A stretch of DNA of 64,000 nt, from assembly GCA_934149075.1 (NCBI GenBank), contig CAKPDR010000009.1, positions 1,565 through 65,564 of the forward strand, in the 5' to 3' direction. The notes beneath the pieces were generated by a model that was not told the DNA's origin, did not search any database, and worked only from the letters and a program-made list of their open reading frames with translations. Numbering within the stretch: position 1 is the first letter of the stretch; the number at the start of each line of letters is the position of its first letter. This DNA is from an uncultured Clostridia bacterium (GTDB lineage Bacteria > Bacillota > Clostridia > TANB77 > CAG-508). Shown here piece after piece: positions 1-64,000 of the stretch. The position numbers and the translations under genes were made by a program.

Positions 1-65
1 GCTTTTAACGCTCCTATATGTGCTGCTGCTTTTATTCCTCCTCCTGATAATGCTAGACCTTTCAT
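1..65 (-). CDS. patatin-like phospholipase, N-terminal fragment (gene continues beyond the window start)
   Basis: The reverse complement reads GGAGG-atgagt-ATG, then MKGLALSGGGIKAAAHIGALKA. The GGGxK glycine-rich motif is typical of the patatin family. Confidence 0.5.
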   Translation of the reverse strand, partial: MKGLALSGGGIKAAAHIGALK

Positions 66-182
66 ACTCATCCTCCCAATCAAATAATTTATATTTATTA
101 TATGAAAGTCCATTAAAATTGTTATAATTTTATACATATAAAAGAAACCACATTTGTCTCAAATCAAATATGGCTTCTTTTA

Positions 183-305
183 TTATATTTTTACATACTG
201 TACCATTTTTACAATTTCATAAATCATAAAAAAATTAGCTCCAGTAAGAATCAAAAAAGATATTACTGCAAATGAAAGCATTTTGTGTTTTCTAAAAAAT
301 TTCAT
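183..305 (-). CDS. small hydrophobic protein (40 aa), hypothetical
   Basis: Below the ORF-track cutoff. A GGGGAGG RBS lies upstream of the ATG at 305. Product MKFFRKHKMLSFAVISFLILTGANFFMIYEIVKMVQYVKI has one predicted TM helix. Confidence 0.25.
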   Translation of the reverse strand: MKFFRKHKMLSFAVISFLILTGANFFMIYEIVKMVQYVKI

Positions 306-469
306 ATAAAAACCTCCCCAAAAAGCAACTCGCGCTTTTAATATTAATTATAGCTACTTAATTTACAACATGTCCATAATAATATTTATATGTGAGATTT
401 TTTATAGTATTCTTAAAAAACAATGATTTTCATCGCAATAATCTACAAATTATATTATAAAATATATGT

Positions 470-525
470 AAGTGGTGTCCCCACTGGTAAATTTTTTTAC
501 CATTAATGAGTGTCCCTATTGGTAA
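470..525. repeat. two copies of the GGGACAC palindromic repeat (family 1)
   Basis: aagtggtgtccccactggtaa (470-490) and ttaccattaatgagtgtccctattggtaa (497-525). The same unit occurs at 7780-8053 and 17876-18013. The second copy supplies the last codons and the stop of uvrC. Confidence 0.7.
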
Positions 526-2302
526 AATTTAATATCCTTTGTGCTAAACTTTCATTAATTCCACTTATTTTAGTCAATTCTTCAATACTAGAATTTTTTA
601 TTTTTTCAACACTTCCAAAATGTTTTAATAATGCCTTTTTCTTTAATTCACCAATCCCTTCTATTTCGTCCAGCTCTGATTTAGTGATATCACTATCTCT
701 AAGTTTTCTATGATATGAAATTGCTGTGTCATGTACTTCATCTTGAAATTTTGTTATTAAATTTTTTAAGTTTTCTGAAATTGGTAATTCAATTCTATTT
801 TCATTCATCAACGCCCTAGTTTGATGTTTATCATTCTTTACCATACCAAAAACAGGAATATTTAATTCATATTTTGCTATTGCAGTTTTGGTTGCTCTTA
901 TTTGTGTAATACCTCCATCTGCAAAAATCACATCTGGTAGTCTGCCAAATCCACTAGAATCTGTATTTATTGAATGTTTTAATCTTCTTGTGATAACTTC
1001 TTCCATACATCTTGGGTCATCTTGACCATATACTGTTTTTATTTTAAATCTTCTTGACATATTTCTTTTTATTACACCATCTGCCATTACACACATTCCT
1101 GCAACTATATATTCTCCTGATATGTTTGAAATATCATATGTTTCTATTTTTCTTGGTAACTTGTCTAAACCAAGCACTTCTTTTAATTCTACTAAAATTT
1201 CACTTTTATCTCTTTCTTTATTATCTAATGTAATTTTTGCATTATTGTCTGCCATTTCAACAAAACGTAGTTTTTCACCTTTTTTAGGAGATTTAATTTC
1301 TACTTTTCTTCCCGCTTCTTTACTTAACCATTCTTCTATTGCATTTTTATCTTCTAATTCTTCTCTTACCATTATTTTATTGGGAAGATTTTGTGCATCC
1401 ATATAATATTGCTTTATAAATCCTGATATTATTTCTTTATCTTCCATTTCTTTTAAGTCTTGGAAAAAATAATGTTCCCTTCCTACCATTTTGCTTCCAC
1501 GTACAAAAAAGATTTCTACACATACTTCTATTTCTGATTTAGCAATCCCTATTACGTCTATATTGTTTTCTGTTATGTTTGAAACTTTTTGTTTTTCATT
1601 TACTCTTTCTATCGCTAACATCCTATCTCTTATATATGCCGCTTTTTCATAATTCATATTATTTGCTTCTTCTATCATTTGATTTTGTAAGTCTTTTAAT
1701 ACTTTACTTACTTTTCCATCTAATATATCTATTATCTCATCTATTTGTTTTCTATAATCTTCTTTAGATACATATCCCATACATGGTCCTAAACATCTAT
1801 TTATATGATAGTTTAAGCATGCTCTTGTTTCTGATCTAAAACTTTTACATTGTCGAATTTTGTATTTTTGTTTTATAAAATCTAACATTTCTTTTGCTGC
1901 ACCAGGATTTGCATATGGTCCAAAATATTTAGAACCATCATTTACAATTCTTCTTGTTATTACAACATTAGGATAGTCTGATTTTACATCTATTTTTATA
2001 TATGGGTATGTTTTATCATCTTTTAGTAATACATTAAACTTTGGTCTATTCTTTTTTATTAAATTGCATTCTAATATTAATGCTTCTGCTTCATTATCAA
2101 CTACTATATATTCAAAATGATCTATTAATGATACCATTCTTTTTATTCTTTCAGTTTTGTCTGTTTTTCTAAAATATGATTTTACTCTGTTTTTTAAATT
2201 TACTGCTTTTCCTACATATATTATCTTGTCTTCTGCATCATGCATAATATATACACCTGGTTTGTTGGGTAACATTTTTAGTTGTTCTTCTATGTTAAAC
2301 AT
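503..2302 (-). CDS. uvrC: excinuclease ABC subunit C
   Basis: 599-aa ORF with an N-terminal GIY-YIG motif (GVYIMHDAEDKIIYVGKA), a UvrBC-interaction region, and a C-terminal RNase H-like domain plus (HhH)2 (GIGELKKKALLKHFGS). Confidence 0.95.
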   Translation of the reverse strand: MFNIEEQLKMLPNKPGVYIMHDAEDKIIYVGKAVNLKNRVKSYFRKTDKTERIKRMVSLIDHFEYIVVDNEAEALILECNLIKKNRPKFNVLLKDDKTYPYIKIDVKSDYPNVVITRRIVNDGSKYFGPYANPGAAKEMLDFIKQKYKIRQCKSFRSETRACLNYHINRCLGPCMGYVSKEDYRKQIDEIIDILDGKVSKVLKDLQNQMIEEANNMNYEKAAYIRDRMLAIERVNEKQKVSNITENNIDVIGIAKSEIEVCVEIFFVRGSKMVGREHYFFQDLKEMEDKEIISGFIKQYYMDAQNLPNKIMVREELEDKNAIEEWLSKEAGRKVEIKSPKKGEKLRFVEMADNNAKITLDNKERDKSEILVELKEVLGLDKLPRKIETYDISNISGEYIVAGMCVMADGVIKRNMSRRFKIKTVYGQDDPRCMEEVITRRLKHSINTDSSGFGRLPDVIFADGGITQIRATKTAIAKYELNIPVFGMVKNDKHQTRALMNENRIELPISENLKNLITKFQDEVHDTAISYHRKLRDSDITKSELDEIEGIGELKKKALLKHFGSVEKIKNSSIEELTKISGINESLAQRILNFTNRDTH

Positions 2303-2492
2303 TTATTTTCCTCCTTTCGTTCATCTCTTCTTTACTCTATTATGATAAACTATTTTTACTCTTTTTGCAATAGCTTTATATATTGTTGCATTATTTCAAA
2401 ATAAGTATTTACAATTTCCCATTAATTTAATATAATAATTAAGCAAACTTGTTGACGTCCCATACTTTTAGTAATCTATGGAGGATCAAAAT

Positions 2493-2660
2493 ATGGCTAT
2501 TTATATAATTTTGTGCATATTTTTTTTAGCATTAGGAATTTTTATGCCTTTTAAGGATAAGTATGCAGGTCCTTGTGATTTCGGCATAGATGATGTTTTG
2601 CGTATAGTATGTATTAGTCTAGCATTAATTTTTTTTAAAGCTATTCTATCAAATATGTAA
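2493..2660 (+). CDS. small membrane protein, hypothetical
   Basis: GGAGGA lies 7 nt upstream of the ATG at 2493. The product is hydrophobic (MAIYIILCIFFLALGIF...). It is followed by the hairpin attgctc..gagcaat plus a T-run near 2673-2700. Confidence 0.3.
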   Translation: MAIYIILCIFFLALGIFMPFKDKYAGPCDFGIDDVLRIVCISLALIFFKAILSNM

Positions 2661-2834
2661 TAATTATTAAAATTGCTCAAGGGACGGAGCAATTTTATTT
2701 TGTTTTATACAATTTATAAAAAATTTTTAAATCCCCCAAAAAACACTTGTAACTTTTTACATTTTGCTATAATATATTAAAGTAAATTGAAATATACTAA
2801 ATTCATAGAAAGGAGTATTATCTTTAAATATATT

Positions 2835-2985
2835 CAAGCGCCAGAACACTTTGATCTTTGTGTTGACGAGGTCTAGAGTTATCGATTTTTCGGCGGATGC
2901 TCTAGTGGATTGCTTAATCCATAGTATTAAACAAAAATTAGCAGTAATGCTATAACAGACATTAATACATAAGCAGTATATTTCA
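2835..2985 (+). ncRNA. glmS: glmS ribozyme (GlcN6P-responsive self-cleaving riboswitch)
   Basis: Contains the conserved core AAGCGCCAGAAC...GACGAGG...TCGGCGGATGC directly upstream of the glmS start, in the canonical order. Boundaries are approximate. Confidence 0.85.
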
Positions 2986-3017
2986 ATTCCACAATTTTTT
3001 ATCAAGGAGGATTCACT

Positions 3018-4859
3018 ATGTGTGGAATTATTGGATATATAGGACATAAAAAAGCAAGTCCTATATTAATTAATGGTCTTTTAAGACTAGAATATAGAGG
3101 ATATGATTCAGCAGGAATTTCTACTGTTGAAAAAAATGGATTATCTATTATGAAAGACAAAGGAAGAGTTAAAAATCTATATAATTTAGATGGAATTGAT
3201 GATTTAACAGGAACTATTGGTATTGCTCATACAAGATGGGCAACACATGGAAAACCATCTAAAGAAAATTCTCATCCTCATTTAGATAATAGTAATAATT
3301 TTTCTGTTGTTCATAATGGAATTATTGAAAATTATAATGACCTAAGAAAATTTTTAATTGATAATGGCTATACTTTCCGTTCTCAAACAGATACAGAAGT
3401 TATACCAAATCTTATACATTATTATTATTCAAAAGATACAAAAAATGATGATTTAAAAGTTTTGCGTGCAGTTCAAAAAGCGTGTATGGATTTAAAAGGT
3501 AGTTTTGCTATTCAAGTGATTTCAAGCTTTATGCCTGATAATATGATTGTTATTAGAAAAGATAGCCCACTTGTTATTGGTAAGGGTGATGGAGAAAATT
3601 ATATTTCTTCTGATATTCCTGCAATCCTATCATTTACTAGAGATTTTTACCTTTTAAATGATTATGAATTTGCTGTTCTTTCTAGAGATACAGTTGATTT
3701 TTATGATATTAATTTAAATAAAATTGTTAAACCTATAAAAACTATTGATTGGAGTGCAAGTAGTGCTGATAAAAATGGTTATGAGGATTATATGTTAAAG
3801 GAAATTTATGAGCAACCTAACTCTGTTAGAGAAACAATAGGTTCTCGTCTACCTGAAAACGAACCTTGTAATTTTGATGATTTAAATTTTACTAAAGAAT
3901 TTTTATCAAGTATAAACAAAATGTATATTGTTGCATGTGGTACAGCAATGCACGCTGGACTTTCAGGTAAATCTGCAATTGAAAAACTTTGCAATATACC
4001 AGTTACTGTTGATATTGCATCTGAATTTAGATATAGAAACCCTATTATTGATAAAAATACTTTATGTATTTATATCTCTCAATCAGGAGAAACAGCGGAT
4101 ACTATTGCTGCATTGAAACTTGCAAAATCTAAAGGTGCTACAACTTTAGCTATTTCAAATGTTATTGGTAGTTCAATTACAAGAGAAGCTGATTATTGTA
4201 TTTATACTCATGCTGGTCCAGAAATTGCTGTTGCTTCAACTAAAGCATATACTGCTCAAGTTGTTTTACTTAATATTTTAGCTGTATACTTTGCAGAAAT
4301 TTTAGAAAGTACTTCAATTTTCGAATTAAAAGATATAAAGTCAGAAATTTCAGCTCTCCCTTCAAAAATTGAAATAGCACTAAAATCTGCTAATAGAATA
4401 GAAGATTTTGCAAAAAATATTTATCAAGAAAAAGATGTATTTTTCTTAGGTAGAGGTGTGGATTACAATACTGCTTTAGAAGGTTCTTTGAAATTAAAAG
4501 AAATTTCATATATTCATTCTGAAGCATATGCTGCTGGTGAATTAAAACATGGTCCAATTGCTTTAATTGAAAATGGTATTACTGTTATTAGTATTATAAC
4601 AGATAAAAACTTAGTTGAAAAAACTATTAGTAATATTCAAGAGGTTATTACCCGTGGTGCAAAAACTTTGGTTGTTACAAATCAAGAATTGCCAAGTAAT
4701 AATATCGATACAATTATTACTGTTCCTGATACTAATGTTTTACTATCACCTATCTTATCAATTGTTCCTTTACAATTACTTTCTTATTTTATTTCAAAAG
4801 AAAAAGGATTGGATGTTGATAAACCTAGAAATCTTGCAAAATCAGTTACAGTTGAATAA
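3018..4859 (+). CDS. glmS: glutamine--fructose-6-phosphate aminotransferase
   Basis: 613 aa with the MCGIIGY N-terminal nucleophile, two SIS domains, and the C-terminal KSVTVE. Confidence 0.97.
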   Translation: MCGIIGYIGHKKASPILINGLLRLEYRGYDSAGISTVEKNGLSIMKDKGRVKNLYNLDGIDDLTGTIGIAHTRWATHGKPSKENSHPHLDNSNNFSVVHNGIIENYNDLRKFLIDNGYTFRSQTDTEVIPNLIHYYYSKDTKNDDLKVLRAVQKACMDLKGSFAIQVISSFMPDNMIVIRKDSPLVIGKGDGENYISSDIPAILSFTRDFYLLNDYEFAVLSRDTVDFYDINLNKIVKPIKTIDWSASSADKNGYEDYMLKEIYEQPNSVRETIGSRLPENEPCNFDDLNFTKEFLSSINKMYIVACGTAMHAGLSGKSAIEKLCNIPVTVDIASEFRYRNPIIDKNTLCIYISQSGETADTIAALKLAKSKGATTLAISNVIGSSITREADYCIYTHAGPEIAVASTKAYTAQVVLLNILAVYFAEILESTSIFELKDIKSEISALPSKIEIALKSANRIEDFAKNIYQEKDVFFLGRGVDYNTALEGSLKLKEISYIHSEAYAAGELKHGPIALIENGITVISIITDKNLVEKTISNIQEVITRGAKTLVVTNQELPSNNIDTIITVPDTNVLLSPILSIVPLQLLSYFISKEKGLDVDKPRNLAKSVTVE

Positions 4860-4867
4860 ATTTTTAA

Positions 4868-4898
4868 AGGAGTTTACTATAAACTCCTCTCTTTTATT
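4868..4898. terminator. bidirectional intrinsic terminator between glmS and sigG
   Basis: 9-bp stem aggagttta/taaactcct with a 3-nt loop, followed by a T-rich tract. It lies between two convergent genes. Confidence 0.6.
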
Positions 4899-5667
4899 TA
4901 TAATATTTTTTTATATTTTCAAGTGCACTTTTTTCTAATCTTGAAACTTGAGCCTGAGAAATTCCAATTTCATCAGCAACTTCCATTTGTGTTCTTCCAT
5001 CAAAATATCTTTTCTTTATAATTTTCTTTTCTTTTTCATTTAATCTTTTAAGAGCTTCTGCAATTGTCATATTATCGGCCCAATTCTCATCACTGTTTTT
5101 TGTATCTTTTACTTGGTCCATTATAAATATACTTTCAGACCCATCATTATATATAGGTTCTTGTAACGATACTGGATCTTGTATAGCATCAAAACTAAAT
5201 GCAATTTCTTCTCTTTCTACTCCTAATTCTTTAGCAATTTCTTCAATTGTTGGTTCCCTTCCCTTTTCTTTATTAAATCTATCTTTATATTGTATTGCTT
5301 TATATGCTAAATCTCGTACTGACCTACTTACTCTAATACTATTATTATCTCTTAAATATCTCCTTATCTCTCCTATTATCATTGGTACAGCATATGTTGA
5401 AAACTGTACGCCTTGACTTAAATCAAAATTATCAATCGATTTTATTAAACCTATACATCCTATTTGGAACAAATCATCTGCATTTTCGCCTCTACCATAA
5501 AACCTTTGTATTACACTTAATACTAATCTTAAGTTTCCTCTTATAAACTCTGCTCTTGCTTCTTCATCTCCTTGTTTTATCTTGATAAATAGTTCATCTT
5601 TTTCTTTATTTGTTAGTACTGGTAGTTTAGAGGTATTAACTCCACAAATCTCTACCTTGTTAATCAA
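4894..5667 (-). CDS. sigG: sporulation sigma factor G (forespore late sigma)
   Basis: NKVEICGVNTSKLPVL...GNLRLVLSVIQRF...FSTYAVPMIIGEIRRYLRDNN...ISQAQVSRLEK matches SigG far better than SigF, SigE or SigK. I place the start at the TTG at 5667, preceded by AGGGAGG. The ORF-track ATG at 5754 would overlap ptsI. Confidence 0.85.
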   Translation of the reverse strand: MINKVEICGVNTSKLPVLTNKEKDELFIKIKQGDEEARAEFIRGNLRLVLSVIQRFYGRGENADDLFQIGCIGLIKSIDNFDLSQGVQFSTYAVPMIIGEIRRYLRDNNSIRVSRSVRDLAYKAIQYKDRFNKEKGREPTIEEIAKELGVEREEIAFSFDAIQDPVSLQEPIYNDGSESIFIMDQVKDTKNSDENWADNMTIAEALKRLNEKEKKIIKKRYFDGRTQMEVADEIGISQAQVSRLEKSALENIKKYYK

Positions 5668-5680
5668 ATAAAAAACCTCC

Positions 5681-5716
5681 CTTTGGAAAATAACGTTATT
5701 ATAATTATTTCCAAAG
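5681..5716 (-). terminator. hairpin after ptsI that overlaps the sigG RBS; its T-tract runs into the sigG start codon
   Basis: ctttggaaaataa (5681-5693) pairs with ttatttccaaag (5705-5716). On the minus strand the stem is followed by GGGAGGTTTTTTATTTG, which is the RBS, a U-tract and the TTG start. Confidence 0.45.
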
Positions 5717-5725
5717 AGAGCATTT

Positions 5726-7438
5726 TTATTCTTTATATGTTTTTTTATTTGCAAATTCTTTTAGTTTATTTTCAACTTCTTCCGCAGAAAATAAACCTAA
5801 AACTTCTTGTGCAAGCTCTTTACAATCATATTTCTCTAGTTCACTGATTCTTTTTCTAGCTTTTAATATACTATTTGAGTTCATAGAAAATTCATCTAAT
5901 CCAAGTCCAATTAATAATGGTATATATAGCTCGTCTCCAGCGGCTTCTCCACACATTCCACAGAATATTCCTGCATCATGTGCTCCATCTATTGCTAGTT
6001 TTATAAGTCTTATTACTGACGGATGAAATTTCGTATATAACTTTGATATCTTTTCATTTCCTCTTTCTGCTGCAACAGTATATTGAATCAAATCATTTGT
6101 TCCTATGCTAAAAAAGTCACATTCTTTTGCTAATCCATAAGCAATTAAAGCTGTTGATGGAATCTCTATCATTATACCAACTTTTATATGTTTTTTATAT
6201 GGTATATTTTTAGCGTCTAGTTCTTCTTTACATTCTTCTAATATCTTTTTAGCATCTCTTAATTCTTCAATTGAAGATATCATTGGGAACATTATTGATA
6301 GGTTTCCATAGGCACTTGCTCTTAATATTGCTTTTAATTGTATTTTGAATATTGCTATATTATCTAAGCATAAACGTATTGCTCTATATCCTAAAAATGG
6401 ATTTGCTTCTTTATCTAAATGTAAGTATTTTAATTCTTTATCTCCACCAACATCTAATGTTCTTATTATTACAGGCCTATCTTCCATTTTTTCTGCAACA
6501 GCTTTATATGCATTAAATTGTTCTTCTTCAGTTGGCATGTTTTCACTATCCATGTATAAAAATTCGCTTCTCAATAACCCTACACCTTCAGCTGTATTTT
6601 TTAAAGCTATGTCTGCATCAGCTGGTGTTCCAATATTAGCAACTAATTCAACTACATATCCATCAATTGTTTTTGTTACAGCATCTTTAAATTGTTCTAA
6701 TTCTTCTTTTTCTTTTATTAATTCATTTTTTATTTCTTCTAATTTTTCTTTTTCTTCTTTAGTTGGATTTAAATATATTTCACCTTTTTCACCATCTATT
6801 GCAACATAATCTCCTGTTCTAAGAATTTTTGTAGCTTCTTCTACTTTTGTTATAGCAGGAATTGCATGTGTTCTCGCCATTATAGATGTATGTGAATTTG
6901 TTCCTCCTAATTCTGTTATTATTCCAACTACATTTTCAAAATCCAATTTTGCAGTATCTGATGTTGTTAATTCTGTTGCAACAATTATTGTATCAGGATC
7001 TAATTTACTTATATTAACAGTTTCCTCATTAAATAATTTCGCAATTATTCTATTTTTGATATCTGCAATATCTCTTGCCCTTCCTGCCATATATTCATCA
7101 TCCATGTTTTCAAAAATTTGTATTACACTATTAAAGCCAATTTCTACTGCATATTCTGCACTATAATTTAAATTCGTTATTGCATTTTCAGTTTCTGTAG
7201 TTAGTGTTGGATCTTGCATTATCATTAAGTAAGCACTCATTATCTCTTTTTCTGTCCCACTTGATGAATTTACAATTTCTTCTGTTTCTTTTGTTACTTG
7301 CTCAAGTGCTTCTTTAAATCTTTTCATTTCTTTTTCAGAATCTTCTACTGTCTTTTTTTCAATTTGTCTTTCTTGATTTTTTAAAACAACTATTGTTCCA
7401 AATCCGATTCCTGTAGACACACCTTTTCCTCTTATCAT
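5726..7438 (-). CDS. ptsI: phosphoenolpyruvate--protein phosphotransferase (PTS enzyme I)
   Basis: 570 aa with the GGTNSHTSIMAR phospho-histidine motif and a PEP-utilising C-terminal TIM barrel (FFSIGTNDLIQY). Confidence 0.95.
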   Translation of the reverse strand: MIRGKGVSTGIGFGTIVVLKNQERQIEKKTVEDSEKEMKRFKEALEQVTKETEEIVNSSSGTEKEIMSAYLMIMQDPTLTTETENAITNLNYSAEYAVEIGFNSVIQIFENMDDEYMAGRARDIADIKNRIIAKLFNEETVNISKLDPDTIIVATELTTSDTAKLDFENVVGIITELGGTNSHTSIMARTHAIPAITKVEEATKILRTGDYVAIDGEKGEIYLNPTKEEKEKLEEIKNELIKEKEELEQFKDAVTKTIDGYVVELVANIGTPADADIALKNTAEGVGLLRSEFLYMDSENMPTEEEQFNAYKAVAEKMEDRPVIIRTLDVGGDKELKYLHLDKEANPFLGYRAIRLCLDNIAIFKIQLKAILRASAYGNLSIMFPMISSIEELRDAKKILEECKEELDAKNIPYKKHIKVGIMIEIPSTALIAYGLAKECDFFSIGTNDLIQYTVAAERGNEKISKLYTKFHPSVIRLIKLAIDGAHDAGIFCGMCGEAAGDELYIPLLIGLGLDEFSMNSNSILKARKRISELEKYDCKELAQEVLGLFSAEEVENKLKEFANKKTYKE

Positions 7439-7489
7439 ATGTTTCCTCCTATATCACATTGTTTATATATTGTACATAAACTGTATGTT

Positions 7490-7753
7490 CTATTCTCCTA
7501 AATTATTTTTAAAAGCTTTTAAAATTTCTTCCATAGCTTTATCTTCATCTTCTCCATCACATTCAATTTCAATTTCAGTATTTGTTTTTATTCCCAAAGA
7601 CATTATTCCTAAAATTGATTTTGCACTTACTGTTTTTCCATTTGCATTTATATTTATATTACAATTAAATGTACCTGCTAATTTTGCTAATTCTCCTGCT
7701 GGTCTTGCATGTAGACCTGTTTCATTTTTTAAAACTACTTTTTCTTTTTTCAT
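7490..7753 (-). CDS. ptsH: phosphocarrier protein HPr
   Basis: 87 aa from the ATG at 7753 (RBS GGAAG). Has His15 (GLHARPA) and Ser46 (KSILGIMSLG). The 27 extra N-terminal codons in the ORF track are a translation of the repeat. Confidence 0.9.
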   Translation of the reverse strand: MKKEKVVLKNETGLHARPAGELAKLAGTFNCNININANGKTVSAKSILGIMSLGIKTNTEIEIECDGEDEDKAMEEILKAFKNNLGE

Positions 7754-7779
7754 TTTTATAACTTCCTTTCTTACCAATG

Positions 7780-8053
7780 TTACCAGTAGGGACACCCATA
7801 AGTGGTCAAAATCTTTACCAATGGGGACACCCATAAGTGGTCAAAATCTTTACCAGTAGGGACACTCATTAATGGTAAAAGTTTATTATTTAATAATGTT
7901 TAAATAATAAATAATGAATATTAATATTAAATACTCTAACTTTTATTATACCTTTTACCATTAATGAGTGTCCCTACTGGTAAAGATTTTGACCACTTAT
8001 GGGTGTCCCTACTGGTAAAGATTTTAACCACTTATGGGTGTCCCTACTGGTAA
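7780..8053. repeat. composite inverted repeat of family-1 units: two 99-bp arms and a 76-bp AT-rich spacer
   Basis: The left arm (7780-7878) is three tandem units: TTACCAGTAGGGACACCCATAAGTGGTCAAAATCT twice, then TTACCAGTAGGGACACTCATTAATGGTAA. The right arm (7955-8053) is its reverse complement with 3 mismatches by my alignment. Confidence 0.9.
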
Positions 8054-8060
8054 CTCCAGA

Positions 8061-9977
8061 TTATTTTTTTTCATATTCTGGTAAATTATTTTTTAACATT
8101 GCCATAACAGCCATTGAAACTAATGATCCAATAATTATTGATACTAAATACCATATTGGATGTCCAACTGTTGCAATTACGAATATTCCTCCATGAGGTG
8201 CCATTAATGTACAATTAAATACCATTGACAATGCTCCTGTTACTGCTGATCCTGCAACAAATGCTGGTATTGTTCTTAATGGGTCTGCTGATGCAAATGG
8301 AATTGCACCTTCTGATATAAATGATAACCCCATTATATAATTTACATATGCTGCTTGTTTGTCTTTTTTTGCTATTTTCTTTGGGAAGAATGTTGCTAAT
8401 AATGCTATTGCTAATGGTGGTACCATTCCTCCTGCCATAACTGCTGCCATAATTTCATATTGCCCAGACGCTAACATTCCTGTTCCAAATGTATATGCTG
8501 CTTTGTTTACTGGTCCACCTAAATCTATTGCCATCATTCCTCCTAGAATTGCTCCTAGTAATACTTTATTTGCTGTACTCATTGATGATAAGTAATTATT
8601 TATTGCTGTGTTTATTGCTCCTACATATGGATTTATTAATAACATAAATGCACCCATTAACATTATTCCAAATACAGGATATAAAAGAATTGTTTTTATT
8701 CCTTCTATACTTTCTGGTAAATAACTACATATCTTCTTTAGTAATAATACTATATAACCACCAACAAAACCTGCTATTAATGCTCCTAAAAATCCTGAAC
8801 TAACAAGAACTACTGTGCTATCCGTTAATGATGCAAATGTTGTTCCCTGTACTGCTAATATTCCTCCAACAAACCCTACTGCTAATCCTGGTCTATCTGC
8901 AATACTCATTGCGATATATCCAGCTAAGATGTATAGCATTACATTAAATGCTGCTCCTCCTACTGTTTTAAAGAATGCAGCTAATGGTGTATTCATGCCA
9001 AAGTTTGAAGGATTTATTGAATAATCATCAAATAAGAATGCTAATGCTATTAATATTCCTCCACCTACAACAAATGGTAACATATGTGTTACACCATTCA
9101 TCAAGTGTTTATATACTTGTGTTCCAAATCCTTCTTTTTCATTATCATCTTCTTGATTACTCTTATTTGAAGAATGATATGTTTTTGCTTCTGGTGATAA
9201 TACATGTTCAATTAATTCTTGTGGTTTATTTATTCCATCTGCAACTTTTGCTTTTACTAGTTTTTTTCCGTCAAACCTTGATAAATCTACCTTTGTGTCT
9301 GCTGCAATTATTACAGCCTTTGCATTTTTTATTTCTTCTTTTGTGAATTTATTTTTCACTCCAGAAGATCCATGTGTTTCTACTTTTACTTTATGTCCTA
9401 ATTGTGCTCCCATTTTTTCTAGTGCTTCTGCTGCCATATACGTATGTGCAATTCCTGTTGGACACGATGTTATTGCTAATATTTCATATCCATCACTTTC
9501 TTGTTTTGTTTCTTTTAATTTCATTCTTTCGGCTCTATCTATGCACAACATAAATTCTGCTGGCGTTTCTGCATTTAGTAATTCTTTTCTAAATTCTGTA
9601 TCCATTAATAATGTTGATAGTCTACTTAACACGTCTAGGTGTACATTGTCTTTTGTATTCGGTGCTGCAATTAAAAATATTAATTTTGCAGGTTGTCCAT
9701 CTAAAGAATCAAAATTTACTCCATTTGGTATTACCATTGCTGATAATCCCGGTTTTGAAACTGCATTTGTTTTTCCATGTGGTATTGCGATTCCTTCTCC
9801 AATTCCAGTTGTTCCTTCTTCTTCTCTTTCCTTTACTACTCTTTTGTATTCTTCCTTGTTGATAATATTTCCATTGTTTGCCATTAAGTCAACCATTTGG
9901 TTAATTACTTCTTCTTTGCTATGTGCTACACCATTTAATTTGATGGCACTTGTACTTAACAAATCTGTAATTTTCAT
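8061..9977 (-). CDS. fruA: PTS fructose transporter subunit IIABC
   Basis: 638 aa with an EIIA-2 domain (GIAIPHGK), an EIIB-fructose domain (SCPTGIAHTYMAAE), and a polytopic EIIC domain. Confidence 0.93.
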   Translation of the reverse strand: MKITDLLSTSAIKLNGVAHSKEEVINQMVDLMANNGNIINKEEYKRVVKEREEEGTTGIGEGIAIPHGKTNAVSKPGLSAMVIPNGVNFDSLDGQPAKLIFLIAAPNTKDNVHLDVLSRLSTLLMDTEFRKELLNAETPAEFMLCIDRAERMKLKETKQESDGYEILAITSCPTGIAHTYMAAEALEKMGAQLGHKVKVETHGSSGVKNKFTKEEIKNAKAVIIAADTKVDLSRFDGKKLVKAKVADGINKPQELIEHVLSPEAKTYHSSNKSNQEDDNEKEGFGTQVYKHLMNGVTHMLPFVVGGGILIALAFLFDDYSINPSNFGMNTPLAAFFKTVGGAAFNVMLYILAGYIAMSIADRPGLAVGFVGGILAVQGTTFASLTDSTVVLVSSGFLGALIAGFVGGYIVLLLKKICSYLPESIEGIKTILLYPVFGIMLMGAFMLLINPYVGAINTAINNYLSSMSTANKVLLGAILGGMMAIDLGGPVNKAAYTFGTGMLASGQYEIMAAVMAGGMVPPLAIALLATFFPKKIAKKDKQAAYVNYIMGLSFISEGAIPFASADPLRTIPAFVAGSAVTGALSMVFNCTLMAPHGGIFVIATVGHPIWYLVSIIIGSLVSMAVMAMLKNNLPEYEKK

Positions 9978-10010
9978 ACTTTTATCATCCTTTCCTTTGT
10001 ATGTTTTAAT

Positions 10011-10913
10011 TTATATTTCTTTTAATAGGTTAGCTACTTCTTCTGCTGTTGCTAAATTCATTGAAAATGAGCTTGCACTTCCTGTAGCTATTCCCATTTT
10101 AAAAGCTTGTTCAAAATCTCCACTTTTTTCATAGCCTGCTATAAATCCCGCTACCATGGAGTCTCCTGCACCAACTGTATTTAATACTTTTCCTTTGGGT
10201 GCTTTTGAATAAAATTCTTTTCCTTCTGTTGTTAATAATATAGCTCCTTCTCCTCCTAATGATATTAAAACATTTTGTGCTCCAATTAGCTGAAGTTTCT
10301 TTGCATGAACTATAATTTCTTCTTTTGTTTCTATTTTTTCTTTAAATGTTTCTTCTAATTCTTCTTTATTTGGCTTTATTAAAAATGGTTTATATTTTAA
10401 AACATTCATTAATAATTCTTTTGTAGCATCTACTACAAATGTTACATTATTTCTTTCTAATGTTTTACATATTATTTCATATATATCATTATTTATACAT
10501 CTTGGTATATTTCCTGCTAGTATTACCATATCTTCTTTTGTTATTTTTTCAATTTTTTCTAATAATTTATTGATGTCTTCTTCTGTTATTTCTGGTCCAT
10601 TTCCATTTAACGCTGTTTCTTCATTTGAACTAATTTTTACATTGATTCTCGTAATTCCTTTTTCTACTTTTATAAAGTCTGTTTTTATCCCTTTTTCTTC
10701 AATGTTTCTTTTTAATTCTTTTCCTGTAAATCCTGCTATAAATCCTAATGCTGTACTTTCTATTCCAAGATTTTTTAGAACTGTTGATACATTTAGTCCT
10801 TTTCCTCCTGGAAGTATTTTTTCAGTTTTTGTTCTATTTATTTTTCCAATTTTAAAATTTTCTACTTGTGATATGTAATCTAGAGCTGGATTAAATGTAA
10901 TTGTATATATCAT
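10011..10913 (-). CDS. fruK: 1-phosphofructokinase
   Basis: PfkB family (MIYTITFNPALDY..., GAGDSMVAGF). Start moved to the ATG at 10913, preceded by GAGGTGA. Confidence 0.9.
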   Translation of the reverse strand: MIYTITFNPALDYISQVENFKIGKINRTKTEKILPGGKGLNVSTVLKNLGIESTALGFIAGFTGKELKRNIEEKGIKTDFIKVEKGITRINVKISSNEETALNGNGPEITEEDINKLLEKIEKITKEDMVILAGNIPRCINNDIYEIICKTLERNNVTFVVDATKELLMNVLKYKPFLIKPNKEELEETFKEKIETKEEIIVHAKKLQLIGAQNVLISLGGEGAILLTTEGKEFYSKAPKGKVLNTVGAGDSMVAGFIAGYEKSGDFEQAFKMGIATGSASSFSMNLATAEEVANLLKEI

Positions 10914-11040
10914 TTTATTCACCTCAATTTTTATCATATTATCATAATTAATTTTAATTTACAATAGTATTTTTTATTTTTAAGCGAAAAAAAAACTATA
11001 ATTTTACATTTTTATTATAGTTCTTTTTTTATTCGATTTT

Positions 11041-11625
11041 TTATGCATTTTGTGATGAATTTGTTCCTCCATCAAATGGTATAAATTTGTTTACTATGCT
11101 TCCAGTAGACACTTCTATATTATTAGTATCTGTTTTAAACATTGCAAATGATGTATTTATTTTATTATCAACTAATTCTTCAACTTCATCCTGTGTTGCA
11201 TGTTCTGCTAATACTAGCTCACTTACTAGTATTTGTTTTGCATTATGTAACATTTTCTTTTCTCCTGTTGATAACCCTTTTTCTTTTTGTTTGAAACTTA
11301 AATTTCTTACAACATCGGCAATTTCATATATATTTCCACTTTTCATCTTGTCCATATTATCTCTATAACGTTTGTTCCAGTTTTTCTCCATTTCCGTTTC
11401 GTCTTGTTCTAATACATTTATAACTTTTTCTGCTTCTGTTTTATCAATTACATTTCTAATACCATGTTCTTCCGCTGTTGATATAGGCACCATTACCTTT
11501 ACTTCTCCTGGCATTTTTAATATATAATATGATTGTTTTTCCCCTAATATTTCTTTCTCCTCTATTGAATCTATAACCCCCGCTCCATGCATTGGGTATA
11601 CTATTTTGTCCCCTACATTGTACAT
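11041..11625 (-). CDS. carD: CarD/CdnL family transcriptional regulator
   Basis: N-terminal CarD_CdnL_TRCF domain (MYNVGDKIVYPMHGAGVIDSIEEKEILGEKQSYYIL). Start placed at the ATG at 11625, 8 nt after AAGGAG. Confidence 0.8.
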   Translation of the reverse strand: MYNVGDKIVYPMHGAGVIDSIEEKEILGEKQSYYILKMPGEVKVMVPISTAEEHGIRNVIDKTEAEKVINVLEQDETEMEKNWNKRYRDNMDKMKSGNIYEIADVVRNLSFKQKEKGLSTGEKKMLHNAKQILVSELVLAEHATQDEVEELVDNKINTSFAMFKTDTNNIEVSTGSIVNKFIPFDGGTNSSQNA

Positions 11626-11763
11626 GTAAGTCACTCCTTTCAGTCTTTATATTTTGGTTTTCAATCACGTTTCACTTATTATCTCAACCATTTTTATTAT
11701 ACTACAAAAAATGGCAAAAGTCAAAGCTTTTACCATTTTTTTTAATTTTTTTCATTTATAATT

Positions 11764-12225
11764 TCACTTATTTGTTGACCCAAATCCGCCAGTTCTAGCA
11801 CCTTCAGCCATATCATTATCTGCTATTAAAAATGGCATAAATATTGCTTGCCCAATACAGTCACCTTTTTTTATTTCAACATCTTCGTCTTTTATGTTAT
11901 AAAATGCAAACATTATATGTCCATCATTATCTGAATTTCCATAATAGTCTTGATCTACAACTCCTATACTGTTTGCAAGTATTAATCCTTTTTTTCCTGG
12001 ATTAGAACTTCTATTTGCTAACATTAAATATTCATTTTCTTTCATATACGCTTTTATTCCTGTTTTTACTAGTGTTGGTTTCATTCCTTTTTTAAATGAT
12101 GGTATGATTGTATTTTCTGCTGCTTCTACATCATATCCTGCTGAATATTTTGTTTTTCTTACTGGTAAATTTATTCCTTTATCTTCAAATCCTTTTGCTA
12201 TTTCAAATCCTCTTATTTTTTCCAT
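11764..12225 (-). CDS. dut: dUTP diphosphatase
   Basis: 153 aa with trimeric dUTPase motifs (AGYDV, GVVDQDYYG, RTGGFGST). Confidence 0.9.
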   Translation of the reverse strand: MEKIRGFEIAKGFEDKGINLPVRKTKYSAGYDVEAAENTIIPSFKKGMKPTLVKTGIKAYMKENEYLMLANRSSNPGKKGLILANSIGVVDQDYYGNSDNDGHIMFAFYNIKDEDVEIKKGDCIGQAIFMPFLIADNDMAEGARTGGFGSTNK

Positions 12226-12387
12226 GTTTTTTCATCCTTTCTTTGTTTTCTTTATTCTTTCATATCATTATTTAATTGTCAAGATTGTGAAAAAATTAAT
12301 TCAAAAAAATTGCACAAGTTTCAGATCAAAAGTCAATAAAAACTCTCCACCTTTTTAGATGGAGAGAAAGATAAACTCTTTTTCTGT

Positions 12388-12675
12388 TTAATTTTTTCTA
12401 ACAAATTCCAATCTTGTGGATTTCATAAATCCAAATTCACCATTGTCCATAAGGACACCAAAGAAGTGATCTGATTCGTCCCTACGAATTTCAACAATTC
12501 TCCCAGTTCCTTCATGCATAATTGTAGGACAAATATATCCTCTACAATCAGCAGTTACACGAACTACATCATATAACCGATATTTAAGTTCTCCATTAAC
12601 TTGAACTGCAACAGGGATGTCAAATTCGTCAACAACCAACTCATAGTTAGAAAAAATTGTGTGTTCTATTTTCAT
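12388..12675 (-). CDS. hypothetical protein (95 aa)
   Basis: AAGGAGG RBS before the ATG at 12675. I recognise no family. It looks more G+C-rich than its neighbours and lies next to tRNA genes. Confidence 0.55.
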   Translation of the reverse strand: MKIEHTIFSNYELVVDEFDIPVAVQVNGELKYRLYDVVRVTADCRGYICPTIMHEGTGRIVEIRRDESDHFFGVLMDNGEFGFMKSTRLEFVRKN

Positions 12676-12795
12676 GTTATTCCTCCTTGGGTAATTACCC
12701 ATAATAATTTTGTCTATAGCTACTGATGTAACGGAGTTGCAAAATAAAAAACTCTGTAAAGCACTGATTTATCAGTGTTTCAGAGTTTTTAGTTT

Positions 12796-12870
12796 TGGTT
12801 GGGCTGGCTAGATTCGAACTAGCGCATGCCAGAGTCAAAGTCTGGTGCCTTACCGCTTGGCTACAGCCCA
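12796..12870 (-). tRNA. tRNA-Gln (UUG)
   Basis: The reverse complement, TGGGCTGTAGCCAAGCGGTAAGGCACCAGACTTTGACTCTGG...TTCGAATCTAGCCAGCCCAACCA, folds as a cloverleaf with anticodon loop CTTTGAC. CCA is encoded. Confidence 0.9.
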
Positions 12871-12885
12871 ATATATAATATTTTA

Positions 12886-12963
12886 TGGGGTGGAAGATGG
12901 GACTCGAACCCACGGTCTCCAGTGCCACAAACTGGCGCGTTAACCAACTACGCTACATCCACC
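12886..12963 (-). tRNA. tRNA-His (GUG)
   Basis: The reverse complement, GGTGGATGTAGCGTAGTTGGTTAACGCGCCAGTTTGTGGCACTGG...GGTTCGAGTCCCATCTTCCACCCCA, has the extra 5' G typical of tRNA-His and anticodon GTG. Confidence 0.85.
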
Positions 12964-13063
12964 GTCATTGTAGCTCATTTGTGAGCACAGTTAATATTTT
13001 AATATGATTTTTCATATTTGTCAAGTTTTTTTCAATAATTTCTTAAAGTTTTGTTGCAGTTTA

Positions 13064-13459
13064 GTTACAATTCGCACTCCTTAAAAATATTATATATGTT
13101 GGGAACCTTCCTAGGTGATTATATATATTTGAGATTTTGTCCTGTTCATTACGTTCAAAAAGAAAATCTACCATAAAAAACTGAGCCTCTCTCACTCAGG
13201 TATAAAATGCATATATATATATGAGTTTAAACTTTTCGAATGTGATTGGAGCAATATTAGAATTTCTTATGTTGCGTATTGAGCCAAGAAAATGTTTCAA
13301 ATCATATACATATATGCATTTTTCCGTGAGCATTCCTCATTTTTTTATTTTAAATTTTCTATTTTTCACTCCAATCAAACGGACAAAATCTCAAATATAT
13401 ATAATCACCTAGGAAGGTTCCCAACATATATAATATTTTTAATGGCTGTGAATCGTAAC
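13064..13459. mobile_element. non-coding MITE-like element with about 80-bp terminal inverted repeats (family 3)
   Basis: The left arm (13064-13144) matches the reverse complement of 13381-13459. The shared core is ttaaaaatattatatatgttgggaaccttcctaggtgattatatatatttgagattttgtcc. Further nested palindromes lie inside. A mini copy is at 35742-35792. Confidence 0.7.
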
Positions 13460-13527
13460 TCTGTTTAATATTTTTACCAATTTCACAAAAAATAATACCT
13501 ATAAGACTAGGTACTATTTTTTGTATT

Positions 13528-14517
13528 TTATTCTTCTCCTCTACCTTCTGGTAAAGCATCTGGCAATTCAATTCTAATTCTAATCTTGCAAACATAAGAT
13601 ATAGCTCTTCCCAATTTACTATTTTTAATTCTTTGCCATAAAGATGGTTTTTTCTCAAATGTGACAGAATTTTGATATTCTTGTATCTCTTGTTCTTCAA
13701 CAGCCATTTCGTCAACTTCATCTTCATTTTCTTCCTCAAATGAAAGAACTTGAGAAATTGTTTTTTCAGGAACAACTTCTTCTTTTGCAACTTTTACCTT
13801 TTCTGTCTTTTTAGTTGCTTTTGCTTTGTTTACTTCTTTTACTTCTTCTATTTCTTGAACTTCTTCTACATTTTCCTCAATTATTGCATCTGCAGGTTTT
13901 GGAATTCCCTTTAAAGCTTCTGCAACCTCAATTCCTATATAGCTTAAAGCTTTTGATCTATCTTCTGTTCTTTCTAAATCTATTTCTATATGTAAATTTG
14001 TTTCTAAATTATTTACTCTTGCATTTAACAATTTTAAAGCATCTTGATAATTTTGACTTTTTCTGCTTCTATCTTTCCCGACCAATGTAAGTGTATCAAT
14101 TACATCCTCTGAAAAGTCTCCTTCTGCTTCTTTAACCTTATCTTTCCATCCCGTTTCTCTTGACTCAACAACACCAATCAGTTCTGTCAATTTACCTGCT
14201 AATGCTATATTTTCTTCTCTTTGTCTAATTAGTTCCTCAACTTTTTTAGTATTTTCTTCAAATTGTATAGTTGCATATTCAACCAAACCATATGCTGCCT
14301 TATATACACTTACTGGGAAATTCTTTTTCTTAGGATATTCTATTAAATAAGCTTTTATAGATTCAATCAAATCCTTGAAATATGTGTCGTCTTCTAATTG
14401 AACTATTTGCTTTTTGCTTTTCGGATTTATCATTTTTTGTACTTTATCTATATTTGATAGTATTTTTTCTTCTGTGATAACCATTCTCACATTTACTATG
14501 CCTGATCTTCTAGACAT
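13528..14517 (-). CDS. hypothetical acidic protein (329 aa)
   Basis: Long ORF with a glutamate-rich, probably coiled-coil middle region. I recognise no family. Confidence 0.65.
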   Translation of the reverse strand: MSRRSGIVNVRMVITEEKILSNIDKVQKMINPKSKKQIVQLEDDTYFKDLIESIKAYLIEYPKKKNFPVSVYKAAYGLVEYATIQFEENTKKVEELIRQREENIALAGKLTELIGVVESRETGWKDKVKEAEGDFSEDVIDTLTLVGKDRSRKSQNYQDALKLLNARVNNLETNLHIEIDLERTEDRSKALSYIGIEVAEALKGIPKPADAIIEENVEEVQEIEEVKEVNKAKATKKTEKVKVAKEEVVPEKTISQVLSFEEENEDEVDEMAVEEQEIQEYQNSVTFEKKPSLWQRIKNSKLGRAISYVCKIRIRIELPDALPEGRGEE

Positions 14518-14740
14518 GCAAATTCCTCCTTCTTCCTATGTGGTCAATAATTAAATTCTATTTTATTATACAACAGGTACCATAAAACCTCAAGGCTTTT
14601 TTTGAGTTTTTTATATTACATTTATATTACAATTGTAACACAAATGTAATATAAAGAAGACTTGACATTATAATTGTCGTACTTAATAGGAACAGCTAAA
14701 AACTTGTTTACTTTAACAAATTTAACTGTTCCATAACATT

Positions 14741-16450
14741 CTATCCAAATATTTTTTTCATTTCTTCATGTCTTTTAATTTTTAAAGTTGTTGTCTTTAT
14801 AAGCTCTTCTTCTGTAATAATCATTTCTCTAACATATTTATATTTAGGCATCAATCTATTAACTTCTTTTACTTTTTCCCATAAGAATTCTCTAATTTTA
14901 TCTTCAGCTTCAATATTATATAATTCTTTAATTATTTCTTTATCATAAACTATTTTTACGCAAACCTTCACATCTCCGTCGTCTTCTTTTTTTTCATAAA
15001 CAAATGATTCTTTTATTCCTTCTACTTTATTTAATAATGTTTCAATTTCTTCTGGGAATACATTTTTTCCATTATTTAGAACTATTACACTTTTCTTTCT
15101 GCCAGAAATATAAATAAATCCATCTTTATCAATTCTTGCTAAATCACCCGTATGGAACCACCCATCTGGTTCTAAAGCTGATTTGGTAGCTTCTTCATTT
15201 TCATAATACCCAAGCATTATTGATGGACCTTTTGCCATTAATTCTCCTATTCCTTCTTCGTCTGGATTATCAATTTTAACTTCAACACTTGGAAACTTCT
15301 TTCCTATTGAGCCTAATCTTCTACACTTAGGAATTTCTGCTGCAATTACTGGTGATGTTTCTGTAAGTCCATATCCTTGTTCTAAATCAAATCCTAAGTC
15401 ATTAAACCCTTTTTCAGTCTCAGGATCTAATGCTGCACCACCAGTTACAACTAATTTTAAATCTGGTCCTAAACTTTCATGAATTTCTTTAAATATTTGC
15501 TTTCTAAGGTCTATTTTTACTTTTAATAATAAATTTGATATCTTTCTACCTTTTTCTACAGTTGGTAATTTTCCTTTTTTCTCAATTGTTTTCATTACTT
15601 TTCTATATATAATATCAAATACAGCCGGAACTGATATCATTGCAGTTATACGATAGTCTTTAATGTTGTCTGCCATATGTTTTACACCTTCGCAAAAATA
15701 TATACATGATCCAATTGATACAGGATATAAAAATCCCACTGTACATTCGAATACATGATGTAATGGCAAGAATGATAAAAATCTTTCTTTATCATTTAAA
15801 TTGAATCTTTCATCTATATCCATTATGTTTGTTACTATATTTTTATGTGATAGCATTACTGCTTTTGACATTGCTGTAGTTCCTGATGTAAATAGCATTA
15901 TTCCCATTTTGTCAGCATCGATTTTTGCATCTAAATAACTTGTATCTCCATCTTCTATTAATTTTTTTCCTTTTTCTACTAATGCCTTTTGAGAATATAT
16001 GCCATTTGTATTTTCATCTAATTCCATTGATATAAAATATCTTAAATTAGTATTCTTTTTTTCTCTTAGCTTGTTCATTACTTCATCATATTTCTTTGAA
16101 TAAAATATTGCTTCTACTTGTGAACGTAAAATTAAACTTTCGATTTCATTTTCTGGTAATGATTTATCTAATGGTACAACCACTCCTGTTCCTGCTGCAA
16201 TTGATAAATATGCCAATTCCCATTCATATCTATTTTCAGAAATTACCGCAATCCTTTTGTCTTTTAACCCCATTTTTATTAGTGCCGTTCCTAATGCATT
16301 TATTTCATCTCTAAATTCCTTATGTGTTACTTGTCTCATTTCACCTTTTATTTCTGTTTTTAACATATATGCCGGTCTATTACTATATACTTCTCCTGTT
16401 TGTTTTAACATATCTTTTAAATCTGTATATTTCATTTTTTTTGATTCCAT
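14741..16450 (-). CDS. long-chain fatty acid--CoA ligase (AMP-binding enzyme family)
   Basis: 569 aa with the AMP-binding motif LFTSGTTAMSKAV plus GYGLTETS and GWFHTGD. Confidence 0.9.
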   Translation of the reverse strand: MESKKMKYTDLKDMLKQTGEVYSNRPAYMLKTEIKGEMRQVTHKEFRDEINALGTALIKMGLKDKRIAVISENRYEWELAYLSIAAGTGVVVPLDKSLPENEIESLILRSQVEAIFYSKKYDEVMNKLREKKNTNLRYFISMELDENTNGIYSQKALVEKGKKLIEDGDTSYLDAKIDADKMGIMLFTSGTTAMSKAVMLSHKNIVTNIMDIDERFNLNDKERFLSFLPLHHVFECTVGFLYPVSIGSCIYFCEGVKHMADNIKDYRITAMISVPAVFDIIYRKVMKTIEKKGKLPTVEKGRKISNLLLKVKIDLRKQIFKEIHESLGPDLKLVVTGGAALDPETEKGFNDLGFDLEQGYGLTETSPVIAAEIPKCRRLGSIGKKFPSVEVKIDNPDEEGIGELMAKGPSIMLGYYENEEATKSALEPDGWFHTGDLARIDKDGFIYISGRKKSVIVLNNGKNVFPEEIETLLNKVEGIKESFVYEKKEDDGDVKVCVKIVYDKEIIKELYNIEAEDKIREFLWEKVKEVNRLMPKYKYVREMIITEEELIKTTTLKIKRHEEMKKIFG

Positions 16451-16480
16451 TTTAAGCTATCATTCCCTTCATTTTATACA

Positions 16481-17065
16481 TTATTTTATTCTTAATCCGT
16501 TTACAATTGTATTTTCGTATTCTTGATATAATTTCATTACATCCATTTGTTCTTCTTCTCTTTTTTTATATACCAATGTTGAGCATATTAAACCATATAT
16601 TTCTGAAGCAATTGCCCTTGTATCGCCTTTTTTTATCTCGCCTTTTTCAATTCCTTGTTGTACTATTTTTTCTATTTGTCCAATATAATCATATACATGT
16701 TCTTGGCATTTTTTATTTCTTGCTTCATTTCCCCAAAATTGACTTAGAATTATTGTTATTATATCTTCATATTTTGCCACTATCTTTATTTGAATTAATA
16801 TTATAGCTTTTATTTTATCTATGTAATTATTATGTTTTGCTGTTTTTATATCAACACTATTCTGTAACAGTTTAATTCCTTCTTCTATTAAGAAGTTGAA
16901 TATTTCTTCTTTACTAGAAAAGTGGTAATATAATGTGCCCTTTGCAACACCAACTGTCGCTGTAATTTCTTCTATGCTTGTTGCATCATATCCTTTTTCT
17001 GCAAATAGTTTCATTGATGTTTCAAATATTTTTCTTTTGGTTTTATTCATATACTTCACACCCAT
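16481..17065 (-). CDS. TetR/AcrR family transcriptional regulator
   Basis: N-terminal HTH (IFETSMKLFAEKGYDATSIEEITATVGVAKGTLYYHF). Co-directional with the acyl-CoA ligase gene. Confidence 0.85.
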   Translation of the reverse strand: MGVKYMNKTKRKIFETSMKLFAEKGYDATSIEEITATVGVAKGTLYYHFSSKEEIFNFLIEEGIKLLQNSVDIKTAKHNNYIDKIKAIILIQIKIVAKYEDIITIILSQFWGNEARNKKCQEHVYDYIGQIEKIVQQGIEKGEIKKGDTRAIASEIYGLICSTLVYKKREEEQMDVMKLYQEYENTIVNGLRIK

Positions 17066-17232
17066 TATCTCTCAATTTTTCTTTCATATTATATAATTTT
17101 ATTGCATTTTATGCAAGCTTTTTTTATAATTTGAATTACCATTCAGTTTTTATGATACATATAAAAATATAAAAAGTTAAATAATATTCCACATTATGTT
17201 TTCCTTCAAGTTTACAATCTCATTTTCAAAAT

Positions 17233-17312
17233 TTATCCACATGGTTGTGGATAATGTGGATAACTTTGTGAATAACTTTAAATAGACATTTTTCATTTAC
17301 AAGTTATTCACA
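17233..17312. promoter_or_regulatory. cluster of five DnaA boxes
   Basis: TTATCCACA at 17233-17241. Its complement TGTGGATAA occurs at 17246-17254 and 17255-17263, directly abutting. One-mismatch boxes are TGTGAATAA at 17267-17275 and TTATTCACA at 17304-17312. Confidence 0.6.
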
Positions 17313-17397
17313 TTTGGTTGTTGACAATTCTCAATTTACATTTATTTGCAATTTTTATCATTTTTTATGTAACTCATTTTTATAATGTATTGTAAAA

Positions 17398-17516
17398 AAT
17401 AAGAATGTAATATATTATTTTAAAGTTTAACAAGGTGTTTTAAATTTGTTTCAAACAAATTTAAAATAGCAAGACGTCCGCAGTTAAACGATAAAATAAT
17501 ATATTACATTCTTATT
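17398..17516 (-). terminator. long compound AT-rich hairpin, probably the terminator of the polC-DUF1294 unit
   Basis: Perfect 25-bp arms aataagaatgtaatatattatttta / taaaataatatattacattcttatt. Inner pairings are gtttaac/gttaaac and ttttaaatttgtt/aacaaatttaaaa. A T-run follows on the minus strand. Confidence 0.45.
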
Positions 17517-17559
17517 AAATTATAAATACACGAATTATATAAAGTACGCTTTTATCTTT

Positions 17560-17862
17560 TTACATAAATTTCAAATAAATAACTAAAATAATCTCTAGAA
17601 TCAGTATTACCGGTAATCCTACTGTAAATTTAAGTTTTTTAGTTTTATGTCTAAACGTATACATTCCAGCAATAGTACCAATTCCTCCACCTAATGCAGT
17701 AACAATAAATAATGTTTGTTCTGGAATTCTCCATTTTCCCCACTTGGCTCTTCTTTTATCTGACCACATCATATAAAATCCTATTAGGTTTATAATCACT
17801 AAATAAATTATTATATTTCTTATAGAGAATATATCTCCTATTTGTATATTATTTTCTAGCAT
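17560..17862 (-). CDS. DUF1294 family membrane protein
   Basis: MWSDKRRAKWGKWRIPEQTLF...GGGIGTIAGMYTFRHKTKK is characteristic of DUF1294. Start placed at the ATG at 17862 after AAGGAAG. The upstream ORF-track codons are repeat sequence. Confidence 0.7.
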   Translation of the reverse strand: MLENNIQIGDIFSIRNIIIYLVIINLIGFYMMWSDKRRAKWGKWRIPEQTLFIVTALGGGIGTIAGMYTFRHKTKKLKFTVGLPVILILEIILVIYLKFM

Positions 17863-17875
17863 TTTTCTTCCTTTC

Positions 17876-18013
17876 TTACCAGTAGGGACACTCATTTCTG
17901 GTAATTTTTTTTACCAATAGGGACACCCTTTATATAATTTCATTAATTTTTTTCGCATAAGAGTGTCCCCTGTGGTAACTTTTTTTACCATTAATGGGTG
18001 TCCCCAATGGTAA
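17876..18013. repeat. four family-1 repeat units (two forward, two reverse)
   Basis: ttaccagtagggacactcatttctggtaa (17876-17904), ttaccaatagggacaccc (17911-17928), cgcataagagtgtcccctgtggtaa (17954-17978), ttaccattaatgggtgtccccaatggtaa (17985-18013). The last unit ends 1 nt before the polC stop codon. Confidence 0.8.
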
Positions 18014-18014
18014 A

Positions 18015-21000
18015 TTATCCAAACAAACTCAATTGATTACTTTGACTCATTCCTTCCAAGCAACCGAATTGACGTAATAATTCTGTTACAGAATCACCTA
18101 TTTTTGCACGTATTTTCATATCATCAATTGACATGAATTTTTCTTCTTCTCTTGCTCTCATTATGCTTTCAGCCGCAACTGAACCTAATCCAGCTATACT
18201 ATTTAAAGGAGGACGAATACTATCTCCTTCTACTAAAAATTTTGTTGCATGTGACTTATATAAATCTATTGGTAAAAATCTAAATCCTCTTTCATACATT
18301 TCTAATACTATTTCCAAGTCATCATACATATCTTTGTCTTTTGGTGTTGCTGCATTTCCCATCATATCTATTTCTTTCATTTTATTTTTTACTTTTTCTT
18401 TTCCATTTATCATTGCTTCCGCGTCAAACGCTTTTGCTCTAATTGAATAATATGCTGCATAATATGCAAGTGGAATATGTACTTTGAACCATGCTATTCT
18501 GAAAGCATTTGTCACATATGCTGCTGCATGGGCCTTTGGAAACATGTATTTAATTTTTTCACATGATTTTACATACCAATCAGGTACTCCATGTTCTTCC
18601 ATTAATGGTATATATTCGTCTTTCCATTTTGGTTCTTTACCTTTTGCTACTTTTCCTTTACGTACCGCTTCCATTATTTTAAATGCTTTGTCTGGTGGTA
18701 ATCCTTTTTGCATTAGATATACCATTATATCGTCACGACAACATATTGCTTCTTTTAATGTTACTATTCCTTGTTCTATTAATGTTTGGGCATTTCCTAA
18801 CCATACATCTGTACCATGTGATAATCCTGATAAACGTATTAGTTCATCAAATGTGGTTGGATGTGTGTCCATAAGCATCCCTCTTGCAAATTTTGTTCCA
18901 TATTCAGGTATTCCAAATGTTCCAACTTCTGAATGTATTTGTTCTGGTGTTACTCCTAGGGCTGTTGTTGAATTGAATATTGACATTGTTTCTTTGTCGT
19001 CTAACGGAATTGCTGTTGGTGCTACTCCTGTTATGTCTTGTAACATACGAATTACTGTCGGATCGTCGTGTCCCAGTATGTCTAATTTTAGTAAGTTTCC
19101 GTCTATTGAGTGATAATCAAAGTGTGTTGTTATTATGTCTGAGTTTGGATCATCAGCGGGATGTTGTACTGGTGTAAATTCATATATTTCTCTTCCTTTT
19201 GGTACTACAATTATTCCGCCTGGATGTTGTCCTGTTGTTCTTTTTATTCCAGTACATCCTGCTGAAAGCCTTGTTATTTCTGCTTTATTTACTGGTATAT
19301 TTCTTTCTTCGTAATATTTTTTAACATAACCAAATGCTGTTTTATCTGCAACTGTACCTACTGTTCCTGCTTTAAATGTTGTTCCTTTTCCAAAGATTAC
19401 TTCTGTATATTTATGTGCTTTTGCTTGATATTCTCCTGAGAAGTTTAAGTCTATATCTGGTTCTTTATCTCCATTAAATCCCAAGAATGTTTCAAATGGT
19501 ATGTCCATTCCATCTTTTGCTAATTTTGCACCACATTTGGGGCAGTCTTTATCTGGTAAGTCAAATCCATTTCCTACTCCATAATCTTCAAATTCTGAAT
19601 ATTTGCATTTTGGACATCTATAATGTGGCTTTAATGAGTTTACTTCTGTTATACCTGTCATATATGCTACAAGTGACGAACCTACTGACCCTCTTGATCC
19701 TACTATATATCCATCTTCATTTGATTTCCATACTAATTTTTGTGCTATTATATACATTACTGAATATCCATTACTTATTATTGAATTTAACTCTTTGTCA
19801 AGTCTTGCTTGTACTATTTCTGGCAATGGATCTCCATATAATTCATGTGCCTTGTTATAAGCTATGTTTTTTATATCTTCTTCACATCCTGGTATATGTG
19901 GTGGACATTTTTCAGGTGATATTGGATCTATTCTATCACACATATCTGATATTTTATTTGTGTTTGTTACAACTACTTCATATGCTTTTTCTTCTCCTAA
20001 ATAGCTAAACTCTTGTAACATTTCTTCTGTTGTTCTTAAATATAATGGTGCTTGATTATCTGCATCTTTATATCCTTGACCTGCTTCTAATATACGTCTG
20101 TATATTTCATCTTGTGGATCCATAAAATGGACATCACATGTTGCTACAACTAGTTTGTTTAGTTTTTCTCCTAATTCTACTATTTTACGATTTATGTCTT
20201 TTAAATATTCTCTATCTGGTACTTTTCCATCTCTTACTAAAAAATCATTGTTTCCTATTGGTTGAATTTCTAGATAATCATAATCTCTTGCTATATTTTC
20301 TATTTCTTCATCTGATTTTCCAAGTTCTATTGCTTGATATAATTCTCCCGCCTCACATGCACTTCCTAATATTAAACCTTCTGAATATTTTTTGTATATA
20401 CTTTTTAATATACGTGGTTTTTTATAAAAATAATGTAAATGTGAAAGAGATACTAATTTATATAAATTTCTTAGTCCAATATAATTTTTTGCTAATATTA
20501 TTGCATGATATGTATTTAATTTTTTGTATTCTTCTTTCTTAGCATTTTCATCTCTTCCTATGGTGTCTATTTCTTCAACCTTTGTAACTCCTCTATCTTT
20601 TAATTTTTGTATCATTACATTAAATACTTTAACTGTTGTATCTACATCATCTAATGCTCTATGTGCTACTTCTACTACTATTCCTAATTCATCTGCAATT
20701 TTACCAAGTTTGTATTTTTTCATATTTGGAAATATATCCTTTGCAAGTGTTAATGTGTCTATTACTGTATAATCAAATTCATATCCTAATGCTTTTGCGT
20801 TTTGCTTTAAAAATCCAACATCAAATTTTGCATTATGTGCAACAATTATTGAATCTCCTAAAAATTCTAGTATTTTGGGAAATACTTTATCAATTGTTTC
20901 TGCATCTTTTACCATTTCATCTGTTATGTTTGTAACATCTACAACTCTTTGTGGAATTGGTTTCTCTGGATTTACAAAACAACTAAATTCATCTATTACC

Positions 21001-22841
21001 TCTCCATTTTGTACTTTCATTATTCCAACTTCTGTTATTTTTTCTGTTACTGCTGAAAACCCTGTTGTCTCTAAGTCTAATACACAATAGGTTGTATCTA
21101 ATGGTTGGCCTTTTGCATTTGTTACTGAATTTTCTTTGTCTGGTGCAAGATATGCTTCTACTCCATAAATTACTTTCATATCTTGGTTATCTCTTCCAAG
21201 TAAATGATATGCTTCTGGGAATGCTTGTACAACTCCATGGTCTGTTATTGCTATTGATTTCATTCCCCAGCTCATTGCTCTTTTTATTAAATCCTCTGCT
21301 GATGTCATTGCATCCATTTGACTCATTTTTGTATGCATATGTAATTCTACTCTTTTTACTTCTGCATGGTCTTCTCTTTTTGTCTTTGGTAATGGTTCTG
21401 ACACTACTATTGTATTTGCCATTACAGTTAACTCATTTGAAAAAGCATCCATTTGAGCTCTTCCTGCTAATTTTATCGCTTTCGTTCCTTTTAATCTTTT
21501 TATGATTTTTTTTGCACTATTTCCAGGTAAAAAAGCTTTACATGTCATAGTACTTGTTCCATCATATATGTCTATACTTAAAATTACCTTTCCTGATTTT
21601 GTTTCTTTATCTTCCATTGCTTGTATTTCACCATCTATACATACATTTCCTGTTTCTGGGTTAATATCTACTATTTTTACAAGTGGATCACTTATATTCA
21701 CTGATGAACCTAAAATTAATGGCGTACTGTCATCTTCTTCTGGAAGTGGTGGCATTCCTTCATCTGATATTTCAGCAATTATATTTGCCATTACAGTTAT
21801 ATCTCCTGCATAACTATCAAATCCAGCTTTACCTGTTGTCTTTATTGCCTTTGCTGATTTTATTTTTTCTAATATTTCATTTCCTTTTGCTCCGTCTTCT
21901 GCAAATGATTTACATGTAATTATTCCTGTACCATCATATATTTCGTATATTAACATTCCTTTTCCTGTTTTTGTTTCTCTACATTCACTGTTTACAATTC
22001 TTCCTTCTAGTGTTACTCTTCCAGAATTAGCATCTAATTCTTTTATCTTCATTTTCTTTTCCTTAGCTCTTGATGGTTTTCCAAATATGATATTTTCTGC
22101 TTGTGGTAATTCTTCCATTTCTGGCATATATCCTAGTTCTTCTTCTGGTGGAATAGCATAATCTGCATCATTATATGGTCCTTCTGGAAGTGGTGGAATA
22201 TCTCCTTGTATTTCTGGAGTAGTGTATTGTTCTTCTTGATGTGTTCTTATTGCAATTCCTCTCATTGCTTCATGTACTGCTTGTTCTTCAATCTTTTTTG
22301 TCTTTTCTTGAAATGCTTTTACTTCTTGCTCTTTTATTTTTTCTTCTATATTTACTTTATACTTTTTTCCAAATAAATTATATATTACATTTTCAAGTTC
22401 TCTATCCAATTTTCTTGCTTTTAGGAAATCCGCTCCTTTTATTTGCATATATACATTTACTTTGTTATCGGTTAATTCTACTTTACTTTTTAATAATAGC
22501 AATGGTCTCATTAACGGATATTTATGTGCCATATAGCATATTAAATTTTCCCATTCATCATCAATTCTTTTTATATATATTCCTTCTGGATATGTCATTA
22601 GCATATGTACTTGTTCAAACTGAAATCTTTCTCTTAAGAATTTTTCAAAATACCATATTTCTTTTATTTCTATATATTCCTTTGAAGCCATACCTAGTTC
22701 CAATGTGTTTATTCTTTTTATAAAATTCATTTTTGTTATTACTACATCTGCTATATTACTGTTTGTTTTATAATCACTGAATACATCTCCAATTTTCCTA
22801 CTTTTCTTTATTTCTTGTACTTCTGCCATTTGTTTTTTCAT
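18015..22841 (-). CDS. polC: DNA polymerase III PolC-type, unusually long (1608 aa)
   Basis: Has a PHP domain (VELHMHTKMSQMD), a DEDDh exonuclease (VLDLETTGFS...HRALDD), a polymerase core and a zinc motif (CPKCKY...CPKCG). The N-terminal region carries two tandem OB-fold segments. Confidence 0.97.
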   Translation of the reverse strand: MKKQMAEVQEIKKSRKIGDVFSDYKTNSNIADVVITKMNFIKRINTLELGMASKEYIEIKEIWYFEKFLRERFQFEQVHMLMTYPEGIYIKRIDDEWENLICYMAHKYPLMRPLLLLKSKVELTDNKVNVYMQIKGADFLKARKLDRELENVIYNLFGKKYKVNIEEKIKEQEVKAFQEKTKKIEEQAVHEAMRGIAIRTHQEEQYTTPEIQGDIPPLPEGPYNDADYAIPPEEELGYMPEMEELPQAENIIFGKPSRAKEKKMKIKELDANSGRVTLEGRIVNSECRETKTGKGMLIYEIYDGTGIITCKSFAEDGAKGNEILEKIKSAKAIKTTGKAGFDSYAGDITVMANIIAEISDEGMPPLPEEDDSTPLILGSSVNISDPLVKIVDINPETGNVCIDGEIQAMEDKETKSGKVILSIDIYDGTSTMTCKAFLPGNSAKKIIKRLKGTKAIKLAGRAQMDAFSNELTVMANTIVVSEPLPKTKREDHAEVKRVELHMHTKMSQMDAMTSAEDLIKRAMSWGMKSIAITDHGVVQAFPEAYHLLGRDNQDMKVIYGVEAYLAPDKENSVTNAKGQPLDTTYCVLDLETTGFSAVTEKITEVGIMKVQNGEVIDEFSCFVNPEKPIPQRVVDVTNITDEMVKDAETIDKVFPKILEFLGDSIIVAHNAKFDVGFLKQNAKALGYEFDYTVIDTLTLAKDIFPNMKKYKLGKIADELGIVVEVAHRALDDVDTTVKVFNVMIQKLKDRGVTKVEEIDTIGRDENAKKEEYKKLNTYHAIILAKNYIGLRNLYKLVSLSHLHYFYKKPRILKSIYKKYSEGLILGSACEAGELYQAIELGKSDEEIENIARDYDYLEIQPIGNNDFLVRDGKVPDREYLKDINRKIVELGEKLNKLVVATCDVHFMDPQDEIYRRILEAGQGYKDADNQAPLYLRTTEEMLQEFSYLGEEKAYEVVVTNTNKISDMCDRIDPISPEKCPPHIPGCEEDIKNIAYNKAHELYGDPLPEIVQARLDKELNSIISNGYSVMYIIAQKLVWKSNEDGYIVGSRGSVGSSLVAYMTGITEVNSLKPHYRCPKCKYSEFEDYGVGNGFDLPDKDCPKCGAKLAKDGMDIPFETFLGFNGDKEPDIDLNFSGEYQAKAHKYTEVIFGKGTTFKAGTVGTVADKTAFGYVKKYYEERNIPVNKAEITRLSAGCTGIKRTTGQHPGGIIVVPKGREIYEFTPVQHPADDPNSDIITTHFDYHSIDGNLLKLDILGHDDPTVIRMLQDITGVAPTAIPLDDKETMSIFNSTTALGVTPEQIHSEVGTFGIPEYGTKFARGMLMDTHPTTFDELIRLSGLSHGTDVWLGNAQTLIEQGIVTLKEAICCRDDIMVYLMQKGLPPDKAFKIMEAVRKGKVAKGKEPKWKDEYIPLMEEHGVPDWYVKSCEKIKYMFPKAHAAAYVTNAFRIAWFKVHIPLAYYAAYYSIRAKAFDAEAMINGKEKVKNKMKEIDMMGNAATPKDKDMYDDLEIVLEMYERGFRFLPIDLYKSHATKFLVEGDSIRPPLNSIAGLGSVAAESIMRAREEEKFMSIDDMKIRAKIGDSVTELLRQFGCLEGMSQSNQLSLFG

Positions 22842-23023
22842 TCCTTCCTAGGATTTTTTTATCTCTTTTTGTCTTGGATTATATTATCATAAATTTATCT
22901 TTTTTTCAATAAAAATAAAAATTTGATAAATAATGAATATTTAAATTTTACACAAAAAGGTCTTGAAATTTTCACAATAAAATATTATTATATATAAAGC
23001 TTATAACAAAGGAGGAATTATCA

Positions 23024-23668
23024 ATGGCAAGAATAAGTAAAAAAGAAAAAGAAGCCGAAAAAATTGAAAAAGAAGAAAATGTAGAAAATTTAGAAAATCT
23101 TGAAGTTACTACAAATACTTCAAAAACAAAAAATATGGAAGATTTAAAAAATATTTTAGCAGAATTAAAAACTGTATTATCAAATCTAGACGTAAACATT
23201 TCTCAATTAGACTCATCAATTTCATCAAATAAAGAAATAGTAGATGATAAAAAAAATGATGAAATTACAGATAGTAATACACTTTTAATTTCTGAAACAC
23301 AAAGTAAAGTTGTATTACCTTATAAAATAGAAAATGTAAAAAAAATCTTAAATGAAAATTCTAAATATGAAACACTTCAAGATGTCATTAATGTAGAATA
23401 TACATTACCTATTACAAAATACAAGAACTCATCAAAATCACGATTTAAAGAAGCTTACAGTTTAATGCGTAAAAAAGAAAAAGCTTCTGTATTTGATAGC
23501 TTAAGTGTAGCTACAGAAATGACATTTAACAATTCTCTTAATCCTGCAGTCATAACTGCTTGCGAAAATTTAGATCAACTTGATGTATATGTTGATTGTT
23601 TATCTTCTAATAAACTTGACAAATTTAATTATTTTAAGGTAAAATATGAAGCTTTACCAAAAAAATAA
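23024..23668 (+). CDS. hypothetical protein (214 aa)
   Basis: GGAGG RBS. The N-terminus is Lys/Glu-rich. I recognise no family. Confidence 0.6.
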   Translation: MARISKKEKEAEKIEKEENVENLENLEVTTNTSKTKNMEDLKNILAELKTVLSNLDVNISQLDSSISSNKEIVDDKKNDEITDSNTLLISETQSKVVLPYKIENVKKILNENSKYETLQDVINVEYTLPITKYKNSSKSRFKEAYSLMRKKEKASVFDSLSVATEMTFNNSLNPAVITACENLDQLDVYVDCLSSNKLDKFNYFKVKYEALPKK

Positions 23669-23696
23669 GAAAAAACTATTTATATAGTTTTTTCTT
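23667..23696. terminator. bidirectional terminator between the hypothetical gene and ddl
   Basis: 13-bp stem aagaaaaaactat/atagttttttctt, flanked by A and T runs. Confidence 0.5.
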
Positions 23697-23705
23697 ATTT
23701 TTTGT

Positions 23706-24713
23706 TTAATTTTCATTATTTAAAGCTTTTTCAATTAATTTATCTAATAGCTCTGAATATGTAATTCCAATTGCTTCTAACAATTTTGGATACATACTTA
23801 TTTTGGTAAAACCCGGCATTGTATTTATTTCATTTATATATATTTTGTTTGTTTCTTTTTCTATAAAGAAATCTACTCTTGCCAAGCCTTTTCCATCAAT
23901 TGCTTTAAATGCTTTTACTGCAAGTTTCTTAATTTCTTCCATTTTGCTTTCTTCAATTTCTGCTGGAATAATAGTTTTTGACTCTTGAATATTATATTTT
24001 GCATCAAAACTATAAAATTCCTCTGCTGATATTATTTCTCCTACTGTTGATGCAATAATGTCTTTGTCTTCTAAAACAGCACATTCTATCTCTCTAGCAT
24101 CTATCCCCTGTTCTACTAAAATTTTATTATCATATTTTCCCGCATGTTCTATTGCCATTTTTAATTCACTATTATTGGTAGCTTTTTTTACTCCAATTGA
24201 AGATCCTGAATTAGATGGTTTTACAAACATTGGAAACTTTATTTTATCAGTTATTTTTTCTATTTTAAATTCTTCTTCTTCAAATTTTTCATCTATAATT
24301 GCATATCCATCCTTATTTTTCTTTATATATATATACGGTGCTTGGTCGATTCTAGCTTTTTCGAAAATAACTTTTGTATACACTTTATCCATCCCTATAC
24401 TTGAAGCCAAGACTCCACTTCCTACATATGGAATTTTTAACATTTCAAACATTCCTTGTATTGTGCCATCTTCTCCTCCTAATCCATGCAATACTGGAAA
24501 TAGAACATCTAAATCTTTTAAAGTCCATACTAAATTATATATCTCTTCCCTTTCACCACTACCTTTTTCAAAATATTTTCCATATTCATTTATATAAATC
24601 TCATGTATTTCATATTTTTCTTTATCTAAGTTTTCTATTATAGATTTTGCTGACATTACTGAAATATCATGTTCTGTTGATATTCCTCCATAAATAATAC
24701 CTAATTTTATCAT
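23706..24713 (-). CDS. ddl: D-alanine--D-alanine ligase
   Basis: ATP-grasp Ddl motifs (GGISTEHDISV, HGLGGEDGTIQG, NEINTMPGFT). Start placed at the ATG at 24713 after GGAGGG. Confidence 0.93.
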   Translation of the reverse strand: MIKLGIIYGGISTEHDISVMSAKSIIENLDKEKYEIHEIYINEYGKYFEKGSGEREEIYNLVWTLKDLDVLFPVLHGLGGEDGTIQGMFEMLKIPYVGSGVLASSIGMDKVYTKVIFEKARIDQAPYIYIKKNKDGYAIIDEKFEEEEFKIEKITDKIKFPMFVKPSNSGSSIGVKKATNNSELKMAIEHAGKYDNKILVEQGIDAREIECAVLEDKDIIASTVGEIISAEEFYSFDAKYNIQESKTIIPAEIEESKMEEIKKLAVKAFKAIDGKGLARVDFFIEKETNKIYINEINTMPGFTKISMYPKLLEAIGITYSELLDKLIEKALNNEN

Positions 24714-24832
24714 ATTACCCTCCAACTTTTTTATTATATTTATATGACTTTTATTTTTATTTATTCTAATTTTTCTCTATAGCACAGCATACATTTATAT
24801 TATGAATATTTATATTTCGAAAGGAGATTTTT

Positions 24833-26531
24833 ATGCCAATTTCTTTAAGTAATAAAAAGAAAATGAGAAATGCATTATTTATTGTTTTAATTGTTTTAAC
24901 ATTGCTAACAACAAGATTAGCTTATATTCAATTTGTATGGGGAGTCGAATTAAGTGAAAAAGCCGGAACTCAACAATCCCAAAGTAGAACTATAACAGCA
25001 AAAAGAGGTACTATTTATGACGCTACCGGAAAATATATTTTAGCAGAAAGTTCTAGTGTTGAATTTGTAAGTGTAAATCCAACAAATATTTCTGATAAAA
25101 ATAAAGAAATAGTTGCAAAAGCTTTGAGTAATATTTTTGAACTTGATTATGAAAAAGTATTAAAAAAAGTATCTAAAAGAAGTTCTATCGAAACAATTGT
25201 AAAAAAAGTTGATAAAGAAAAGGCTGATGAATTAAGAACTTGGATGGAACAAAACGGAATAACTACTGGTATTAATATTGATGAGGATTCTAAAAGATAT
25301 TATCCTTATGGAGATCTTGCTGCACAAGTTATCGGATTTTGTGGTAGTGATAATCAAGGTTTAGATGGTGTTGAAGCAAAATATGATGATGAATTAAAAG
25401 GTACTAATGGAAAAATAAATAGGCAAACCAATGCAGCTGGTGTTAGTCTTGGTGATGAAGATTATGTTGCTGCAATTGATGGAAATAATTTATATTTAAC
25501 TATTGATATGACAATTCAATCTATTGTTGAAAAATACTTAGAAGAAGCTTGTATTGATAATGTTTGTACAGATGGTGGAAGTATTATTGCGATGGATCCA
25601 CGTAATGGTGACATTTTAGCTATGGCAACCTATCCTAGTTATGATTTAAATTCACCTTATGAACCTCATACAGAGGAATTAAAATCTGAATGGAATACAA
25701 TGGATTCACAAGCAAAATCTATTGCATTACAGAGTATGTGGAGAAATAAAGCTGTTTCTGATACTTATGAACCTGGTTCAGTTTTTAAAACTGTTACTGC
25801 CTCTGCTGCTCTCCAAGAAGGTATTGTTACCAATATAGATCAACAAGGTCAATTCTGCTGTACTGGTTCAATTGAAGTTGCAAAAACTAGGATAAAATGT
25901 TGGAGATATTATAGACCACATGGTTCTGAAAGTTTAAGATTAGCTTTAATGAATTCTTGTAATCCTGTTTTTATAGGATTAGGACAAAAAATCGGTATTA
26001 CAAAATATTATGAATATTTACGAAAATTTGGATTATTTTCTAAAACTGGAATTAAACTTCCCGGTGAAGCAAATAGTATTTTTGTAAAAGAGGAAAAAGC
26101 TGGTCCTGTTGAACTAGCAACTATTAGTTTTGGTCAAAGATTCGAAATTACTCCTCTTCAAATGATTACTGCAGTTTCTTCTATTGCTAATAATGGTGTT
26201 TATATAAAGCCTCGTATTGTTAGAAGTGTCCAAAATAGTGTGACTGGCGAAATTACTGATATGCCTATTGAAACTGGTGAACAAATTATTTCAAAAGAAA
26301 ACGCTCAAAAAGTTCTTAGTATGATGAATAGTGTTGTTTCTGAGGGTACTGGAAAAAATGCAAGAGTTGAAGGTTATCAAGTGGGTGGAAAAACTGGTAC
26401 TTCTGAAGATGGTGTTAATACTGGAAAATATGTTACTTCCTTTTGCGGTGTTGCTGAAACTGATAATCCTGAAATTGTTTTATTAATTACTTTATATAAT
26501 CCAACTGGTGAGGGGGGACATCAAGGAGGTG
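24833..26531 (+). CDS. class-B penicillin-binding protein (SpoVD/FtsI/PBP2 family), 5' segment, interrupted
   Basis: TM anchor, PBP dimerisation domain, and transpeptidase motifs SVFK, SCN and KTGT. Homology ends at ...GEGGHQGG. The ORF track then reads an unrelated tail, AWLILSLHIIL*, to 26566. Confidence 0.85.
26518..26531. repeat. left copy of the 14-bp direct repeat ACATCAAGGAGGTG (putative attL core)
   Basis: Identical 14-mer at 31854-31867. The flanking bases differ immediately outside it. Confidence 0.8.
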
Positions 26532-26629
26532 CGTGGCTCATTTTGTCACTACATATCATTCTATAATGTTTAAACATTCAAAAAGAGTAATGGATAGCTT
26601 ATTTATGCTATCCATTACTCTTTTAAAGG

Positions 26630-27205
26630 TTAATCAAAGTTAACTTCAGGTACTTTTTTCGCACTCTCATCAGCTTCAAAATACTGCATTGGATAATATC
26701 CACTCATTCCAGCAATAAAACTACTTGGGATACTCTGTACTTTGGTATTATAAGCCTTTACTTTCTCATTATAATACTGTCTTGCTACAGAAATTCTATT
26801 TTCAGTTCCAGCTAATTCATCCTGTAATGCAATGAATTGTTCACTTGCTTTAAGCTCCGGATAATTCTCCGAAATTGCAAGTAATCTTCCTAGTGCAGAG
26901 TCTAAAGCATTGTTTGCTTCACTGATACTTTCAATATTTCCACTTTCAATACTTCCTGAAAGTTTCGCTCTCGCATCAGCAATTTCGGTAAATACTTCTT
27001 TCTCATGAGTTGCATAGCCTTTAACCGTTGCTACAAGATTCGGAATAAGGTCGCTCCGTCTCTGAAGTGTTGTCTCAATTTGAGACTGCTGCATTTCGAC
27101 ATCTTCTTTCAAAGATACCAAACTGTTTTTGGTTCCAAAAAACCAAAATGCTACCAAAATTACTACTGCAATTACTCCAAATAATACGCTTCTTCCACTC
27201 TTCAT
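26630..27205 (-). CDS. lemA: LemA family protein
   Basis: 191 aa with an N-terminal TM helix and the motif QRRSDLIPNLVATVKGYATHEKEVF. Confidence 0.9.
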   Translation of the reverse strand: MKSGRSVLFGVIAVVILVAFWFFGTKNSLVSLKEDVEMQQSQIETTLQRRSDLIPNLVATVKGYATHEKEVFTEIADARAKLSGSIESGNIESISEANNALDSALGRLLAISENYPELKASEQFIALQDELAGTENRISVARQYYNEKVKAYNTKVQSIPSSFIAGMSGYYPMQYFEADESAKKVPEVNFD

Positions 27206-27258
27206 GTAAATTACCTCCTAAAGTTTTGATTTTTTGTTTTCAATTTACAATTTGATTG

Positions 27259-28020
27259 TTATCTTGAGGCACCACCACCTCCGGAAAAACCTCCGCCGAA
27301 TCCTCCACCGGAAAATCCTCCGCCCGAAAATCCTCCACTAGAAAATCCTCCTGATGAACTTCCTCCACCACAGATAACTCCAATAATAATTAATGCAATA
27401 AGAATTATAACAATAATTATCAGTGCCCATGATGGTAATTCCTCATCAGAATCAGCTTCTTCATCAACAGAAATCTTACTTTCCACACCCTGAATTGATA
27501 TTTCATATTCTTCAGCCAAAACATTTAAAACTGCTTTAACAGTCATTTCTGTTGCTTTAGTATACTCATTATTTTCACGGTAAGGGACAAAATATTTGTC
27601 AAGAATTCGACCACATTTTGAGTCATTTAAGGCTCCTTCTAGTCCTCTGCCAATTTCAAGTCTAACTTTTTTATCAGACCGAGAAAATAGCAGTAGTGCT
27701 CCGTTGTCTTTTCCCTTTTTGCCAATTCCTAAAGTATTAAATAGATTATTTGCATAATCTTCAATACTTCTATCAAGCAGACTTTTTACTGATACAACAG
27801 CAAACTCTGCTTCTGTCTTTTCTTCAAGTTCTACCAGCATTTTGTTGAGTTTCTTTTCTACATCATCATCAATAATGTTATCATCATCATAGATGTAGAC
27901 ATCTTTCTCAATTTTGGGAATTGGAATTTTCTCTACTGATGTGGTACATCCAGTAATCATACTCACAAGTATAATTACCACCATAAATAGTGCATAAGAA
28001 GTTATCCGTTTTTTTCTCAT
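27259..28020 (-). CDS. TPM-domain lipoprotein with a Gly-rich C-terminal tail
   Basis: Lipobox ITGC. TPM/YgcG-like domain (YIYDDDNIIDDD...FAVVSV...GKKGKDNGALLLFS). One TM helix. Tail GGFSSGGFSGGGFSGGGFGGGFSGGGGASR. Confidence 0.8.
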   Translation of the reverse strand: MRKKRITSYALFMVVIILVSMITGCTTSVEKIPIPKIEKDVYIYDDDNIIDDDVEKKLNKMLVELEEKTEAEFAVVSVKSLLDRSIEDYANNLFNTLGIGKKGKDNGALLLFSRSDKKVRLEIGRGLEGALNDSKCGRILDKYFVPYRENNEYTKATEMTVKAVLNVLAEEYEISIQGVESKISVDEEADSDEELPSWALIIIVIILIALIIIGVICGGGSSSGGFSSGGFSGGGFSGGGFGGGFSGGGGASR

Positions 28021-36835: not shown

Positions 36836-37939
36836 TTATTCAATCACAATTTTAGCATCTGTTGGACAAATATTTATAAAAGTATTTCCGTCATTAACTT
36901 CTATCTCATTGCCTTCTAAATCTTTATAAATAGTTTGATTTTTTCTATCTAACTTAATACATTTTATTTTTATTGCTTGTCCATTAGTAATATAATACCC
37001 GTCAAAAGTTCCTATATTTTTTAGACCTTGTCTGCCTTTATTCTCACTATCAGTTAATGTGTAATTATCACACATTGTTATAATTATGTTTTTAGTTGTA
37101 ACAGGTTCTCCTGTAATATAATCTGTTTGAAGTTTATTTCTTGCATATCTTTTATATGTTTTAGAATTTTCGTCATATTCATATTTTACAGTCTGAAGAT
37201 TTGAATGTGGAATTGTTATATTAGTAGCTTGTATACTACTTTGCTTAGTAGTATTTGATGTTTCTGATGTTGAATCAGTTATTCTTTTATATTTTTTATC
37301 TAATTCAATTTCATCTGCAACATAATTTAATACACTTTTTTGTTTTGATGTTGTAGTATAATTTTTTCTTTGGGCAATTTTTAATATACTTTCTGTTGAT
37401 GTAAATAAATTGTGTGGTGCTGATTTGTCTTTTACTCTCCAAAAGTCTGAGGAACTTTCTTGTATTCCATTTATATTATTTATTCCAAAACTTGAAATGT
37501 CACTTTGCGCTTGTGGGCTCCAGCCATGATGTACATATATTGCATCATTTTCTAAAGCATAGTCCAGAAAATAGTGTCTTGAACTTCTTACTGGGCCTAT
37601 CTTTTCTAGATTTTGCCCTTTAAATACTGCCATTAGTCTAGTTTCTCCACCTTCTACTACTATTTCATATACAATATATGCTTTATTTAAATTTGCCTGT
37701 GGCCAGGCTCCTGAATGATTATCAATCATTACTGCTATCGACCTATCATTTCCACTAAATATTTTTATTTGTTTTGGATTTACAATCAATGTATCATTAT
37801 TCTCTTCTTTATTGTCTTCTGTACTGCTTACCTGTTCAACATGTTCCCTTGTTATAATTTTGTATATAAGAAGTCCTCCTGCTATTATTACTAATACTGC
37901 TAAAATAGCCAATAAAATCATAGTCTTTTTATTTTTCAT
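36836..37939 (-). CDS. DUF3048 domain-containing membrane-anchored protein (YerB-like)
   Basis: TM anchor, then AVMIDNHSGAWPQANLNKAYIVYEIVVEGGETRLMAVF...GPVRSSRHYF. Confidence 0.75.
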   Translation of the reverse strand: MKNKKTMILLAILAVLVIIAGGLLIYKIITREHVEQVSSTEDNKEENNDTLIVNPKQIKIFSGNDRSIAVMIDNHSGAWPQANLNKAYIVYEIVVEGGETRLMAVFKGQNLEKIGPVRSSRHYFLDYALENDAIYVHHGWSPQAQSDISSFGINNINGIQESSSDFWRVKDKSAPHNLFTSTESILKIAQRKNYTTTSKQKSVLNYVADEIELDKKYKRITDSTSETSNTTKQSSIQATNITIPHSNLQTVKYEYDENSKTYKRYARNKLQTDYITGEPVTTKNIIITMCDNYTLTDSENKGRQGLKNIGTFDGYYITNGQAIKIKCIKLDRKNQTIYKDLEGNEIEVNDGNTFINICPTDAKIVIE

Positions 37940-37975
37940 TCGAAACTCCATTCCTTCCTATATTAGAGAAGTTTA

Positions 37976-38458
37976 TTATCCAAGTTCATCTCGCGTTATC
38001 CCTAATTTATTTAATACTATTTCTTCTTTTTTTCTCATAATAACTTTATCATCATCTTCTATGTGGTCATATCCCATTAAGTGATAAAATCCATGTACTA
38101 ACATATACGCAAATTCTCTTTCAAAACTATGTCCATATTCTTTAGCTTGTTCTTCTACTTTTTCTATTGAAATTACTATATCTCCTAATACATCTTCATG
38201 TTCAAAATCATTATTTTTTATTTTTTCATCTATTTCTTTTTTTTCGAACATAGGAAATGATAGAACATCTGTTGCCCTATCTACATTCCTATATTGTTTA
38301 TTTATTTCATGAATATGTTCAGGATTTGTTAATGTTATACTTATATATAATTTTGATTTTTCAATTTTTTCTTCTTTAAAACATTGTTCTATTACTCTTT
38401 TAATTATTTCTTTATATTTATCATTTGATTCTAAATCTAAATATTCTAATTGGTACAT
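37976..38458 (-). CDS. ybeY: rRNA maturation RNase YbeY
   Basis: Metal-binding motif HGFYHLMGYDH. Confidence 0.9.
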   Translation of the reverse strand: MYQLEYLDLESNDKYKEIIKRVIEQCFKEEKIEKSKLYISITLTNPEHIHEINKQYRNVDRATDVLSFPMFEKKEIDEKIKNNDFEHEDVLGDIVISIEKVEEQAKEYGHSFEREFAYMLVHGFYHLMGYDHIEDDDKVIMRKKEEIVLNKLGITRDELG

Positions 38459-38487
38459 CTTCCCTCACATCTTTCAATTATTGTTAT

Positions 38488-39708
38488 TTATGCGCTTGCA
38501 TATTCTTGCATTCTTGTGCTAATTTTCTTTTTTATGTATTTTCCTTTTTTTGTTTGACAATCTCTTATTTCTTTCATCACTCCGTAATCTACTAATTTTC
38601 TTTTGTAATATTTTATCAACCTTGTATAGTCTATTTTTTCATTTTGAATATTTTTAATATCTTCTTTCATGAATAATATTTCTTTTTGTTTTACGTATTC
38701 AATAAAATCTATCTCTTTTAGTTTTTCGATATCTTTGTATTTTTCATAAAATGCTTTAAATTTTTCTCTTTCTTTTGCATTTTCCCAATATACCTTTGTT
38801 GCTAATAATCTTATACTATAATCTTCTATTAAATTTAACAACATTGTATATGCTTTTTCCCTTTTAGCTGCTATTTTTGTATCTTGAATTAAACATCTTG
38901 CATCTTTTAATAGTTTCATATAGCATTGTTCTGCAACTACTAATGGTAAACTATGTGTAAATAAGTTTCTACTTATTCCTAATAATATCATATTTTTTTC
39001 AATGTTATCTCTAGCATCTAATTTTCCTACTGTAAATTTTTCATATTTTTCGTATTCTTTTACTACTTTTTCTAATTTTGGATCATTTATTTTTAACGGC
39101 AATATGTTTTTTATGTAATCTTCTAGTGTATCAAATATCTTCATATATATCCAGTCCTTTGCTGAATCATATACATTTGTTGTGTCAGCTAATTTTACTG
39201 AATAATTTTTTAATATTCCTTTATATAACGAATCTTGTTTTGATATATAAAATTCTTGGTATTTATCAATTGTCTTTTGCTTTCCTGAATTTATTACTGT
39301 TTCTTTGTCTAATTCTAGTAAGTATTTTTGTTTCCTATATTTATATTCTGTGTATTCACTTTGTTTTAATTGCACTATTCCATAATATTGTGATAATGCC
39401 ATACTTTCCAATTGTGTTGCTGTTTGATTTTTTACTTTTTTGTATATTGTATCTAATACATATTTATCTAATGCTTCTAAATATGCTGTATAAGCATCTT
39501 CATATTTTTTTTCTGCTATTTCTTTTTTGCTTACATCAACATCTTCTTTTGAATTTTCATACGCCTTAATTAATGCATTTCTTTTCATGCTAATTCTCAT
39601 TCCATTTATGCCTATTTGTGTTGGTATTAATAATTTTGTTAATGTATTTGTTAATTTATTAAAAAAGGTTTTGTCTGTTCCTACTACTCTTAAACTTCTC
39701 TCTTCCAT
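38488..39708 (-). CDS. hypothetical protein (about 406 aa)
   Basis: Long Lys/Glu/Tyr-rich ORF. I recognise no family. Start moved to the ATG at 39708 (RBS GGAAAGGATGG), because the restored yqfD frame would overlap the upstream ATG. Confidence 0.6.
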   Translation of the reverse strand: MEERSLRVVGTDKTFFNKLTNTLTKLLIPTQIGINGMRISMKRNALIKAYENSKEDVDVSKKEIAEKKYEDAYTAYLEALDKYVLDTIYKKVKNQTATQLESMALSQYYGIVQLKQSEYTEYKYRKQKYLLELDKETVINSGKQKTIDKYQEFYISKQDSLYKGILKNYSVKLADTTNVYDSAKDWIYMKIFDTLEDYIKNILPLKINDPKLEKVVKEYEKYEKFTVGKLDARDNIEKNMILLGISRNLFTHSLPLVVAEQCYMKLLKDARCLIQDTKIAAKREKAYTMLLNLIEDYSIRLLATKVYWENAKEREKFKAFYEKYKDIEKLKEIDFIEYVKQKEILFMKEDIKNIQNEKIDYTRLIKYYKRKLVDYGVMKEIRDCQTKKGKYIKKKISTRMQEYASA

Positions 39709-39745
39709 TTTTCCATCCTTTCCAAGTTCTTGGTAGGCAGGTATA

Positions 39746-40958
39746 TTATTGTGTTTCATCTGTCTGTTCATTTATTTTATTTATCTTTTCCTGCATTCCT
39801 ATATTTTCAATAACTTCATATGTTACACTTACTTCTATGTATTCTTCTGTTTCTATTACATTTGCATTTTTTCCGAAGTATATTTTGCTTTTCTTCAATT
39901 TCCGCTTCTATTTGTTTTTCTAATTGTTTTGTTCCTTTTTCTGTCGCTTCTTCTATAGTGTATTGTTTTATATTGTTTTCCAATTCCTTATTAGTTATTT
40001 TAGTTACAGAAATTGGTAAATATAAGTTTGAAAATATCTTAAACTTTTTTTCTTCTTCTATTGTATCATAAATTTTGAATTTTGAAAGAGTTTTGTAAAA
40101 ATTTATCTGAAATTTATTAAAATTTATTTTATATTTCGTTTCTTTATTTCCAGTTTCGACATTTCGTTCTTCCTTCAATGGAATTTGAACTGTTTTTATA
40201 TATTTTACAATTGCTTTTACTTTTCCTAAACTATGTACATATCTTATTCCTGTATATTTTCCCTCCATTGTTCCTTGAATAAGAATCTGACCTGCTTCTA
40301 CTTTATCTCCAACTTTGACTTGTGCCGTTCCATTTTGTGCAATAATTTGTGTTATTGTTCCTGCTTTTTTTGCAACAATATTGGTAAATTCTTTTTCATC
40401 AATTATTTCAGGTGCTTCTTTTGCTTTTACTACTTTTACTATTGCATTAGTTCCATTTAGATTAATTCCAATCCAAGAAATATCATTTCTTTTTAACCTT
40501 ATTTTATTTACTATTTCTTCAACATTTACTTTGCTTTTTTTCATTCCAGTTTTTAATCCTACTTCTTGTATGTCATTTTCTATATTTTCCAATTTTAAAT
40601 TATCTTCTACCTGAACTTCTATATTCCAAACATAATTTGAACTTACATATAATGCAACTAAAATTATTATTAATGATATTAAAAACACTTTTCTTTTTCT
40701 ATATTTATTTATAATAAACGGTATCCCTCTTTTTTTCTTTATTTTTACTTTGCACTTTAATTTTTTTGCAACTTCAATAGCTCTATAAAAATCTTGTATA
40801 CCAATATTTAAATGTAACTTAACCCCTTTTTCTCTTTTCAAATTCCATATTAATATTTTGTTTGTTGTACATATATTTATAAATCTTTCTATATAGTATC
40901 CCTCTACAGTTATTCTTACATAGCCTAATATGTATTTTAATAAAATTTTAATTGCCAT
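39746..40958 (-). pseudogene. yqfD: sporulation protein YqfD, C-terminal frameshift at an A6 run
   Basis: N-terminus MAIKILLKYILGYVRITVEGYYIERFIN... is typical of YqfD. The as-sequenced ORF (39816-40958) ends KKCKCNRNRRIHRSKCNI*. Removing one base from the run at 39867-39872 gives RKNANVIETEEYIEVSVTYEVIENIG..., a typical YqfD C-terminus ending at 39746. Confidence 0.8.
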
Positions 40959-40979
40959 AATTCCTCCTTAATATGTAAA

Positions 40980-41249
40980 TCAGTCCTCTGTTCTTTCTAG
41001 TTCAACACTTTCAATTTTACCTGTTATTTTTATATCATCATTTGTCATTTTTTCTAAATTGATATTGTATCCATTAATATTTACAACTCCAATATATGTA
41101 CTTATGCTCGCAAAAAATTCTTCATATTCTAATATTCCCTTGTAATTCTCTAATATTATTTCATTAAAACCTGTAATTGTTATTTTGGGTGTATTCGAAT
41201 AAACTTCTTCTGGTATTTCTAAAATTTTATCTAATCTTTTCTTTTTCAT
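40980..41249 (-). CDS. yqfC: sporulation protein YqfC
   Basis: 89 aa; LEIPEEVYSNTPKITITGFNEIILENYKGILEY is typical of YqfC, and it lies upstream of yqfD. Confidence 0.85.
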   Translation of the reverse strand: MKKKRLDKILEIPEEVYSNTPKITITGFNEIILENYKGILEYEEFFASISTYIGVVNINGYNINLEKMTNDDIKITGKIESVELERTED

Positions 41250-41266
41250 ATTCGCTCCTCATCTCA

Positions 41267-41664
41267 TTATTTAAATTCATCTAAAAGTTTAAATTCATAT
41301 CCTTGTTCTTTTGCCTCTTTTATAATGCTATCTAAAACTTCTGAATTTGTTTTTGAATTAGGATGTAATAACATTATTTCTCCACAGTGTAAATTATTAA
41401 TAATCATTTTTCTACTTTCTTCTAGAGATGGCTGCTTTTTTTCATCCCAATCAAAATATGCAAAACTCCACATTACTGTTTTATATCCTAATTCTGATGT
41501 TTTCTTTAAAGTTCTTTCATTAAATTCACCTTTTGGTGGACGCATAAATTTCATCTCATAATTAAATTTTCCCATTACTGCTTGATGAAGTTTCATTATT
41601 TCTTTTTCTATTTCCTCATTTGATATACTTGGCATACTTTTATGGTTTACAGTATGATTTCCTA
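41267..41664 (-). CDS. pdaA: delta-lactam-biosynthetic de-N-acetylase PdaA, 3' segment of an interrupted gene
   Basis: In-frame reading upstream of the ORF-track Met gives GNHTVNHKSMPSISNEEI...RPPKGEFNERTL...MLLHPNS...QGYEFKLLDEF, collinear with the C-terminal half of PdaA. Confidence 0.85.
41652..41664. repeat. left copy of the 13-bp direct repeat GTATGATTTCCTA (putative att core)
   Basis: Identical 13-mer at 46036-46048. It encodes part of GNHT in the pdaA frame. Confidence 0.8.
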
Positions 41665-41713
41665 GTTTCTTAATGCCAAAAAAATAATTATTTCAAAGTA
41701 CTGTTTAATTTTC

Positions 41714-43338
41714 TTATTTATAATCTACGATTGGATTCTCGAAAGTTAATTTAATTTTGATATTTTTTTCTTTATCAAATTCTATTTTTTCAATTAATTG
41801 TTCTAAAATAACTTTATTAGTATTTTCTAATTTTAAAAAATCGTCTGCTATCTTTTTTATTTCCCTATAATTTGCTTTTATACCTTGTTCATCGTTTTGA
41901 TTTAAACTTTCTTGTATTATTTTTATCTCCTTTAAAATTTTATCCCTTTGCTTTTGTTTCTTTTCGTAAATTATTTTAAAATCCTCCACTTGTATGATTT
42001 TACTTATTTTGTCTTGATAAATTTCTTCAATATTTTTTTCCACCTCTTTAAGCTGTTCCTTCAAATTCTTTAAGTTCTCTTTTAGCAAATTTTCTTTGGA
42101 TTTTGCCTGTTCTCTTGCATATTCATAACTTTGTTTTATTTCTTCTTCAGATAAATTTATCTTCTTTAATTCGTTCTTTACCTGTTTCTTTACTACTTCC
42201 TCTATCAAGCTCGCTGATATTTGCTTGCAGTCACAAAGTCCACTATAATTATTTCTTTTTGAGCAAATAAAATATGTACCTCTCCAAACACTTCCATTTT
42301 TCCTCTTTTCCTCTCTACATCTTAAAGTTGCCTTATTACCACACTCTCCACAATGCACTAATCCTTTTAGCACATGTTCATATTTCCTCTCACGCACTTT
42401 TGTATAATTATTTAGTTTTTCCTGTGCCTTATTCCAGATTTCAGTATCTATAATAGATTCATGCATATTTTCTATTACAATATGTTCTTCTTTTTTTGTA
42501 CACCTTGACTTTGCAATTTTATGGCTTATTTTTTGAAATTTTCTGCCTACTACACTTCCGAAGATATACTTCATTTCTTAAAATTTTTCCAATTTGTGCC
42601 CTAAGCCACACATATTTTCCGACTTGGATTTACACTTCTTTTCTTCATGTATGTTGGAATTTTCAAATAAATTGCTGGTGGTAAAATTTCTCTTCTATTT
42701 AGTTCATCTGCAATTTTTATTGTTGACATCCCTTTGTTAACATACATATCAAATATCTCTTTTACAATTTGTGAACTGTATTTATCTGGCACCAAATGAT
42801 TTTTAATTTCCGTATCTTTTTTATATCCATAAGGTGGAATCCCTGCTTGATATTCACCTTTTTCTATTTTCCTTTGTTTAACACTTTTTATTTTGTTAGA
42901 AATATCCTGTGCATAGTAATCATTAAAACTTAGCTTAAAGGTTAAAAACTGTAATCCATCTGATTTTAATGTATCTACATTATCTCCAATTGCAATATAC
43001 CTAATATTATTAGTTGGTAAATACCTTTCTAAATAATATCCTGTATCTATATGGTCCCTTCCAAATCTTGATAAATCTTTTGTTATTATACAGTCTATTT
43101 TTCCATCTTCTATATCTTTTAACATTTTTTGAAAACCTGGTCTATTAAAATTTGTTCCAGTAAAACCGTCATCAACATATTCTCCTGTATCTACTAGCTC
43201 TTCGTGACCCAAAATGTAATTATCAATAATATCTCTTTGATTTTCAACGCTTTCACTCTCTCTATCATCTCCGTCATCACGAGAAAGTCTTATATACTTT
43301 GCTGTTCTAATTCTTCTATATTCATTTACTTTACTCAT
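41714..43338 (-). pseudogene. large serine recombinase with two +1 frameshifts
   Basis: ORF 42601-43338 is the catalytic domain (YIRLSRDDGDD..., TKDLSRFGRD). ORF 41714-42574 holds the recombinase domain, a zinc ribbon (CGECG...C..C) and a coiled coil. A third frame between them encodes WLRAQIGKILRNEVYL. The shifts are at 42615-42618 and 42558-42563. Confidence 0.85.
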
Positions 43339-43431
43339 AATTCACTCTCCTTTCTTGAGAGTAACTATTTTATTTATAGTATAATTTCATCTTAATGTAT
43401 TGCTACAAATATGTCAGCTCTAAATATACAT

Positions 43432-43551
43432 TTATCTTTCTTCTAAACTTATATAATTTATATATTCATTTTTCAATAAGTTCAAAATTATTTGTTTTAA
43501 ACTTTCCTTGCCATATTCAATACTAACATTCAAAATTTCTTTATTTTTCAT
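43432..43551 (-). CDS. small ORF (39 aa) immediately upstream of recombinase 2
   Basis: GAGGTGA RBS. Product MKNKEILNVSIEYGKESLKQIILNLLKNEYINYISLEER. It occupies the same position as 29991-30137 and shares the pattern V-x-[FI]-x-Y...I-[IL]-N-[VL]-L-K. Confidence 0.4.
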   Translation of the reverse strand: MKNKEILNVSIEYGKESLKQIILNLLKNEYINYISLEER

Positions 43552-43733
43552 AACTCACCTCTATCAATTGTTTTTCTTTATATAATCTTATGAATTTAAA
43601 AAAAATTTATTACTTTTGTATTTTTGCGTCAAGAAAAGTAACTTTGTCACCTTTTCTTCGCCCGTTTTGAGTTTTCGACTATATGGAGAAACTCTCAAAT
43701 GGCCTAGTGATTGTAGCTTTTTATTTAATATAA

Positions 43734-45113
43734 ATCGAGTAGGAGAAATACCATTAGTTGATATTTCGTCCTCTCACACCACCACAGCATGCCGTTCGGC
43801 ACTGGGCGGTTCAATAGAATTAATACTTTAACAGTATACACTAGAAAGACTTATATAACCTTGTCTTTCTAGTATTTTATTATTTAACACTTTATTGATT
43901 ATTTGATTATCAGAAAGTCTCCAATATCCTTTCCTTGTATTTGCACAAGTCCATGCCGTTTCATCTTTTATTCCTAGCCTTTTAAGGTTTTCATATCTTG
44001 CTTTTATTTTCTTCCATTGCTTCCAATAGCACATTCTTATTCTTCTACGTATCCATTTATCTAGATTTTGTGCTATTTTTCCCATATTGGCTATTTTAAA
44101 ATAATTTACCCACCCTACAATAACTTGTTTTAATTTATTATATCTACTTTCCATACTCATTGCGTTACTTCTTGATGTTATAATTCTTATTTTATCTTTA
44201 AATTTAGCTATTGATTTTGGGTGTACCCTTATTTCAATTTTATCTTTTTTTGGTAAAATGAAAAACCTAGATATTTTATTCGCCATGGCCTATCTACTTT
44301 GCTTTTATCTTTATTGACTTTCAATCTTAATTTTGTTTCGATAAATTTTGTAATATTTTCCATTACTCTTTCTGCTGATTTCTTTGACTTTGTAAATATC
44401 ACACAGTCGTCCGCATAGCGTACGAACTGTAAGCCACGTTTTTCTAGTTTTTTGTCTAACTCATTGAGCATTATGTTACTCAATATTGGTGAGATGTTTC
44501 CGTCCTTGTGGTGTTCCTTTTTCTGTCTTTTCAAGTAATTCATTAGTTACTGTTTTAGTATCGATTTCTTTAAATGGAGACACATCAAGAATACTAGGAA
44601 CTTTTGCAATACTTTCTGTTTCCAACTTATTATCTTGCAAATAGTCTTCTATATGAAGTTGTCTACCATTATTATATTCCTGATTACCTTTCATAAAAAA
44701 AAATCCTCCTATCGTTCAGTCCTTCGCAAATTGTATATATCCAATTTGTTATTATGACCTCTGCTGACTTCTGATACTTCATTCTAATATCACTATTAGC
44801 ATTTTCATATCTATTACAAGATATTTCCAAAATATCAGACCTCCCCAGATAAGAACAACAACCTTCCTCTCATATATCTGCCACATTTACTGTATGAGCT
44901 TTGGATAGTTATTCGGGCTTTGCTTTGTTCAGCAAGCTCGCCCAACTCAATTCAGCCTTGTATGTGATTTCTGTTCGTCAGACCGAGATTTTGCTATTGA
45001 CTTCTTTCAGATTCCACCTCACAATGGACACCCTTGTCATTCGCTAACAGTTCGCAACTATCAGGCACTGTATGGAACTTTCACCCACAAGTTGTTGCCC
45101 ATGCTGGGCATAC
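43734..45113 (-). mobile_element. group IIC intron, degenerate (internally deleted reverse transcriptase)
   Basis: The 5' end is GTATGCCCAGCATGGGCA..., followed by ...AAGGGTGTCC...GGAATCTGAAAGAAGTC...TCGGTCTGA...GGGGAGGTCTGA...AGAAGTCAGCAGAGGTCAT. Domain V is GAACCGCCCAGTGCCGAACGGCATGCTGTGGTGG. From memory this closely follows the Oceanobacillus-type IIC consensus. The 3' boundary is approximate. Confidence 0.8.
43828..44694 (-). pseudogene. group II intron reverse transcriptase/maturase remnants (three ORF fragments)
   Basis: ORFs 44476-44694, 44229-44543 and 43828-44286. RT5-7 (TPQG..ISPILSNIMLNELD...FVRYADDCVIF) and the X/maturase domain are present. RT1-4 are largely missing and the frame is broken twice. 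Confidence 0.8.
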
Positions 45114-45117
45114 TGGA

Positions 45118-45147
45118 AATAGAGTTCTCTAAATTAGAGAACTCTAT
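45118..45147 (-). terminator. terminator-like hairpin of the cargo gene; insertion site of the IIC intron
   Basis: 13-bp stem aatagagttctct / agagaactctatt. On the minus strand the stem is followed by TCCA and then the intron 5' end GTATG. Confidence 0.6.
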
Positions 45148-45181
45148 TCGTTCAGTTAAATTATGAGTAACCAGTGGCTAC

Positions 45182-45886
45182 TTAAACTACATACCATCCT
45201 ACGCAATTGCAGTATGCGTCTTCATAAAGGCATGCAAAAAATGTAATTGTTGCAAGTGGACTTTTACAACCCAAATCTTTGCAGCAACCACTAGCAATCC
45301 AAAAATGCTCATTGTTGTCATCATCAGCCAAAATTTTACATGTATTTGCTAAATCGCATTTTCCAGCAATTTTTCTAGAACCAGTTTGCTCAAAGCCTTC
45401 TGTTATTTTATCTTTTGAATCACAGTAGTGTCCTAATTCTTTAGAATCTTTACATACTGCATAAAAGGCTTTTTCCTCAGACCATCCTTCTTTCTTCAAA
45501 CGATAAATAATTGTTGCTAAGAACAGTATATATTGGCTCTTAGTTCCCAACCGCAAACAATTTTTAGCTGCAAGACTATGTTGTCCGTAATAATAAATTC
45601 CAGTTGCTGGTTTGCAACCTGGTATAAACTGAATGAATCCAAATTTACTAATAGATGGATCACAAACTGGAACTCTGAAAGACTTTACTCCAGTTTTAAT
45701 TACATCTTTTAGGCTTCTTAAAAATCTCATTTCTTCATTATTATTAGGCTCATGTTTCAGTAATTCAGAATAGATCTCGCTGGAAGAACTTTCAACAAGA
45801 ATAGTTTCAAATTCTACTACTTTTTCGTTTCCTGGATATCCATGAATTACTGCCTGAATATCGTTACTAGCCGTTGCCTTGCTCAT
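45182..45886 (-). CDS. Cys-rich hypothetical protein (234 aa), the only intact cargo of element 2
   Basis: GGAGG RBS. I recognise no family. The C-terminal half has many Cys (CDLANTC, GCCKDLGC, ACLYEDAYCNC). It looks more G+C-rich than the host genes. Confidence 0.6.
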   Translation of the reverse strand: MSKATASNDIQAVIHGYPGNEKVVEFETILVESSSSEIYSELLKHEPNNNEEMRFLRSLKDVIKTGVKSFRVPVCDPSISKFGFIQFIPGCKPATGIYYYGQHSLAAKNCLRLGTKSQYILFLATIIYRLKKEGWSEEKAFYAVCKDSKELGHYCDSKDKITEGFEQTGSRKIAGKCDLANTCKILADDDNNEHFWIASGCCKDLGCKSPLATITFFACLYEDAYCNCVGWYVV

Positions 45887-46035
45887 AATGCTACCTCCTT
45901 TTACTGAACATATAAAATGTATTTTTACAACCGCTTATTATTATAACATTTTATGTTAAATTGTGCAAGTGGAAAATTATATATTTCATGTCTTTATCCT
46001 GTATATATTTAACTCTGGACATTAAATATTTAGAT

Positions 46036-46048
46036 GTATGATTTCCTA
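46036..46048. repeat. right copy of the 13-bp direct repeat GTATGATTTCCTA
   Basis: Identical to 41652-41664. Confidence 0.8.

Positions 46049-64000: not shown

What the first reader, a model, noticed from the sequence alone, without database searches (positions are those of the whole stretch)
7780..8053. 274-bp near-perfect inverted repeat of tandem 35-bp units between fruA and ptsH
The 307-bp gap between the fruKA genes and ptsHI, all co-directional, is almost entirely occupied by two 99-bp arms. Each arm is three tandem family-1 units. The arms are reverse complements of each other (3 mismatches by my alignment) around a 76-bp spacer that is almost pure A+T. As RNA this would form a roughly 100-bp duplex. 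That is far larger than a terminator and would be an obvious RNase III substrate. As DNA it is a cruciform-prone site. It could insulate the sugar-specific fru operon from the general PTS genes, act as a processing site, or be a nested insertion of a mobile palindromic element. No FruR/DeoR regulator gene accompanies fruKA in this window.
Basis: seen in the sequence. Interest (0 to 1): 0.55.

Follow-up and report, generated by a model that had tools for sequence, protein, structure and literature searches.

The report
Strain-variable REP-type palindromic repeat element
The 274-bp inverted repeat between fruA and ptsH is real, but it is one strain-variable copy of a dispersed palindromic repeat family whose probable mobilising enzyme (a REP-associated tyrosine transposase) sits between the same repeats in sister genomes, so it looks like selfish DNA rather than a dedicated PTS regulator.

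Summary
Two 103-nt arms (7779-7881 and 7952-8054, 3 mismatches) each hold three tandem 35-bp units. They flank a 70-nt spacer of 8.6% GC and fill the fruA-ptsH gap.

The structure is not locus-specific. The units form a dispersed intergenic family in this uncultured, spore-forming gut Clostridia lineage. The canonical module is a full unit, a 6-nt linker and a half unit, often in inverted pairs. Eight homologous long elements (multi-unit arms plus a conserved AT-rich core, 80-95% identical) lie at different loci, six of them in one sister MAG.

In sister taxa a Y1 transposase gene sits between inverted family modules, in conserved tatD-gene-udg synteny. Its best matches are NCBIfam REP-associated tyrosine transposase (below that model's cutoff) and E. 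coli TnpA-REP (4ER8). This is the REP/REPIN-RAYT signature.

At fruA-ptsH the element is polymorphic. Eight of 10 conspecific contigs and a sister species carry an 89-nt allele without it. Other strains have perfect arms or a 2+1 unit version.

A regulatory role is neither shown nor needed. The RNA would still fold into a hairpin of -202 kcal/mol. One truncated contig shows the spacer inverted, which is unresolved.

Verdict: a new member of a known kind, of moderate interest.

The parts
7779..7881 (+). ptsH-proximal arm: three tandem REP-like units (7780-7814, 7815-7849, 7850-7881)
7882..7951 (.). AT-rich core (8.6% GC). It is 91-94% identical to the core of elements at other loci in sister MAGs (L077, L101) and more distantly related to the 'type 2' cores (L027, L083, L084, L097, L105).
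7952..8054 (-). fruA-proximal arm: three tandem units on the minus strand (7952-7983, 7984-8018, 8019-8053)
7945..7974 (-). Promoter-like match GGGACA-18 nt-TATAAT pointing toward ptsH. The first hexamer lies in the innermost unit and the second at the edge of the core. A consensus match only.
   Evidence: A GTATAWT at the same distance from the inner unit is seen in seven of the eight long elements read (L105 has CTCATATT instead). In four other copies it points against the flanking genes.
7770..7778 (-). Remnant of an older unit end (CATTGGTAA on the minus strand), shared with the element-free allele. It sits directly upstream of the ptsH ribosome-binding site.
8061..9977 (-). fruA (PTS fructose IIABC). 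Its last codon differs between the long allele (YEKK*) and the short allele (YEKN*).
7490..7753 (-). ptsH (HPr), the downstream gene
472..525 (-). Another family locus: a single module (full unit + half unit) that forms the 3' end of uvrC
17876..18013 (.). Another family locus: the inverted pair full-half / half-full between polC and a DUF1294 gene. It differs by at most two substitutions and a 1-nt indel across 10 conspecific contigs.

Best explanation
The 274-bp structure is a REPIN-like element. It consists of two inverted arrays of REP-like 35-bp units around a conserved AT-rich core. It belongs to a dispersed intergenic repeat family of an uncultured, spore-forming, roughly 28% GC gut Clostridia lineage.

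Shown:
- The family exists and has a canonical module: full unit TTACCAnnnGGGACACyCATtaaTGGTAA, a 6-nt A/T linker, then half unit TTACCAnnnGGGACACCCyT.
- Modules occur singly or as inverted pairs that fold into long hairpins.
- Eight homologous long elements lie at different loci.
- In sister taxa a RAYT-like Y1 transposase gene sits between inverted modules.
- The fruA-ptsH copy is present in some strains and absent from most others of the species and from a sister species.
- Arm content varies among strains: 3+3 with 3 mismatches, 3+3 perfect, and 2+1.

Inferred:
- The family is mobilised or maintained by the RAYT, acting on single-stranded hairpin DNA.
- The element arrived at fruA-ptsH recently, by insertion into or gene conversion of an older REP doublet already there.
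- The arms are kept near-identical by intra-element gene conversion, and unit number changes by slippage.
- In the fruKA-ptsHI transcript it forms a duplex of about 100 bp. That could be cut by RNase III or slow exonucleases, as a side effect rather than a selected function.
For: Family and module: (60 full and 39 half units; a full unit is followed by another unit at +35 nt in 40 of 60 cases).

Long elements with a homologous core at distinct loci. Six are on different contigs of MAG CAKPGU.

RAYT: L103:1683-2096 matches Pfam Y1_Tnp at 42.8 bits (gathering score 23). It matches NCBIfam REP-associated tyrosine transposase at 47.5 bits, below that model's equivalog cutoff of 80, against 19.8 bits for IS200. 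The HUH and YIHNNP motifs are invariant or nearly so. The best solved-structure match of the family profile is 4ER8, E. coli TnpA-REP, at E 0.002. The gene is flanked by inverted modules with tatD and udg outside in L103, L132 and L133.

Polymorphism: (8 short and 2 long among 10 PtsI-exact contigs). The flanks are 99.3-99.9% identical. Sister species CAKPLT carries a short-type arrangement without the 274-bp element.

Orthologous doublet versus long element: L051 and L027. Orthologous pairs that keep their units while the spacer is replaced: L039 and L032.

Folding. No Rfam family. No phage or plasmid relatives.

[quoted passage not shown] Group 1 RAYTs occur in Clostridia (PMC5581495).
Against: - The RAYT was found only in sister taxa and unplaced short contigs, not in the window or in a contig shown to belong to the window's species.
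- The NCBIfam RAYT score is below that model's equivalog cutoff, and the PDB match is weak (E 0.002).
- A single unit is only a weak hairpin (z -1.8 and -0.35), unlike classical REPs.
- The long allele is not a clean insertion. It replaces 89 nt of the short allele. No target-site rule could be derived, so ectopic recombination rather than transposition is equally possible.
- Units are at least as conserved as neighbouring coding DNA between orthologous loci. That could mean host-level function.
Confidence: 0.72

Rival explanations
1. The element is a selected RNA-level insulator or processing site. The roughly 100-bp duplex in the fruKA-ptsHI transcript is cut by RNase III or blocks exonucleases or ribosomes. 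This would uncouple expression of the sugar-specific genes from that of the general PTS genes.
For: The RNA hairpin is very stable: -201.9 kcal/mol, z -25.8. The four genes are co-directional, with no terminator-like site between fruA and ptsH. The hairpin starts 7 nt after the fruA stop and ends 12 nt before the ptsH ribosome-binding site. REPs and Correia elements are known to affect mRNA stability and processing (own knowledge). Even the short allele folds better than shuffled sequence (z -4).
Against: Eight of 10 conspecific contigs with the identical PtsI protein lack the element, as does a sister species. It is therefore dispensable. Homologous elements sit in unrelated contexts, including between convergent genes. 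No expression data exist.
Confidence: 0.15
2. The element is an invertible switch. The AT-rich core carries half of a promoter (GGGACA-18-TATAAT) and flips between the 103-bp arms, turning an element-borne ptsHI promoter on or off.
For: Contig L006 (MEGAHIT, k=141) runs from fruA through the arm into the core in the opposite orientation. It stops 40 nt in, about where a 141-mer loses its unique anchor, as expected if both orientations coexist in the sample. The promoter-like match is the best in the region. A GTATAWT at the same offset is seen in seven of the eight long copies. An unrelated 35-nt hairpin loop at about 17432-17517 is found in both orientations in full-length conspecific contigs, so loop flipping occurs in this species.
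Against: Only one truncated contig shows the flipped state. All eleven full-length loci, from nine distinct contigs, have the same orientation, including a 534-kb contig. Promoter-like matches in the region are no more frequent than in shuffles. In four other copies the motif points against the neighbouring genes. The Pfam annotations held for about 2-41 kb of the window show no recombinase; those for about 23-41 kb come from a conspecific contig that lacks about 5.7 kb of the window, and the last 22 kb was not annotated. Arms of 103 nt are far longer than typical inverton repeats.
Confidence: 0.07
3. The element is a conventional MITE, moved by a DDE transposase that recognises multi-site terminal inverted repeats, as at Tn7, Mu or Tn552 ends.
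For: It has terminal inverted arms built of repeated 21-35-bp motifs, a conserved internal core and multiple copies.
Against: No direct target-site duplication is seen at any of the eight copies. The flanks instead continue the palindrome as degenerate half units. No DDE transposase is associated with the units in the sequence held. Single modules and pairs with unrelated spacers of 22 nt to 1.5 kb are the commonest forms. The gene found between inverted units is a Y1 (HUH) transposase.
Confidence: 0.04
4. The structure is an assembly artefact, a fold-back chimera.
For: Several short-read contigs break inside the arms (L006, L007, L008, L116).
Against: The complete structure is present in eleven loci from nine distinct contigs, produced by different assemblers and samples. 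These include versions with imperfect arms, which are resolvable, and a 534-kb contig.
Confidence: 0.01

Closest known systems
REPINs and REP clusters with their RAYT (Pseudomonas fluorescens SBW25; PMC3116915, PMC3337134)
   Same: Short extragenic repeats are organised as inverted doublets that fold into long hairpins. Singlets and higher-order tandem arrays also occur. Clusters build up at sites that already hold repeats. A Y1 transposase gene with conserved synteny (tatD-gene-udg) is flanked by the repeats. Repeats persist at orthologous loci across species.
   Different: The host is a Gram-positive gut Clostridia lineage. The single unit is barely palindromic. The basic module is bipartite (full unit plus half unit). 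Each arm of the long form holds one to five full or half units (three in the window) and encloses a conserved AT-rich core. The RAYT-like gene carries a C-terminal winged-helix part in a +1 frame.
E. coli REP/BIME elements and TnpA-REP (PDB 4ER8)
   Same: TnpA-REP is the best solved-structure match of the transposase profile. Both are extragenic clusters of about 35-bp units inside operons and at gene 3' ends. GT[AG]G is present in 52% of units.
   Different: BIME units alternate in orientation, whereas here they are in direct tandem within an arm. The sequences are unrelated. Protein similarity is weak (E 0.002). No IHF or gyrase-type motifs were examined.
Correia elements of Neisseria (own knowledge)
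   Same: Both are intergenic inverted-repeat elements of about 100-300 bp, co-transcribed with neighbouring genes. Correia RNA hairpins are RNase III substrates and the elements can carry promoters.
   Different: Correia elements have simple 26-bp terminal repeats and a TA target duplication, and no RAYT. Here there is no target duplication and the arms are arrays of units.
Invertons (invertible promoters flanked by short inverted repeats; own knowledge)
   Same: An inverted repeat flanks a short segment with a promoter-like motif, and one contig hints at the flipped state.
   Different: The arms are 103 nt rather than about 10-40 nt. No recombinase appears in the annotated part of the window. 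The element is multi-copy and present or absent between strains.

Membership tests
REP/REPIN-RAYT system | Short (about 20-60 bp) repeat unit that is over-represented and confined to extragenic space | tested here: met
   Twelve units lie in three intergenic loci of the 64-kb window, and chance expectation is about 0. There are 131 exact-core units in 323 kb of related loci, although those loci were chosen because they contain units. Only the ends of uvrC, the DUF1294 gene and fruA are touched.
REP/REPIN-RAYT system | Each unit is itself an imperfect palindrome | tested here: inconclusive
   The full unit pairs TTACCA with TGGTAA plus a few more bases. As DNA this gives -3.4 kcal/mol, z -1.84. 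The outer unit type gives z -0.35.
REP/REPIN-RAYT system | Units occur as inverted doublets separated by a spacer and fold into a hairpin (the REPIN) | tested here: met
   A 64-nt doublet folds at -28.2 kcal/mol, z -11.3. The 138-nt pair at 17876-18013 gives z -6.2. The 274-bp element gives z about -26. Many such pairs are listed.
REP/REPIN-RAYT system | A RAYT (Y1/HUH transposase) gene flanked by the same repeats in inverted orientation, low copy, conserved synteny | tested here: met
   Met in sister taxa (L103, L132, L133): tatD - full/half - Y1_Tnp gene - half/full - udg. The NCBIfam RAYT model outscores the IS200 model but is below its own cutoff. The best PDB match is 4ER8. Not located in the window's own genome. 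Copy number per genome was not measured.
REP/REPIN-RAYT system | Conserved GT[AG]G tetranucleotide at the 5' side of the hairpin (E. coli-type REPs) | tested here: inconclusive
   GTAG occurs in 51 and GTGG in 17 of 131 units, at a fixed position inside the unit. Other tetranucleotides are common.
REP/REPIN-RAYT system | RAYT binds and cleaves the repeat; the element moves | not testable with these tools
   Only indirect evidence exists: presence/absence polymorphism within the species and multiple 80-95% identical copies.
MITE (DDE-transposase dependent) | Direct target-site duplication flanking terminal inverted repeats | tested here: not met
   Flanks of all eight long copies were read. None has a direct duplication. 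The flanks continue the palindrome as degenerate half units.
Intrinsic terminator | G+C-rich hairpin followed by a run of U | tested here: not met
   The sequence after the hairpin is CAUUGGUAAGAAAGGAAG. The scan finds no terminator-like site on the minus strand.
Inverton (phase-variable invertible promoter) | Both orientations present in a population; recombinase; promoter inside | tested here: inconclusive
   One truncated contig shows the flipped core. The Pfam annotations held for about 2-41 kb of the window show no recombinase; those for about 23-41 kb come from a conspecific contig lacking about 5.7 kb of the window, and the last 22 kb was not annotated. The promoter is a consensus match only. 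Reads were not available.
CRISPR array | Direct repeats separated by unique spacers of similar length | tested here: not met
   Units abut head to tail with a 35-bp period and no spacers.
Known RNA family (Rfam 15) | Match at or above a family's gathering score | tested here: not met
   No gathering-score match falls in the region. Only sub-threshold matches to plant miRNA precursor hairpins appear, which are generic long hairpins.

The most novel reading that the evidence does not exclude
A REPIN has been co-opted as a genetic switch. The AT-rich core, which supplies a TATAAT 18 nt from the GGGACA of the innermost unit, flips between the two 103-bp arms, as contig L006 hints. This would give phase-variable, fru-independent transcription of ptsHI, the genes for the two general PTS proteins, in a gut commensal.
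Probability: 0.06. Interest if true: 0.75.

Novelty: new member of a known kind. Interest (0 to 1): 0.4.

Why it matters
REP/REPIN-RAYT systems have been studied almost only in Proteobacteria. This is a well-defined family in an uncultured, spore-forming gut Clostridia lineage. It has an unusual bipartite module, multi-unit arms and a RAYT-like gene whose DNA-binding tail is reached through a conserved +1 frame change.

In practice the family explains why assemblies of this lineage break at such sites. It also explains why annotated gene ends run into repeats, and why the fruA-ptsH spacer differs between strains that are otherwise more than 99% identical.

For PTS biology the finding lowers expectations. 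The big hairpin is an optional passenger in the fruKA-ptsHI gene cluster, not a conserved control element. Long-allele and short-allele strains are nonetheless a natural experiment on what a 100-bp RNA duplex does inside an operon.

Tried and rejected
- **Rfam.** Scans at gathering and permissive thresholds found no family, only generic hairpin matches.
- **Phages and plasmids.** BLAST of the element found nothing. A viral-contig pattern scan gave 5 isolated chance hits.
- **Literature.** A full-text search for the core sequence returned only unrelated primer hits. A MITE/Clostridium search found nothing relevant.
- **Metagenome scan.** The scan for the fruA-side junction gave one contig, which ends inside the arm. 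It did not help with orientation.
- **tblastn with remembered sequences.** Queries with IS200 TnpA and E. coli RAYT written from memory found nothing significant. The true RAYT locus scored E 6.6. It was found later by reading the ORFs between inverted modules.
- **phmmer against PDB.** The RAYT-like protein alone found nothing. The family profile was needed.
- **Cargo between modules.** The 380-aa ORF between inverted modules in L026 is a zinc-ribbon membrane protein, not a transposase.
- **Element-borne promoter as a general function.** This was weakened because four other copies point against their neighbours.
- **Failed look-ups.** Two protein look-ups returned nothing: the DUF1294 short start and window 51627-52613.
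- **Other roles for the units.** I considered and rejected, from memory of their consensus sequences and without a test: cre, LexA, parS, dif and attC sites, uptake sequences, and plasmid-type iterons.

Full report
**1. The observation**

The repeat finder reports two 103-nt arms, 7779-7881 and 7952-8054, 97% complementary, with 70 nt between them. Tandem Repeats Finder reports 2.9 copies of a 35-bp period in each arm. The three mismatches are at 7807, 7821 and 7823 against their partners, and the spacer 7882-7951 is 8.6% GC. The unit is far beyond chance: it occurs 4 times at 3 mismatches or fewer, against 0 in shuffles.

All four genes are on the minus strand. NCBIfam identifies them as 1-phosphofructokinase (10011-10937), fructose PTS IIABC (8061-9977), HPr (7490-7753) and enzyme I (5726-7438), followed by sigG. 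The fruA-ptsH gap is 307 bp. As RNA in the sense of the operon the region folds at -201.9 kcal/mol (z -25.8). As single-stranded DNA it folds at -122 kcal/mol (z -25.6).

**2. It is a family, not a locus-specific structure**

The core TTACCA-NNN-GGGACAC occurs 12 times in the window, at three intergenic loci:
- 472-525, at the 3' end of uvrC
- 7780-8053, the finding
- 17876-18013, between polC and a DUF1294 gene

It gave scattered single chance hits in unrelated taxa and dozens of hits in two MAGs of 'uncultured Clostridia bacterium' from Hadza gut metagenomes, CAKPGU and CAKPLT. Their DNA is 91-95% identical to the window where orthologous. The window itself is contig CAYCAJ010000018 of MAG GCA_964313955.1.

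From 99 units in these loci the canonical module is clear. It is a full unit TTACCAnnnGGGACACyCATtaaTGGTAA, a 6-nt A/T linker, then a half unit TTACCAnnnGGGACACCCyT. A full unit is followed by another unit at +35 nt in 40 of 60 cases.

Modules occur singly or as inverted pairs: full-half, then X, then half-full. X ranges from 22 nt to about 1.5 kb and can contain small genes. The elements typically fill tight spacers between a stop codon and the next ribosome-binding site. All eight full-half / half-full pairs abut a Shine-Dalgarno sequence and start codon. This is what is expected of insertions tolerated only in non-coding DNA of a compact genome.

Single units are only weak hairpins (z -1.8 and -0.35), whereas doublets are strong ones (z -11.3).

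**3. The long form recurs**

The arm-core-arm arrangement of the finding is found at seven other loci:
- L077 in CAKPLT
- L027, L083, L084, L097, L101 and L105, on six different contigs of CAKPGU

Arms hold one to five full or half units. The AT-rich core is homologous in all of them. Type 1 comprises the window, L077 and L101, at 91-94% identity. Type 2 comprises the others. Whole elements are 80-95% identical pairwise. None has a direct target-site duplication. The flanks instead continue the palindrome as degenerate half units. The element has no relatives among phages, plasmids or viral contigs and no Rfam family.

**4. The associated transposase**

Reading the ORFs between inverted modules turned up a 137-aa ORF in L103 (CAKPGU contig 6, 1683-2096). 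It matches Pfam Y1_Tnp at 42.8 bits (gathering score 23). Its best NCBIfam match is 'REP-associated tyrosine transposase' at 47.5 bits, which is below that model's equivalog cutoff of 80 but well above the 19.8 bits for IS200.

The gene is bracketed by full-half (1459, 1494) and half-full (2468, 2503) modules. Homologues at 72-89% identity exist in gut metagenomes. In L132 and L133 the same arrangement holds: tatD - full/half - gene - half/full - udg.

In an alignment of 18 homologues the HUH motif (N-H-x-H-x-L) and the catalytic Tyr are invariant, and the rest of the Y-I-H-N-N-P motif is nearly so. The profile's best solved-structure match is 4ER8, E. coli TnpA-REP, at E 0.002, ahead of the ISDra2 and IS200-type transposases.

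A RAYT gene flanked by its own repeats, in conserved synteny, is the defining signature of REP/REPIN-RAYT systems (PMC3116915). Group 1 RAYTs are reported from Clostridia (PMC5581495). The RAYT was not located in the window's own genome. It lies outside the window, and its contigs are short, presumably because assemblies break at the flanking repeats.

**5. Population data at fruA-ptsH**

Contigs that carry exactly the window's FruA, HPr or PtsI proteins were fetched from many samples. Their flanks are 99.3-99.9% identical to the window. Four states exist:
- (a) 3+3 units with the window's three arm mismatches: window/L001, L125
- (b) 3+3 units with perfectly complementary arms: L002, L004, L005, L013
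- (c) 2+1 units, 105 bp shorter: L003/L012
- (d) an 89-nt spacer without the element, holding three other, more degenerate units, two of which form a small inverted doublet: L010, L011 and 8 of 10 PtsI-exact contigs

Sister species CAKPLT has a spacer of the state (d) type. That makes the element-free allele the likely ancestral state.

The long allele is not a simple insertion. It replaces the 89 nt, starting inside the last codon of fruA (YEKK* against YEKN*). It leaves only the last 9 nt of an old unit before the ptsH ribosome-binding site. Either insertion into an existing REP doublet or ectopic gene conversion would produce this. [quoted passage not shown]

Two other comparisons show turnover at fixed sites. 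L051 (CAKPLT, a 63-nt doublet) is orthologous to L027 (CAKPGU, a 290-nt long element). L039 and L032 are orthologous pairs that keep their locus-specific units while the spacer between them is entirely different. The polC-DUF1294 pair, by contrast, differs by at most two substitutions and a 1-nt indel in 10 conspecific contigs. Several short-read contigs end inside the arms (L006, L007, L008, L116), as expected for a 103-nt inverted repeat.

**6. How it most likely works**

Shown: family membership, architecture, the RAYT association in sister taxa, and presence/absence and unit-number polymorphism.

Inferred:
- The Y1 enzyme acts on hairpins formed by inverted modules in single-stranded DNA to copy or maintain the family.
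- The fruA-ptsH copy is a recent arrival.
- The perfect arms in some strains reflect recency or intra-element gene conversion.
- The 35-bp steps reflect slippage.

At the RNA level the element places a duplex of about 100 bp in the fruKA-ptsHI transcript. It starts 7 nt after the fruA stop and ends 12 nt before the ptsH ribosome-binding site. No U-run follows it, so it is not an intrinsic terminator. RNase III cleavage or effects on decay and translation are plausible by analogy with REP and Correia elements (own knowledge). Because most conspecific contigs lack the element, such effects are best seen as consequences rather than purpose.

**7. The inversion lead**

In contig L006 (MEGAHIT, k=141) the sequence runs from fruA through a perfect arm into the core in the opposite orientation. 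It stops 40 nt into the core. That is within about 3 nt of where a 141-mer loses its last unique flank base. A graph branch would appear there if both orientations coexisted in the sample.

A promoter-like GGGACA-18-TATAAT spans the inner unit and the core edge and points at ptsH. A GTATAWT at the same offset is seen in seven of the eight long copies; L105 has CTCATATT instead. An unrelated 35-nt hairpin loop at about 17432-17517 occurs in both orientations in full-length conspecific contigs, so small loop inversions do happen in this species.

Against the idea:
- Only one truncated contig shows the flipped state.
- All eleven full-length loci, from nine distinct contigs, agree in orientation.
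- Promoter-like matches are not enriched over shuffles.
- In four other copies the motif points against the neighbouring genes.
- The Pfam annotations held for about 2-41 kb of the window show no recombinase. Those for about 23-41 kb come from a conspecific contig that lacks about 5.7 kb of the window, and the last 22 kb was not annotated.

I keep this as a low-probability but testable reading.

**8. Comparison and verdict**

The closest known systems are the REPIN/RAYT populations of Pseudomonas and the REP/BIME-TnpA-REP system of E. coli. The element meets most of the defining features:
- met: extragenic enrichment
- met: hairpin-forming inverted doublets
- met in sister taxa: a RAYT flanked by the repeats
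- weak: palindromy of the single unit
- untested: catalysis and mobility

It fails the tests for a DDE-type MITE (no target duplication), an intrinsic terminator, a CRISPR array and any Rfam family.

It differs from classical REPs in four ways: the bipartite module, direct-tandem multi-unit arms, a conserved AT-rich core, and a RAYT-like gene with a +1-frame winged-helix tail.

I file it as a new member of a known kind, with interest 0.4. The structure is real and striking, but it is explained, and the regulatory reading is weakened by the population data.

Noticed in passing
window ~17432-17517 (minus strand, downstream of the DUF1294 gene); L106-L115 positions ~1879-1998: A perfect inverted repeat of about 26 nt (TAATAAGAATGTAATATATTATTTTA / its complement) encloses a loop of about 35 nt. 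The loop is found in both orientations in full-length contigs of the same species. Five contigs have the window's form. Five have the flipped form plus 34 extra nt. This is a genuine small hairpin-loop inversion polymorphism, unrelated to the unit family.
   Followed up: partly
L103:1683-2445; also L133-L137: The RAYT-like gene is split. ORF1 (137 aa, Y1 domain) ends 11 codons after the NPVKA motif. A +1 frame that encodes the rest of the protein, including a winged-helix domain, stays open through to its stop (about 125 codons) in the three loci whose contigs reach it, and to the contig end in the other three. The site ...GCT CGG A... is conserved, and CGG should be a rare codon at this GC content (own inference; codon usage was not measured). 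Relatives at about 50% identity are fused proteins of 231-240 aa. This suggests a programmed +1 ribosomal frameshift in a RAYT.
   Followed up: partly
window 503-525, 17863-17895, 8061-8066: Repeat units supply coding sequence at gene ends: the last 7 codons of uvrC, an annotated upstream ATG start of the DUF1294 gene (111 aa against a likely 100 aa), and an allele-specific last codon of fruA (K or N).
   Followed up: partly
window ~26600-32300: About 5.7 kb between the PBP gene and gatB is absent from a conspecific JGI contig (L138), where gatB and the PBP gene are 400 bp apart. This is a strain-variable island whose content was not annotated.
   Followed up: no
window 44719-45028 (minus strand): Group II intron domains D1-D4 (RF02001 at 150 bits, RF01998 at 62 bits). 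The intron-encoded protein and the host gene were not examined.
   Followed up: no
window 13063-13460: Internal repeats at about 78-83% identity lie near the tRNA genes at 12799-12962. Length differences of about 300 bp between conspecific contigs occur at 13128-13426.
   Followed up: no
window 2826-2978: A glmS ribozyme (85 bits) lies upstream of the 613-aa ORF at 3018-4859, whose product has GATase and SIS domains as expected for glmS. This is ordinary.
   Followed up: no
window 35264-35356 and 27281-27370: Other tandem repeats: a 41-bp period with 2.2 copies, and a 15/30-bp period (CCGGAAAATCCTCCA). Not examined.
   Followed up: no
L132:1606-2082: In one related strain the RAYT-like gene is truncated. 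The 158-aa product loses the YIHNNP motif and runs into the downstream repeat unit. This suggests decay of the transposase in some lineages.
   Followed up: partly

What the first reader, a model, noticed from the sequence alone, without database searches (positions are those of the whole stretch)
17876..18013. Family-1 palindromic repeat (TTACCA-N3-GGGACAC-N7-8-TGGTAA) is placed against stop codons and generates false coding sequence
Units with the consensus TTACCARTRGGGACACYCATTAATGGTAA occur at three loci: 470-525, 7780-8053 and 17876-18013, in both orientations, 12 units in all. Each time they lie immediately 3' of a gene. One ends 1 nt from the polC stop and another 7 nt from the fruA stop. 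At uvrC the repeat provides the final codons (..NRDTH) and the stop codon itself. The repeats also create the spurious N-terminal extensions MGVPxGKDF.. and MSVPTGK.. in four ORF-track entries. Targeting the 3' ends of genes inside operons is characteristic of REP/BIME, RUP or BOX-type elements. I do not recognise this particular sequence as a described family.
Basis: seen in the sequence. Interest (0 to 1): 0.5.

Follow-up and report, generated by a model that had tools for sequence, protein, structure and literature searches.

The report
REP-like repeat family in gut Clostridia
The short repeat found at gene ends in this uncultured gut bacterium belongs to a dispersed, vertically inherited REP/REPIN-type family; its likely mobilising enzyme, a single-copy tyrosine transposase flanked by the same repeat, is present in sister genomes, so this is a new member of a known kind of element, not a new kind.

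Summary
Twelve exact TTACCA-N3-GGGACAC units lie at 472-525, 7780-8053 and 17876-18013 (0.39 expected by chance). They abut the uvrC, fruA and polC stops and create four spurious ORF starts.

The REP/BIME-type reading is supported. A genome-collection scan found at least 35 and 37 clusters (149 and 89 units) in two sister MAGs that are 90-95% identical to the window. The outer TTACCA end abuts genes tightly. In 58 of 61 cases it lies within -45..+28 nt of a stop, and 15 ORFs end inside the unit (..FTxGDTH*). In 29 of 48 cases it lies 10-34 nt from a start.

In the sister genomes a single-copy, syntenic Y1 HUH gene (TatD-[Y1]-UDG) lies between inverted repeat dimers. It has HxH and YIHNNP motifs and its best matches are NCBIfam REP_Tyr_transpos and PDB 4ER8.

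Across about 45 metagenomic homologues the gene is nearly always flanked by inverted repeats. In these a GGGGAC box sits in a hairpin loop, and the stem sequence differs between loci but stays complementary.

This matches the published TIRtron/TIRYT class (TIR motif GGGGWSAS; RAYT Group 1 / subclass 2.1). Mobility itself is inferred, not shown. The transposase gene is not in the window.

The parts
472..525 (-). Solo dimer at the uvrC 3' end. It consists of a full unit at 497-525 (reads TTACCAATAGGGACACTCATTAATGGTAA on the - strand), an A/T spacer, and a half unit at 472-490 (TTACCAGTGGGGACACCAC). The unit supplies the last 7 codons and the TAA (503-505) of uvrC.
   Evidence: The same arrangement is found in sister species LT (L025 7072-7122).
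7780..7881 (+). Left arm of a long palindromic (type-B, BIME-like) element: three units with a 35-nt period. The outer end lies 26 nt from the ptsH (HPr) start at 7753.
7882..7951 (.). AT-rich central core of the type-B element. It is 76-78 nt when measured between the full units. It is conserved in length and sequence in 19 loci of three species and occurs in both orientations.
7952..8053 (-). Right arm of the type-B element: three units, 97% complementary to the left arm. The outer end lies 7 nt from the fruA stop (8061).
17876..17929 (+). Dimer (full unit 17876-17904, half unit 17911-17929). The outer end lies 13 nt from the start (17862) of the DUF1294-like gene, and the SD sequence falls in that gap.
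17930..17959 (.). Locus-specific centre between the two inverted dimers. It is not conserved between loci.
17960..18013 (-). Inverted dimer (half unit about 17961-17978, full unit 17985-18013). The outer end lies 1 nt from the polC stop (18015).
503..2302 (-). uvrC. Its C-terminal ..FTNRDTH* is encoded by the repeat.
7490..7753 (-). ptsH (HPr). The true start is at 7753. The longer ORF running to 7834 is a repeat-derived artefact.
   Evidence: the 87-aa product is on record in 278 blocks of the collection
8061..9977 (-). fruA (PTS EIIABC), the gene upstream of the type-B element.
17560..17862 (-). DUF1294-like small membrane protein gene. The MSVPTGKKGRK extension running to 17895 is an artefact.
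18015..22841 (-). polC, the gene upstream of the ++-- element.

Best explanation
What it is. These are copies of a REP/REPIN-like, non-autonomous repeat family. In published terms it is the 'TIR' family of a TIRtron. It belongs to a clade of uncultured, low-GC human-gut Clostridia.

Anatomy (shown). The basic module is a roughly 55-nt dimer: TTACCA-NTR-GGGACAC-YCATTAA-TGGTAA, then an A/T spacer, then TTACCA-NNR-GGGACACCC. The TTACCA/TGGTAA arms form a hairpin stem and the GGGGAC-type box lies in its loop. Modules occur in three forms:
- alone;
- as inverted pairs (REPIN-like);
- as inverted arrays of 21- or 35-nt units around a conserved 76-78-nt AT-rich core (BIME-like).

Association with a transposase (shown). 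In the sister genomes a single-copy, syntenic Y1 HUH tyrosine transposase of the RAYT class (TIRYT / Group 1 / subclass 2.1-like, with a C-terminal HTH) sits between two inverted dimers of this same repeat. The hairpin covaries across homologous systems.

Mechanism (inferred by analogy with IS200/IS605 TnpA and E. coli TnpA-REP). The enzyme recognises the single-stranded hairpin with its box, and cuts and rejoins single-stranded DNA without making target duplications. In this way it has seeded and reshaped copies in the short spacers between genes.

Consequences. The copies are then inherited vertically and persist at orthologous junctions. Array size and architecture drift over time. As a side effect the copies donate stop codons and C-terminal heptapeptides to genes. 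They sit directly 5' of Shine-Dalgarno sequences and make long hairpins in polycistronic transcripts.
For: Dispersal:
- The window holds 12 exact units against 0.39 expected.
- After removing redundancy there are 75 clusters and 250 units.

Defined anatomy:
- In 237 units, positions outside the search pattern are conserved (T8 83%, C18 97%, T20 98%), and half units have a sharp inner boundary.
- Inverted doublets and arrays are common.
- No target duplications were found (4 of 39 at 3 nt or more).

Transposase:
- L042 1683-2445 and L052 6233-6992 match Pfam Y1_Tnp (E 4e-10) and NCBIfam REP_Tyr_transpos (59.8 bits, against IS200 at 18.7 bits).
- The only Y1 hit of the family profile in PDB is 4ER8, E. 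coli TnpA-REP, at E 1.8e-5.
- The invariant residues are N-H-x-H and Y-I-H-N-N-P, which is the class-2 'Y---NP' signature of PMC6006769.
- Inverted dimers flank the gene in L042, L052, L082, L083, L095 and L129.

Vertical inheritance:
- The ACPS-TatD-[Y1]-UDG synteny holds down to 49% protein identity.
- dN/dS of the Y1 domain is 0.10-0.14, similar to the neighbouring genes.

Co-variation of repeat with enzyme:
- Homologues are flanked by TTACCACGGGGACGGAGATAATGGTAA (L089, L086), AGACAAGGGGACGGAGCTTTTGTCT (L093), a box-hairpin-box 47-mer (L091), and many others.
- The mean perfect stem around the box is 6.5 bp. It is 3.1 +/- 0.26 when the 3' sides are exchanged among loci, with a maximum of 4.3 in 500 trials.

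Structural dynamics:
- The fruA-ptsH spacer carries 3+3, 2+1 or a short divergent version in different assemblies.
- Type-B and short forms occur at orthologous junctions.

Literature: TIRs with GGGGWSAS flank TIRYT genes, and some form repeat families arranged in dimers or clusters (PMC3733652).
Against: - No transposition event or empty site was seen. Every orthologous junction I could compare among the three species is occupied. That comparison is biased, because the loci were fetched for having a hit.
- The transposase gene is not in the 64-kb window, and I could not tie a copy to the window's own assembly.
- In the repeat-rich clade the gene carries a conserved 1-nt frameshift. In one widespread lineage (L095/L082) a deletion removes the catalytic Tyr. 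In some genomes the family may therefore be a fossil.
- Within the family the stem does not covary; it is simply conserved. Single units fold weakly (-1.5 to -3.4 kcal/mol).
- The NCBIfam score (59.8 bits) is below the curated cutoff of 80.
- Many other genes are also flanked by these repeats, so flanking of the Y1 gene in this clade would be weak evidence on its own. The argument rests on the co-variation across homologues.
- Previous surveys reported no REP-like sequences next to subclass 2.1 genes (PMC6006769).
Confidence: 0.8

Rival explanations
1. Host-selected 'operon punctuation'. On this reading the elements persist because they work at the RNA level, and the transposase link is historical or irrelevant. 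Possible RNA-level roles are hairpins that protect upstream mRNA from 3' exonucleases, 5' stabilisers or occluders next to the SD, RNase III cleavage sites that uncouple cistrons, and stalling of terminating ribosomes when the hairpin lies within about 15 nt of a stop (as reported for E. coli REPs; that last point is from my own knowledge, not checked here).
For: - The outer end abuts stops (58 of 61 within -45..+28 nt) and starts (29 of 48 at 10-34 nt), whereas the inner ends lie 5-515 nt from genes.
- All compared orthologous junctions are occupied across species at 90-95% identity.
- The transcript across 7754-8075 would form a 103-bp duplex at -202 kcal/mol with z -26.
- Positions outside the search pattern are 97-98% conserved.
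Against: - Tight spacing is also what insertion into very short operon spacers would give.
- The genes involved have nothing in common (uvrC, polC, fruA, infB, mnmG, tsf, acpS, tatD..), and array sizes vary between strains.
- There is no terminator-like signature.
- No expression data are available.
- This reading does not explain why each Y1 homologue is flanked by its own version of the hairpin.
- It is compatible with the best explanation as a secondary role. The confidence given is for it being the main reason the family exists.
Confidence: 0.12
2. Fossil family. A RAYT-type enzyme spread the repeats in an ancestor, but they are no longer mobile in the window's genome. What is seen now is only decay, tandem slippage and recombination.
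For: - A frameshift is shared by GU, LT, L129 and L083-85.
- The L095/L082-type allele lacks the catalytic Tyr and occurs in at least 36 contigs.
- No presence/absence polymorphism was seen.
- Partners are degenerate at polC in GU and LT.
Against: - Both halves of the frameshifted gene are under purifying selection (dN/dS 0.10-0.14 and 0.25).
- Both halves stay open in at least 23 contigs from many samples.
- Units are very uniform, and arms within a locus are 97% identical.
- Architecture differs at orthologous sites.
Confidence: 0.3
3. Operator or binding-site array for a dedicated DNA-binding regulator or nucleoid protein. The iteron-like 21-35-bp repeats would not be a mobile element at all.
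For: - The core is strictly conserved at the sequence level, without covariation inside the family.
- Arrays of 21-nt core-only units resemble iterons next to an AT-rich segment.
- The Y1 protein has a C-terminal HTH.
Against: - There are at least 35 clusters per genome at functionally unrelated genes.
- Units lie 3' of genes and even inside coding ends.
- Copy number varies between strains.
- Across homologous systems the stems change while keeping complementarity. This points to a folded single strand, not a duplex operator.
Confidence: 0.03
4. MITE of a DDE-type transposon (like RUP, BOX or Correia), with only a coincidental neighbourhood to the Y1 gene.
For: Terminal inverted arrays surround a conserved core (type B). 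Multiple subterminal repeats recall the ends of Tn7- or Mu-type elements.
Against: - No target-site duplications were found.
- No DDE transposase carrying these ends appears in about 0.5 Mb of sampled sequence. A tblastn search was run only for Y1, so this point is weak.
- There are no hits in viral contigs.
- The co-variation with Y1 homologues would be unexplained.
Confidence: 0.03

Closest known systems
TIRtrons / TIRYT (Di Nocera, De Gregorio & Rocco 2013, PMC3733652). These correspond to RAYT Group 1 (Bertels et al. 2017, PMC5581495) and TnpA-Y1 subclass 2.1 (Quentin et al. 2018, PMC6006769).
   Same: - A RAYT-like Y1 gene is flanked by terminal inverted repeats that share GGGGWSAS. Here the motif is GGGGACAC in the gene-flanking copies and in 112 of 237 units.
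- The protein is longer than classic RAYTs and has a C-terminal HTH.
- It carries the Y---NP motif.
- The repeats can form families arranged in dimers and clusters.
- The group is reported in Clostridia.
   Different: - The cited studies describe such TIR families as 'moderately abundant', or found no REP-like structure at all next to subclass 2.1 genes. Here the family has at least 150 units in one genome and a clear hairpin with the box in the loop.
- It forms BIME-like arrays around a conserved AT-rich core.
- The gene is strictly syntenic.
- The gene carries a conserved +1 frameshift.
- Assignment to subclass 2.1 was not tested with the authors' own models.
E. coli REP/BIME with TnpA-REP (RAYT Group 2, PDB 4ER8), and Pseudomonas REPINs with Group 3 RAYTs.
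   Same: - Short extragenic hairpin repeats, often as inverted doublets or arrays with linker motifs.
- Located just after stop codons inside operons.
- A single-copy, vertically inherited Y1 gene flanked by inverted repeats.
- Long persistence at orthologous sites.
- 4ER8 is the only Y1 structure hit by the family profile.
   Different: - There is no GC-rich stem.
- The conserved tetranucleotide GT[AG]G is present in only 57% of units, and it lies inside the loop, not at the foot of the hairpin.
- The conserved box is GGGACAC.
- The host is an AT-rich Firmicute.
- The protein has an added HTH domain, and its NCBIfam score is below the cutoff.
IS200/IS605 (IS608, ISDra2) TnpA.
   Same: HUH-Y1 chemistry. 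The enzyme recognises subterminal single-strand hairpins and makes no target duplication. This is the source of the inferred mechanism.
   Different: Those are multi-copy autonomous insertion sequences with short dimeric transposases. Here the gene is single-copy and syntenic, and it scores 18.7 bits against a cutoff of 55 for the IS200 model.
Firmicute MITE-like repeats (pneumococcal BOX, RUP and SPRITE; Enterococcus and Bacillus repeats) and Rickettsia palindromic elements.
   Same: Small intergenic repeats that fold, alter ORF ends and confuse gene callers.
   Different: RUP-type elements have target duplications and insertion-sequence partners of the DDE type, and BOX has a modular A-B-C structure. 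Neither feature is seen here.

Membership tests
REP/REPIN-RAYT system | Short repeat present in tens to hundreds of mostly extragenic copies per genome | tested here: met
   The window holds 12 units against 0.39 expected. The scanned part of two sister genomes holds at least 149 and 89 units in at least 35 and 37 clusters. All are intergenic or overlap at most the last 45 nt of an ORF. A census of the window's own whole genome was not possible.
REP/REPIN-RAYT system | The unit is an imperfect palindrome that forms a hairpin | tested here: met
   A 6-11-bp stem (TTACCA/TGGTAA) encloses a 17-nt loop. Single units fold weakly and show no covariation inside the family. Across about 28 homologous systems, however, the stems differ yet stay complementary: 6.5 bp against 3.1 +/- 0.26 in the exchange control.
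REP/REPIN-RAYT system | Conserved GT[AG]G tetranucleotide at the foot of the hairpin | tested here: not met
   GTAG or GTGG at positions 7-10 occurs in 135 of 237 units (57%). It lies inside the loop, and it is absent from the copies flanking the Y1 gene, which read TTGG or CAGG.
REP/REPIN-RAYT system | Inverted doublets (REPINs) and clusters | tested here: met
   There are 8 '+-', 15 '++--' and about 15 longer convergent arrays among 78 clusters.
REP/REPIN-RAYT system | Single-copy Y1 gene flanked by inverted copies of the same repeat | tested here: met
   This is met in relatives: L042, L052, L082, L083, L095 and L129, with one copy in each sampled genome. It is not present in the 64-kb window, and the rest of the window's genome could not be read.
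REP/REPIN-RAYT system | HUH motif and catalytic Tyr in the Y---NP context, closer to TnpA-REP than to IS200 TnpA | tested here: met
   NH(T/A)H and YIHNNP are invariant in 33 homologues. NCBIfam REP_Tyr_transpos scores 59.8 bits against IS200 at 18.7 bits. The only Y1 hit in PDB is 4ER8.
REP/REPIN-RAYT system | Score above the curated NCBIfam cutoff for REP_Tyr_transpos (NF047646) | tested here: not met
   The score is 59.8 bits and the cutoff is 80.
REP/REPIN-RAYT system | Evidence of mobility (insertion or excision polymorphism) | tested here: inconclusive
   Unit number differs between assemblies at fruA-ptsH (3+3, 2+1, short form), and architecture differs at orthologous junctions. No empty site was found, and the comparison is biased towards occupied sites.
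TIRtron / TIRYT (RAYT Group 1, subclass 2.1) | Terminal inverted repeats flanking the gene and carrying GGGGWSAS | tested here: met
   The flanking arms read TTTTTACCATTGGGGACACCC... Most of about 45 homologues have a GGGGAC(G/A) box in their flanking inverted repeats. The motif definition comes from PMC3733652.
TIRtron / TIRYT (RAYT Group 1, subclass 2.1) | C-terminal helix-turn-helix extension | tested here: inconclusive
   Pfam HTH_24 scores 20.8 bits against a cutoff of 21.9 at residues 217-250. There are weak profile hits to HTH regulators in PDB. Precomputed HTH_24 appears on some homologues.
TIRtron / TIRYT (RAYT Group 1, subclass 2.1) | Placement in subclass 2.1 by the authors' profiles or tree | not tested
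The assignment is inferred from domain layout and the TIR motif.
IS200/IS605 insertion sequence | Multi-copy autonomous element, with a transposase that matches the IS200 model | tested here: not met
   There is one syntenic copy per genome. The IS200 model scores 18.7 bits against a cutoff of 55.
DDE-type MITE (RUP/Correia-like) | Target-site duplication at the ends | tested here: not met
   Only 4 of 39 palindromic clusters have a direct repeat of 3 nt or more at their ends.
Intrinsic terminator | GC-rich stem followed by a T run | tested here: not met
   No terminator-like site overlaps the elements.
Known RNA family (Rfam) | Match at the gathering threshold | tested here: not met
   No Rfam hit falls at any of the three loci.

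The most novel reading that the evidence does not exclude
This would be a living, vertically inherited REPIN-type symbiosis in Firmicutes, run by a Group 1/TIRYT transposase. That group was previously thought not to maintain REP populations.

The enzyme's full-length form would be made only by a programmed +1 ribosomal frameshift at GCU-CGG-A. The non-shifted product would be the bare Y1 domain.

The repeat population would have been co-opted as operon punctuation. It would donate stop codons and sit against Shine-Dalgarno sequences. It would also form RNase III-size duplexes that set the relative expression of neighbouring cistrons in a streamlined gut bacterium.
Probability: 0.15. Interest if true: 0.6.

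Novelty: new member of a known kind. Interest (0 to 1): 0.4.

Why it matters
Annotation. The family corrupts gene calls in a widespread group of uncultured human-gut Clostridia. It produces false N-terminal extensions and repeat-encoded C-termini such as ..FTxGDTH*. It probably also breaks metagenome assemblies, since most contigs carrying the Y1 gene are only about 1 kb long.

Biology. The family extends REPIN-RAYT-type systems to an AT-rich Firmicute lineage and to the RAYT Group 1 / TIRYT branch. Earlier surveys found few or no associated repeats for that branch. The data also give a concrete, testable recognition module: a hairpin with a GGGGAC box in its loop, supported by stem covariation across dozens of homologous systems.

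Further questions. The conserved frameshift in a gene under purifying selection is a candidate recoding site. The strict placement of the element's outer end against stops and Shine-Dalgarno sequences gives a way to ask whether such repeats are tolerated parasites or have become part of operon expression.

Tried and rejected
- Rfam at gathering threshold over the whole window: nothing at the three loci.
- Viral contig scan with the 27-nt pattern: 0 hits, so nothing points to a phage origin.
- Hairpin covariation inside the family at positions 7-9 against 21-23: paired counts equal expectation, so there is no support from within the family.
- Single-sequence PDB search with the Y1 protein: no hit. 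A profile was needed.
- tblastn of the Y1 protein against the window: no copy.
- Exact look-up of the DUF1294-like protein: not on record.
- Target-site duplications: absent.
- Orientation of the type-B core relative to flanking genes: about 7 against 3 by hand. This is not informative.
- Promoter and terminator scans: counts are at shuffle level. One GGGACA-18-TATAAT match points at ptsH.
- Search for empty sites among window, GU and LT: none found, but the design is biased.
- Attempt to link a Y1 allele to the window's own assembly (GCA_964313955.1) through cluster members: the places shown were all ENA contigs, so no link was established.
- CRISPR reading: rejected, because the 35-nt period leaves no unique spacers.
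- Operator reading: rejected on the number and diversity of loci.
Full report
**1. The observation**

TTACCANNNGGGACAC occurs 12 times without mismatch: 475 and 510 on the minus strand; 7780, 7815, 7850 plus and 7968, 8003, 8038 minus; 17876, 17911 plus and 17963, 17998 minus. Shuffles give 0.39 matches, and none of 100 shuffles reaches 13.

- At 7780-8053 the units have a 35-nt period.
- They form two arms of 103 nt that are 97% complementary, around an AT-rich centre.
- As RNA this region would fold at -202 kcal/mol, z = -26.

The outer ends lie 7 nt from the fruA stop and 1 nt from the polC stop. uvrC ends ..NFTNRDTH with its TAA inside the unit at 497-525. The four repeat-derived ORF starts are real mechanical ORFs: MGVPIGKDF, MGVPTGKDF, MSVPTGK and MGVPNGK.

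Two details were missed.
- Inner units are half units that stop at GGGACACCC(Y)T, without the closing TGGTAA.
- The same elements abut the Shine-Dalgarno sequence of the next gene. ptsH starts 26 nt from the element and the DUF1294-like gene 13 nt from it.

**2. It is a dispersed family**

The window is 27-30% GC. It carries Firmicute markers: polC, a glmS ribozyme and sporulation-type sigma genes. An exact look-up of its HPr protein recovered the same locus in other assemblies, including MAG GCA_964313955.1. The fruA-ptsH spacer there holds 3+3 units, 2+1 units, or a short divergent three-unit version without the AT-rich centre.

- Sixty-one come from two 'uncultured Clostridia' MAGs from Hadza gut samples: CAKPGU01 (here called GU) and CAKPLT01 (here called LT).
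- The rest are single matches in unrelated phyla. That is about the number expected by chance for 17 fixed bases in 596 Gb (my arithmetic).
- GU and LT are 90-95% identical to the window where they overlap.
- After removing redundancy there are 75 real clusters: at least 35 with 149 units in GU, at least 37 with 89 units in LT, and 3 with 12 units in the window.
- Viral contigs have none.

**3. Anatomy**

From 237 non-redundant units the conserved core is TTACCA-N-T-R-GGGACAC-Y-C-N-T. Positions that were not part of the search pattern are also conserved: T8 83%, C18 97%, T20 98%.

The recurrent module is a roughly 55-nt dimer with three parts:
- a full unit closed by TGGTAA;
- a 6-nt A/T spacer, so that TGGTAAAAATTTTTACCA is itself a palindrome;
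- a half unit.

Modules occur in these arrangements:
- alone (30 clusters);
- as convergent pairs of dimers '++--' (15 clusters) or of single units '+-' (8 clusters);
- as convergent arrays of 3-5 units of 35 or 21 nt around a 76-78-nt AT-rich core. This core is conserved in 19 loci, in both orientations, in two subfamilies.

This layout parallels REP, REPIN and BIME respectively. There are no target-site duplications.

**4. Position relative to genes**

I used my own codon-usage ORF caller. The outer (TTACCA) end of a cluster lies within -45..+28 nt of a stop codon in 58 of 61 cases. In 15 of these the ORF terminates at the TAA inside the unit. That gives C-termini such as ..FTIGDTH in AcpS and TatD..FTSRDTH in MnmG, and ..FTNRDTH in UvrC.

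The outer end lies 10-34 nt from a start codon in 29 of 48 cases, with the SD directly after TGGTAA. Inner ends lie 5-515 nt from genes.

This is what insertion into very short operon spacers would give. It also leaves room for a role in expression. I did not test that role.

**5. The associated enzyme**

Between a '++' dimer and a '--' dimer in GU (L042 1683-2445), and at the orthologous place in LT (L052 6233-6992), lies a gene with these properties:
- It has a Pfam Y1_Tnp domain (E 4e-10).
- Its best NCBIfam match is 'REP-associated tyrosine transposase', at 59.8 bits. That is below the cutoff of 80. The IS200 model scores only 18.7 bits.
- It has 283 database relatives, and the full-length ones are about 255 aa with a C-terminal HTH.
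- A profile of 33 of these relatives hits one Y1 structure only, E. coli TnpA-REP 4ER8 (E 1.8e-5).
- Its invariant residues include N-H-x-H and Y-I-H-N-N-P, the class-2 'Y---NP' signature.

The gene is single-copy in the sampled DNA. It keeps the neighbourhood ACPS-TatD-[Y1]-UDG down to 49% identity. That is the vertical, housekeeping-like behaviour described for RAYTs (PMC5581495). It is not in the window.

**6. Repeat and enzyme co-vary**

Because many genes in this clade are flanked by the repeat, flanking alone proves little. The test is what flanks homologues elsewhere:
- L089 and L086 (55% and 49% identity, same synteny) are flanked by inverted TTACCACGGGGACGGAGATAATGGTAA.
- L093 (43%) is flanked by AGACAAGGGGACGGAGCTTTTGTCT, with nine copies within 4 kb.
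- L091 (42%) is flanked by a perfect 47-nt inverted repeat, GGGGACGTGTC-hairpin-GGGACACACC, with further copies nearby.

A metagenome scan gave 80 more loci. Nearly all those with both flanks have inverted repeats carrying a GGGGAC(G/A) box.

In 28 systems the box sits in the loop of a hairpin whose stem sequence is different each time but complementary. Examples are AAGGAAAA/TTTTCCTT, GTGCCA/TGGCAC, GGGTGTTTTT/AAAAACACCC and TGAGTCAG/CTGACTCA. The mean perfect stem is 6.5 bp. It is 3.1 +/- 0.26 when the 3' sides are exchanged among loci, with a maximum of 4.3 in 500 trials.

Inside the window's family the stem is simply conserved and shows no covariation, and single units fold weakly. The structural argument therefore rests on the between-system comparison.

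**7. What is known**

Di Nocera et al. 2013 named RAYT-like genes flanked by terminal inverted repeats 'TIRYT' and the units 'TIRtrons'. They found the shared TIR motif GGGGWSAS. They also noted that some TIRs form moderately abundant families organised in dimers or clusters (PMC3733652).

Quentin et al. 2018 equate most TIRYTs with their subclass 2.1, which corresponds to Bertels' RAYT Group 1. That group is long, has a C-terminal HTH and also occurs in Clostridia. They state that they found no REP-like sequences next to those genes (PMC6006769). Bertels et al. found only about 12 occurrences for the commonest flanking 16-mers of Group 1.

GGGGACAC fits GGGGWSAS. It is present in the gene-flanking copies and in 112 of 237 units. 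The classic REP head GT[AG]G is present in only 57% of units, and it lies inside the loop.

I therefore file the family as a new, unusually abundant and well-structured member of the TIRtron/REPIN kind, not as a classic REP. Subclass membership of the protein is inferred, not tested.

**8. How it most likely works**

Shown:
- The family is dispersed.
- It has a defined module.
- It is tied to a RAYT-class gene by flanking and by co-variation.
- Its copies stay at orthologous junctions while their architecture changes. Type-B forms in GU or the window correspond to short forms in LT (L009/L021, L037/L075, window 7780/L025). Unit numbers also differ between assemblies.

Inferred, by analogy with IS608 TnpA and TnpA-REP: the enzyme binds the folded single strand, reads the box, and cuts and rejoins without target duplication.

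Not shown: any transposition event. Every junction I could compare is occupied in all species, but the loci were fetched because they had a hit, so the comparison is biased.

**9. State of the enzyme in this clade**

GU, LT, L129 and L083-85 share a 1-nt insertion: GTA AAA GC[T/C] CGG AAT AGT, against GCA GGA ATT GTT in the outgroups. It splits the gene into a 137-aa Y1 domain and a 123-aa HTH part in the +1 frame.

- Both parts stay open.
- Both are under purifying selection. dN/dS is 0.10-0.14 and 0.25, against 0.09 and 0.07 for the neighbouring UDG and TatD.
- The two-ORF arrangement recurs in at least 23 contigs from many samples.

This suggests a programmed +1 frameshift at a rare CGG codon, or a functional split, and argues against a dead gene.

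A different, also widespread allele (L095/L082, at least 36 contigs) has lost the catalytic Tyr. In those genomes the repeats would be fossils or would depend on something else. I could not determine which allele the window's genome has.

**10. Rivals**

- A purely host-selected RNA-level role fits the strict placement and the long duplexes. It does not explain the co-variation with Y1 homologues. I keep it as a likely secondary layer.
- An operator or iteron reading is contradicted by the number and diversity of loci, and by stems that change while staying complementary.
- A DDE-type MITE reading is contradicted by the lack of target duplications.
- CRISPR, terminator and known-RNA readings fail simple tests.

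**11. Verdict**

The element is ordinary in kind but new in detail. It matters mainly for annotation of a common gut lineage, and as a clean natural example for the little-studied Group 1/TIRYT branch.

Noticed in passing
L042 about 2055-2080. The same site occurs at L052 about 6605-6630, L129 about 1873-1898, and in L083-L085.: The RAYT-like gene has a conserved 1-nt insertion (GCT-C-GGA; outgroups L089 and L086 read GCA GGA). Both halves stay open and are under purifying selection (dN/dS 0.10-0.14 and 0.25). This makes it a candidate programmed +1 frameshift at a rare CGG codon, or a functional split gene.
   Followed up: partly
L095 2501-2977 and L082 1606-2082: An alternative widespread allele (158 aa, at least 36 contigs) carries an internal deletion. 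The deletion removes the catalytic YIHNNP segment and runs into the downstream repeat (..NGCPHW*), so the enzyme is probably dead in that lineage.
   Followed up: partly
window 35278-35308, 35319-35350, 50606-50638. Also GU L037 1567, L053 about 3070-3120, L080 999.: A second, lower-copy palindromic intergenic repeat, TGGGAAAWWTGTACC-N-GGTACAWWWTTYCCC. Each copy lies just 5' of a Shine-Dalgarno sequence. It creates a false N-terminal extension of the ORF 33777-35342. No associated gene was found.
   Followed up: partly
L043 6198-6459, L037 3237-3577, L041, L067, L030, L023: In many long palindromic (type-B) and '+-' elements the palindrome continues 7-15 nt beyond the units, with a sequence specific to each locus. 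Mean inverted identity over 10 nt is 4.8, against 3.4 +/- 0.26 in controls. Possible causes are insertion into pre-existing hairpins or arm-to-arm correction. This remains unexplained.
   Followed up: partly
L056 2394-2776: A roughly 330-nt insert with its own terminal inverted repeats of about 45 nt (TTGCTTATACTGTTAACCTTACACTAAGCAATAAATGTAAA..) sits exactly in the centre of a '++--' element. It may be another small mobile element or an RNA gene nested in the repeat.
   Followed up: no
window 7945-7974 (-): GGGACA-18 nt-TATAAT, made of one unit plus the AT-rich core, is a 10/12 sigma-70-like match pointing at ptsH-ptsI. The overall promoter count is at shuffle level, so this is only a lead that type-B elements could carry an outward promoter.
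   Followed up: no
L057 2089-2258 (GU) versus L055 6307-6392 (LT): At this orthologous junction the two species differ by the precise presence or absence of the inner 'half unit-centre-half unit' segment. The segment is bounded on both sides by TGGTAA-A7/8. This is compatible with nested insertion or excision, or with deletion between short direct repeats.
   Followed up: partly
window 2826-2978 (+) and 44719-45028 (-): A glmS ribozyme lies upstream of glmS, and there are group II intron domain matches (D1-D4), so another mobile element is present in the window.
   Followed up: no
L054 868-1044 and L024 (orthologue); L039 2478-2735: Small genes (a 58-aa protein, MPNKHQIQRDFYRKQKEW..; a DUF1653-like 85-aa protein) lie wholly between two inverted dimers, in the position the Y1 gene occupies at its own locus.
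   Followed up: no
one search hit table: Most contigs carrying relatives of the Y1 gene are only about 1-3 kb long. This suggests that the flanking repeats routinely break short-read metagenome assemblies at this locus.
   Followed up: no

What the first reader, a model, noticed from the sequence alone, without database searches (positions are those of the whole stretch)
43734..45147. Degenerate group IIC intron inserted right after the terminator hairpin of the cargo gene inside element 2
The minus strand from 45113 reads GTATGCCCAGCATGGGCA.... It carries, in order, sequence blocks that from memory match the Oceanobacillus-type IIC ribozyme, including domain V GAACCGCCCAGTGCCGAACGGCATGCTGTGGTGG and a domain VI with a bulged A. 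Four nucleotides upstream of the intron 5' end is a perfect 13-bp stem-loop (45118-45147) that ends the 234-aa gene. Insertion just 3' of terminator hairpins is the known targeting habit of IIC introns. The encoded reverse transcriptase is broken into three fragments and lacks most of RT1-4. The whole intron is about 1.38 kb, whereas I recall roughly 1.8-1.9 kb for intact IIC introns. This is a mobile element nested inside a mobile element inside a sporulation gene. The ribozyme part looks largely intact, so splicing in trans-complemented form is conceivable.
Basis: partly seen in the sequence, partly recalled or inferred. Interest (0 to 1): 0.5.

Follow-up and report, generated by a model that had tools for sequence, protein, structure and literature searches.

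The report
Decayed group IIC intron behind hairpin
This is a broken copy of a well-known kind of bacterial "jumping" self-splicing RNA element (a group IIC intron). It sits just after a gene's terminator hairpin, its RNA fold is still intact, and its own enzyme gene is wrecked, so it is an ordinary genomic fossil.

Summary
Window 45113→43734 (minus strand, 1380 nt) is a class C (IIC) group II intron. It begins 3 nt after a 15-bp hairpin (45117-45149) that follows the 234-aa gene.

- **Ribozyme domains I-IV:** Rfam detects them at 150.5 and 62 bits, equal to the scores of intact relatives.
- **Domains V/VI:** these miss Rfam RF00029. So do relatives with intact protein genes and the identical domain V. 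A family-specific covariance model finds them at 86 bits with every pair standard.
- **Relatives:** about two dozen full-length relatives (24 measured, most 1903-1915 nt) also sit just after stem-loops. Covariation locates EBS1 (44928-44931).
- **Encoded reverse transcriptase:** its closest solved relatives are IIC enzymes. It is destroyed by a +C frameshift, a 534-nt in-frame deletion between TTGAAA repeats (RT0-RT3 lost) and a −A frameshift.
- **Decay series:** copies at the same site in other strains show intermediate stages.
- **Activity doubts:** IBS1-EBS1 pairing is weakened. Polymorphism is equal in the ribozyme and the dead ORF, and the window holds no helper copy.

Verdict: a correctly identified, recently decayed, non-autonomous IIC intron, and a new member of a known kind. 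One side puzzle remains: diverged copies elsewhere share the same +C frameshift.

The parts
45117..45149 (-). Stem-loop (15 pairs, loop AUU) 32 nt after the stop of the 234-aa gene. It is a terminator-like hairpin and the DNA target motif of the intron.
   Evidence: with its flanks -22.6 kcal/mol, z = -7.6. One search confirms the sequence. The promoter/terminator scan did not call it.
45114..45117 (-). IBS1 (5'-TCCA-3'), the last 4 nt of the 5' exon.
   Evidence: Exon positions -1 and -2 pair with the EBS1 loop in 28 of 28 copies. In the window -1, -2 and -4 pair, and -3 is a C.A mismatch.
43734..45113 (-). Whole group IIC intron, 1380 nt (GTATG...CTCGAT).
44695..45113 (-). 5' ribozyme segment, domains I-III and the start of domain IV (intron nt 1-419).
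   Evidence: RF02001 150.5 bits at 44854-45028 and RF01998 62 bits at 44719-44804. 100 of 102 family consensus pairs are kept.
44928..44931 (-). EBS1 (5'-TGAA-3') in the loop GC-NNNN-CA of a domain I hairpin (intron nt 183-186).
   Evidence: Covariation with the 5' exon in 28 copies. Coordinates.
44887..44887 (-). Candidate EBS3 (A, intron nt 227), which pairs with the first 3'-exon base.
   Evidence: Watson-Crick compatible in 23 of 24 copies. It is G in two of the three copies whose 3' exon starts with C.
44476..44694 (-). IEP fragment 1 (72 aa): the N-terminus, then the deletion junction, then the start of RT4, ending after the +C frameshift.
44534..44535 (-). Junction of the 534-nt in-frame deletion (RT0-RT3 lost), between TTGAAA direct repeats.
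   Evidence: The pre-deletion sequence is preserved in L114, the copy at the same site in another strain. Coordinates.
44502..44502 (-). Inserted C (CAA GGA C GG AAA) that shifts the frame inside RT4.
44229..44543 (-). IEP fragment 2 (RT4-RT7, includes YADD).
   Evidence: Pfam RVT_1 1.6e-17.
44245..44251 (-). A-run that has lost one A (A8 to A7), giving the second frameshift. The A is still present in L024 and L109.
43828..44286 (-). IEP fragment 3 (X/thumb maturase domain, with no endonuclease domain after it).
   Evidence: Pfam GIIM 1e-22.
43778..43810 (-). Domain V: CGC triad with a G.U in the middle, a 2-nt bulge (AU), loop GAAC, and one extra bulged U.
   Evidence: Identical to L010 and L011, which have intact ORFs.
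43736..43776 (-). Domain VI with a bulged A at 43740, 7 nt from the 3' end.
   Evidence: The distal stem is kept by compensatory changes across the family.
43733..43733 (-). IBS3, the first base of the 3' exon (T).

Best explanation
This is a decaying, non-autonomous copy of a bacterial class C (IIC) group II intron retroelement.

Inferred origin: an intron ribonucleoprotein recognised the stem-loop after the 234-aa gene, together with a 4-nt IBS1 and a 1-nt IBS3. It reverse-spliced into the DNA 3 nt past the stem, in the sense orientation, and was copied into DNA.

Shown: the intron's reverse transcriptase/maturase gene then broke in steps. First came a +C frameshift in RT4. Next came a 534-nt in-frame deletion between TTGAAA repeats, which removed RT0-RT3. 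Last came the loss of one A in an A-run.

Shown: the RNA part still has the full family secondary structure (domains I-VI, CGC triad, branch A, EBS1, EBS3).

Inferred: the fold is intact because the decay is recent, and selection is not maintaining it. The copy cannot move or make its own maturase. It lies in an intergenic spacer downstream of a terminator-like hairpin, so its presence or splicing should not matter to the flanking genes. Any residual splicing would need read-through transcription and a maturase from an intact sibling copy elsewhere in the genome.
For: Identity:
- RF02001 scores 150.5 bits and RF01998 62 bits. Intact relatives score 149.5-160.7 and 62.7-68.5 bits.
- The custom domain V/VI model scores 86.2 bits, E = 1.4e-19, with no non-standard pair.
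- 14 of 28 domain V/VI pairs show compensatory changes across 23 copies.

Class:
- An intact relative of the IEP (84% identical to the window fragments) matches the IIC RNP 7uim at 4e-136 and GsI-IIC RT 6ar1 at 3e-134.
- The 466-aa relatives have only RVT_1 and GIIM domains.

Targeting:
- Every full-length relative with upstream sequence sits a few nt (about 2-8) after a stem-loop.
- The EBS1 loop pairs with exon positions -1 and -2 in 28 of 28 copies.

Decay:
- Alignment to L076, L065 and L027 shows the lesions.
- L114 carries the copy at the same site (99.5% identical). It keeps the 534 nt and has its own 151-nt deletion.
- L024 and L109 keep the A that the window lost.

No selection on the ribozyme: among copies at the same site, 5 of 516 ribozyme sites vary and 9 of 864 ORF-remnant sites vary.

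No helper: there is no other intron or IEP in the 64-kb window.

The known habit of IIC introns is described in PMC1702495 and PMC4424553.
Against: - The ribozyme fold is nearly perfect: 100 of 102 and 30 of 30 pairs. Domain V is identical to that of copies with intact ORFs, so residual activity cannot be excluded.
- Metagenome contigs break inside the conserved part of the intron (nt 54-153; most near 107-110 and 149-153). This suggests sibling copies in the same samples that could supply a maturase.
- The insertion event is inferred. No empty site (hairpin without intron) was found. Every copy of the 234-aa gene examined carries at least the first 98 nt of the intron.
- The hairpin is not called a terminator by the simple scan, because its T tail is weak.
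Confidence: 0.85

Rival explanations
1. It is an active non-autonomous intron. The ORF-less RNA is transcribed by read-through and bound by a maturase/RT from an intact sibling copy in the same genome. It then still splices and perhaps still retrohomes, like the few ORF-less bacterial group II introns that live beside related intact introns.
For: - Secondary structure is fully kept, and domain V is identical to that of the intact-ORF copies L010 and L011.
- The start of the ORF region in domain IV lies upstream of the deletion.
- Close intact relatives (up to 91% aa identity) are common in gut Clostridia MAGs.
- Contig breaks inside the intron suggest several copies per sample.
- Bacterial ORF-less introns nearly always co-occur with related intact introns (PMC4424553).
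Against: - IBS1-EBS1 has only 2 contiguous pairs plus one. In B.h.I1, copies with a weakened IBS1 gave no ligated exons (PMC1702495).
- Polymorphism is equal in the ribozyme and the dead ORF.
- All copies of the 1380-nt form are at this one site.
- Other deleted forms (L114, L068) carry different, independent deletions.
- No helper copy is present in the window.
Confidence: 0.12
2. It is an exapted sequence. The intron remnant, or its first ~100 nt with the hairpin, is kept because it serves the carrier element, for example as an insulator or RNA-stability module between the cargo gene and the recombinase gene.
For: The 234-aa gene, the hairpin and the first 98 nt of the intron travel together at 99.5% identity into a different two-recombinase element inserted in an AhpC/Redoxin gene (L019-L023).
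Against: - That co-travel is equally expected from simple linkage and a later truncation.
- There is no conservation excess.
- The rest of the intron is lost in L019 with no visible replacement.
- No known precedent.
Confidence: 0.02
3. It is not a IIC intron: either another group II class or a chance resemblance.
For: - Rfam's domain V/VI model RF00029 gives no hit even at E <= 10.
- The 5' end is GUAUG, where the consensus is GUGYG.
- No formal IEP phylogeny was made.
Against: all point to IIC. RF00029 also misses the intact relatives L010 and L011. GUAUG is shared with the full-length copy L076.
Confidence: 0.01

Closest known systems
Bacterial class C (IIC) group II introns such as B.h.I1 (Bacillus halodurans), O.i.I1 (Oceanobacillus iheyensis), GsI-IIC and the Eubacterium rectale IIC intron (PDB 7uim)
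   Same: - Position a few nt after a terminator-like stem-loop.
- A 4-nt IBS1-EBS1 and a single-base IBS3-EBS3.
- Domain V with a CGC triad, and domain VI with a bulged A.
- An IEP lineage without an endonuclease domain.
- Full-length size near 1.9 kb.
(PMC1702495)
   Different: - This copy is 534 nt shorter and has two frameshifts, so it has no RT or maturase.
- The 5' end is GUAUG.
- Domain V carries one extra bulged U, which is shared with some intact relatives.
- IBS1 has a mismatch at position -3.
ORF-less or degenerate-IEP bacterial group II introns that depend on a sibling's IEP (reviewed in PMC4424553)
   Same: The ribozyme is retained and the IEP is lost or broken. Related intact introns are common in the same group of organisms.
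   Different: Dependence on a helper is not shown here. There is no helper in the window, no sign of selection on the RNA, and the copy is intergenic, so nothing requires it to splice.
Intervening (skin-like) elements with large serine recombinases that split sporulation genes
   Same: The carrier of the intron is such an element. It has 13-nt direct repeats (46036-46048 and 41652-41664), and it splits a pdaA-like gene that reads through cleanly once the element is removed.
   Different: This concerns the carrier. The intron itself is only a passenger inside it. The carrier's recombinase gene is split into two frames in every copy seen.

Membership tests
Group II intron (ribozyme) | Domains I-IV with the conserved fold | tested here: met
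   RF02001 150.5 bits (gathering 32) and RF01998 62 bits (gathering 35). 100 of 102 family consensus pairs are standard.
Group II intron (ribozyme) | Domain V hairpin with a catalytic triad (AGC or CGC), a 2-nt bulge and a terminal tetraloop | tested here: met
   The CGC triad has a G.U in the middle, the bulge is AU and the loop is GAAC. There is one extra bulged U, also present in the intact-ORF copies L010 and L011. Rfam RF00029 itself gives no hit, and it also gives none for L010 or L011.
Group II intron (ribozyme) | Domain VI with a bulged branch-point A 7-8 nt from the 3' end, and an intron that ends in AY | tested here: met
   The bulged A is at 43740, 7 nt from the end, and the intron ends in AT.
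Group II intron (ribozyme) | 5' end GUGYG | tested here: inconclusive
   The window has GUAUG. Position 3 is A only in the window lineage and L076, and it co-varies with C265U (n = 2 lineages).
Class C (IIC) group II intron | IEP belongs to the class C lineage and lacks an endonuclease domain | tested here: met
   The best solved relatives are IIC: 7uim at 4e-136 and 6ar1 at 3e-134, against LtrA at 5e-47. Relatives carry only RVT_1 and GIIM. This rests on similarity ranking, and no phylogeny was made.
Class C (IIC) group II intron | Inserted just downstream of a terminator or other inverted repeat, in the sense orientation | tested here: met
   A 15-pair hairpin ends 3 nt upstream. The same arrangement holds at every full-length relative with upstream sequence. 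The defining habit is described in PMC1702495.
Class C (IIC) group II intron | Short (3-4 bp) IBS1-EBS1 and a single-base IBS3-EBS3 | tested here: met
   For the family, the EBS1 loop co-varies with exon positions -1 to -4, and EBS3 is compatible in 23 of 24 copies. In this copy only positions -1, -2 and -4 pair.
Class C (IIC) group II intron | No EBS2/IBS2 pairing | tested here: inconclusive
   No intron column specifically tracks exon position -5. The exons are T-rich there and positions further upstream lie in the hairpin, so the test has little power.
Autonomous mobile group II intron | Intact RT/maturase ORF in domain IV | tested here: not met
   A 534-nt deletion, a +C and a -A. Only fragments of 72, 104 and 152 aa remain.
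Trans-complemented ORF-less intron | An intact, closely related IEP encoded in the same genome | not testable with these tools
   There is none in the 64-kb window. The source genome could not be identified.

The most novel reading that the evidence does not exclude
The +C that breaks the IEP frame (CAA GGA C GG AAA) may not be a simple lethal mutation. The identical insertion occurs in at least three diverged copies at three different sites: the window lineage, L076 and L096. In L076 it is the only defect in 466 codons. Pairwise dN/dS among these copies (0.18-0.25) is like that of intact copies.

Two readings remain open:
1. GGA-CGG-A is a hungry-codon +1 recoding site. CGG occurs at 0.59 per 1000 codons in the window's long ORFs and GGA at 40 per 1000, and skipping the C restores the native Gly-Asn. 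The site would throttle IEP synthesis.
2. A frameshifted sub-lineage keeps spreading with help supplied in trans.
Probability: 0.1. Interest if true: 0.55.

Novelty: new member of a known kind. Interest (0 to 1): 0.2.

Why it matters
It matters little in itself. It is a textbook example of how IIC introns hide behind terminators and then decay. Its practical use is for annotation: the three small ORFs are pseudogene fragments, and this stretch should be marked as an intron remnant.

Two modest points of wider use:
- Strains carrying the same insertion give a dated, step-by-step series of decay of a bacterial group II intron, in which the ribozyme fold outlasts the ORF.
- Rfam RF00029 misses a natural domain V variant (an extra bulged U) that occurs in apparently intact introns. 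Screens based on domain V will therefore undercount this sub-lineage.

Tried and rejected
- **RF00029 on the window:** no hit at the gathering threshold or at E <= 10. I first read this as possible decay of domain V. I rejected that reading because L010 and L011 (intact ORFs, same domain V) also fail, while L001, L002 and L005 pass at 45-49 bits.
- **Source organism:** exact-sequence look-ups of window proteins returned only unnamed metagenome and MAG records.
- **Empty site:** I looked at contexts of five near-identical 234-aa proteins. All carry the intron or its 98-nt stub.
- **Intact sibling in the same genome:** not possible from 64 kb. The window holds no second copy.
- **JGI metagenome scan for the +C 18-mer:** 34 stretches matched, and none is an intron.
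- **Short-peptide search for frameshifted N-terminal products:** The second found only 6 candidates.
- **Gene-conversion patch around the +C:** no locally raised identity. An earlier version of that script used the wrong column and was discarded.
- **Whether G3A is compensated:** position 265 changes C to U in the same two lineages. With n = 2 related lineages this is not evidence.
- **Terminator scan:** it does not call the hairpin, so 'terminator' remains an inference from position and shape.

Full report
**What is there**

Read on the minus strand, the 234-aa gene (45886→45182) is followed after 32 nt by a stem-loop at 45149→45117. The stem has 15 pairs and the loop is AUU. With its flanks the fold is -22.6 kcal/mol, z = -7.6 against shuffles. 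Three bases later, at 45113, the sequence GTATGCCCAGCATGGGCA begins.

Rfam places two group II intron models here at scores far above their thresholds. RF02001 (D1-D4-3) scores 150.5 bits at 44854-45028. RF01998 (D1-D4-1) scores 62 bits at 44719-44804. These are the only group II hits in the 64-kb window.

The three ORF fragments inside the element carry reverse-transcriptase and maturase signatures. Fragment 44229-44543 matches RVT_1 at 1.6e-17, and fragment 43828-44286 matches GIIM at 1e-22.

**Class**

I joined the three fragments into a single query. It retrieves thousands of 466-aa proteins with only RVT_1 and GIIM domains, the best at 84% identity. The best of these (P0001) matches solved structures as follows:
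- the Eubacterium rectale IIC intron RNP (7uim) at 4e-136;
- GsI-IIC RT (6ar1) at 3e-134;
- the IIA protein LtrA at 5e-47;
- a IIB maturase at 4e-39.

The protein lineage is therefore class C. This rests on similarity ranking, and I made no phylogeny.

**Boundaries and targeting**

I fetched full-length relatives from metagenome contigs, a Clostridium felsineum plasmid and 80 loci from GTDB genomes.
- 24 relatives with both ends were measured. Most are 1903-1915 nt and the closest are 1911-1915. One carries a 256-nt insertion (L034, 2172 nt) and one carries internal deletions (L068, 1344 nt). The window copy is 1380 nt.
- All start with GT(G/A)(T/C)GCCC and end with ...CCTACTCGAT. Similarity stops exactly at those points.
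- In every copy with upstream sequence, a stem-loop ends a few nucleotides (about 2-8) before the intron. This is the defining habit of IIC introns (PMC1702495; PMC4424553).
- The base after the 3' end is T in 21 copies and C in 3. This fixes the window's 3' end at 43734.

**Exon-binding sites**

I compared the last exon bases with every column of an alignment of the first 440 intron nt. Exon positions -1 and -2 are complementary to two adjacent loop positions in 28 of 28 copies, with 3-4 pair types. The loop reads GC-NNNN-CA, and its four variable bases pair with exon positions -1 to -4 in most copies. This is EBS1, at window 44928-44931 (TGAA).

The window's IBS1 is TCCA. Positions -1, -2 and -4 pair, and -3 is a C.A mismatch. 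In B.h.I1, a natural copy with a mispaired stem-loop and only 3 IBS1 pairs gave no ligated exons, and neither did IBS1 mutants (PMC1702495). This weakening therefore counts against efficient splicing.

A candidate EBS3 (A at 44887) is Watson-Crick compatible with the first 3'-exon base in 23 of 24 copies.

**Ribozyme integrity**

- The Rfam scores of the window copy equal those of intact relatives: 149.5-160.7 bits for RF02001 and 62.7-68.5 bits for RF01998.
- On an RNAalifold consensus of 25 copies, the window keeps 100 of 102 pairs in the 5' 400 nt. The exceptions are C50.U58 and A365.C388. Copies with intact ORFs keep 88-100%.
- Domains V and VI fold as expected. Domain V has a CGC triad with a central G.U, a 2-nt bulge and a GAAC loop. 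Domain VI has a bulged A at 43740, 7 nt from the end.
- Across 23 copies, 14 of 28 domain V/VI pairs show changes on both sides that keep the pair.

Rfam RF00029 (domains V/VI) gives no hit in the window even at E <= 10. It hits L001, L002 and L005 at 45-49 bits. It misses L010 and L011, which encode intact 466-aa proteins and have a domain V identical to the window's, including one extra bulged U. A covariance model built from 17 family members that lack this variant, and that exclude the window, finds a single hit in the window. The hit is at 43734-43816(-), 86.2 bits, E = 1.4e-19, with no non-standard pair. Domains V and VI are therefore present and well formed, and the RF00029 miss is a limit of that model.

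**How the protein gene broke**

Alignment with the nearest full-length copies (L076, L065, L027) shows three lesions:
1. An inserted C at 44502 (CAA GGA C GG AAA) inside RT4.
2. A 534-nt in-frame deletion at 44535|44534, which removes RT0-RT3.
3. The loss of one A in an A-run at about 44245-44251.

Other strains carry the same insertion at the same site, after the same 234-aa gene and in the same element, at 99.5% identity. They give the order of events:
- L114 still has the 534 nt, flanked by TTGAAA direct repeats. It has the +C and its own separate 151-nt deletion.
- L024 and L109 have the 534-nt deletion and still keep the A.

The order was therefore +C first, then the deletion, then -A.

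Among these same-site copies, variable sites are as frequent in the ribozyme (5 of 516) as in the dead ORF (9 of 864). Nothing suggests that selection is maintaining the RNA. Other family members have independent lesions: L068 has different deletions (421 + 155 nt) and L034 has a 256-nt insertion.

**Context**

The intron lies in a 4.4-kb element bounded by the 13-nt direct repeat TAGGAAATCATAC, at 46036-46048 and 41652-41664. Removing the element joins ...GHIVGNHT to VNHKS... and yields a 268-aa protein. Its best NCBIfam match is spore_pdaA at 281.5 bits, just under the cut-off of 298. The yabP/yqfC and yqfD homologues lie next to it. 'A mobile element inside a mobile element inside a sporulation gene' is therefore a fair description. 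The element's large serine recombinase is split into two frames, at 42601-43338 and 41714-42574.

**Mechanism and verdict**

The best-supported account is a single retrohoming event behind the hairpin, followed by stepwise loss of the IEP. What remains is a non-autonomous copy whose RNA fold is intact only because the decay is recent.

Trans-complemented splicing is possible in principle. Arguments for it:
- The fold is intact.
- The start of the ORF region in domain IV is retained.
- Relatives are abundant in gut Clostridia MAGs.
- Contigs break inside the conserved core of the intron.

Arguments against it:
- IBS1-EBS1 pairing is weakened.
- The ribozyme shows no sign of selective constraint.
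- The 1380-nt form occurs at one site only.
- The window holds no helper copy.

Because the copy sits after a terminator-like hairpin in a spacer, the host gains or loses nothing either way. This is a new member of a known kind, of low general interest.

**One loose end**

The same +C occurs in L076 (another site, and the only defect in 466 codons) and in L096 (another site, heavily decayed). Several short database proteins also end in ...PQGR(K).

These copies are not close at synonymous sites (dS 0.39-0.67). Their pairwise dN/dS of 0.18-0.25 lies within the range for intact pairs (0.09-0.25). There is no patch of raised identity around the C. CGG is rare in the window's long ORFs (0.59 per 1000 codons) and the overlapping GGA is the commonest glycine codon (40 per 1000).

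A recoding site or a spreading frameshifted lineage cannot be excluded. Neither can parallel mutation or undetected gene conversion. I leave this unexplained. It does not affect the verdict on the window copy, whose ORF is destroyed by the other two lesions in any case.

Noticed in passing
window 44502; L076:2215-2232; L096:2215-2232: An identical +C frameshift (CAAGGA-C-GGAAA) occurs in three diverged intron copies at three different sites. In L076 it is the only defect in the 466-codon ORF. dN/dS among these copies is as low as between intact copies. CGG is a rare codon here and GGA is very common.
   Followed up: partly
window 41652-41664 and 46036-46048: The 13-nt direct repeats TAGGAAATCATAC bound the 4.4-kb element. 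Joining the flanks restores a pdaA-like polysaccharide deacetylase (NCBIfam spore_pdaA 281.5 bits, cut-off 298), next to the yabP/yqfC and yqfD homologues.
   Followed up: yes
window 41714-43338 (-) and 30185-31832 (+): Both large serine recombinase genes in the window are split into two reading frames, between or within the Resolvase and Recombinase domains. The first is split the same way in L012, L024, L109 and L114. This could mean pseudogenes or recoding, and I did not examine it.
   Followed up: no
L019:5792-6930 (also L020-L023): A different element with two recombinases sits in an AhpC/Redoxin gene (crossover near ACCCCT). It contains an attP-like junction of the window's element (right end joined to left end). 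After that come the 234-aa gene, the hairpin, only the first 98 nt of the intron and a 55-nt arm. The module is 99.5% identical to window 46048-45016.
   Followed up: partly
L114:1-8705: In another strain the same pdaA site holds a tandem array. First come a Metallophos gene and an intact 545-aa recombinase. Then follow the attP-like junction, the 234-aa gene, a 1764-nt version of the intron and the split recombinase.
   Followed up: partly
window 45182-45886 (-): The 234-aa cargo protein has no Pfam or NCBIfam match and has a cysteine-rich C-terminus. It is shared at over 90% identity by at least two different recombinase elements.
   Followed up: no
window 45111 and 44849 (intron nt 3 and 265): The unusual A at intron position 3 (GUAUG) co-occurs with C265U only in the window lineage and L076. 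This would turn a possible G-C contact into A-U. It rests on two related lineages only.
   Followed up: partly
L034:1080-3251; L068:1081-2424: Other members of the same intron family carry a 256-nt AT-rich insertion in the ORF (L034, 2172 nt) or independent internal deletions (L068, 1344 nt).
   Followed up: partly
L010, L011, L034 and window 43778-43810: A natural domain V variant with an extra bulged U escapes Rfam RF00029, even in copies with intact ORFs.
   Followed up: yes
window 2826-2978 (+); 12799-12962 (-); 58619-58873 (-): A glmS ribozyme (85.2 bits) and five tRNA genes were found by the whole-window Rfam scan.
   Followed up: no
L001:1372-1465: In the Clostridium felsineum plasmid, a guanidine-I riboswitch (80.6 bits) ends about 30 nt upstream of the intron's 5' end. 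The intron's target hairpin appears to be that riboswitch's terminator.
   Followed up: no
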